Assembly (NCBI RefSeq): GCF_000092105.1
Contig: NC_014148.1
Coordinates: forward strand, 480,001-512,000
Length of the DNA stretch: 32,000 bases
Source of the DNA: Planctopirus limnophila DSM 3776
GTDB lineage: Bacteria > Planctomycetota > Planctomycetia > Planctomycetales > Planctomycetaceae
Direction: 5' to 3'
Shown here: positions 1-32,000 of the stretch, piece after piece
Numbering within the stretch: position 1 is the first letter of the stretch
Layout of the letters: each line of letters opens with the position of its first letter
Notes under the pieces: generated by a model
What the model saw: only the letters and a program-made list of their open reading frames with translations
Database searches by the model: none
What the model was told of the DNA's origin: nothing
Position numbers and translations under genes: made by a program

Positions 1-519
1 CTGCATTGGAACAGCCTGACCCGTACTGCAGAAGAGTATTTACACAGAGGAGGCCATCGCGGCATCTGCTGGCAGATCATGGGGTGGCAACCAGAGATCG
101 TGTTGGCAACAGCGCCTTCCACCATTGGCGTGTGGGCAGTAGCGGGGATTGAGTTGCTTCCCGATCTATCAAACAATGAAGAGTTGCTCGATGCTCCTGG
201 TGCTGATCAGATCAAGCAGGCCAGTCTGCTGTTTCACTATGCGGCAATCAATTTATCGGAACCCATGGAACCGCAGTTTCATCGCCCCGATCATCCTCTC
301 CCCCACCAGAATACAGATTCAAAAACTGGAACTGTTGATCTGCCATCTGTAGCGGATATTGCTTCCGATCAAGCCTCAGACCTCCGGTTGAATTCCTTAA
401 GGGATGAACCATTGCGGTGGCGATTTGCCTGTCGATTGCTCATGAATCTATCTCCAGAGCGGGCGGTCGAGCGGCTGAGCTACCGTCTTCAAGCAAAAAT
501 CCAACGTCCTGATCGTTGA
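1..519 (+). CDS. 3-prime part of a CDS entering from the left edge; hypothetical protein
   Basis: Frame 1 is open from nt 1 to the stop at 517-519. The track ORF 79..519 is only the part after the first Met. No recognisable motif. Confidence 0.4.
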   Translation: MHWNSLTRTAEEYLHRGGHRGICWQIMGWQPEIVLATAPSTIGVWAVAGIELLPDLSNNEELLDAPGADQIKQASLLFHYAAINLSEPMEPQFHRPDHPLPHQNTDSKTGTVDLPSVADIASDQASDLRLNSLRDEPLRWRFACRLLMNLSPERAVERLSYRLQAKIQRPDR

Positions 520-902
520 CTTGTTTCGGCAGAAGTTGCCATTCGCAGGGCTCGAACGACAGTTCGTCTTGGTGTGATCGAGCAATTGTGCCTACAAGCG
601 ATAAAAGCGGCACGAAACGCACGACTTTGATGTGAATCTGTATGGCCTGTATCGATGTTGCGGAATCAGTAAACCTGACGCCCTGAGCATTGGACCATGT
701 GTTGATGCGGTTAACGATTCCGATACGTTCGACGAGACCATGGCAGACGCTCGCGCTCAAGAGGCCTGCCAGTCGCGAATTTCGGAATGGATGCCGGTCG
801 GCATCATCCCCTTGACTCTGCAAGGCTCGCAGGGAGTTTGGCGGTGGGATATCGCCAGACTCGGGATTTTCCGAACACATGGAACGTGTGATTGAGGAGC
901 GC

Positions 903-2213
903 ATGATGCAGTTTTCTCTCCCAAAGTCCTGGCGGACATCACTGGCTCGCGCCGGTGTGCTGCTGGGTGCTTTTGGCGCGATGGCAATGCCGGTGTTTGC
1001 TGAGGATGCAACCACGATTGCCGAACAGGCCAAAAAGCGTTTGAACGGCGAAGTGGTGGCAGCCCCTGCCTCCCCGATTTACCAGGTCAGCGCTATGCAG
1101 GAACAGGTGCCTCCACCTGTTCCTGGTGCCAACGTTGGTCAACCAGACCAGATTTTCGTGGATCCTGGTTACGCTGCACCCGCAGAAGCTGAAGAAGCTG
1201 GTCCCTGGACACTCCAGAGCGTGATGGGCTCTGGCCTGGCCGATAAAGGCATCGTTTTTGGCGGATGGGCCGATATCGGTTACTCCAGCAATCCTGACCT
1301 GTCGTTTACCAGCGCTGCTGAAGACGACAATGTCAACCTCAGCCAGTTCTACATGTTCCTGAAGAAAGAAGCTGACGGCTCCAAAGGGATCGATTGGGGT
1401 TTCCGCTTCGACGCCCTCTACGGTACTGACGGTGACGACGCTCAGTCGTTTGGTAACCCCAACCGTACCTATGACAACTCAGCTGCGTTTGATCACGGGA
1501 TCTACGAGTGGGCCTTGCCACAGCTCTACGGCGAAATCGCTGTGGGAGATGTCTCGGTCAAGCTGGGTCACTTCTATACCATCATCGGTTACGAAGTTGT
1601 GACCTCGCCTGACAACTTCTTCTACAGCCGCCAGATCATGTTCTGGAACAGTGAGCCCTTCACTCACACCGGTGCTCTCGCCACTTGGAAAGCCAGCGAC
1701 AAGCTGACTGTCTGGGGCGGTTGGACTGCTGGTTGGGATACCGGCTTTGCCCAGTTCGATGGCGGTAGCAACTTCCTCGGTGGTATGAGCTATGCTGCCA
1801 CTGACAAGTTGAGCCTGGTCTACACCACAGCTCTCGGCGATTTCGGTCTCCGTGGGACAGGGGCCATCAACAGCTTCATCCTCTCCTACATGATTACCGA
1901 CAAGCTCCAGTACGTTGGTCAGTACGACGTGCTCGGAACGAATAACGACGTTGATTTCCAGACAGACGGTGTCGTTCGCGACTCGAACGGTCTGGTCAAC
2001 TACCTGTTCTACACGATCAACGATCAGTGGAAGACTGGTGCTCGTTGGGAATGGTACAAGCCCGATGGTGTTTCGTACTACGAAATGACCTACGGTGTGA
2101 ACTACAAACCAACTCAAAACTTTGTTCTGCGTCCTGAAGTCCGCTACCAGTGGGCTCCTGGAATCAGCTACGAAGAATTCATCTTCGGCGTCGACGCTAT
2201 CTTCAAGTTCTAA
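903..2213 (+). CDS. Outer-membrane beta-barrel porin-like protein
   Basis: ORF 879..2213. GAGGAG at 894-899 precedes ATG 903/906. Signal peptide ...GAFGAMAMPVFA|EDA. The protein is aromatic- and Gly/Asp-rich with alternating hydrophobic strands. The C-terminus is ...DAIFKF, with the terminal Phe typical of OMPs. Two hairpins follow the stop. Confidence 0.7.
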   Translation: MMQFSLPKSWRTSLARAGVLLGAFGAMAMPVFAEDATTIAEQAKKRLNGEVVAAPASPIYQVSAMQEQVPPPVPGANVGQPDQIFVDPGYAAPAEAEEAGPWTLQSVMGSGLADKGIVFGGWADIGYSSNPDLSFTSAAEDDNVNLSQFYMFLKKEADGSKGIDWGFRFDALYGTDGDDAQSFGNPNRTYDNSAAFDHGIYEWALPQLYGEIAVGDVSVKLGHFYTIIGYEVVTSPDNFFYSRQIMFWNSEPFTHTGALATWKASDKLTVWGGWTAGWDTGFAQFDGGSNFLGGMSYAATDKLSLVYTTALGDFGLRGTGAINSFILSYMITDKLQYVGQYDVLGTNNDVDFQTDGVVRDSNGLVNYLFYTINDQWKTGARWEWYKPDGVSYYEMTYGVNYKPTQNFVLRPEVRYQWAPGISYEEFIFGVDAIFKF

Positions 2214-2248
2214 TCTGAAGACGGCGGGAATGATCTGACTTGATACTG

Positions 2249-2277
2249 CTGCCGGAAGAATTGCGGTCTTCCGGCAG
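2249..2277 (+). terminator. Perfect 11-bp stem hairpin downstream of the porin gene
   Basis: CTGCCGGAAGA-attgcgg-TCTTCCGGCAG. There is no strong T-run after it. Confidence 0.35.
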
Positions 2278-2319
2278 CGTATTTGGCCTCATCGCGTTCA
2301 CGGATGTCCTGCGAGCCGC

Positions 2320-2356
2320 GGGGACGAGAATTTTTCTCGTCCCCGTGTCTGTTTTT
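2320..2356 (+). terminator. Rho-independent terminator of the porin gene
   Basis: GGGGACGAGAA-ttt-TTCTCGTCCCC, an 11-bp perfect stem, followed by gtgtctgTTTTT. Confidence 0.7.
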
Positions 2357-2389
2357 AGGGGTGGAAATTGTTGGTTATTGGTTGTCATA

Positions 2390-2542
2390 CGGATTCGCAA
2401 TATTCAACTACAATCCTTGGTATCGGGTGGCTGGGGCCACACGTCTTCGCGAACCCCCAGTTCGTTCCGAAAATCCGAAAATCGCTGGGGGTTCGAAGAC
2501 TCAACCCCAGCCACCCGCCGCGCAGTTGGTTATTGGAATCCG
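2390..2542 (+). repeat. Palindromic intergenic repeat, copy 1 (degenerate left arm)
   Basis: Core GGGTGGCTGGGG...CCCCAGCCACCC at 2425-2516, shared with copies at about 7410-7493 and 18623-18717. Outer inverted flanks are cggattcgcaat / attggaatccg. Confidence 0.8.
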
Positions 2543-2575
2543 AATTATTTCACGGTTGCTGGTTGAGAGCCTGGA

Positions 2576-3163
2576 ATGGATTTCCTAAGTAAAGTCTTGC
2601 TCGGCTTGGGCTTCTTCTTCCCTGTGGTGAGTTTCGTAACGCTCATTCTGGCAGCCATTGAGAGTCGTCGCACGGGACGAAACTGCTCCGCCATACTCAT
2701 TCCGTTGATCGGCCCCATCGCTTTGACGGGCTGGGTTCTGGTCACCGGCCGGTCGAGTTGGTTCATCCCGCTGGTCTGGATCACAGACCTGGGCACAGTC
2801 TTATTTCTTTGCGTCTTGCCCTGGATCATCATAGAAGCATGGCGGATCTCGCGCTGGACGTTATTGAAGCGATTTGACGCCACTCACCGCCAAGCCAGCG
2901 CCACTCTCACGCTGCATCGCCATGGGTACTATTTCCTGCGTCGCACCTGGGTACGAACAGCAGGAAGTTTCGGGCCTGTTTCAGCAGGCGAAACGGGGCG
3001 CTATCTCGAAAGTTATGACCGGATCGTGATGACTTCAGACGATGGAACAGAGGGCCGCCAGCTTCTTCGCCATGAAGATGGCCACTGGATCATGCATGAC
3101 CCCATCGAGGCGCAATTCCAGGAAGACTACTCGCTGGATGGCTGGAAGTTCCAGCAGCATTGA
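2576..3163 (+). CDS. Hypothetical membrane protein (about 3 N-terminal TM helices plus a soluble C-terminal half)
   Basis: ORF with ATG start. Hydrophobic segments LLGLGFFFPVVSFVTLILAAI, ILIPLIGPIALTGWVLV and GTVLFLCVLPWIIIEAW. No family recognised. Confidence 0.5.
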   Translation: MDFLSKVLLGLGFFFPVVSFVTLILAAIESRRTGRNCSAILIPLIGPIALTGWVLVTGRSSWFIPLVWITDLGTVLFLCVLPWIIIEAWRISRWTLLKRFDATHRQASATLTLHRHGYYFLRRTWVRTAGSFGPVSAGETGRYLESYDRIVMTSDDGTEGRQLLRHEDGHWIMHDPIEAQFQEDYSLDGWKFQQH

Positions 3164-3198
3164 GTTTACCTGATCACTTGCGACGAACTCATCGGAGA

Positions 3199-4326
3199 TC
3201 AGGCAGCGTCTCGCAGGGATCTATTGGTCACTGTCGAATGATCTTTGTTGAAGCGGGCCATTTTTTTTTCGTGAAGCACGCGTTCCAGTTCCGCGATCTG
3301 CTGGTGCAGCGATTCCAGCTTTTGTGCAGTTTCGATCGCCTCTTCTTTTAACTGCGAGAGCCGCCCTTCGGTCGCCGGTGCCATCAGTTTCTGAATGGCC
3401 TTCATCAGCAATAGAACTCGAAACATGCGCATGGCCACGCCGCGCAGCCGGTAGGCTCTGCCAAGTTTTGAAAGCTGCTGCAGTCGCAAGAGGCCGCTGA
3501 TCTGAGCAGCCTGGGCGAACATCGCCAGTGGCATGAGAATAATGGCCAGATCGAGCCAGTTCGTGCGGATATACTTGGTCTGCCGCTCAGTCAGGCTGAT
3601 CATCGTGAAGAATTCGAGCGTAAAAGCGAGCCACACAAAAGCGGTACCACAGCGAATGGCCGCATCCAGCCGGGCATCGGCAGCGATCCGTTCGTGGTAG
3701 GCAAACTCAATCCCAATCAGTGGCAGAACCGCCAGGGCGACGACGAACAGCGGACCTGAAAGCCGCCCCTGCATCGCCACAAATGAAGTGGGGCCCACAG
3801 GCGTCCAGCCGAGCTTCGGAAACCAGACGGCATTGCGTGATTGATTTCGGGCAGTCAGCCGCAAAGGGGGCAACAGGCAATACAGAAAGAATCGAGTCCA
3901 GCGGGGATCACCTGCTGCCCAGCGTGTGAGCAATTCGGCCCAGTACAACGGATAAACTGCCAGCGAGCCCGCTAAACAGCCCACGAAAATCGGCAGGAAC
4001 TCGGGGCGATCGTGAAGATGAAGCACTCCGCTGAAACAGACCAGCGAAGCCACCGAGGCAAAAAACATCAGCGGTGCCCAGCGCTGTTCTAAGGCTGTCA
4101 CTTCAATCGAAGGATGGGGAACGGCAGCTTCGAAGGTGTTCGCTTCTTCAGAGAGTGGCCGTTGTGTGTTGTTATCCATGATTCCACCCTGTATCAGCGG
4201 ATTTTGGTCGATGCGGGCATGCACAACGAGAGATTGCTTCATTTGTGCTTGTTGGAATCTATGCGAAACATCGCAATCGCTGAACACATCTCCCATCGGC
4301 AGGAATCGCCGTCGCTGAGATTTCAA
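3199..4326 (-). CDS. Voltage-sensor-domain-like (Ion_trans S1-S4) membrane protein with a C-terminal coiled coil and no pore domain
   Basis: The S2-S3-like stretch AFTLEFFTMISLTERQTKYIRTNWLDLAIILMPLAMF matches the Ion_trans pattern iFtlE...kYlr..wN.lDl. The S4-like stretch LLRLQQLSKLGRAYRLR has a basic or polar residue at every third position. It is followed only by a hydrophilic heptad-like tail. Start is uncertain: TTG 4326, or ATG 4296, 4242 or 4179. Confidence 0.6.
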   Translation of the reverse strand: MKSQRRRFLPMGDVFSDCDVSHRFQQAQMKQSLVVHARIDQNPLIQGGIMDNNTQRPLSEEANTFEAAVPHPSIEVTALEQRWAPLMFFASVASLVCFSGVLHLHDRPEFLPIFVGCLAGSLAVYPLYWAELLTRWAAGDPRWTRFFLYCLLPPLRLTARNQSRNAVWFPKLGWTPVGPTSFVAMQGRLSGPLFVVALAVLPLIGIEFAYHERIAADARLDAAIRCGTAFVWLAFTLEFFTMISLTERQTKYIRTNWLDLAIILMPLAMFAQAAQISGLLRLQQLSKLGRAYRLRGVAMRMFRVLLLMKAIQKLMAPATEGRLSQLKEEAIETAQKLESLHQQIAELERVLHEKKMARFNKDHSTVTNRSLRDAA

Positions 4327-4342
4327 GCATCTTCGTCAGCCA

Positions 4343-5515
4343 TCAGTTGATTGAGGCGGGGTTTCGATAGATCCAGACAAACGCGTGGCCGCCTTCATCT
4401 TGCAGTAGCTCCCGCGAAAGTCCCACTTGAGAAACGGCACCCCGGATGGCCACACTCCAGCTCGTTTTGCGCGCAGGGTACTTCACAAGTGGCGTCACAA
4501 TGTCGATATTCCCGCGATCGATCGCTGCAAAATCAAAGTGAATGGGAACTTTGCTTTCCATTTGAGCTTTGATCAGCACCTCACCCAACAGTATTCCGTC
4601 CAGCATCATGGCCTGAATATCAAACAAACCCGGTGCCAGCTTTTGAGGAGAGGCCTTGACGGCCCAGCCGACTGGCCAGAAATCGGCGGTTTCCATCTGG
4701 GGTGTCTGCAGTTTTTCAGGCAAAGGCTCGATCAGCAGTTCAATATCACCAGCCGGTGTACGACGCGGGTGAAACCCCAGTTCCAGATCGCGCAGGGCCA
4801 TGGCAAGTGCTGTCCCGATTGTGAATCTGCCGACGCTTTGCCGCACGACGCGACGATCCTCGGGCCGTTTGGAGATCGCTAACGCCGCTGCCTCAGCGAC
4901 TCGCCACTGGTAACGCTCTTTTCCCGGAATGAGTGGCAAAATCTCGCCTAGTGTTTTCCCTTTCAATTCCACTCCCAGTGGCTGACTGAGCGTGTCGTAC
5001 AATGGGTTGAACTGCAGTTCACTCAAGCCCCACAGCGGCTGGCCTTGAGGTGCTCCCTGGGCACCATAGACACGAAGTTCATCAATCCACTCTTTAAGAG
5101 CAGCCACATCTTTCTGGGCGAATGTCCGGCGATCGGTCTTGATCGAGCCATCTCTGGTTAAAATCGCCATGATGGTGATCTTCCGCAGTGTTCCCAGCAT
5201 CTGCTGCTCAATGCGCGGCTTATCGTCGAGAATCGGTTTGCGAGTGCTGAGGGTGACATCCAGTTCTTCAAGTGTCGTTCGCCACGCATGCGCATGCACC
5301 GCCGCAGCGGGATCGGAAGTCAATAGTTCCATCCCAATCAACGTCGTGGGAACTTTTTCGTTACGTTGAGCCGACGGCCCACCAGTAGTTTTTGGTTTGG
5401 CGGTGGCCTGCCCGTAGCAGCTTTGGTCATGCAGCACGAGCAGCACCAGACTCCCCACAAGGATCAGGCCCGATGGGAAAGCGAATCGCTGGTGATGATC
5501 GAATCGTCGCCTCAT
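4343..5515 (-). CDS. Hypothetical secreted or membrane-anchored protein
   Basis: ORF 4343..5614 begins with TTG. The first ATG, at 5515, is preceded by AAGGAG 8 nt upstream. N-terminus MRRRFDHHQRFAFPSGLILVGSLVLLVL looks like a signal or anchor sequence. Confidence 0.6.
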   Translation of the reverse strand: MRRRFDHHQRFAFPSGLILVGSLVLLVLHDQSCYGQATAKPKTTGGPSAQRNEKVPTTLIGMELLTSDPAAAVHAHAWRTTLEELDVTLSTRKPILDDKPRIEQQMLGTLRKITIMAILTRDGSIKTDRRTFAQKDVAALKEWIDELRVYGAQGAPQGQPLWGLSELQFNPLYDTLSQPLGVELKGKTLGEILPLIPGKERYQWRVAEAAALAISKRPEDRRVVRQSVGRFTIGTALAMALRDLELGFHPRRTPAGDIELLIEPLPEKLQTPQMETADFWPVGWAVKASPQKLAPGLFDIQAMMLDGILLGEVLIKAQMESKVPIHFDFAAIDRGNIDIVTPLVKYPARKTSWSVAIRGAVSQVGLSRELLQDEGGHAFVWIYRNPASIN

Positions 5516-5717
5516 GGCCCAATCTCCTTCAAAGAGACCTTCCGTCCTGCAGGTCTTGTCTATGGCAAGTGAGGATGCGAAAGACCAGAATCTGATGCTG
5601 CCCAAAATCTGCAAGAATCCTTGAGATCACCTTGAACTTACGCGAGAATTTCGCAAACACGCAACAGGAATTCACCGCATTGGTCTCTCATTGGTCTTGT
5701 GTTAGTCAATATCAGCA

Positions 5718-6434
5718 GTGAATTCTGAGCCGCTGGAGCACCGGTTGAACTATTTTGCCCATGCACTCCCTCATCTGGCCGACCCGTGGTTTGTCGCGGG
5801 GACGGCTGTCCCTGACTGGCTGGGAGCTGTGGCCAGGCGAACTCGCCCGCGACCCGAAAAGTTATTGCCAGAGATCATCACCAACACATTTCCGCACGCA
5901 CCCGCCCGGCAGCAGGTTCAATCCATTCTGTCAGGGATTGAGCAGCACCATCACGATGACGACTGGTTCCACCGCACAGCCGCCTTTCAGGAAGTGCAGG
6001 CTCAGCTCACACTTGATTTTCGGCAGGCCTTTGGGGCACAGGATGGATTTCGCGGCGGGTTTCTCGCCCATCTGGCACTCGAACTTCTGCTCGATGCCAG
6101 CCTGATGGAGCGGTATCCTGGCAAAATCGATCAGTATTACGAATCCCTCAGGCTGGTGGATGCGGAGGTCGTGGAACTGGCAGTCAACCTGGCGTCCAGG
6201 CATCCGACGACCGTCTTTGACTGGTTCATTCCGGCATTTCTGGAAGAACGGTTTCTTCCCGATTATCTCGATGATACGCTGCTCTCGTGGCGACTTCGGC
6301 AAGTCTGGAAAAGGATCGGTCTCGATCACATGCCCGATCAACTGGAACAAGCCATTCCCGCAGCACGCAAGCTCGTCAGGCACCGAACTGATGAACTCTT
6401 GCCCAAACATTTGTACGCTTGGCCCATTCGCTAG
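5718..6434 (+). CDS. acpH: Acyl carrier protein phosphodiesterase (AcpH / DUF479)-like protein
   Basis: The in-frame TTG at 5745 gives MNYFAHALPHL, compared with E. coli AcpH MNFLAHLHLAHL (recalled). Further colinear matches: GTAVPDWL / GNLLADFV, GIEQHHHDDDWFH / GIHMHRRIDVLTD, and ERFLPDYLDD / EQWLVRYRDMD. Confidence 0.5.
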   Translation: MNSEPLEHRLNYFAHALPHLADPWFVAGTAVPDWLGAVARRTRPRPEKLLPEIITNTFPHAPARQQVQSILSGIEQHHHDDDWFHRTAAFQEVQAQLTLDFRQAFGAQDGFRGGFLAHLALELLLDASLMERYPGKIDQYYESLRLVDAEVVELAVNLASRHPTTVFDWFIPAFLEERFLPDYLDDTLLSWRLRQVWKRIGLDHMPDQLEQAIPAARKLVRHRTDELLPKHLYAWPIR

Positions 6435-6502
6435 GTGGCAGCGCAGATTGCTATTAATCTGAGTCATCCCCTCACCTGAACAACTCCCGGAGAGAAATTG
6501 CA

Positions 6503-7342
6503 ATGAAGTACGGCATGAACATGCTCCTGTGGACTTCCGATGTAAACGAAGAGCACTTTCCTTTGCTCGAGCAACTGAAGACGATCGGCTACGACGGCGT
6601 CGAATTGCCGATTTTCGATATGGATGTCGCCCGCTTCGAAAAAGTGGGCAAAGAACTTTCCCGCCTCGAACTGGGGCGGACTGCCGTCACGATCTGTACC
6701 GACACCGAGAACCCGATTTCACCCGATGCGGCAATTCGTGCAGCGGCATTGGCTCGTTTGAAGAAGGCCATTGATTGCTGTGCCGCCGCCGGGGTTTCTC
6801 ATTTGTGCGGGCCTATTCACTCAGCCATTGGTTCTTTCAGTGGCCAGGGCGCTACTCCTGACGAATGGAACTGGGCCAAGGAAACCCTCTCCAAAGCGGC
6901 TGATTACGCTCAGCAGAACAAAGTCACTTTGGTTTGCGAATACCTCAATCGTTTTGAGTGCTACTTCCTCACCTGTGCTGCCGATGATGCCCGCTTCTGT
7001 CGCGAAGTTAATCATCCAAATCTGAAGATGATGTATGACACCTTCCACGCCAACATTGAAGAAAAAGATCTGGCAGCCGCCATGAAGGGGTGCTGGGATC
7101 AGGTCGTTCACGTTCACATTTCTGAAAACGATCGCTCGACCCCGGGTGAAGGTCACGTCGATTTTGACACCACCTTCAATATGCTCAAGGAACTCAAGTA
7201 CGACGGCTGGCTGATGGTCGAAGCTTTTGGCCTGGCACTTCCGGCGATTGCGGCCGCCACCAAAATCTGGCGCCGCATGTTCCCCGATGAAACCTATCTC
7301 GCGACCAATGCCCTCAAGTTCATGAAGCAAGGGATGGCGTAA
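6503..7342 (+). CDS. Sugar phosphate isomerase/epimerase, xylose isomerase-like TIM barrel family
   Basis: GGAGAG SD before the ATG. Motifs include MKYGMNMLLWT...IGYDGVELPIF, ...VCEYLNRFE..., ...DTFHANIEE... and HVHISENDR...PGEG, which look like the family metal ligands. Confidence 0.75.
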   Translation: MKYGMNMLLWTSDVNEEHFPLLEQLKTIGYDGVELPIFDMDVARFEKVGKELSRLELGRTAVTICTDTENPISPDAAIRAAALARLKKAIDCCAAAGVSHLCGPIHSAIGSFSGQGATPDEWNWAKETLSKAADYAQQNKVTLVCEYLNRFECYFLTCAADDARFCREVNHPNLKMMYDTFHANIEEKDLAAAMKGCWDQVVHVHISENDRSTPGEGHVDFDTTFNMLKELKYDGWLMVEAFGLALPAIAAATKIWRRMFPDETYLATNALKFMKQGMA

Positions 7343-7377
7343 CATTCACTGTGATCTGCATGCGGTGATGCTACACA

Positions 7378-7519
7378 GAGTCCAATGATAAACTATGCTC
7401 CTTGGTATGGGGTGGCTGGGGTTGAGCGTCTTCGCGAACTCCCAGATCGTGCCGAAGATTGCTAGGGGTTCGAAGACTCAACCCCAGCCACCCGCCCCGG
7501 AGTTGTTTATTGAAATCCG
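7378..7519 (+). repeat. Palindromic intergenic repeat, copy 2 (best preserved)
   Basis: GGGTGGCTGGGGTTGAGCGTCTTCGCGAACTCCCAG-loop-CTAGGGGTTCGAAGACTCAACCCCAGCCACCC, with arms of about 30-35 nt. The track ORF 7395..7613 (GWLGLSVFAN...) is an artefact of this element. Confidence 0.85.
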
Positions 7520-7532
7520 TATCATCACAAAT

Positions 7533-7562
7533 AAACCTCGGCACGATTTCGTATCGAGGTTT
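7533..7562. terminator. Candidate bidirectional terminator hairpin between convergent genes
   Basis: AAACCTCG...CGAGGTTT stem with an inner ACGA/TCGT pairing. It is T-rich on both sides (TTTTGTT on plus, TTTATTTG on minus). Confidence 0.4.
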
Positions 7563-7568
7563 TGTTAC

Positions 7569-7703
7569 TTAATAGTCTTCGGGAATCGGTTCGCCACCAG
7601 ATGGTGTGGTTAATGCCTTTAATACAGCCGGGTCGATGTTTGTCGAAAGTTGTCTCACGGTTCCATCAGCGAACATGACGAGCCCGCCACCCGGGCAGTG
7701 CGA
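7569..7703 (-). pseudogene. C-terminal remnant of a second DUF1559 / H-X9-DG protein
   Basis: My own translation of the minus strand gives SHCPGGGLVMFADGTVRQLSTNIDPAVLKALTTPSGGEPIPEDY*, in a different frame from the intact gene. It aligns with that gene's C-terminus HSHGSHILLGDGSVRFISSQISPEILRMLTTASAGDVI. Only about 45-52 codons are open, and the body of the gene is absent. Confidence 0.6.
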
Positions 7704-7704
7704 T

Positions 7705-8721
7705 CTATTCGTCCCTGATGACATCACCAGCACTTGCTGTTGTTAGCATTCTCAGTATCTCGGGTGAAATTTGTGATGAGATGAATCGAACGCTGCCGTC
7801 ACCTAAGAGGATATGCGACCCGTGGCTATGGGCTGAAGACATGATCGGATGAGTGGCCTGCTGGTTTGTATTTGAGCTTTTGACAACCAATTCCACCTGA
7901 TTCACATCAAGGTCTTTAGGTTCTGCCCAGCGAATACCCGTGTCGATTGCCTCGACCACAAAAGCCGTATTGCTAAGTCCATCTTCGATATTCTGGATCA
8001 AAAGCATTTTGCCCTGTGGAAAAGCGGTCTCGTCTCCCACGAGGACCACGTAGTCTGTGAGGCCAAAGCCATCCTTGGGATCGGCCCGCCTATAACCAGC
8101 CGCAGGGCATTCATAGACAGGCCTTCGGCGTTTACTGAATGCCCAATTGGGTTCGGCATTCCAGGCGAATTGATCGCTGTATTTCGGATCGATTTGATGA
8201 GCATCCAGGTAAGGCTCTAAAGTCACTCGCCAGCTCACGGCCAGTTCTCCCTGCCCCGAACTGGCCATGGGGAAAACACGAAGTGCGTTATAGTGCCTGT
8301 GGATTGCGAGACCAATCAACTTCAAATGGTTTCGGCATTCTTGACGTACGGCAGCTTCGCGAGCGGGTGTCATCGCGGGGAGGAAAAGAGCTGCAAAGAG
8401 CAGTGAAAGAATGGATGTGGCAATCACCGCACCCACAGGACGTGCCCGTGGCCGTTGCGATTCTGTACGCCAGATCGTTGACATCGCCCCCAGAATTCCC
8501 ATGACCAGACAAAAGAATGCCAGCGCATATGCGAAGAAGTGATTCTCCAGTGGATAAAACGAAAGGAATGGCAGAATGAACAAGGGGATCACGGAAACTG
8601 CCAGCCACCACCAGAGATCACGATAGCGTGCGGGTTCATTCTTCTGACTGCGAAACGGTGCCACCACAATCACGACTGCCAAGCCCAGCAGAATCAGGTG
8701 CATCAATATAGAGATAAGCAT
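7705..8721 (-). CDS. DUF1559 / H-X9-DG domain protein with a polytopic N-terminal extension instead of a normal prepilin leader
   Basis: ECRNHLKLIGLAIHRHYNALRVFP and the C-terminal H-x9-DG (HSHGSHILLGDGSVRFIS) are typical of planctomycete DUF1559 proteins. The N-terminus has 3 predicted TM helices. These are followed by RPVG|AVIATSILSLLFAALFLPA, which is pilin-helix-like but has no Glu at +5. Confidence 0.75.
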   Translation of the reverse strand: MLISILMHLILLGLAVVIVVAPFRSQKNEPARYRDLWWWLAVSVIPLFILPFLSFYPLENHFFAYALAFFCLVMGILGAMSTIWRTESQRPRARPVGAVIATSILSLLFAALFLPAMTPAREAAVRQECRNHLKLIGLAIHRHYNALRVFPMASSGQGELAVSWRVTLEPYLDAHQIDPKYSDQFAWNAEPNWAFSKRRRPVYECPAAGYRRADPKDGFGLTDYVVLVGDETAFPQGKMLLIQNIEDGLSNTAFVVEAIDTGIRWAEPKDLDVNQVELVVKSSNTNQQATHPIMSSAHSHGSHILLGDGSVRFISSQISPEILRMLTTASAGDVIRDE

Positions 8722-8914
8722 GTGATCCCTTTCACCGCAGGATGCGACTCGTCAGCTTCAATCAACAGTACACCTCTGCGACTGGCAAATCATCAGGGGG
8801 GCTGCGAGAATTGCGGGTATCTGTGGAGGCTCTCCATAGAATCCAACAGGGATCGCCAAAGCGTTTCCATTCACTCCGACATCAACATTCACTGGCAGAT
8901 CAAAGATACTTCCT

Positions 8915-9979
8915 ATGGCTGATGAACAGACCTGGCTTTCGACACTTTCACGTTTAAAAGAACCTCACCTCGGGCGAACTCTTGGCGAATTGAAGCTCGT
9001 TCGCGGAGTCTCGCTGGGGAGCGACAAAATTATTGTCTCGCTCGATGTCCCTTTCCCTGGCTTTGTCAAAGCCAACGCCCTCAAGGAACATGTTCGCAGT
9101 GCCACCCAGGAACTGGCCCAGGGCACCCCCGTTGAGTTCGATCTGGAATTGAACATCAAGGGGAAAAACTCGGGGGGATCGATTGGTCTGAGTGTGAAAA
9201 ACGTGATTGCCGTCGGCAGTGGGAAAGGTGGTGTTGGTAAGAGCACCGTTGCTGCCACGTTGGCTTATGGCCTGCAGGAACTGGGTGCCAATGTCGGGTT
9301 GATGGATGCCGACGTGTATGGCCCGAGTGTGCCGCATCTGGTCGGAGTGAATGAGCAACCTGTCGCTCTGGAAAGAACATCGCCTGACGGCAAGAAGATG
9401 ATGCGGATCCAGCCCGTGCTGGCTAGTGGGTTACCTACGATTTCCATGGGCTTTTTTGTCCAGGCCGATCAGGCGGTCATCTGGCGCGGGCCGATGCTGC
9501 ATCAGGCGATTTCCCAGTTTTTGCAGCAGGTCGACTGGGGCCCGCTCGACTATCTGATTATCGACATGCCTCCAGGAACCGGCGACGTCTCATTAACGCT
9601 ATCGCAACTTTTAGGCTTGGCGGGTGCGGTGGTTGTCTGCAGTCCTCAGCAGGTGGCACTTCTGGATGCCGTGAAGGCTGTGAGTATGTTCCGGCAGGTG
9701 AAGATCCCCGTCCTGGGGATGGTAGAGAACATGTCGGGTGAGATTTTTGGGCGCGGCGGTGCTCAGGCCAAAGCTGCTGAACTTGGCATTCCCTTTCTGG
9801 GTGAATTACCCATGGATGCCGGGATTCGAGTCGCTGGGGATGCCGGTGAAATCGCCCGCCTTGTCCGGGAAGAGAATCCTTCGCGGGATGCCCTGCTGAC
9901 CATCTGCGAAAATGTGGCTGAGCAGGTTGCCAAAAGCCTCCTCAGTGCTCCATCGATGCCGACACTGGAAATCCTCTAG
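8915..9979 (+). CDS. apbC: Mrp/ApbC/NBP35-family Fe-S cluster carrier ATPase
   Basis: Deviant Walker A VGSGKGGVGKST, DADVYGPS, IIDMPPGTGD and the ...VENMS... pattern. The N-terminal region is DUF59-like. Confidence 0.9.
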   Translation: MADEQTWLSTLSRLKEPHLGRTLGELKLVRGVSLGSDKIIVSLDVPFPGFVKANALKEHVRSATQELAQGTPVEFDLELNIKGKNSGGSIGLSVKNVIAVGSGKGGVGKSTVAATLAYGLQELGANVGLMDADVYGPSVPHLVGVNEQPVALERTSPDGKKMMRIQPVLASGLPTISMGFFVQADQAVIWRGPMLHQAISQFLQQVDWGPLDYLIIDMPPGTGDVSLTLSQLLGLAGAVVVCSPQQVALLDAVKAVSMFRQVKIPVLGMVENMSGEIFGRGGAQAKAAELGIPFLGELPMDAGIRVAGDAGEIARLVREENPSRDALLTICENVAEQVAKSLLSAPSMPTLEIL

Positions 9980-9985
9980 TTTCGA

Positions 9986-12220
9986 ATGGATGTGTCAGAA
10001 AGGATTTTCTTCGACTCGATCCTCCACCTTCAGATTTATGAGAGTATGCCACCACGTTCTGCCGCCAAAGCTGTTGCCGAACGATCAACTTCTGAAAGTG
10101 GGAAGGGGGCACCATCATTCCTGATTCCTGAGTGGCTCTGGGCTCTGGGTGCAGCGATCCTGGCCTCGTGGCTGGCGTGGGCTTCGTTCTACGAAGGTTC
10201 CACGCTCATTGGTGGCGATCTTTACACGTATCTGCTTCCACAGAAGGCTTTTTTCCAGCAGGAACTGGCGGTTGGCCGCTGGCCACTCTGGAACAATCTC
10301 ACAGGTCATGGCTACCCGGTGATTGCCGAGAGCCAGACGGCAGTCTTTTATCCGGCACGTCTCTTATCGCTGAGCCTTTTTGCGGCAGACCACGCCTATA
10401 CCGCTGAACAACTCGCGCATTATGTGGCCGCCTTTTTTTGTATGTGGCTTTATTTAAGGCAAATAGGTCTTTCCATACCGGGCACGATTTTTGGTTGTGT
10501 GGTCTATGTCTACGGTTGGTTTCCCACGCGGATCATACTCGAATGGGCCATTATTGGCGGTCTCTATCTGCCGTTAGGCTTGTGGCTGATCGAACGATTT
10601 CTTCAGCGAAAAAGCTGGAAGTATGCGATCGCTTTGGCCGGTGTGCTGGGGCTGCATCTGCTGGCAGGGCATTACAACCTGGCCTTTATCGAAGTGCTGG
10701 TGTGGCTGGCCTACATTCCCGTTCGTCTGTGGCTGTTGCCCACGATGGAAGATTCGCCACAAACATCAGAAATCTCGGCAAGAGCACGTCTGCCGCTAGC
10801 ACTTGCACTCGTGACAGCCATTGGATTCGGGTTTGGTTTGGGTGCTGTTCAACTCTTGCCGACCTGGGAATTGAAGGGACAATCCCAGCGCGCCGAGAAA
10901 GGGCAGGACTTTCAGCCGGGATATGGCCACATTCCCCCACAGTTTCTTGGCCAGTTATTTGCGCCCACCTGGTGGAATCCGGCAAATCACAATATTGACG
11001 AAGAACTTTCGCAGATGTGGTCACCCACCGGAGCCGGAACAAACCGCGTTGAAGCCCATTTATATGTGGGGCTGGCTGTCTGGATGGGGCTCGTAGGGGT
11101 AGGTTGGCTGGCCTATCGAAGTGCCGGGAACTTGATCGTCTTTCGCTGGATAGGCGTCTTTTTGCTCGGCAGCTTCGTGGCGATGATATTTGCGACGGGG
11201 TTGCCACTGTTCGTCACTGCGTCACTCCCGGGATTCTCGTATTTCACGGGGCCAGGTCGGTTCGGAATAGTGGCCACGTTCTGCCTGGCGGTCGCCGGGG
11301 GATTGGCGTGGGATCAGTTACTGAATCACATCAGTGCGAGATATCGCTGGATTTTGTGGTGTCTTGTGATTGGGTTCACCTGGTTCGATCTGCAGATTGT
11401 GAGCATGCAGGCCACTTATGGGGTGATTATCGAAAAGTCTCCGTACTCGATGATTGCGAAAAGCGAAGTTCGCCGCATCCTTCTCGCCGATCCCAGGCAA
11501 CCCGTGCGGGTTTACGCTCCTGGAGCCAACCTGCCAAACCTGCTGGGCGTTTCGACAACACCGGTTTTTCTTGGGATTGGACCGGCGGCTTACTTTTCAC
11601 CTGAAGCCAGATTCCCAACAGAAGCACCACTCTCTCAACAGATCGAGTTTCTCTCGAAACAAGGCGTCACGCACTGGTTGACGATGGATCCTTTAAGTTT
11701 GCCAGCTGCTGGAAGCAAAGATCCTTCGACAGGCGGATCGACAAACGAGGAGTCGTTACGACTGGTCTGGAGTGGCTTTGATGAATTCCTCAATCGGGCC
11801 TGGGGCCGCTTTGATGAACCGCTTTATCTTTACAGTTTGCCTGCGGCACCCGGTCGTTGTTATCTGGAAGGGATCGGTTCCCAACCTGCTCGAAAAGTGA
11901 CTATGGTGGAGCATGGTCCCCAGAGGATTGAAGTTCAGGTCGAGGCCGGCTCCCGACAAACGCTGGTACTGACGGAACTCGCTGACCGTGACTGGAAGCT
12001 GACCATCAATGGCCAGCCCACATCCTGGGAAGCCGCTGGGCTTTCCCGAAAGGTTGAAGTGCCAGAAGGTGAGACGATTCTCGTCTGGAGTTACCAGCCG
12101 TGGTCACTCTGGTGGGGTTTGGGAATCAGCCTGTTCGTCGTACTGATACTCGCGACTATCGGCCATATCCGTTTCTGGCATCCTCAATGGACACACTGGT
12201 GGTTGCCGCAAGCACCGTAA
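9986..12220 (+). CDS. YfhO-like polytopic membrane protein (putative glycosyltransferase-type)
   Basis: There are at least 10 hydrophobic helices. The N-terminal motif GGDLYTYLLPQKAFFQQELAVGRWPLWNNLTGHGYPVIAESQTAVFYP resembles the YfhO family signature. The C-terminal domain is soluble and is followed by a final TM helix. An alternative start is ATG 10046. Confidence 0.55.
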   Translation: MDVSERIFFDSILHLQIYESMPPRSAAKAVAERSTSESGKGAPSFLIPEWLWALGAAILASWLAWASFYEGSTLIGGDLYTYLLPQKAFFQQELAVGRWPLWNNLTGHGYPVIAESQTAVFYPARLLSLSLFAADHAYTAEQLAHYVAAFFCMWLYLRQIGLSIPGTIFGCVVYVYGWFPTRIILEWAIIGGLYLPLGLWLIERFLQRKSWKYAIALAGVLGLHLLAGHYNLAFIEVLVWLAYIPVRLWLLPTMEDSPQTSEISARARLPLALALVTAIGFGFGLGAVQLLPTWELKGQSQRAEKGQDFQPGYGHIPPQFLGQLFAPTWWNPANHNIDEELSQMWSPTGAGTNRVEAHLYVGLAVWMGLVGVGWLAYRSAGNLIVFRWIGVFLLGSFVAMIFATGLPLFVTASLPGFSYFTGPGRFGIVATFCLAVAGGLAWDQLLNHISARYRWILWCLVIGFTWFDLQIVSMQATYGVIIEKSPYSMIAKSEVRRILLADPRQPVRVYAPGANLPNLLGVSTTPVFLGIGPAAYFSPEARFPTEAPLSQQIEFLSKQGVTHWLTMDPLSLPAAGSKDPSTGGSTNEESLRLVWSGFDEFLNRAWGRFDEPLYLYSLPAAPGRCYLEGIGSQPARKVTMVEHGPQRIEVQVEAGSRQTLVLTELADRDWKLTINGQPTSWEAAGLSRKVEVPEGETILVWSYQPWSLWWGLGISLFVVLILATIGHIRFWHPQWTHWWLPQAP

Positions 12221-12344
12221 AGCGGTCTGCCTGCTGTGCCAGAACTTCTGGTCGAACTTCTCCAGAGCTTGCAGGAGCGTTTTTCCAAACCAGACAACTT
12301 GAGAACTCAGCCTCTGTCAAACATCACAAAGCGTTCGTTTGTTT

Positions 12345-13217
12345 TCATACGGTTGGAGGTGATTCCACCGCTTGAGCGAGGCCTGAGCGATAACTTTCAT
12401 AGCGAAATTCGAATTGATCGGGAAATTGAGAACGAACCCGCTTATTGAGCCCGCCGGAGCCTCGTTTCGGAAGAGAGGCTTCATCGAATACTGGTGGTGC
12501 CGATCCAATTCGACGTGCCAGTTCGCTGTAATAGTCAATCCGCCGAACAGGTTCTCGATCAACCCCCACCACAACTTCTGGCCCTCCTTCACAGAGTAAT
12601 CGATAGGCTAAAGCAGCCGCATCGGCCTGATGGATGAGGTTGAGCCATGCCTCTCCTGAACCGGCAATCGGCTGCTGATGTTTCAGTGCCTCCACTTTCG
12701 CCAGCAAACGTCCGGGGCCGTAAATTCCCGCTAGTCGCAAAATGGTAGACTTTCCAGCGGGGCAATGGGTTCTCACAACCTCTTCGGCTGTCGCACAGAT
12801 TTCGCCACCTTCAGTTGTCGGGGAAACAGGCGTTGTTTCATCGACCCAGCGTCCATCATCAAACCCCCAGACACTGGTACTCGAAATGGATACCACAGAC
12901 TCAGCGGCAGGAGCCGTCGCGATCAGTGCATTTCGCAACCCATCGACGTAGACCTCACGCTTGCTGGCGGTGGAATTGCGGTCATAACCAACGGCCCAGA
13001 GGATCCGCTTGGCAGCAGGAAGTACTTCGAGTGATTGGGCAGTGGTGATTTCCGCGAGAACCGGTTCGATCGACTGGCTTTTCAGAAACGCCGCTTTTTC
13101 CTGGCTGCGTGTCACTGCAGCACAGCTAAGCCCGGCTGAGACAAACTGGCACGCAACCTGCAATCCCACATAGCCACAGCCAAAAATCAACACATCAACC
13201 CTGGGGGAATTCGTCAT
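12345..13217 (-). CDS. NAD(P)-binding SDR / epimerase-dehydratase family protein
   Basis: Rossmann motif VLIFGCGYVGLQVA near the N-terminus. The ORF extends to TTG 13259, and the first ATG is at 13217. Confidence 0.7.
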   Translation of the reverse strand: MTNSPRVDVLIFGCGYVGLQVACQFVSAGLSCAAVTRSQEKAAFLKSQSIEPVLAEITTAQSLEVLPAAKRILWAVGYDRNSTASKREVYVDGLRNALIATAPAAESVVSISSTSVWGFDDGRWVDETTPVSPTTEGGEICATAEEVVRTHCPAGKSTILRLAGIYGPGRLLAKVEALKHQQPIAGSGEAWLNLIHQADAAALAYRLLCEGGPEVVVGVDREPVRRIDYYSELARRIGSAPPVFDEASLPKRGSGGLNKRVRSQFPDQFEFRYESYRSGLAQAVESPPTV

Positions 13218-13280
13218 AACGAGCCTGGCATTCAATTTCGGTTTGTTCAGTGATAGCAAGCATGAACATTACGAATGGAT

Positions 13281-14420
13281 TTATCTGCTGTCGTCAGAGG
13301 CGAGGGCGGGTTTCGGTTTCGCAGCGAAAATTCGTTCGAGATACTGCTTGGTCACATCTTCCGGGATCACACCATCTGTGGGTATGAACTCAAACGTCTG
13401 GTCATCGAGTGGTTCATCGAGAACGACCTGAGAGAACTCCATCGAGAAGATAGGACGCAAAGATTTCTCGGGGCCGGCAGTGCGCTTGAGATAGAGCAGG
13501 CGGAGTGGGAAAAGTGTCTCGGCTGAGTAGGTGATACGAACGACCTCAGGAAAGAAGGGTAGCGTCGATAGAGGTTTGGAAGGAAACCATTTCGCAGGAA
13601 ATTCAGGTTTCCATTCCCCCTGGACATGGAAGACTTTGCCTTGTTCGGTTTCTTCGGGTTTGAGTGCTGTAAAGTTCATACAGCGCTGAATCGAGGCCAT
13701 GATCCCAGGGAGACCACCCAGCCCCAGTTCGGAAAGCATTAATGTTTCGGCGGTGCCACCCGCCGCTCCCGCATTGAGAATCTGCCGCACATCCCGGCGG
13801 GTATAGCGTTTGATGTCATCAATGACCGTGCGATTCCAGAGTGTTTCGCCATCGCAGACTTCGAGTGTTTCCCCCGTGATTCCGGATTTGAGTTTGAGCT
13901 GGGTCGTCAGTCGCAGCTTCAGTCCCTCAGCTTCATACCGACCCGTGGAGATTATTGTCTGCTCCCCAAACTGGACGAGTGTTTTCACATTCGCCTGAAT
14001 CGACTTCCGCCGGGCCAGCGAAACCTGGGCCTCTTGTACCAGTGCCAGCACTCGAACAGATGCCTCAGACGGTGCGAGTGCATTGGGAGCAAGTTCGCTG
14101 GGCGTGGTCGTCTCCAATGCCCCCTTGGAGCTGGATGCGGATTGATCGGCACTCTTTGCAGGCTGGAGAGGTTGAACAGAACCAGTCGCTCCACTCAACA
14201 GGGCGGGAGTTTGGCCTGCGCCGGGGACGGATCCAGGGAGGATTTGCGGCTCGGCTGCTTTTGTAAAAGCGGCCTGTTCGATGGCGTCCTTTTTTGACGT
14301 AACATTCTCTTGGCTATCAACTTGCGCGGCAAAGGCGATCTTCCGAAGCTGAGGTGTTACCGTCCAGATTCCTCCCATGACCACTAAGCCGGCGACGAAC
14401 AGAGCCGCGTACCTGTGCAT
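13281..14420 (-). CDS. Secreted or membrane-anchored hypothetical protein, possibly with a LolA-like fold
   Basis: The track ORF 13281..15242 is over-extended, because its first 270 codons overlap the divergent gene. A plausible start is MHRYAALFVAGLVVMGGIW (ATG 14420), or ATG 14480. An Ala/Ser/Pro-rich linker is followed by a beta-rich domain (...GRYEAEGLKLRLTTQLKL...CDGETLWN...). Confidence 0.55.
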   Translation of the reverse strand: MHRYAALFVAGLVVMGGIWTVTPQLRKIAFAAQVDSQENVTSKKDAIEQAAFTKAAEPQILPGSVPGAGQTPALLSGATGSVQPLQPAKSADQSASSSKGALETTTPSELAPNALAPSEASVRVLALVQEAQVSLARRKSIQANVKTLVQFGEQTIISTGRYEAEGLKLRLTTQLKLKSGITGETLEVCDGETLWNRTVIDDIKRYTRRDVRQILNAGAAGGTAETLMLSELGLGGLPGIMASIQRCMNFTALKPEETEQGKVFHVQGEWKPEFPAKWFPSKPLSTLPFFPEVVRITYSAETLFPLRLLYLKRTAGPEKSLRPIFSMEFSQVVLDEPLDDQTFEFIPTDGVIPEDVTKQYLERIFAAKPKPALASDDSR

Positions 14421-14762
14421 TGAGGCTCTTGTCTGTTTCTGCGTGTTTGTTGGGGTTGGTCGAGTTTGCTGATTATGCATTTCGTTCCCAAATTGACGGA
14501 TTTTCCAAAGCTGCATGCCCTGGAGTTCCGAAAACAGGTGTGTCAAGTGCTTTTGCGCGTGGCCTTCAGAGGCATTCCCGAACAGCAGACATCCCTTCAG
14601 GGATGCCGGTCTGGGGATGGTATGCAATTGAGGCCACGAGGTGAACGGGAAGTTCATCCGGAGGTAAAAGCATGTGCGCGTCATATGTTCGGACACGAGG
14701 TCTGTCCTATTTGGCAGCCCGGCGTCCCCAGGCGGTGCGTTGGATAGCAAAGAGGGGTCGCG

Positions 14763-16019
14763 ATGAAGTTTTACTTCCTGGCATTGGGGACGGTCGTCGT
14801 CGTGTGCGTCGGCTGCGCCATGGACGGACAGCAAGTGATGAACAAGGGCGAGTACCATGCTCCCCCTGCCGCTATGATGATGCGGCCGGGCCCCATGGTC
14901 GATGGCCCGGGACCTGGCGTGATGCCAGCACTTCCGACAGGTATGGGTGGCCCCATGATGGGCGGCCCGATGATGGGTGGTCCTGCTGGCGGGATGATTC
15001 CTCCCGGGATTCCCACCACGACTCAGGTTCGCTTCGTCGGGCCTGACGGCATGCACGTCGGCTGGCAGATTCCCGATGGATATGCTGAGAACCAGCTCGT
15101 GGCTCCTGCTCGATTCAACTTCCAGCAAGCTGCAACGTATCGCCTCAAGCTGACCAATATTCCTGGTCGTGCTGGTTTGAACCTGTACCCAACATTGCAG
15201 GTCTACCCCAGCCACCCGAATACAGTTGGCTACCTGTCTCACAACAGTGTACCACTGCAGATTACCGTTGAAGATCTCGATCAGGTCGAAAGCAACAACT
15301 TTGTCACCAAGGTGATCTACCTGCCCGATGCCAAGTATCAGGAACTGGCGATTGCCAACGTGGAAACGCTCGTTTCGACTCGGCTCGACCCAGGTGTGGA
15401 TCCCGTCCAGGAAGCTGACAAGCGTGGTACGATCATGGCGATCCTTCGCTTAGGCAACATGGATCTCGAAATGCCCGGTGCCCCAGGTGCTCCTGGTGCA
15501 ACAGTCGGCGGTCCAAACGGTGGTCTGAATCAGGTCGCTTACAACGTGGTTGATGGTGACAAAGGTCAGCATGTTCCTCCAATGCCTATGAGCATTATGC
15601 CCGGGTATGGCCCAGGTGTTCCCGATGCAATGATGGTCGCTGGCTATGGTTTGCCCGGACAGCCAGCAGGCAGCCCTTATGTGAGTGGTGTTGGAATGCC
15701 AATGTGGGGTCAACCCATCACAGGGACACCGATCGGACTCGCTGGCCCTCCCCACCTGCCTTATGGTGGTCCAGCCGGTCTCAAGAGCCACACCATTCGT
15801 AACCGTACCAAAATGGATATCCCAGAACCTGTGGATCACATGCTGATCGATGTTGAGCATGCCCCTGGTCTGAGCCTGCCAAAACCGGTTCGCTATGTCG
15901 AATACAAGGAAACTCATCCTGTGTACTCACCCGGCGAACTCAGCAACCCAGCCTGGAATGCCCCCGGCGCTGGAGCCGGTGGAGACGGTGCTTACTGCCC
16001 ACCCGGTATGCAACGATAA
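14763..16019 (+). CDS. Lipoprotein with Met/Gly/Pro-rich tracts; paralog of the next gene
   Basis: Lipobox-like [11 protein letters not shown]|A. Contains the tract [24 protein letters not shown] shared domain of about 150 aa ([35 protein letters not shown]) recurs in 16168..17019. Confidence 0.7.
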
Positions 16020-16038
16020 TTGAATGGAGATTCGCCTA

Positions 16039-16072
16039 CCCCGGAGAACTTGCTTATGTCGGTTCTCCGGGG
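16039..16072 (+). other. Intercistronic stem-loop (11-bp perfect stem) 20 nt after the stop of 14763..16019
   Basis: CCCCGGAGAAC-ttgcttatgtcg-GTTCTCCGGGG, followed by ttcaggcgttcc, which is a weak T-tract. Confidence 0.5.
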
Positions 16073-16167
16073 TTCAGGCGTTCCTGATGATGGTAATTCT
16101 GCTCTCGTTTTCTCCCGTCATGCTGTTCAATTCGATGGTTTCCTCTTCTCGAAAAGAGTTTCCTGCC

Positions 16168-17019
16168 ATGCGATGCCTAGCCCCCCAGGCAAACTCGAAA
16201 GTTGTGGCTCTTGGATGGAAAACTATCCTTTGGATGCTCCTGTTGAGCTGTCTACCCATGGTGGCTTCCGCACAGCAGTATCCCTCGACTGACCGCCGCC
16301 ACTTCCCACTCAATCACATGACTTCGCCAGGCACCGCTGCCGCGTGGGCGGTCGCCAATGGCAAAGCTCATCCGGCCTACTTCCAGCCTGTGCGGATTAC
16401 GGTCCCCACAAAGGGCCGAGTTGACTTCTTCGACGGCTCGCCAGCTCGGCCCGTGTCGATGGCAGCGCCGGGGCAGGCGGCGCTCCTGGTTGGCCAGACA
16501 TACCGGGTGCGTTTAACCGCCCTGCCCGAGTTCCCCAATCAGGAATTTTATCCCACGATTGAACTCATCGATCGCCTGCATCCCCCTGAAGGATTGGCTG
16601 ATCGATTCCCTGTAGAAGTCCAGTTCAGCGAGGACGATTTCGAGTTTGCTGCCCAGGGCCGATTGGTGACGAAGGTGGTTTATCTGGAACAGCCCGATCG
16701 AATTCCACTCTCAGTTCTTGATGCAGATCTCCGTGTCACAGAAGTGCCTCCGCAACAGAACGCGCTGGCCGAAGCAGATCTTTTAGGACGACCAGTCGCC
16801 ATTGTCAGGCTGGGTGGACGCACACCCGATAGCCACAATCCGCTGGATCCAACCTTCTTTGGATTCTGCCCGCCAGTGCAACCTTCTCCCGCAACGGCAA
16901 CACCTGAAAACGGTCAACCGGCCAATCCCACTCCGATCCAAAATGAAACGCCACAGGCGCGTACTCGCCCAAGTGGCGTTCGAGCCTCGGCTTCAATTCA
17001 GCAAACGGGTGGTCGCTAA
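16168..17019 (+). CDS. Secreted hypothetical protein, paralog of 14763..16019
   Basis: Signal peptide MRCLAPQANSKVVALGWKTILWMLLLSCLPMVASA|QQ, taken from ATG 16168 (the ORF opens at 16024). Shared motifs are TYRVRLTALPE..FYPTIELI, LVTKVVYLEQPD and AIVRLGG. Confidence 0.65.
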   Translation: MRCLAPQANSKVVALGWKTILWMLLLSCLPMVASAQQYPSTDRRHFPLNHMTSPGTAAAWAVANGKAHPAYFQPVRITVPTKGRVDFFDGSPARPVSMAAPGQAALLVGQTYRVRLTALPEFPNQEFYPTIELIDRLHPPEGLADRFPVEVQFSEDDFEFAAQGRLVTKVVYLEQPDRIPLSVLDADLRVTEVPPQQNALAEADLLGRPVAIVRLGGRTPDSHNPLDPTFFGFCPPVQPSPATATPENGQPANPTPIQNETPQARTRPSGVRASASIQQTGGR

Positions 17020-17075
17020 TCCCAGAGCTGCTTTCGGTCTCATCCTCAGTTCGAGTTTTTACCCATTCTGGGTTC

Positions 17076-18494
17076 ATGATTGAGAGTGTCCCTATGACTC
17101 GGAAACTCCTCACAAGTGCGACTCGCCCACTATCGTGCGGGCTCCCTGCGATGCTCATCGATCACCTGAAGAGCCATCGTCTGCTGCCACGTCGTCTGAT
17201 TCTGGGTGGCCTGATGCTGGCAGCTGCCGGTTCGACAGGTTGTACCACTCAGCGGGCTGTCACAGCCATGCGGCAGATTTCTGAGCCTCCCGCCTATCTG
17301 ATCATCGTGAATGACGAAATCACGGTTCGAGGACAATCGCCCGACGATTCCGGCAACATGGCAGGTCGGGTCAAGCTAGGTTCGAAATCAGCGAATGGCC
17401 GACAGGTTCAAACCGTCAGTCATACTCCGGCTATCGAAGCACTTCCCGTGGGGATGAAGATCGAAGTTTGTCCTCCCGATCGACGAGTTGTCGCCGGTTG
17501 TCCTGATCCCAAAATCTGCCCACCACCGTTTGCACCTGGCTTTACCATGGCCGAGTGCTACCTGATGGAATGCAAAAAACGTTATCCCGACGAATACATT
17601 TGTGATGGTGGAGATCGCGGTCTGCCGGTGCATTACGACTCTGTGGGTATTCAAGGTCTTGAAACTGAAGACACTGTGGCTGAATTCGTCGATCACACAG
17701 GCAAAGAGCGAGTCAAGCCCTCAAGCCGCGTATGTGTGTATGCACCTCGATTTGCCGCCGTTCGTTCTGTCAGCGTCCCTGCCGTCGGTGAAGCGGTGAG
17801 CGAGCTGGCGAATGTTGCCGGCTCGACAGGCGATCGCAGTATGCGAGCTCAGACCAAAATCGATCAATCGGCCCAGCAGACTCCGACCGGTGGCTTGAGA
17901 ATGCGTTCGCGCTCCAGTGGTTTGGAATCAACCTCTGGCCAGGGAGATTTTGCTTCGATTACCCGGCTCGCCGCTCATGAAAAGCTGGTCAATCTTTTCC
18001 AGGACATTGGCTTTCTGCGAACAGGTTTGATGGAAGTGGATGACGTGGCTGCTATTCAGCAGGGGATGCAGGCTTCGATGGCCTGGAGCCGAGAGCAGTC
18101 GCCGATCATTGCTGCCAAACTCGATGTGCCGATTGAAGGCCGCAGTGATGTGCATGCTGCTGTGATCACCTTGATCGATGATGCCAAAAACAACGAACCC
18201 GGTGAACTTCGTGTGGTCAAGCTGGCCGACAAGCAGGATGCCGTCAGTGGTGATGTGATTGAATTCGTCATTCGCTTCGACAACCTTGGCCCTAATGCGG
18301 TCTCAGGAGTGCGGCTGATTGATAACCTCACGCCACGATTGTCATACATTCCTGACAGTGCTACCTGCACGTTGCCAGGCCAGCTGGTGGTCACACCCAA
18401 TGGCGTAGGGAGTGAGATCCTGATCTGGGAACTCGAAAACTCTCTCGAAGCCCGTAAAGGTGGCGTCATCACCTTCAAGGCCCGCGTCCGGTAA
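17076..18494 (+). CDS. Lipoprotein with a Cys-rich module and a C-terminal DUF11 (conserved repeat) domain
   Basis: Lipobox LMLAAAGSTGC|T. Six Cys lie in residues 132-176. The C-terminus SGDVIEFVIRFDNLGPNAVSGVRLIDNLTPRLSYIPDS...WELE...GGVITFKARV is a typical DUF11 pattern. Confidence 0.7.
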   Translation: MIESVPMTRKLLTSATRPLSCGLPAMLIDHLKSHRLLPRRLILGGLMLAAAGSTGCTTQRAVTAMRQISEPPAYLIIVNDEITVRGQSPDDSGNMAGRVKLGSKSANGRQVQTVSHTPAIEALPVGMKIEVCPPDRRVVAGCPDPKICPPPFAPGFTMAECYLMECKKRYPDEYICDGGDRGLPVHYDSVGIQGLETEDTVAEFVDHTGKERVKPSSRVCVYAPRFAAVRSVSVPAVGEAVSELANVAGSTGDRSMRAQTKIDQSAQQTPTGGLRMRSRSSGLESTSGQGDFASITRLAAHEKLVNLFQDIGFLRTGLMEVDDVAAIQQGMQASMAWSREQSPIIAAKLDVPIEGRSDVHAAVITLIDDAKNNEPGELRVVKLADKQDAVSGDVIEFVIRFDNLGPNAVSGVRLIDNLTPRLSYIPDSATCTLPGQLVVTPNGVGSEILIWELENSLEARKGGVITFKARVR

Positions 18495-18599
18495 AACCCT
18501 TGCCCGCGTCTTTGTGGGAGAGGTTGGCACGAAACGCCGGGTGAGGGTCTGACCGTTCGATGTGTATCAGTGATCAGGCTTCCGCAGGGGCGGCGATTG

Positions 18600-18740
18600 T
18601 TGGCCATTGGCCAGAAACGGGCGGGTGGCTGGGGTTGAGTCTTCGAACCCCCAGCGATCATCGGCACGATCTGGGGGTTCGCGAAGAGGCTCAACCCCAG
18701 CCACCCCATAGCAGGGATCGTAGTTAACTGTTGGAATCCG
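18600..18740 (-). repeat. Palindromic intergenic repeat, copy 3 (inverted orientation)
   Basis: The reverse complement aligns almost base for base with copy 2 across the core (18623-18717). It lies between convergent genes. The start of track ORF 18056..18709 (MGWLGLSLFANPQIV...) is an artefact of this element. Confidence 0.85.
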
Positions 18741-18813
18741 TATTAGATCATATGGCGATGAAGCCGGTTGTTAATAGAACGCCCAAATACGTTCTGACTC
18801 GCCCTCATCCCAG

Positions 18814-18839
18814 CCTTCTCCCGTCAGAACGGGAGAAGG
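18814..18839. other. Perfect 10-bp stem hairpin in the convergent gap
   Basis: CCTTCTCCCG-tcagaa-CGGGAGAAGG. It has no adjacent T-run on either strand, so it is not a canonical intrinsic terminator. Confidence 0.5.
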
Positions 18840-18926
18840 AGAAAAAGACTTTGAAGTCGTCCGATGGCGTGTCACACCGCAACGAATTGCGATCAATCGA
18901 GACGACCTCTTCGCCAGCCCCTGCCT

Positions 18927-21900
18927 CTACTTCTCCAGAACCTGACCTGCCTCGATAAACTTGCGGAAGTCGAACGTCCCCTGGCCGGCGTCATAGGCAG
19001 CTTCCAGTTTGGAACGATCGACCACAAACGCGCCGCGGAACTCAGGCTCGTACAAGTCGTTCAGTGGTGCTCCAATCCGGACGGCATTGCCATTCGCCGT
19101 ATCGTAAGTCGCCCGGAAGAACTTGCAGGTCAAAAACACCACAAACGTATTGCTTCGAGTCGTCCCATTCTGCGACATCTTCGCAATCAGACGTTCCCGG
19201 GTCATCGGATCGAGTGCGCCATTGCTATGGTCAGTATCTGAACCGACTTCGAAGAGTAGCCGTGTATTCTGATCCAATGGATCGACGCTGCGAATCCATG
19301 AAGGCAGTGCAGGATTCCCGGCTCCCACTGTCGGAGTGGCACTAAAGCTGCGGAATGGGCGACTTCCCGGCAAACCGGGTAATCCATACTGCTGGCCACT
19401 ATCTCCATACCATGGATCAGCTTCCGAGTAATCTCTGTTGAACAGAAACTCATTCCACCAGTTGAGACCATCGATCGTACTGAGTGGAGGTGCAGAAACA
19501 TTGGTGGTGAGATCGACATTCACCACGCGTTCGTCATCCAGCCATGCTGCCAGCACTTCGGGATGCCGGATCGTATTGGGATTCAGCTTGCCTGGTACTC
19601 GATTGATGGAGTTCATGGCGGTCTCATTGCTGAGATTTTTATTGACCCTTGAGGGGACTTCCAGAAGTTCGAGAACACGGTGCCAGCGGTTGTGGTTATT
19701 CCCCGCTGGAGGCGTGGTACTTACAGGAGACTGATACAACGGCGCCAGGAACTTGGCTCCCGCCGTTCGCGAATACTCGATGAAATCGATCGCTCCATCG
19801 TTGTTTGAATCGTATTGCTCTTCGAGGTTCTGCTGACCGGCGGCATAGCTCTTTCGTGTATCGACCAGTCGTAACGTCAAATGCTTCGGACCAAACAACG
19901 GGATCAAAAACAGCTCACCCATATTCGCCAGATCGCGGTCAAAATGCCTTTGCAGTGCTGTCCATGTCACCAGCGCACCAGGGTTGGCTGCTCCAATCGA
20001 GTTGACATAAGGATCGAGTGGCGCTGTTTCGGTACCATCAGGCGGAGTTGGTGGTGTGCCATCCGGATGTTGAGTCAGGCTGGCAGCAGTTGCGTCGAGT
20101 GGCTGGTTTCGCTCAAAGGACCGCAGCTTATTGAGTTCTGTATCAATATTCGGATAAGCCGTCGATGGTTGAAGATCGAACTCTCGCAATCCAGTCACTC
20201 GCAATCGATCGACTTCCACCCATTCGTTGTCAGTCGCTGCCGTCGCATCAGCGGGACGGGTTCGCCCCAGGTACTGTCGGCGGTACAAAATCACATCCAG
20301 TGGGTCGTTGGCATTGGTAATCATGCTGTCTTCGAGAAGCCGGATACCAGCGGTCACAGCTCCGTATTCGTTGGCATCTCCTGCCATGAGCCGGTGCGTG
20401 GTGCCGTTTGTTGATTCCCGCCTGACGACATCGAGATCAAGCACTCCGTTTCGAGGTGCAATCCAGGTTCGATTGATCGTGAAATCTGGTGTCCCGCTTG
20501 TCCATTCAAAATCGACCTTCATCACACTTTGCATATCGGTCGGCTGTGCAGAAGCGCCCACGTCAAAGCTCGTTCCGCCAATCGTATACCGGCCATTCGG
20601 AGCAATCGTCCCCAGTTGCATTGTGAGTGCTCTGGCTTTGGAAAGGTCGGGTAACGTCATAGCGATGCGAGGCTGGACGACAATCTGGTAGTCACCATTA
20701 GTAAAGTCAATGTTATCCGGACCGGTGTTTGCCAATTCGACATACATCAGATATTGATCAGTCGTATCATCCCACTGAGTGGCCTGATGATCGACAGGGA
20801 CCATTGAGGCGTCTTCAACTTGATTGGCTTTAATGGCCAGCACTTCGTTAATCGCCAGACGCTGCCGCTCAATCCCATAAACCTGAGCATAGGTTGAACT
20901 GCCAGAAACTGTCGCAGAAGTGGGCAGGTTGGCATCGTCGACGTTCCAGCCATCAGAAAGGTCGATGTCGTAGACAAAGCGGGTAATCACTTCATCGCGA
21001 TCCATGGCATCGACATAGTTGACGGCAAACTGCGCCATCTCCCGGAGTTGATCCGGCGAATAAAGTGCAGAGGCCGGCTGGGTGGCCGCATTGAGGTTGT
21101 CGGCTGCTCCACCAAACAAATAGAGCAGGACATAGACATCGCGAGCCAGTCGCTGTCGATCCAGCCGCGCTTGCCGCTCTTGAGTGCTTGTCGCGATATT
21201 CGCGCCGGCATTCACTTCATGCTGCACCAATGGGCGGACTGTCGGGCTGGCTGCTGTGCCATCAATCACACTGTTGAGTGGAATGCGGCGGTGGATGCGT
21301 GCTGTGTTGTTATCATTTTCGATGATCTCCAACCACTTCCGCACAGGGCCACGCAAGGGATCTGCTGCTGAATAGGGCGCCACAGCACCGAACTGGGGAG
21401 GAAACACAAATCGTCCACCACTGGCTGTGTATTCCCAGGCTCGACTGATGCTTCGTGGCCACGAGAACTGCTTACGATCCGAGCTCACTGTCGTCAGCTT
21501 CGTGCGAATATCATCGGCACGAGTGCTGTTGCCTGTATTGAGATTGAAAGGGGCCAGATCAGTCAGTCGGGTTGCAACATTATATTCCGTGGCTTTTGCC
21601 TGACGCATCTGCAGGACGGCACTATCAAAAGCATCGAACAGGCTGTCATTCAGATCGGGAGTGTCGCGATAGTAGGCGGTTTCGTAAGGATCATCACCCA
21701 ACGTAAAGACACCGGCCAAGCGAGGTGCATTCGTGGTATTCCATTTCACGAAGGAATTCGTGTCCTGCCCGACCATCCGGCTGAAGCGGAACTGGTTGTT
21801 GAAGAAATCCAGATTTTTCACGTTCGTTGATAAGACATAAGATCCAACACCCATGAAATCGAGCGGCCACGCAAATGTCGAATTCAGTACGTTCGCAGCG

Positions 21901-23726
21901 ACTGGATATGGCCACGAGGTTGGATAGCCTGTGCCACCATTGGCAGAATCATTGTTATCATCACTGTTCGTCAGTCCTGCCCTAGGGAGTACAGTTCCAG
22001 TACCGGTCGCAACGCTTTGCAGCAGCGATTGCTCTCCATGGCGACCTGGATAAAGTGTCTCTATAACTGAAGGGGCACTGAACTTTACCCTGCCTAAGAG
22101 GATCATCGCCAATTCCATATTCGAAGCTTCCTTCCAGGTATTGACGATCGATGTAATGGGTGGATTTGTCGTCGGCCCAGGGTAACTCGCAGGCTGTGCA
22201 CCGAACATCTGAGAGTAAGGTGACCAATCGACACCACCTGCCACATCAGCAGTTCCCGGGCGGGAGTTGAAGACCCAGGACGGGTTCACTTCGGCAGGCC
22301 CTAAGCCTTGATTGGATCGCGAAAAGAATTCGAGCGAAGCCGCTGCACCGAGAACTCCTGCAGGTACTGCTCCCGTGGCACCATTGGGATTCGTCCCCAG
22401 TGCAGGCACTCCCAATGCCTGATTCAAAGCGAGATTTCCATGGGCATTCAGGTTGATCAGACTGTCCAGATCATAGATCGTGGCGGAAAAGAGGGGCACG
22501 AATGGGTTGCCATTAGCATCTTCCTGGACAGGATAATCGAGGTCGAGCCAGATCCCTTCTGGAATACCGTCGAGGTCATTATCAATGTCATATTCATAAG
22601 TGGCAGCATCGGTGAGGAACGTACCGGAAGAAGTCGCGATTCGTTCCCAGATGCCCTGACGACCGGTCTTAAATACTGGGACAGATGTCGTGTAGCTTTC
22701 ATCCATCGGCTGCATGGGGAACCCCTGCGTCATCGGCGGATTCAGTGATGGACTCGCCGCCTCAGCATTTGTCAGGAAGCGACTGACGGCAGAAGAACCC
22801 TGCACCTGGACTCGATGATCAGGGTGCGGCCTCAAGGAGCGGCTACCCCATCCGTTATAGTCATACCAGCGCTGACCAGCAGGATCTGTCGCCAATAATG
22901 GATCGTTCGTACCAGGCCTTCGCATGTACTGAGGTCTGTGATAAGAAGGCACGATGACCGGGACAGACAATGCTGGATTGGTCGGGTGTGGTATATATCC
23001 CCGATAAGCCAGGAATGCGGTATTGATATCAGGGGCTGTGTAATCTCCACCACGGCGGGGAAGGAGCAGTGGATCGGCACTTCGCCAGTTATTGGCAGCC
23101 GGTGAGACGTTCAGTGACAGCGGGTTGTATTCGGTTTGCCCGGCAGTGATGGTCGAAACGGTCGCTCCGGTGGAAACATTGATGCGGTCTCCAGTTCCTG
23201 CGAGGAGGTTAAAATTACTGACACGGACAGGAGCCGCCACATCGGCAATCAGATAGTTATCAATGGCCAGAGTGCCGGCATTCCACGACATACGCATCGA
23301 TCCGCCATCAAACGGATGCCGGTCGGGATACTGGTAAACGACACGACCTGTCCCGGCTGAATCAACGCGTTGCACATTCCCCATGGCGTTGGTCACCATC
23401 GAATGAGTGCTCGACCATAACGCACTGCTGCGATACTCGGGCCGGGTGCCAACGACGATCTGTTCCAAAGCGAAGTCGAATAGAACTTCGCCAGTCAGTC
23501 CCAGTTCCTGGGGAGCTTTAGCCGCTTCCGAAAAATATTCGGCATTACTTTGCTCCTGCCGGGCGAAGGTGAAAAAGATCACCCCCAGGATCGAGAGCAA
23601 TCCCAGCAGCACAAGAACGATCAGCAATGTCGATCCGCGGCGAGGATGTGCGATGGTTGCTGGCTTTCGATCTTTGCCAAGCTGAACAACCTGCTGAGCC
23701 GATTTTGCATGAATCATGTTTTTCAT
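18927..23726 (-). CDS. Giant (about 1599 aa) GspK-like minor pseudopilin
   Basis: ORF extends to 23762. The best start is ATG 23726, with AGGAGA at 23733-23738. RRG|STLLIVLVLLGLLSILGVIFF is a pilin-type helix without Glu+5, which is the GspK hallmark. IYDLDSLINLNAHGN (22428-22475) and RVPGKLNPNTIRHPEVLAAWL (19542-19601) resemble T2SSK-family motifs. It is the last gene in the F-G-H-I-J-K order. Confidence 0.75.
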   Translation of the reverse strand: MKNMIHAKSAQQVVQLGKDRKPATIAHPRRGSTLLIVLVLLGLLSILGVIFFTFARQEQSNAEYFSEAAKAPQELGLTGEVLFDFALEQIVVGTRPEYRSSALWSSTHSMVTNAMGNVQRVDSAGTGRVVYQYPDRHPFDGGSMRMSWNAGTLAIDNYLIADVAAPVRVSNFNLLAGTGDRINVSTGATVSTITAGQTEYNPLSLNVSPAANNWRSADPLLLPRRGGDYTAPDINTAFLAYRGYIPHPTNPALSVPVIVPSYHRPQYMRRPGTNDPLLATDPAGQRWYDYNGWGSRSLRPHPDHRVQVQGSSAVSRFLTNAEAASPSLNPPMTQGFPMQPMDESYTTSVPVFKTGRQGIWERIATSSGTFLTDAATYEYDIDNDLDGIPEGIWLDLDYPVQEDANGNPFVPLFSATIYDLDSLINLNAHGNLALNQALGVPALGTNPNGATGAVPAGVLGAAASLEFFSRSNQGLGPAEVNPSWVFNSRPGTADVAGGVDWSPYSQMFGAQPASYPGPTTNPPITSIVNTWKEASNMELAMILLGRVKFSAPSVIETLYPGRHGEQSLLQSVATGTGTVLPRAGLTNSDDNNDSANGGTGYPTSWPYPVAANVLNSTFAWPLDFMGVGSYVLSTNVKNLDFFNNQFRFSRMVGQDTNSFVKWNTTNAPRLAGVFTLGDDPYETAYYRDTPDLNDSLFDAFDSAVLQMRQAKATEYNVATRLTDLAPFNLNTGNSTRADDIRTKLTTVSSDRKQFSWPRSISRAWEYTASGGRFVFPPQFGAVAPYSAADPLRGPVRKWLEIIENDNNTARIHRRIPLNSVIDGTAASPTVRPLVQHEVNAGANIATSTQERQARLDRQRLARDVYVLLYLFGGAADNLNAATQPASALYSPDQLREMAQFAVNYVDAMDRDEVITRFVYDIDLSDGWNVDDANLPTSATVSGSSTYAQVYGIERQRLAINEVLAIKANQVEDASMVPVDHQATQWDDTTDQYLMYVELANTGPDNIDFTNGDYQIVVQPRIAMTLPDLSKARALTMQLGTIAPNGRYTIGGTSFDVGASAQPTDMQSVMKVDFEWTSGTPDFTINRTWIAPRNGVLDLDVVRRESTNGTTHRLMAGDANEYGAVTAGIRLLEDSMITNANDPLDVILYRRQYLGRTRPADATAATDNEWVEVDRLRVTGLREFDLQPSTAYPNIDTELNKLRSFERNQPLDATAASLTQHPDGTPPTPPDGTETAPLDPYVNSIGAANPGALVTWTALQRHFDRDLANMGELFLIPLFGPKHLTLRLVDTRKSYAAGQQNLEEQYDSNNDGAIDFIEYSRTAGAKFLAPLYQSPVSTTPPAGNNHNRWHRVLELLEVPSRVNKNLSNETAMNSINRVPGKLNPNTIRHPEVLAAWLDDERVVNVDLTTNVSAPPLSTIDGLNWWNEFLFNRDYSEADPWYGDSGQQYGLPGLPGSRPFRSFSATPTVGAGNPALPSWIRSVDPLDQNTRLLFEVGSDTDHSNGALDPMTRERLIAKMSQNGTTRSNTFVVFLTCKFFRATYDTANGNAVRIGAPLNDLYEPEFRGAFVVDRSKLEAAYDAGQGTFDFRKFIEAGQVLEK

Positions 23727-23950
23727 AATGTTCTCTCCTGCCAGAATTGGCAGCGGCATCAATCAAGATGCCCATCGACGGTGCTCGAACACTTCGTTCA
23801 CGAGTTGCTTCGGCCCGCAATCTCGAATGGTATCGATCAATATTTCTGCTAGATATTGTTGATCAAGCCAACCCCAGTTGCGTGCACTCGATATTTGTTA
23901 ACGAGATTCGAATAGCACTGCAGGTCGCGGATATCTGAATTTTTTTATGG

Positions 23951-25651
23951 TTAAGGAGTCAGGTCACATTGCATGGTGACTGTTCGTAGTTGCTGGGATG
24001 TCGGGTCTAAAAATCGAACCGTGATCTGTATTAAGCGAATTGGGCGACGGTTATCGACAGGAGTCCATTCGACCAATCCATCATTGATCGGAGTTCCATA
24101 GACGATGGGTAGTGTCAGTGGAATAGCGGCTCCAGCGGCATTGTTCGTCCCGGCACTGGCTCCTGAGCGAACGAAGAAGACAGGATCGCCGGGAATGCTG
24201 GAGACACCCCCGGACAGTGCAGGCAATACAGCGCCTGCCGTCGTTCCCGGAGTAAATCGCGGCAATTCGAAGGCGGACGCTGTCGCAGCCGCAATGTAGC
24301 GTCTGGGAAGCAGGGGAGGATTTTCAGCCGGATCTGACGTGATGGTCGCCAGTCGAACATCCTTTGCCCAGGTATCAAAAACATTGTTTCCACTTGGTCC
24401 ATCAGGCCCAAAATCAATATTCAGGCGACGATCCGGATTTCCGGTGACTGCAGGATTGGTGCTATAGAGCACACTTCCTGGACCGCCGATATCAACAAAG
24501 GCTCCTAAACCTCCATTGGCAAAGTCATCCCAGACTTTCACGTCGAATGAAACCACATTCGCCAATAATAGATCTTCACCGCGCCGACTGCCATTCGCGG
24601 AATTGTGCTGGAGTGGATCCACAACTCCCGTGGCGGCATCAACCGTCAGGCCCGCCGTGGCCTGATTCATGGGGCTCGGCGTTGCTGTAAATGGATATTG
24701 AAAAGCGACATTCGAGGTTTCTTCCATCGTGTAGCGACCAAAAAACACACCGGATAGAAACTCACGCGGTTTACCGGCATCAGCCGTTCCATCGGCGAAT
24801 TCGAAACCAAAGCGGCTGGTTGGAAGTTGCAGATCAGCCAGAGTATTAAATCTGACCCCATTGATAAACGGCGGTGGCATGGTCTGGTTGAAGGTTCGAG
24901 AACTGATTGGGCGTGCCGAAAAATCAAAGTCCTTCCAGAATGTCGAAGTAGCAGATGGTGTATATCTGGTGGTGGCTCCTGATGTGGAATCGAACAGCGT
25001 GTTCGTGGTATTGCCGTCTTCATGAGGCTCAATTTCGGCAGTTGAATCGGCGGGCTGACGAACCAGCATGACACGTCGATAAAGAGCCCCTGGCCGACCG
25101 GTGGTGCCGCGCCGCATAAACAGCGAAATCTCGGCTGTCGAACTGAGTGACGAGAGGTTACCCAGGTCGCCATCATCATAATCGGGTTGATTCAGACTGT
25201 TGCCCACCTGCAGCGCACGCCCGGAGTAGCTGTCCGTGTCGGCTAAAGAGTTAATCGTCGCAGTGATCTTGCCCGTGAACTCCAGCACATCATCAGTATC
25301 ATCGAACGGGTTGTTTTCCGAGATATAGAAGTAGCCGAGCATATCGCTCTCTTCTGTATTCACGGTATCTGTATATCCCGTGGGCCGGGCAGCCCAGGGC
25401 CAGACATAGCGATAGGTGCGGTTATTGAGGTCTTTGGTGATGATCGTCTGGATCGATCGCGCCCGCTGATCGTTCTCCATGATGCCGCGCTGGGTTGAGA
25501 CTGTCCCTGCAGCGATCTGAAAAACCTGCGCAAAGAGCGTCATCATCAACAGGACAAGTGCGACCGAAACCAGCATTTCGACCAGTGTAAAACCGGCGGA
25601 ATGCCCCTTTCGATGGCCTTGTAGTCTTGGTTGTTGAGTTAAAGAGTTCAT
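23951..25651 (-). CDS. GspJ/PilW-like pseudopilin, 566 aa
   Basis: Class III signal ...GHSAG|FTLVEMLVSVALVLLMMTLFAQVF with Glu+5. The start ATG directly abuts the upstream stop (TAA-ATG at 25649-25654). Confidence 0.7.
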   Translation of the reverse strand: MNSLTQQPRLQGHRKGHSAGFTLVEMLVSVALVLLMMTLFAQVFQIAAGTVSTQRGIMENDQRARSIQTIITKDLNNRTYRYVWPWAARPTGYTDTVNTEESDMLGYFYISENNPFDDTDDVLEFTGKITATINSLADTDSYSGRALQVGNSLNQPDYDDGDLGNLSSLSSTAEISLFMRRGTTGRPGALYRRVMLVRQPADSTAEIEPHEDGNTTNTLFDSTSGATTRYTPSATSTFWKDFDFSARPISSRTFNQTMPPPFINGVRFNTLADLQLPTSRFGFEFADGTADAGKPREFLSGVFFGRYTMEETSNVAFQYPFTATPSPMNQATAGLTVDAATGVVDPLQHNSANGSRRGEDLLLANVVSFDVKVWDDFANGGLGAFVDIGGPGSVLYSTNPAVTGNPDRRLNIDFGPDGPSGNNVFDTWAKDVRLATITSDPAENPPLLPRRYIAAATASAFELPRFTPGTTAGAVLPALSGGVSSIPGDPVFFVRSGASAGTNNAAGAAIPLTLPIVYGTPINDGLVEWTPVDNRRPIRLIQITVRFLDPTSQQLRTVTMQCDLTP

Positions 25652-27058
25652 TTATTGCACATCTCGAATAGAGACTGGATTGAGCGGAAAGACATCCACC
25701 ACATTGGGCATGATGACTGCCGATCCATCATTCGCATTTTCAAACACGCGGCCCTCAATACGTATGCGGGCATAGCTGGTCCCTGAGCCTGTCGAAAGAC
25801 CAGTGGGGTAAAAAGAAGCGGCTGGAAACTCAGCAGGCTTGGCTGCCGCCAGACTGGTGAAACTTTCTTCTAATTGGGAGATGCGATACCAGCGCATGCG
25901 GCCGGCATCGAGGATATAGCCACCCTTCTTCCACTTGGGAGGATCGTTCTCATCGTATTTGACAACGATGACCGAAGATGCTGCGCCGGAGGTATCGACA
26001 TACGAGGCGAAGAACGCTCCCTGAATCCGTTCGTCATTGATGCCAAACTGGCGGCGGAAGAAGACCACCGCATCCGAATTGCGTGTTCCATCGGCCTTAA
26101 CGCGCGTTGTCGTCAGCCAGGTGTATCGCAACTCCTGTGTTTCGATACGAATCTTGACTGGTGAAAAGCCCAGTGCACCGACGAACGACAGGCTCGTCGA
26201 TGTCGGCGCGGGTGTCCCGCTGATTGGACGAACTTCGACGCGACGCATATCCGCATCGAACATCACCATCCGGCTGGAAGTAACGGCCGGATTGACGATC
26301 TGACTCAAGCCTGTCTGGTCAGCAAAGGTGATCGTAAAGGTGCCGTCTCCGTTATCAACGGGAGCAGCAAAATCGACCGATTCCACCTGCAGGAGCCAGC
26401 TGTCGGGCAATGTTGCGATCTGGCTTGCCTGCAATAACGTCGTGGCACCGCCCGTAAAACGCGGCACGACAGTGAGCGCGTTGGTTCCATCATTTCCGAA
26501 AAAGCGACCAGCATTGGGTGCCAGGACATCCGCCATGCGGAACGAACCCAGGGGATCCACCACATAACCATTGGTAATGGAAACTGGCTGCCAGATCGTC
26601 CCATCAGCCGCTGTAATGGGCCCGGTACTGGCCCAGACAGGTTCCGTATTTCCCAGGACACCACTGGTGCTGCAACCAAAGACCAGGCGTGGAAACTGTG
26701 AACGAGTGATGGGGTTACTGGGCAATATAAATGTGGGGCGCGCGGGATTGTCGGTGATGGATGTCGCCGTCAGTCCCGGTTGCCAGAGTGCAGCGCCGGT
26801 GTTGACCTGACTAAGTGCATTCCGCATTCCGCGAACATTGTAACTCAGAATGGCCGAGTTGGTCATATTGGTCGCAGCGACCGACTTCAGCACGCTGATC
26901 GGGAAGAGGGAGGCCAGACCGACAATACCAATCCCCATAATCATCAGCGAGATGAGAACTTCACTCAGCGTCACACCTGCACGAGCATTTGAGCCGTGAG
27001 TTTTGTTTGGCCGATAGTTAGTTCTGGTAGACCGAGGGAGCGGAAGTAATGTTTTCAT
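25652..27058 (-). CDS. GspI/PilV-like pseudopilin, 468 aa
   Basis: ...NARAG|VTLSEVLISLMIMGIGIVGLASLF with Glu+5, similar to PilV G|FSLIEVLVAL..IGLLGL. ATGA overlap with the upstream gene at 27055-27058. Confidence 0.65.
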   Translation of the reverse strand: MKTLLPLPRSTRTNYRPNKTHGSNARAGVTLSEVLISLMIMGIGIVGLASLFPISVLKSVAATNMTNSAILSYNVRGMRNALSQVNTGAALWQPGLTATSITDNPARPTFILPSNPITRSQFPRLVFGCSTSGVLGNTEPVWASTGPITAADGTIWQPVSITNGYVVDPLGSFRMADVLAPNAGRFFGNDGTNALTVVPRFTGGATTLLQASQIATLPDSWLLQVESVDFAAPVDNGDGTFTITFADQTGLSQIVNPAVTSSRMVMFDADMRRVEVRPISGTPAPTSTSLSFVGALGFSPVKIRIETQELRYTWLTTTRVKADGTRNSDAVVFFRRQFGINDERIQGAFFASYVDTSGAASSVIVVKYDENDPPKWKKGGYILDAGRMRWYRISQLEESFTSLAAAKPAEFPAASFYPTGLSTGSGTSYARIRIEGRVFENANDGSAVIMPNVVDVFPLNPVSIRDVQ

Positions 27059-28137
27059 TTACCGGCTCCTTCACCAGTTTCGGCATACAGCAAGCGATCA
27101 CTCCCTGCTCCGTATCCCAATTCATGCACAGAAACTGCTCCCGTGCGAGTTGCCACACTGACAAAGTACTTATCGCCTCGGTTTTCGCTGTCTTCCAGTT
27201 CGGCAGCAGAGCCGCTTTCCCAAGCCAGTCGATCCAGATCGGCATCTTTTTGTGTTCCAACGTAGAGATGTAGTAAACCCGCTGTGGCGGCCTGACCAAT
27301 GACGGTGCCACTGGGCGAGAACATGATGTCAATCTGGTTGCTATAGCGAGGGGGATTGACTGAGCCATCTCGCCAGGCGGTCGGTAGAATATTTCCCCTG
27401 GCAGAAGCTGTCGCGAGATTGTCGATATTCCGGGAGCATCGATCGAGATGCACGACCACACCTGCGGGCAGAAAGACGGGCTTCTGACCCACAAACGGTA
27501 CCGGATCGAGTTGCAGGTCATAGGTTGTGACACCATCCCGGCCTGCAGCGAAGGCCTCAAGTGTTCCTGAAGGTGTTTCTGCTGGTAAACGGAAGGGAGT
27601 TGTGAGCCGTAAACGAATCTGGCCGGCACTGGTATCCAAGGTTGCTCGATACCACGTCCCCTGGCTTCCTTTAGGAATCCGAATGCGAATGTCATTAGGA
27701 AATCGCTGGCGAGAAATGAGATTGGACCAGTTCGTTCCTGCCGCTTCAGCCACCACTCGAACATCGGTCGAAGTCAGGTTCGATTCATCCCGTCGCAATT
27801 CAATCGTTCCATCCGACCATAGCTCACCAGGTTGGATATACACCATACTTGTAATCGTGCGGTCATTATTCGGACTCTTGATGAAACGGACACCCACGGG
27901 TGCTTTAGCATAAATGGCTCGGTCACGCGCACCATTGAGGAACGACTGTATCTGCCTGGCACCTGCGCGGACTTTGTCACCATCGAGGCTCAGTCGCACC
28001 ATCGTCGCAGTGATGACCAGGAGCGTGACCAGAATCGAGATCACAACCAGCAGTTCGATCAGCGTAAAGCCGCGTCGCTCAGAGATTCTCTGAACCGGCT
28101 GGCGACCGATCGGCAATATTACGTATTTAGCAAACAT
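27055..28137 (-). CDS. GspH/FimT-like pseudopilin, about 360 aa
   Basis: ...ERRG|FTLIELLVVISILVTLLVI, followed by AGARQIQSFLNGARDRAIYAKAPVGVRF, which is the GspH/FimT-type helix pattern. ORF extends to TTG 28146. ATG 28137 has GGGAGA 9 nt upstream. Confidence 0.65.
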   Translation of the reverse strand: MFAKYVILPIGRQPVQRISERRGFTLIELLVVISILVTLLVITATMVRLSLDGDKVRAGARQIQSFLNGARDRAIYAKAPVGVRFIKSPNNDRTITSMVYIQPGELWSDGTIELRRDESNLTSTDVRVVAEAAGTNWSNLISRQRFPNDIRIRIPKGSQGTWYRATLDTSAGQIRLRLTTPFRLPAETPSGTLEAFAAGRDGVTTYDLQLDPVPFVGQKPVFLPAGVVVHLDRCSRNIDNLATASARGNILPTAWRDGSVNPPRYSNQIDIMFSPSGTVIGQAATAGLLHLYVGTQKDADLDRLAWESGSAAELEDSENRGDKYFVSVATRTGAVSVHELGYGAGSDRLLYAETGEGAGK

Positions 28138-28161
28138 GAGAGTCAATCTCCCGTCCTTGAA

Positions 28162-29274
28162 TCAGCGACGGTTGTTGAAGTTCGAAATATCATCCAGTAA
28201 ATCATCGCGAGATGCCGGCAAGCCAAGTCGCCCTGTGGTGGTATGCGGCTCCTGCAACCCCAGCACTTTTCCCGGCCCTGCGGAAACGATGAGAGGGGTA
28301 AAGAACGTATCGAGCTGGTGATAGTTATTACGAAAAGCCGCATCGCTTTGACCCAGCCCGAGCAGCATCGATTGAATCCGGCCGTAGCCATCATCAGGAT
28401 CGACACCCAAGGGATCGAGATTGGTGCCGGTGGATGCTGGCAGTTCAGGAATCAGTACAAGGCCATACTGTCGATCAATTGTGCCACTCGGATAAGTGAG
28501 TGGTGGGTTTGAATTGCTTGCTGTTGCCAGAGTCGCTGTGGTGCCACTCGTCGTATTGCGGACCAGAGCCGTCGGCCAGCGATAGAACCGCAATGGTTCG
28601 CCCCAGGCATCAATAAACTCCAGGTGACCATCGCCGTCGGTATCCCGGACTTCGTTACTCGAAAAATTATCGGGACTGACGGGTGGTAATCCAAAAACCT
28701 GGGCTTGGGTGAGGGCGTAATAAAGTAGTGCCGATGATTCGGTTTCGACCTTATGATTGGCACTGATATAGGCTGTTGATGTCAACAGGGGATGACTCGA
28801 TGGCAACTCGCTGAATGACTGAGGAAACGTCTGTTTCAGCAGCATCTTCCGGGCAAGGACTTTCATCGCCGGGATATAGTTATTGGTGTTCGCATTACTG
28901 ATCCCCAGATCAGCCCGCACCTGCCGGAAGTATCTCTGGTTGTTTGTCCCCTGCTCCAGGGCTTTATCAACAGCGCGGTTAAACGATTCCAACCGCTGCT
29001 GAAGAAGGCCATCGATTTTAAGAATTGTCGCCTGTGTCGCTCGCTCACGCGCTGTAAGAATCGTATTCCCAAAAACAGCCGCAAATATCGAAATCATCAG
29101 CAGGATCAGGCCGATCACAACCAGCAATTCAATGACGGTAAAACCTGCCCGGCGATGTTGCGAACCGCGAGTACGAGGCGGGAAGCTGGAATTCGACGAA
29201 ATTCTGTTCGCGCAACGGGCAATGGCGCCAGTTGGTGAACTACGAAAATCGAATTGGTGAAACGGATGGATCAT
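28162..29274 (-). CDS. Second GspG-like pseudopilin, about 370 aa
   Basis: ...HRRAG|FTVIELLVVIGLILLMISIF. Also DTDGDGHLEFIDAWGEPLRFY (the DAWG.P motif of G-type pseudopilins), SAGPGK, and a C-terminal LDDISNF resembling the GspG DDIxNW end. ORF extends to TTG 29316, and the first ATG is at 29274. Confidence 0.7.
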   Translation of the reverse strand: MIHPFHQFDFRSSPTGAIARCANRISSNSSFPPRTRGSQHRRAGFTVIELLVVIGLILLMISIFAAVFGNTILTARERATQATILKIDGLLQQRLESFNRAVDKALEQGTNNQRYFRQVRADLGISNANTNNYIPAMKVLARKMLLKQTFPQSFSELPSSHPLLTSTAYISANHKVETESSALLYYALTQAQVFGLPPVSPDNFSSNEVRDTDGDGHLEFIDAWGEPLRFYRWPTALVRNTTSGTTATLATASNSNPPLTYPSGTIDRQYGLVLIPELPASTGTNLDPLGVDPDDGYGRIQSMLLGLGQSDAAFRNNYHQLDTFFTPLIVSAGPGKVLGLQEPHTTTGRLGLPASRDDLLDDISNFNNRR

Positions 29275-29363
29275 CTGAGCATCCCGCGATCGCCCCGTGG
29301 CTATGACTAGAAGCAAGCTATATATAAATCAAGAACATGACAGATAGAGGTTCGGCTCAGCGC

Positions 29364-30422
29364 CTAGCGACCACCCAGTGTTCCCGAATAAAAGTTGGTA
29401 ATGTTATCGAATTCCGCCTCGCGGTCTGCCACACTCACAGCCCCGGTAATTCCCGGTGCCCAGACAGCAGAAGGAATATCGGTGGCAGCGTAACCTGGCA
29501 ATGGTGTAGCGACTTCAGGTTGGAACGGCCCACCCGGCCCGAAAGTCTGGTCATACCCGGGAGAGATGATCTGGAAAGATTTAGCATTCCAGGCTGACTT
29601 ATTGGCTTTATCCTGTGCATAGGGGAGGATAGGGTAGTTAGCTGAGTTTCCCTGGGGGCCGTAAGTTAAAATGCCATACTTACCATTCGTGGTGGCTGCG
29701 TAAAAATAAGGAGTACCCTGCCCTGAGATGGGATCGACAATTTCTGGCAGATTGTCGCCATCAAGATCGGTATAGCGACTTGCAGGATGTTCGTAGTAAG
29801 GAGTGGTGCGCGGGCCAGTTCCACGTCGGAAGGGGGCAGCCGGGTCTTTGGAAAAACCAATGGCCCGCCATAACGTGGTGGAACCTTCAACTGTCTTTTC
29901 GTGTAAACCACCCAGGAAGAAGGCCAGGCATTCCGCATTCGAGAGCACAATCGCACTCCCACCAGCCGTCCCATCGCCATCGATATCCGGAGCACCAGCG
30001 GTATAGGCAAAGTCAAACTGTGGCCAGAACTGACGGATAATGGCTTTGGACTCGCGAATCTCTTGAGCCGTGTACAAATTCGGTGCCACCCCACCATCCG
30101 CCGGAGTGGCCCAGAGTGTCGCTGTTTGTGGAATGACAATGCGGCTGGGGGGATGGATTCCATACTCTTTCTCAAAGGCGACACAGGCCGATTCGATTGC
30201 ACTGATTTCTGTACGCACCTGAGCAATGGTTGCTCTGCGGCGGGCGCCGTTAATGGCAGGCAAGAGGAGAGCGATCAGTATCGAGATCACCACAATGACA
30301 GCCAGCAATTCAATCAGCGTGAAGCCCGCACGAGGCCCGGAGGAGCCACCGTCTGACTGTGTACTGGAATCGCATCCGCGCCCGGCAAAACGAAGGCTGT
30401 AGGGGTTGGTTTTCAGGAACAT
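29364..30422 (-). CDS. gspG: GspG-like major pseudopilin, 352 aa
   Basis: GPRAG|FTLIELLAVIVVISILIALLLPAINGARRRATIAQVRTEISAIESACVAFEKEYG is colinear with the GspG N-terminal helix. The C-terminus has ISPGYDQTFGPGG and FDNITNF. GGAG lies 6 nt before the ATG. It is the first gene after gspF. Confidence 0.75.
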   Translation of the reverse strand: MFLKTNPYSLRFAGRGCDSSTQSDGGSSGPRAGFTLIELLAVIVVISILIALLLPAINGARRRATIAQVRTEISAIESACVAFEKEYGIHPPSRIVIPQTATLWATPADGGVAPNLYTAQEIRESKAIIRQFWPQFDFAYTAGAPDIDGDGTAGGSAIVLSNAECLAFFLGGLHEKTVEGSTTLWRAIGFSKDPAAPFRRGTGPRTTPYYEHPASRYTDLDGDNLPEIVDPISGQGTPYFYAATTNGKYGILTYGPQGNSANYPILPYAQDKANKSAWNAKSFQIISPGYDQTFGPGGPFQPEVATPLPGYAATDIPSAVWAPGITGAVSVADREAEFDNITNFYSGTLGGR

Positions 30423-30625
30423 GATGAACTCCAGTCGCAGCGATGATAGCCGGTGGTCGATGGATGAATTTCTTGGGTTACAAACAATTCGTTCAAGGCG
30501 AAGATCGCAAAGGGCTGTTCAGACACTGGAAACACCTCGCCCCTGAAATCAGAGATTTCTCTGATGAATCGAGGCTGGCGACATGCTTCCGTGTCAGTTT
30601 CCACCCAGTGCAGTTTCAACCGGGA

Positions 30626-31885
30626 TCAGGACAGGTCGTTCAGCAACTGAATCAGAGGCATGAAGAGGGCAATCACAATGAAGCCCACAATCAAGCCCAG
30701 CACCACGACCATGAGTGGTTCGAGCATGTTGATCAGACCTTCGACCAGCACGCCCACTTCTTCGTCGTAGACATCGGCGACTTTATAGAGCATGTTGTCG
30801 AGTGCTCCCGTTTCTTCACCGACGTCGACCATATTGACGACGATCTCGTCGTAAATTTTTGTTTCTCGGAGAGGAACAGCCATCGATTCCCCTTCGCGAA
30901 TAGCCGCATTGACGTGCTCGAAAGCCTTCACGAACACGGCGTTTCCAGCGGTATCACGGGTAATCGACAATGCTTCCAGAATCGGTACACCTGAGGCCAC
31001 GAGTGTTCCCAGCGTGCGGCACGTTCTCGCGATAATCGACTTTTTCAAGATCAGCCCCAGCATGGGAATGCGGAGTGAAATCCAGTCGACAACAAAGGCC
31101 CCGGTTTTGTTCTTTTTGATAATCTTGATCAGCAGCCAGATCGAAATCGGAATGACGGGCCCCAGGTACCAGTAGTTCACGACCGCACTACTGGTGCCGA
31201 TCAAGACTTCCGTCATCATGGGCAGTTTCGTACCGAAGTCGTCGAAGATCTTTTTGAACTTCGGGATAATCCAGTACATAATGAAGCCCACGATCAACGT
31301 GGCCACAGTGATCACCGCTGCCGGGTAGATCATGGCGCCTTGAACTTTACGCTTCAGGCTTTGCTGCCGTTCTTTGAATTCTGCGAGTCGCTGGAGAATC
31401 ACTTCCAACGCACCGCCTGCTTCACCGGCCCTCACCATGTTCACGTAGAGATTATCAAAAGCTTTGGGCTGCTTACCCATGGCTTCCGATAGAGTGCTAC
31501 CGGATTCAATATCTTCGATGACGCCCATCAAGGAGTTCTTAAGGGCACCAGGCTTGGCCTGCACTTCCAGAATTCGCAGACTTCGAAGAATGGGTAGACC
31601 AGCATCCTGAAGTGTCGACAATTGCCGTGTAAAGGTGCAAAGCTGCTTGGCACCTACCCCACCAATCGTGAACGTTCCCTTCTTGCGGGCGTTGGGTTTC
31701 TTCTTCCCATCCTTGGCTGGGCTTGTGTCTTTTTTCTTCTTGGTGCGACCTTTTTCAGAGATCTTGGTGACATAGAAGCCACGCTCGCGGATCTTCGATT
31801 GAGCCTCCTGTTCGGTGGCGGCTTCAATCGTATCCTTGACTTCCATGCCCTTGTTGTCCATCGCTTCGTACATGAAGGTGGGCAT
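30626..31885 (-). CDS. gspF: Type II secretion / type IV pilus platform protein GspF/PilC
   Basis: Two T2SSF repeats are present (FTRQLSTLQDAGLPILRSL...YVNMVRAGEAGGALE and CRTLGTLVASGVPILEAL...MVDVGEETGALD), with 3 TM helices. AAGGAA SD. A Lys-rich linker lies at 31676-31753. Confidence 0.92.
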   Translation of the reverse strand: MPTFMYEAMDNKGMEVKDTIEAATEQEAQSKIRERGFYVTKISEKGRTKKKKDTSPAKDGKKKPNARKKGTFTIGGVGAKQLCTFTRQLSTLQDAGLPILRSLRILEVQAKPGALKNSLMGVIEDIESGSTLSEAMGKQPKAFDNLYVNMVRAGEAGGALEVILQRLAEFKERQQSLKRKVQGAMIYPAAVITVATLIVGFIMYWIIPKFKKIFDDFGTKLPMMTEVLIGTSSAVVNYWYLGPVIPISIWLLIKIIKKNKTGAFVVDWISLRIPMLGLILKKSIIARTCRTLGTLVASGVPILEALSITRDTAGNAVFVKAFEHVNAAIREGESMAVPLRETKIYDEIVVNMVDVGEETGALDNMLYKVADVYDEEVGVLVEGLINMLEPLMVVVLGLIVGFIVIALFMPLIQLLNDLS

Positions 31886-31949
31886 TATCAGTTCCTTATC
31901 TGAAAAAGATGCAGAAGTAGTAGACTCTCAAGACTCAAGCAAACATGTT

Positions 31950-31965
31950 TCAATCGATCGATTGA
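31950..31965. promoter_or_regulatory. Perfect 16-bp palindrome upstream of gspF (candidate operator)
   Basis: TCAATCGATCGATTGA is its own reverse complement. It lies 65-80 nt upstream of the gspF ATG. Confidence 0.2.
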
Positions 31966-32000
31966 TCGTGAAGTGTCCAGAACGTCATCAAATCCCGTCG

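Follow-up and report, generated by a model that had tools for sequence, protein, structure and literature searches.

The ten genes Plim_0410 to Plim_0401 of Planctopirus limnophila DSM 3776 probably specify a type IV filament machine of T4aP descent that is restricted to Planctomycetia: its cytoplasmic motor, its platform and all of its subunits. The cluster is a variant of the type IV filament system with giant pilins; it had previously been noted as related to secretion but not as pilins, and the variant is new. Our analysis supports the original prediction of a distinct type IV filament variant as opposed to a short proteobacterial piston.

The window (the whole 32,000-nt stretch of P. limnophila DNA that was analysed) carries Plim_0407 to Plim_0401 at positions 18927–31885, minus strand: a PilC/GspF platform gene and then six genes in the same orientation, each with a class III (prepilin) signal that is conserved. 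All seven co-directional minus-strand genes that had been predicted were found as ORFs, and the lengths of their products are the same in independent public gene calls. F (Plim_0407, 30626–31885) is a PilC/GspF-family inner-membrane platform protein of 419 aa. It is followed by G1 (Plim_0406, 29364–30422), a large GspG-like prepilin of 352 aa and candidate shaft subunit, and by its paralogue G2 (Plim_0405, 28162–29274; 370 aa from an ATG, 384 aa from an upstream TTG). Next come three minor prepilins named by position: H (Plim_0404, 27055–28137; 360 aa, GspH/FimU position), I (Plim_0403, 25652–27058; 468 aa, GspI/PilV position) and J (Plim_0402, 23951–25651; 566 aa, GspJ/PilW position). The giant terminal subunit K (Plim_0401, 18927–23726) has 1599 aa, or 1611 aa from a TTG. 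The proposed ATGA overlap of H and I and the TAA-ATG abutment of I and J were both verified base by base, and translation of H, I and J appears to be coupled. The other intergenic gaps measure 203 bp (F-G1), 89 bp (G1-G2), 24 bp (G2-H) and 224 bp (J-K). The operon ends with K, and the gene beyond it, a DUF11 gene, is convergent. Upstream of F, just outside the window, we found pilB (565 aa), pilT (370 aa) and again pilB (570 aa), and the full layout, Plim_0410 to Plim_0401, reads B1-T-B2-F-G1-G2-H-I-J-K.

The class III signals quoted in the prediction were all found: G↓FTLIELL in G1, G↓FTVIELL in G2, G↓FTLIELL in H, G↓VTLSEVL in I, G↓FTLVEML in J and G↓STLLIVL in K. Cleavage is predicted at G33↓F34 in G1 and at G44↓F45 in G2 (mature proteins of ~319 and ~326 aa), and at G23↓F24 in H, G28↓V29 in I and G20↓F21 in J. 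Glu+5 is kept in these five subunits, including I, in the orthologues in which the signal motif was found. The N-terminal signal of K, RRG↓STLLIV, lacks it; orthologues of K keep RRG↓STL(L/M)I(V), and all 54 orthologues with the motif have Ile or Val at position +5, which confirms the claim that the last subunit is without Glu+5. Presence of Glu5 in five subunits and its absence from K is the pattern of GspG–J versus GspK. The Pfam N_methyl cut-off (PF07963, 21.2 bits) was passed by G1 (26.9 bits), H (25.6), J (23.2) and I (21.4), with G2 slightly under it (19.8 bits) and no match for K; G1, H and J also passed the TIGR02532 cut-off (16.3 bits). K, which has no N_methyl match, could be a membrane-anchored partner that is neither cleaved nor built into a filament. 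All six pilin-like products had been described as two- to fivefold oversized. Since GspG/H/I/J/K of E. coli K-12 have only 145/169/125/195/327 aa, the size ratios indeed range from 2.1 to 4.9 (G1 2.4, G2 2.6, H 2.1, I 3.7, J 2.9, K 4.9).

A survey of synteny and length, proposed with the prediction, revealed that gene order and sizes are kept in dozens of Planctomycetaceae genomes. Virtually every related locus with enough flanking sequence shows the order B2-F-G1-G2-H-I-J-K and comparable sizes. Schlesneria keeps the whole B1-to-K arrangement, as does a more distant genome with a K of 2057 aa; in both, pilT lies between the two pilB genes. The B2-to-K part is kept in ~45 further loci. A relative of K is present in 296 species genomes; more than 145 full-length homologues of 1530–2013 aa were found, none of them annotated. 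Such conservation of layout is far beyond chance. One could also read the long ORFs as annotation or assembly artefacts or as decaying genes, and the class III-like N-termini as chance hydrophobic segments, a reading whose sole point is the absence of recognisable domains and to which we give next to no weight. Identical proteins come from independent assemblies and sequencing runs, two AF2 models are confident (see below), and the transposon phenotype points to functional genes. Full-length orthologues at 28–77% identity with conserved motifs occur in many genera, and this conservation refutes the reading.

We searched family profiles of the subunits against the five E. coli pseudopilins. GspG was the best match of both the G1 profile (E = 4e–18) and the G2 profile (E = 1e–12, with a weak match to the GspG-like motif SAGPDGE.G), while the H profile picked GspH (E = 2.6e–10, with a weak second stretch) and the J profile GspJ (E = 2e–7, with a second stretch at i-E 0.027 over a 'Y.lrn..LyR' strand). 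These matches lie mostly in the first ~65 residues, with weak globular motifs in addition, and they give modest support to the positional assignment of G1 and G2 to GspG, H to GspH and J to GspJ. The profiles of I and K gave ambiguous results, and I is therefore assigned by position. A 'DDITN'-type C-terminal motif in G2 was seen by eye only. The G1 and G2 families align with each other in hhalign at 99.5% probability over 173 columns, globular motifs included, and the two proteins are paralogues by this comparison.

In Pfam and NCBIfam, all matches to Gsp pseudopilin models were below cut-off and confined to the N-terminal 30–70 residues. G1 matched GspG models over its N-terminal 60 aa only, and I matched the PilV model under cut-off over its N-terminal 56 aa only (E = 6.8e–6). 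Pfam GspH matched weakly in the globular part of H (E = 0.015), Pfam T2SSJ was touched weakly by two of 36 J orthologues, and a profile search of the PDB recovered the helix of the subunits and nothing else. Overall, no pseudopilin family was significantly matched beyond the N-terminal helix by Pfam, NCBIfam, PDB profile search, hhalign or Foldseek. Structure prediction yielded confident AF2 models of G1 and of K residues 400–1599, neither with a significant PDB neighbour. In the G1 model (pLDDT 87), residues 36–87 (52 residues) form a helix and a beta-sheet follows, a predicted architecture typical of pilins; Foldseek returned only helix-level matches to GspG and PilA1 (E > 2). Since the globular parts match nothing known significantly, the subunits are identified as pilins by their N-terminal ~65 residues, their secondary structure and the order of the genes. 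The prediction of six prepilin-type proteins behind a platform in a G-G-H-I-J-K-like order thus holds for signals and order and fails for Gsp family membership; the essentially complete lack of hits beyond the helix speaks against Gsp orthology and leaves the pilin nature unharmed.

K is no better connected to known families. It has no Pfam or NCBIfam family except a weak LTD match, with no NCBIfam match at E ≤ 0.1. Aligned with the GspK family in hhalign, the K family reached 6% probability over 20 N-terminal columns. The AF2 model of residues 400–1599, from which the N-terminus was left out, has a pLDDT of 80.7 and a pTM of 0.86, and no PDB neighbour was found for it at E < 0.09. An Ig-like (lamin-tail-like) domain lies near residue 1000 and a beta-sheet at the C-terminus. 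An acidic motif, D.D.DG..E, is conserved at residues 380–397, and we infer that it binds calcium.

The motor genes could be compared with both candidate relatives. The 370-aa ATPase passes the PilT/PilU cut-off (TIGR01420, 439 versus 319 bits). B1 and B2 both have MshEN N-domains, and the MshE-type c-di-GMP motif was recognised in B2 (59 bits, cut-off 38). In phmmer searches of the PDB, M. xanthus/Geobacter PilB aligns with the full length of B2 and B1 at 560 and 480 bits, versus 418 and 405 bits for EpsE/GspE, and the best solved relative of F is M. xanthus PilC (274 bits). F also matches Pfam T2SSF (E = 1.8e–63). NCBIfam scores for Gsp and Pil models are near equal in B1, B2 and F and all below equivalog cut-offs: GspE (cut-off 630 bits) gave 610 for B1, for which it is the best model, and 617 for B2; PilB (TIGR02538, 676) gave 634 for B2 and 601 for B1; GspF (424) gave 392 for F, again the best model; and the PilC models (700) gave 361 and 350 for F. 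BLASTP with E. coli queries over ~80 loci found no GspC/D/L/M/O homologues in the 10 kb on either side of K. PilM-N-O-P, a PilQ secretin and a PilD peptidase are missing from the window and the loci, and neither a small PilA-type pilin nor the PilY1 (Neisseria_PilC beta-propeller)/PilC-adhesin family was found in the cluster with Pfam and NCBIfam. A search to the right of the window for an ATPase, a secretin and a peptidase, as had been advised, was thus rewarded by the ATPases (pilB-pilT-pilB); the loci hold neither of the other two. Because the PilT cut-off is passed, the best matches of PilB and PilC are T4aP proteins and GspC/D/L/M/O are not linked, the motor appears T4aP-like and not that of a classical T2SS. 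The T2SS label attached to the operon is not supported, given the same observations and the failure of any Gsp pseudopilin model in Pfam or NCBIfam to reach its cut-off.

In a genuine T2SS, G1/G2 would form a periplasmic pseudopilus, capped by H-I-J-K, that drives folded exoproteins or surface lipoproteins out via a secretin whose gene lies elsewhere; the bulky subunits would reflect the enlarged planctomycetal periplasm, and the system would be essential since vital proteins of the envelope or of nutrient acquisition rely on it. We consider this unlikely. F and G1 are publicly annotated as 'type II secretion system protein', GspF and GspE are the top NCBIfam models for F and B1, and G1, G2, H and J are closest, over their N-terminal ~65 residues, to GspG, GspG, GspH and GspJ, to which the GspG-like motif of G2 may be added. 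As in the pseudopilus operons of E. coli and Vibrio, a platform gene precedes the major subunit(s), H, I, J and K, and only the last subunit lacks Glu5, like GspK. Unlike a T2SS, the cluster has a PilT-family retraction ATPase, conserved at this place, two PilB-like MshEN ATPases that match T4aP PilB in full length and subunits 2.1–4.9 times larger, whose globular parts are unrecognisable; it has no linked GspC, D, L, M or O, and misses all Gsp equivalog cut-offs.

To our knowledge T4aP is essential nowhere, and essentiality is very unusual for such a machine. In a 2023 Tn-seq study, Plim_0401–0408 and Plim_0410 were called essential, with insertion indices of 0–0.0056 (F 0.0056, J 0, K 0.0006) versus ~0.13 for neighbouring genes; PilT (Plim_0409) was 'unclear' at 0.022. 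The study described the locus as of "unknown function, related to secretion", a guess in line with a T2SS, and did not recognise the six proteins as pilins. It also found the annotated PilM (Plim_0076) and two adjacent genes, unlinked to the cluster, to be essential, and the A24 peptidase Plim_1841 to be borderline and curated as essential, while the Tad cluster and other E/F/PilT paralogues were not essential. Because T2SS genes can be essential in Tn-seq, as in V. cholerae (PMC7771236), and T4aP has no known precedent of this kind, essentiality fits a T2SS-like job better. Against a T2SS, the essential partner annotated elsewhere is PilM and not GspL, and PilQ-like genes are dispensable singly and a triple PilQ-like deletion mutant is viable, with a fourth paralogue, Plim_3839, remaining.

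Essentiality also bears on the view that the cluster is an ordinary T4aP for adhesion, twitching or DNA uptake, with large, fast-evolving pilins and an essentiality that is an artefact of polarity, toxic assembly intermediates or Tn-seq growth conditions. We regard this as quite improbable. The pilB-pilT-pilC arrangement and the best matches are of T4aP type, and modular or oversized pilins are widespread (PMC8179133). In R. baltica, genes annotated as pilT (RB12773), pilB (RB12774) and pilC (RB12781), possible counterparts of the cluster with neighbouring locus tags, are treated as ordinary pilus genes. Yet ten contiguous genes are depleted of insertions, including K, whose depletion is not polarity because, as the terminal gene, it is polar on nothing. 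Essentiality of the upstream genes could in part be polarity on K. Depletion extends to the unlinked pilM and its neighbours, pilT shows the weakest depletion, opposite to what toxic unretracted pili would predict, and the cluster lacks a small PilA-type pilin and a PilY1-type protein.

The closest comparison remains T4aP of Myxococcus xanthus and Geobacter, which provide the best solved relatives and in which PilB-type ATPase, PilT-family ATPase and PilC platform are likewise clustered. Four minor pilins are encoded together with the last lacking Glu5, as in FimU-PilV-PilW-PilX; the set closes with a protein of very large size that probably binds calcium, like PilY1 (PMC7541494); and an essential annotated PilM lies elsewhere in the genome. 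Unlike T4aP, the cluster has two non-redundant PilB paralogues, two ~34-kDa GspG-like paralogues in place of a small PilA-type major pilin, minor pilins that are all 2–4 times the usual size and a giant K that itself has a pilin-like N-terminus, with no PilY1 beta-propeller family detected; its genes are essential in Tn-seq and miss the PilB and PilC equivalog cut-offs.

In Verru_Chthon cassettes, a very large protein comes after several prepilin-type proteins, in a lineage of the PVC superphylum. The prediction had likened the layout to these cassettes (A–D: TIGR02600, TIGR02598, TIGR02599, TIGR02596), and on this description prepilins followed by a giant in a PVC lineage are shared. Cassettes D and C are the best or near-best sub-threshold N-terminal matches of H and J, but at 42.1 bits against a cut-off of 70 and 29.2 against 256.5, and limited to the first ~70 residues (the N-terminal helix); K matched no NCBIfam model, cassette A included, at E ≤ 0.1. 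Cassette membership was therefore rejected. Modular type IV pilins such as S. sanguinis PilB/PilC, ETEC CofB and Thermus ComZ (Raynaud et al. 2021, PMC8179133) resemble the cluster in that a pilin N-terminal module carries extra mass, thought to be shown at the filament tip. In contrast, every subunit of the cluster is enlarged, presumed shaft pilins included, and the extra mass has no recognisable domain except for the weak Ig-like LTD signal in K. The model of G1 suggests that its extra mass is interleaved with the pilin fold and not appended as in modular pilins.

Overall, we favour the T4aP-descended machine, and suggest that it may work as follows. Two PilB-type ATPases, one with a c-di-GMP-binding MshEN motif, would act on the PilC-type platform and, after cleavage by a prepilin peptidase, polymerise the ~34-kDa GspG-like paralogues G1 and G2 as the shaft of the filament. 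Assembly would be primed by a tip complex of four proteins, H-I-J-K, made in coupled translation, whose members are positional equivalents of GspH/I/J/K, i.e. FimU/PilV/PilW/PilX. Glu5-less K at the apex would unite in one polypeptide the cap role of GspK/PilX and the role of PilY1 as a bulky calcium-binding adhesin, and the PilT-family ATPase would drive retraction. Gene content and order, the signals, conservation, the T4aP-like motor and the absence of recognisable globular domains come from the sequence analysis, and essentiality in P. limnophila comes from the literature; we infer the identity of the major pilin, the tip placement of H–K, retraction and the cellular role. For the latter, our best guess is a fibre that spans the envelope or sits on the surface, and it may correspond to the 12-nm fibres or the 'press-stud' of the large crateriform structures, and loss may be lethal because the machine serves secretion/uptake or envelope integrity. 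P. limnophila has 12-nm fibres on large crateriform structures, which join the outer and cytoplasmic membranes (PMC5394234). None of Plim_0401, 0402, 0405, 0406, 0407 and pilM Plim_0076 appears in one supplementary file of Boedeker et al. 2017.

A bolder reading, which we put forward tentatively, is that of a separate, Planctomycetia-specific class of type IV filament whose giant subunits form the crateriform envelope-spanning core or fibre and are indispensable for life. The hosts are FtsZ-less bacteria with an enlarged periplasm. Such a filament might serve, for example, macromolecule uptake or secretion, outer-to-cytoplasmic membrane tethering or budding. If true, a type IV filament would for the first time have a housekeeping, essential role, and structural biology would gain new globular folds from its pilins, including that of the 1600-residue tip protein.

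Type IV filament machines such as pili, type II secretion systems (T2SS) and competence pili are mostly accessory, and their subunits are small. All seven co-directional minus-strand ORFs of the original prediction (F, the PilC/GspF platform, and the prepilin-type genes G1, G2, H, I, J and K) lie where it placed them, and an exact-sequence look-up placed them on the Planctopirus limnophila DSM 3776 chromosome, with F as Plim_0407, G1 as Plim_0406, J as Plim_0402 and K as Plim_0401. Public gene calls give 419, 352, 370, 360, 468, 566 and 1599 aa for F through K. Compared with E. coli K-12 GspG–K (145, 169, 125, 195 and 327 aa), the length ratios are 2.1–4.9, and the description of the set as 2–5 fold oversized is accurate. 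The six class III-like signals are all found in the translations of G1–K, H and I overlap by ATGA, and I and J meet as TAA-ATG, as had been claimed; the other intergenic spacings along F to K are 203, 89, 24 and 224 bp. The operon ends with K and is followed by a convergent DUF11-repeat gene. The 224-bp J–K gap (window 23727–23950), in contrast to the coupled H, I and J, is wide; the corresponding gap is 68 bp long in Schlesneria and, in the related K-bearing locus L086, 130 bp, and Operon-mapper, cited by Rivas-Marin et al. (2023), separates K from the operon. In Planctopirus, K may therefore be transcribed from a separate promoter. Scans for sigma-70 promoters and intrinsic terminators yielded as many candidates as expected from shuffled sequence, and Rfam and tRNA scans of the whole window returned no match.

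The original prediction pointed to the sequence right of the window as the place to look for gspE, gspD and a prepilin peptidase. Contigs with an identical F protein show that the operon extends past the right window edge, where three T2SSE-type ATPase genes lie upstream of F. The first and third ATPases (565 and 570 aa) combine MshEN and T2SSE domains, and the second (370 aa) has T2SSE only. The 370-aa protein scores above the NCBIfam PilT/PilU cut-off (439 versus 319 bits), and both large ATPases fall slightly under the GspE and PilB equivalog cut-offs. Against solved structures, the large ATPases match type IVa pilus (T4aP) PilB of M. xanthus/Geobacter over their full length (560 and 480 bits) and Vibrio EpsE more weakly (418 and 405 bits); the closest solved relative of F is M. 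xanthus PilC. The second PilB-like ATPase (Plim_0408, L001:8136–9848, on the locus extending just right of the window) passes the model for the MshE-type c-di-GMP-binding motif (59 bits versus a cut-off of 38), and the first does not. This sequence match suggests that c-di-GMP controls one of the two extension ATPases, which are non-redundant and each essential. The main rival to a T4aP-derived machine is a true T2SS whose pseudopilus is bulky. PilT, the PilB-like ATPases and the lack of GspC, D, L and M speak against it; homologues of E. coli GspC, D, L, M and O are absent within 10 kb of K in every locus.

We found more than 145 full-length homologues of K (1530–2013 aa), all annotated as "hypothetical" and none with a Pfam domain, in Planctopirus, Schlesneria, Gimesia, Fuerstiella, Calycomorphotria and many metagenome-assembled genomes. 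Scanning one genome per species turned up relatives of K in 296 genomes. When the window proteins were compared by BLASTP with 80 loci, the order B2-F-G1-G2-H-I-J-K, B2 being the second PilB-like ATPase gene, was recovered wherever the flank is long enough. The complete layout, with the first pilB (B1) and pilT (T) ahead of B2, is shared by Schlesneria paludicola and by a more distantly related genome whose K has 2057 aa. Across the 80 loci, sizes range over 272–416 aa for G1, 311–563 for G2, 329–509 for H, 400–595 for I, about 500–880 for J and 1530–1868 for K. Among orthologues in which the signal motif was found, the conserved Glu at position +5 is kept in G1, G2, H, I and J, and the corresponding residue of K is Ile or Val (54 of 54). 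Conserved order, sizes and Glu+5 pattern across loci together rule out chance and artefact.

We compared the six proteins with known pilin families. Matches to Pfam and TIGRFAM pseudopilin models are limited to the N-terminal helix across all seven proteins. For G1–J, the Pfam and NCBIfam matches are confined to the first 25–70 residues (N_methyl, with GspG/H, PilV and Verru_Chthon D/C models under cut-off), and K has no match in these scans. Membership in the Verru_Chthon cassette, to which the original prediction likened the layout, failed: the D/C matches are N-terminal and sub-cut-off, and K has none. Pfam scans of 27–36 orthologues each of K, J and I gave the helix, plus weak LTD (4 of 27 K orthologues) and T2SSJ (2 of 36 J orthologues) matches. 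Profile HMMs of the K, G1, J and I families searched against all PDB sequences found the pilin N-terminal helix or nothing. In unfiltered searches against the five pseudopilins of E. coli, the best match of the G1 profile is GspG (E 4e–18), as for G2 (E 1e–12, with a weak extra match on an SAGPDGE.G motif); H best matches GspH (E 2.6e–10, with a weak second stretch) and J best matches GspJ (E 2e–7), with a second stretch at the "Y.lrn..LyR" strand (i-E 0.027). The profiles of I and K are ambiguous. The GspG-like motifs speak for the true T2SS. The G1–G2 alignment reaches into the globular part (99.5%, 173 columns), which by sequence makes the two paralogues.

With hhalign, the family profiles aligned to single E. 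coli GspG, GspI, GspJ and GspK at the N-terminus and nowhere further. A 42-sequence GspK profile aligned at most 20 N-terminal columns of the whole K family, and against the K family plus seven K sub-regions its top probability was 31%, again at the N-terminus. A K–GspK motif likeness seen by eye (AQFAVN.VDAMD.D, GK.N.NT, TTRSN.F.VF) was not borne out by these profile comparisons. We also rejected the idea that G1, G2 and H have a globular domain in common with the DUF1559 prepilin family, the high hhalign probabilities coming from the helix only. Confident AlphaFold models were obtained for G1, an N-terminal helix of 52 residues that leads into a beta-sheet (pLDDT 87), and for K residues 400–1599 (pLDDT 80.7, pTM 0.86). 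Foldseek found no significant PDB neighbour for either model: the best for K is a lamin-tail Ig domain (E 0.09), and G1 has helix matches of 32–35 residues only. The globular parts of the six proteins are unrecognisable with current libraries. The G-G-H-I-J-K reading therefore rests on the class III signals, the Glu5 pattern, the coupled gene order and N-terminal similarity over about 65 residues. The system possesses class III signals and a PilT; it differs from the T4aP in having no PilA/PilY1-type components in the cluster, and belongs neither to the Gsp pseudopilins nor to the Verru_Chthon cassette.

K carries an acidic D.D.D.DG..E...D motif (residues 380–397, window 22536–22589), whose Asp residues are invariant in 31 homologues. 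By its resemblance to known sites, the D.D.DG..E motif may bind calcium. A textbook 12-residue EF-hand loop, DSNNDGAIDFIE, lies at residues 1306–1317 (window 19776–19811), in a region without majority consensus in the K-family alignment; the UniRef name for K is 'EF-hand domain-containing'.

The locus and its essentiality are already published. In the Tn-seq table of Rivas-Marin et al., Plim_0401–0408 and Plim_0410 are scored as essential, with insertion indices of 0–0.0056 against about 0.13 for neighbours, and pilT (Plim_0409) is "unclear" (0.022). Since K is the terminal gene, its depletion of insertions is not a polar effect. pilM (Plim_0076) and the adjacent Plim_0077/0078 are also scored as essential. 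Plim_1841, an A24 peptidase, is a borderline case that curation counted as essential. Non-essential in the same table are the Tad cluster Plim_0794–0798, the secretin paralogue Plim_3839 and further E/F/PilT paralogues. A triple deletion of three PilQ-like genes is viable according to a 2025 tools paper. Essentiality favours a true T2SS, and T2SS genes of V. cholerae score as essential in Tn-seq (PMC7771236); PilM argues against it. Rivas-Marin et al. list the six proteins as of unknown function and do not identify them as pilins, and the literature searched contains no paper treating these Planctopirus proteins as pilins. Nor does that literature describe the locus as a complete giant-pilin set with a T4aP motor.

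Overall, the evidence best supports a type IV filament machine of T4aP descent that is specific to Planctomycetia and by analogy might work like a T4aP/T2SS hybrid within the type IV filament superfamily. We infer a shaft of G1 and/or G2 that would be extended by the two PilB paralogues with PilC, primed and capped by the coupled H-I-J-K set and retracted via PilT. The giant Glu5-less K would be the apical subunit, serving both as a cap, like GspK/PilX, and as a bulky element, like PilY1. Boedeker et al. 2017 (PMC5394234) described large crateriform structures with 12-nm fibres, dextran binding and crateriform "press-stud" links that join the two membranes; one supplementary file of that paper contains none of the tags Plim_0401, 0402, 0405, 0406, 0407 and 0076. 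Our preferred guess for the cellular role is an envelope-spanning or surface structure tied to the crateriform structures and macromolecule traffic.

A gene for a DUF1559 (SBP_bac_10) protein that has a canonical prepilin signal follows K directly, on its strand, in many related genomes (for example, at L014:15282–16388, L081:15333–16400, L078:15472–16596 and L032:15088–16296). A strict motif test finds it in 23 of 53 loci and BLAST in more; P. limnophila has none at this position. Judging from this placement, the DUF1559 prepilin family, which is hugely expanded in planctomycetes, might be a client of the machine. The window itself encodes a DUF1559 protein at 7705–8721 (–) (PF07596, E 1.2e–25). 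Its longest ORF begins with about 110 hydrophobic-segment residues and lacks an evident G|FTLIE signal; the protein is an atypical membrane-anchored member unless its start has been placed wrongly. At 14763–16019 (+), a 418-aa Pro/Gly/Met-rich protein without a family match is antisense to the 5' part of a long ORF at 13281–15242 (–), whose true start is probably much further downstream. The small hypothetical Plim_0396, a putative neighbour by tag, is curated as essential by Rivas-Marin et al. The OmpL-like beta-barrel porin at 879–2213 (+) (BBP2, E 4.7e–63) and the Mrp/NBP35-type Fe-S cluster carrier ATPase at 8915–9979 (+) (ParA/NUBPL, E 6e–84) are ordinary housekeeping genes unrelated to the pilin operon.

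Here a whole subunit set, 2–5 times oversized and without recognisable globular domains, is joined to a motor of T4aP type that has PilT and two PilB paralogues, and published Tn-seq scores the system as essential in a genetically tractable planctomycete. Recognition as G-G-H-I-J-K-type pilins would give a mechanistic frame to six proteins of published unknown function. The gene set Plim_0401–0410 plus the pilM group Plim_0076–0078 bears on long-standing questions of planctomycete cell biology: the composition of crateriform structures and their fibres, the passage of macromolecules across the envelope, and the lineage-specific essential genes behind the unusual cell plan. It also opens a direct way to test what this essential and lineage-specific envelope machine is.

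Follow-up and report, generated by a model that had tools for sequence, protein, structure and literature searches.

An unusually large candidate K-type tip minor pilin encoded in a pilin operon of Planctopirus limnophila DSM 3776

Described K-type tip proteins and the Planctopirus candidate

K-type minor pilins initiate and cap every type IV filament. Assembly is described as being licensed once the sheet of the K-type protein has been completed by a terminal strand, which is supplied either by K itself or by a large tip adhesin (PMC13533445). In GspK and CpaL this strand is given in cis (PMC13533445), whereas PilY1 and MshQ are separate, non-pilin proteins that donate it in trans; in the CpaL/TadG, PilX+PilY1 and MshP+MshQ systems, it is the extreme C-terminal strand of the large tip protein that completes the K-type sheet (PMC13533445). 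ComZ, from the competence pilus of Thermus thermophilus, is a GspK-like pilin with a 380-aa insertion, a single beta-solenoid situated between the penultimate and last strands, and it has been argued to fit at the filament tip only, acting there as a receptor (PMC6561018). The modular pilins (S. sanguinis PilB, CofB and TcpB) consist of a pilin carrier plus a bulky extra, displayed at the tip (PMC8179133). In these proteins a linker joins the pilin module to the additional module behind it, which in most cases is a domain that can be recognised.

The window analysed here is a stretch of 32,000 nt from the genome of P. limnophila DSM 3776 (NC_014148.1, positions 480,001 to 512,000). On its minus strand, at 18927..23726 (stop codon included), the open reading frame and its translation specify a protein of 1599 aa (175 kDa, pI 5.0). 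The data presented below make it probable that this protein is a tip minor pilin of the GspK/PilX class, enlarged by two long conserved insertions and providing its own beta-strand at the very C-terminal end. The GspK alpha-domain, ComZ and CpaL are known precedents. A literature search found no paper on the giant-pilin family.

The closest comparison is with GspK/XcpX (PF21687 and PF03934; PDB 3CI0, XcpVWX). Like the giant gene, gspK stands last, after H-, I- and J-like genes. Common to the two proteins is a (Q/R)RG|hydrophobic start without Glu5. The conserved GspK series, in which an NLN-bearing strand, a helix, INxNT and an S..F strand succeed one another, has putative colinear equivalents in the giant pilin. 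A non-pilin insertion breaks the GspK fold after the NLN strand (PMC6561018, PMC13533445), as is proposed for the giant pilin, and the cis C-terminal strand of GspK/XcpX (PMC13533445) has a proposed counterpart in the modelled C-terminus of the giant pilin. The differences are equally apparent. The giant pilin is five times as long (1599 aa versus about 325 aa), and in place of the single GspK alpha-domain, about 110 aa in size, it carries two insertions, one of about 290 aa and one of about 900 aa; unlike GspK/XcpX, it lies under every HMM threshold and is unmatched by Foldseek, and its locus, unlike GspK systems, contains PilT, with GspC/L/M not seen.

Unlike ComZ, as that protein has been described, the giant pilin has its main insert after the NLN strand, and this insert comprises about 900 aa of mixed alpha/beta structure; no solenoid was detected in the AlphaFold2 (AF2) model of residues 400-1599, either directly or by Foldseek. 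CpaL has a pilin-like domain, a large middle and the terminal strand on one chain (PMC13533445), the arrangement proposed here, but is only about 600 aa in length, and the giant pilin, unlike the CpaL and PilY1 systems, lacks vWA, Tad and PilY1 beta-propeller domains. Modular pilins differ in that the extra sequence of the giant pilin would be located within the fold, matches no domain and is conserved as a whole. Neither of the features by which modular pilins are recognised, N_methyl (IPR012902) and a recognisable appended domain, was found in it.

The giant gene and its family

The frame is uninterrupted. It is open on the minus strand over 18927..23762, beginning with TTG, and the ATG at 23726 (MKNMIHAK...), which is preceded by the Shine-Dalgarno-like sequence GGAGAG, yields 1599 aa and a stop codon. 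The homologue search returned 134 homologues of the giant protein, almost all of 1550-2050 aa and with query coverage of 98-100%, the nearest being a protein of 1600 aa with 97% identity. Their sources are the isolates Planctopirus ephydatiae, Gimesia panareensis and Calycomorphotria hydatis, as well as numerous independent metagenomes. At least 141 species genomes, nearly all from Planctomycetaceae, contain the C-terminal module, and the best 150 of 3029 matches to this module in the representative library are all close family. Conservation is even over the entire length of the protein in the family conservation profile, and ORFs of ~1600 aa are present as counterparts in about 45 fetched loci.

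These results bear on the possibility that several genes have been fused through an artefact of assembly or annotation, a concern raised in the first-pass annotation of this DNA. The unusual length and the absence of known domains are all that would suggest it, and set against them are the uninterrupted frame, the near-full-coverage homologues from isolates and independent metagenomes (more than 130 at full length), the synteny and ~1600-aa equivalents in about 45 loci and the end-to-end conservation. The probability of such an artefact is practically nil, and that reading was dropped as refuted by the homologues, the conservation profile and the fetched loci. The giant protein is the product of a real gene, and its family is conserved in Planctomycetaceae. 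No internal repeats were found in it by self-BLAST, in agreement with what had been noted by eye. Scans of the window for Rfam families, tRNAs, promoters and terminators gave nothing above chance.

The pilin operon and its machinery

The operon reads, in order, PilB-like, PilT, PilB/MshE-like, PilC/GspF, five prepilins and, last, the giant gene. The three ATPase genes lie upstream, beyond the window. Within it, and all on the minus strand, the PilC/GspF platform protein (30626..31885; PF00482 at 1.8e-63) is followed by a prepilin of 352 aa with a GspG/major-pilin-like N-terminus (29364..30422; G|FTLIE) and one of 370 aa (28162..29274; G|FTVIE). There follow an H/FimU-like prepilin of 360 aa (27055..28137; G|FTLIE), which has a 4-nt overlap with the next gene, an I/PilV-like prepilin of 468 aa (25652..27058; G|VTLSE) and, directly upstream of the giant gene, a J-like prepilin of 566 aa (23951..25651; G|FTLVE), the last two with N_methyl. 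A gap of 224 nt separates these abutting H-I-J genes from the giant gene. Every pilin of the operon exceeds the usual size by a factor of two to four, and the five oversized prepilins all begin G|(F/V)T(L/V)xE, i.e. Glu5 is present. The order of prepilins and then giant gene is kept in Schlesneria, in Gimesia and in about 45 other loci. The giant gene thus occupies the position of a GspK/PilX-class gene, last in an H-I-J-K minor-pilin string.

Assignments of the individual neighbours were obtained at various levels of support. Among the E. coli pseudopilins, GspJ was the best match of the 566-aa pilin family (hhalign, Prob 86.5, 59 columns), and Pfam T2SSJ was matched in 2 of 22 members with an E value no better than 0.18. 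For the 468-aa pilin, an N-terminal match to PilV had an E value of 6.8e-6, under the cutoff, and GspI was marginally best by hhalign. Besides the weak T2SSJ match, Pfam searches with the families of the I-like and J-like neighbours gave only N_methyl.

The nature of the machinery is relevant to the possibility that the giant protein is the tip subunit of a short T2SS-type pseudopilus in the periplasm, i.e. a secretion piston rather than a surface pilus, with a bulky cap that would serve to load substrate or to gate the outer-membrane channel. It is apparent that some of the similarities are in this direction: the best NCBIfam match of the platform protein is GspF, GspE is nearly best for one ATPase, the N-termini of neighbouring pilins are GspG- and GspH-like, and the signature motifs are those of GspK. 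The matches of the ATPases and platform protein to GspE, GspF and PilB, however, are all under the equivalog cutoffs; neither GspC/L/M nor secretin genes were seen in the window or in the 10 kb upstream; an MshE-type c-di-GMP domain is present in one assembly ATPase; and the same gene string encodes a PilT-family ATPase above its curated cutoff (439 bits versus 319). A secretion piston is, on these grounds, very unlikely. Neither secretin nor PilMNOP genes were seen in the DNA examined. The first-pass annotation had spoken of a GspK-like protein and a tip pseudopilin; since the locus includes a PilT retraction ATPase, 'type IV pilus PilX/PilK-like' is a better label than the T2SS term 'GspK pseudopilin'.

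Core segments, insertions and the proposed tip

The N-terminus of the giant protein reads ...HPRRG31|S32TLLIVLVLLGLLSILGVIFFTF. A hydrophilic leader (residues 1-31; 23634..23726, minus strand) ends in the conserved R29-R30-G31, a predicted prepilin-peptidase site, after which the leader would be cleaved, as judged from the sequence. R29 is present in 36 of 40 alignment rows (the rest being gaps or one Q) and G31 in 37 of 40 (the rest being gaps), and R-R-G-S-T-L-L ahead of the hydrophobic stretch is nearly invariant in the family. The alpha1 helix (STLLIVLVLL...) and the helix following it (residues 32-115; 23382..23633, minus strand) align with the N-terminal part of GspK, and AF2 placed helices at residues 32-70 and 79-91. 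The fifth residue from the Gly is Ile (I36); this position is I or V in 39 of 39 aligned family members and Glu in none. The pilin-type helix lacking Glu at +5 that had been noted earlier is thus borne out, and a class III signal-like N-terminus of this kind is a GspK/PilX-class feature. Taken by itself, the helix is generic, matching GspG, GspH, GspJ and GspK about equally, and Pfam N_methyl (IPR012902) is unmatched in the giant protein.

Three motifs reported in the first-pass annotation are all present, at positions about 10 residues removed from those given there: DLDSLINLN (residues 419-427), KLNPNTIRHPEVLAAWL (residues 1380-1396) and TTRSNTFVVFLTC (residues 1522-1534). The first two are separated by 953 aa, in line with the earlier estimate of about 950. 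L423, N1382, N1384, R1387, D1397 and T1522 are invariant in the family, and conservation reaches 90% or more at D419, N427, S1525 and F1528. The first motif lies in a segment with a strand and D-L-D-x-L-I-N-L-N (residues 408-431; 22434..22505, minus strand), the putative counterpart of the GspK 'FNLN' segment, in which N105 and N107 are conserved in the GspK alignment; AF2 predicted a strand at 408-419 (pLDDT 84-91). The second lies in a helical segment (residues 1340-1432; 19431..19709, minus strand) containing NRWxRLLExxEVP and R-V-P-G-K-x-N-x-N-T-x-R (residues 1376-1397; 19536-19601, minus strand), and the sequence comparisons given below support its equivalence to the GspK alpha-domain helix and 'INxNT' segment. 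The third lies in a predicted C-terminal beta-sheet of four strands (residues 1520-1599; 18930..19169, minus strand), which AF2 placed at 1527-1542, 1548-1554, 1563-1570 and 1591-1598 with pLDDT 75-91. The last of these strands (nt 18933-18956, minus strand) is at the extreme C-terminus; no more than 1-6 residues come after it in 40 homologues.

In a full-length hhalign comparison with GspK only the N-terminal helix was aligned (Prob 15.6), and windowed comparisons were therefore employed, in which the family profile was scanned with sliding windows against an alignment of 37 GspK sequences. The five best windows are colinear with GspK and coincide with the N-terminal helix and the regions of the motifs: residues 28-51 versus GspK 4-27 (P 7e-5), 412-428 versus 92-108 (P 3.5e-3), 1345-1377 versus 124-160 (P 0.012), 1373-1395 versus 208-229 (P 1e-3) and 1519-1535 versus 280-296 (P 0.11), the last aligning TTRSNxF with the S286..F289 strand. 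As single-segment values these P values, from 7e-5 to 0.11, are weak, and are under database-wide significance. Most of the remaining windows gave P 0.1-0.96; three further window groups had P 0.05-0.07, and one sub-threshold window was out of order (1260-1285 versus GspK 176-201, P 0.05). When the insertions were deleted in silico, at construct boundaries chosen by the authors, hhalign to GspK gave Prob 89% and E 2.3e-6. The core without the N-terminal helix scored 33.4, as compared with 14.2 +/- 2.0 (maximum 20.3) for 40 column shuffles (z about 9). This colinear similarity, at the level of sequence profiles, is supportive of kinship with GspK.

The profile and Foldseek searches suggested in the first-pass annotation gave no significant placement with GspK. 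No Pfam or NCBIfam family matched the giant protein at E<=0.01, including T2SSK (PF21687, PF03934) and the NCBIfam models of GspK and of minor pilins, and none of 28 family members matched T2SSK at E<=1; true GspK proteins all have PF21687, and most have PF03934. Besides LTD, discussed below, sub-threshold matches in the 28 members were PilX_N (E 0.11) and Verru_Chthon_A (E 0.045). Searches of PDB sequences with the single protein, the family profile and the insertion-deleted profile gave chance matches only (serpin, FliL, intein), with no GspK/XcpX. Foldseek with the AF2 models of residues 400-1599 and 1-600 found no GspK or pilin fold, and nothing at E<=0.001, in the PDB; the model of 400-1599 likewise gave nothing at E<=0.001 in BFVD. 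The missing GspK match may be due to the putative core being split between two models and broken by 900 aa.

That no HMM or fold search finds a pilin or GspK domain, and that N_methyl is unmatched, would also be expected if the giant protein were a non-pilin, signal-anchored or Sec-exported accessory factor of tip or base, like PilY1/PilC or MshQ, with the helix a mere anchor or signal and the GspK-like motifs convergent or due to chance. PilY1 and MshQ exemplify a known arrangement in which a large protein is encoded right after I-J-K genes (PMC13533445), and the 224-nt gap would be consistent with it. The operon would then, however, be left without a K-type pilin, all five upstream pilins having Glu5, and the near-invariant R-R-G-S-T-L-L is expected of a processing site rather than of a plain anchor. 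The colinear GspK matches, moreover, extend well past the helix, with the z of about 9 against shuffles, and the PilY1 beta-propeller domain (Neisseria_PilC) is absent at E<=1 in 28 members. A non-pilin factor is accordingly considered unlikely. An apparent beta-propeller in residues 1-600, tried as a PilY1-like sign, was rejected (Foldseek E about 1, model pLDDT 62). Pfam Tad, as a sign of TadG/CpaL, was found in just one of the 28 members (E 0.94), with no vWA.

Insertion 1 (residues 116-405, about 290 aa; 22512..23381, minus strand) is conserved and was modelled at low to moderate AF2 confidence, the model of the N-terminal 600 residues being poor (pLDDT 62.5); Foldseek with that model gave no match for it. 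At its end is an acidic loop, DxDNDxDGxxEG (residues 380-391; nt 22554-22589, minus strand), in which D380, D382, D384, D386 and E390 are 88-98% conserved. Insertion 2 (residues 445-1339, about 900 aa; 19710..22394, minus strand) is of mixed alpha/beta structure, is conserved throughout and has no significant match to a known family or structure in Pfam, NCBIfam or Foldseek. It contains a beta-sandwich of AF2 strands (residues about 957-1185; 20172..20858, minus strand) with weak lamin-tail/Ig-like similarity: Pfam LTD was matched in 5 of 28 family members, the best E value being 8e-4 and that of the window protein 0.088, and the best Foldseek match was the lamin Ig domain 1ufg (E 0.022). Apart from this hint, the earlier statement that the intervening sequence could be assigned to no domain holds, with nothing from Pfam or NCBIfam at E<=0.01.

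In the model of residues 400-1599 (pTM 0.81), insertion 2 and the C-terminal module form a single compact body. The protein had initially been described as a tip pseudopilin with acquired passenger modules. The operon, the N-terminus, the colinear GspK matches and the C-terminal sheet back a K-type tip pilin; the notion of acquired, swappable modules fits poorly, since the ~1200 extra residues are conserved along their full length in the family and are modelled as one body. A conceptual merger of GspK with a PilY1-like adhesin had also been put forward, and with no PilY1/PilC homology in the 28 members this is to be read as functional analogy only.

As a K-type pilin, the giant protein would lose its short leader after Gly31, and its Glu5-less helix would top the helix bundle, where there is no overlying subunit for Glu5 to pair with. 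It would join the I-like pilin of 468 aa and the J-like pilin of 566 aa in a complex priming polymerisation on the PilC/PilB platform, and would then remain at the filament tip. Its pilin-like sheet may be closed in cis by its own extreme C-terminal strand, cf. GspK and CpaL. The two insertions, with the acidic Ca-type loop and the Ig-like sandwich, may be threaded into the fold to give a large distal cap, which would replace a separate PilY1/PilC tip protein and probably contacts a ligand or surface. The giant pilin would in this way occupy the place of PilX plus PilY1, and an adhesin role may be envisaged for it. The PilT ATPase of the locus suggests filament retraction.

If this is correct, the giant family represents an extreme single-chain case, a K-type pilin plus about 1200 extra conserved residues, and an entire clade of tip pilins is overlooked by current domain libraries. 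The insertions (about 1200 aa without detectable PDB relatives) would be a target for structure determination. Planctopirus produces thick (12 nm), pili-like, dextran-binding fibres from large crateriform structures (Boedeker et al. 2017, PMC5394234). The operon, with its 175-kDa K-type cap and PilT motor, might encode these fibres, the tip priming them and carrying a polysaccharide-catching or pore-docking surface, and retraction reeling macromolecules into the enlarged periplasm; this proposal is improbable as it stands, and if true would mean a type IV filament serving as a feeding device. The surface fibres of Planctomycetaceae are unexplained, and the giant gene provides a concrete candidate that is amenable to genetics.

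One further similarity deserves mention. The Verru_Chthon cassette A-D of Verrucomicrobia (TIGR02600, TIGR02598, TIGR02599, TIGR02596) has prepilin-type proteins together with one very large protein A. A literature search found no paper on these cassettes. Verru_Chthon_A (TIGR02600) had no match in the window protein and matched one of 28 family members, at the E value of 0.045 given above. The neighbouring pilins match C and D N-terminally, far under the cutoff, and kinship of the giant family with the cassette is offered as a lead.

Operon context and size of the pilins

The giant gene (1599 codons; window positions 18927-23726, minus strand) is the last of a minus-strand series comprising a PilC/GspF gene, five prepilin genes (352, 370, 360, 468 and 566 aa, in that order) and the giant gene itself. 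Upstream, in the part of the locus that extends past the window end on the contig of the same strain (L003, 4342-9848), three ATPase genes lie in a row: a PilB/GspE-like gene, a PilT-family gene (439 bits; cutoff 319) and another PilB-like gene, whose product has a c-di-GMP-binding domain of the MshE type at its N-terminus. Neither a secretin gene nor PilMNOP genes were found within 10 kb in this ATPase region. The presence in the locus of PilT and of the MshE-type ATPase, together with the absence of GspC/L/M from the DNA examined, makes it improbable that the giant protein is the tip of a T2SS pseudopilus.

All five upstream prepilins carry G↓(F/V)T(L/V)xE (the arrow marks the predicted cleavage site). 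At the N-terminus the third resembles GspH, the fourth PilV and the fifth a J-type pilin; of the E. coli pseudopilins, GspJ is the best fit to the family profile of the 566-aa prepilin. The genes of these three (H-, I- and J-like) follow one another without a gap (spacings of -4 and 0 nt). An untranslated gap of 224 nt (23727-23950) precedes the giant gene; no Rfam family and no convincing promoter or terminator was detected in it, and it is far shorter in Gimesia and apparently also in Schlesneria. Prepilins followed by an ORF of ~1600 aa starting RRG↓STLL were also observed in Schlesneria, Gimesia and ~45 other loci.

The operon prepilins (23951-30422, minus strand) are all 2-4 times the usual size (E. 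coli GspG-J are ~125-200 aa), and apart from the N-terminal methylation motif no domain was matched in any of the five. Their counterparts in other Planctomycetaceae are equally large or larger, the J-like protein reaching ~880 aa. For the J-like (23951-25651) and H-like (27055-28146) proteins, the best NCBIfam N-terminal matches are Verru_Chthon cassette proteins C and D of Verrucomicrobia; these matches (E values of 5e-7 and 1e-10) fall far under the cutoff and hint at similar oversized-pilin cassettes across the PVC superphylum.

Conservation of the giant protein

The reading frame is open without interruption from a TTG at 23762 to 18927 (minus strand). An ATG at 23726, preceded by the Shine-Dalgarno-like GGAGAG, yields the 1599-aa product (175 kDa, pI 5.0, a single Cys). 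The ORF and its translation agree exactly with the coordinates of the first-pass annotation, and self-BLAST detected no internal repeats, as had been judged by eye. The motifs noted there are all present, but its residue numbers were ~10 too high: DLDSLINLN occupies residues 419-427, KLNPNTIRHPEVLAAWL 1380-1396 and TTRSNTFVVFLTC 1522-1534.

Among 5.8 billion proteins searched, 134 homologues were recovered; almost all are 1550-2050 aa long with query coverage of 98-100%, and none has a functional name. Isolate sources are Planctopirus ephydatiae (97% identity), Gimesia panareensis and Calycomorphotria hydatis, the others deriving from many metagenomes. In a 40-sequence alignment conservation spans the whole protein, including the middle previously left unassigned, and only short loops vary. 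An assembly artefact, raised earlier as an alternative, is excluded by these full-length homologues in isolates and metagenomes and by the conservation throughout.

At least 141 species-level genomes, almost exclusively of Planctomycetaceae, contain a narrow peptide pattern derived from the C-terminal module. A profile of the C-terminal 260 residues (1340-1599; window 18930-19709) matched 3029 representative clusters at E<=1e-3, of which only 371 reach E<=1e-30, indicating that this module is common to a much wider superfamily; the best 150 of the 3029 matches all belong to the close family. Taken together with the comparisons below, the data describe a conserved family of Planctomycetaceae that lacks annotation and whose members are likely to be giant K-type (GspK/PilX-class) tip pilins.

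Comparison with GspK

The N-terminus reads ...RRG31↓STLLIVLVLLGLL, with R29 and G31 nearly invariant. All 39 members compared have I or V at +5, bearing out the earlier description of a pilin helix without Glu5. Lack of Glu5 in the product of the final pilin gene is the classical GspK/PilX signature. The N-terminal helix by itself matches GspG, GspH, GspJ and GspK equally.

Database searches gave no family placement: neither Pfam T2SSK nor NCBIfam nor PDB sequences matched the giant protein, 28 members or the family profiles. Foldseek likewise found no pilin among matches to AF2 models of residues 400-1599 (pLDDT 74.5, pTM 0.81) and 1-600 (pLDDT 62.5).

A coherent signal did emerge from profile-profile comparison, in which 100-residue windows of the family alignment were slid over an alignment of 37 GspK sequences (E. 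coli K-12 GspK and relatives). The five best windows are colinear: residues 28-51 with GspK 4-27 (P 7e-5), 412-428 with 92-108, the FNLN strand (P 3.5e-3), 1345-1377 with 124-160 (P 0.012), 1373-1395 with 208-229, the INxNT segment (P 1e-3), and 1519-1535 with 280-296, the S..F strand (P 0.11). The remaining windows mostly gave P 0.1-0.96, with three further groups at 0.05-0.07; window 1260-1285 (P 0.05) breaks the order and was taken as noise. When both intervening blocks were deleted in silico, a single colinear GspK alignment resulted (Prob 89%, E 2.3e-6). Without its N-terminal helix the core scored 33.4, against 14.2 +/- 2.0 (maximum 20.3) for column shuffles.

The earlier interpretation is partly supported: a GspK-like tip pilin is favoured by the missing Glu5, the last gene position and the colinear segments, to which the AF2 model adds a long strand and a C-terminal sheet (below), while the HMM and Foldseek searches gave it nothing. 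That the protein is instead a non-pilin accessory, its helix a mere signal anchor, appears unlikely, as the operon would then be without any Glu5-less pilin and the colinear GspK signal would be left unexplained.

Anatomy, proposed function and neighbouring genes

On the K-type reading, a leader (residues 1-31) is followed by alpha1 and the next helix (32-115), both aligning with the beginning of GspK. At the end of insertion 1 (116-405) is a strongly conserved acidic loop, D380-x-D-N-D-x-D-G-x-x-E390, which may bind Ca2+; Ca sites are present in GspK/XcpX (PMC6211770). Next come a strand and the NLN motif (408-431; AF2 confidently predicts a long strand at 408-419) and insertion 2 (445-1339), of mixed alpha/beta character, with long helices at 848-871 and 891-908 and a beta-sandwich (~957-1185) of weak lamin-tail/Ig-like similarity. 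A putative helical remnant of the GspK alpha-domain (1340-1432) contains the invariant N1382-x-N1384-T-x-R1387; a conserved stretch, mostly coil in the model (1433-1519), leads to the closing sheet (1520-1599). This sheet has four predicted strands, the last (1591-1598) stopping one residue short of the stop; across 40 homologues only 1-6 residues follow it.

With its pTM of 0.81 across 1200 residues, the model suggests a single compact body made up of insertion 2 and the C-terminal module rather than beads on a string. Such a body and the even conservation argue against recent acquisition of the passenger modules envisaged earlier.

An EF-hand-like loop, DSNNDGAIDFIE (1306-1317; window 19776-19811), presumably underlies the UniRef name 'EF-hand domain-containing protein' of a homologue. 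Its surroundings are poorly conserved (alignment occupancy 0.66 for block 1301-1320) and of low AF2 confidence; in contrast to the conserved acidic loop (380-391), it probably does not belong to the core.

For a K-type tip minor pilin of this kind we infer, from processing onward, a working like that of GspK/PilX. The protein would be processed after Gly31, nucleate the filament with the I- and J-like pilins on the PilC/PilB platform and remain at the tip. Its C-terminal strand would complete its own sheet in cis, which fits the licensing-strand scheme of Ellison et al. 2026, where the strand is supplied in cis by GspK or CpaL, or in trans by PilY1, PilC or MshQ (PMC13533445). A search for a PilY1/PilC domain in the protein was negative, so the proposed merger of GspK with PilY1 does not hold at the domain level; the ~1200 extra residues could plausibly serve as PilY1 does elsewhere, as a distal cap meeting a ligand or surface. 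PilT in the locus implies that the filament would be retracted.

The closest architectures are ComZ of Thermus, a pilin resembling GspK whose sheet is interrupted by a 380-aa beta-solenoid (PMC6561018), and CpaL/TadG, in which pilin-like domain, large middle region and terminal strand form a single chain (PMC13533445). The giant protein is set apart by its size (5 times that of GspK), its two insertion sites, the unrecognisable folds of the inserts and a locus whose pilins are all oversized. As it fails the T2SSK, PilY1, TadG and Verru_Chthon A HMMs, it is placed with the K-type tip pilins outside Pfam T2SSK.

P. limnophila bears 12-nm pili-like, dextran-binding fibres on large crateriform structures, as well as 6-nm stalk fibres (PMC5394234), and the literature searched assigns no genes to either. 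With its oversized pilins, giant cap and retraction motor, the operon is a natural, if speculative, candidate.

Elsewhere in the window, a DUF1559 (SBP_bac_10) protein (7705-8721, minus strand) has at its start several hydrophobic stretches that apparently span the membrane and is without the prepilin-type N-terminus that usually accompanies this domain in planctomycetes. Downstream of the operon lie three convergent genes (14763-18494, plus strand; 418, ~283-331 and 472 aa). A 653-aa minus-strand ORF (13281-15242) that overlaps the first is probably over-extended. No known domain was matched in the first two, and the third has a DUF11/CLIPPER repeat; all three also occur in P. ephydatiae.
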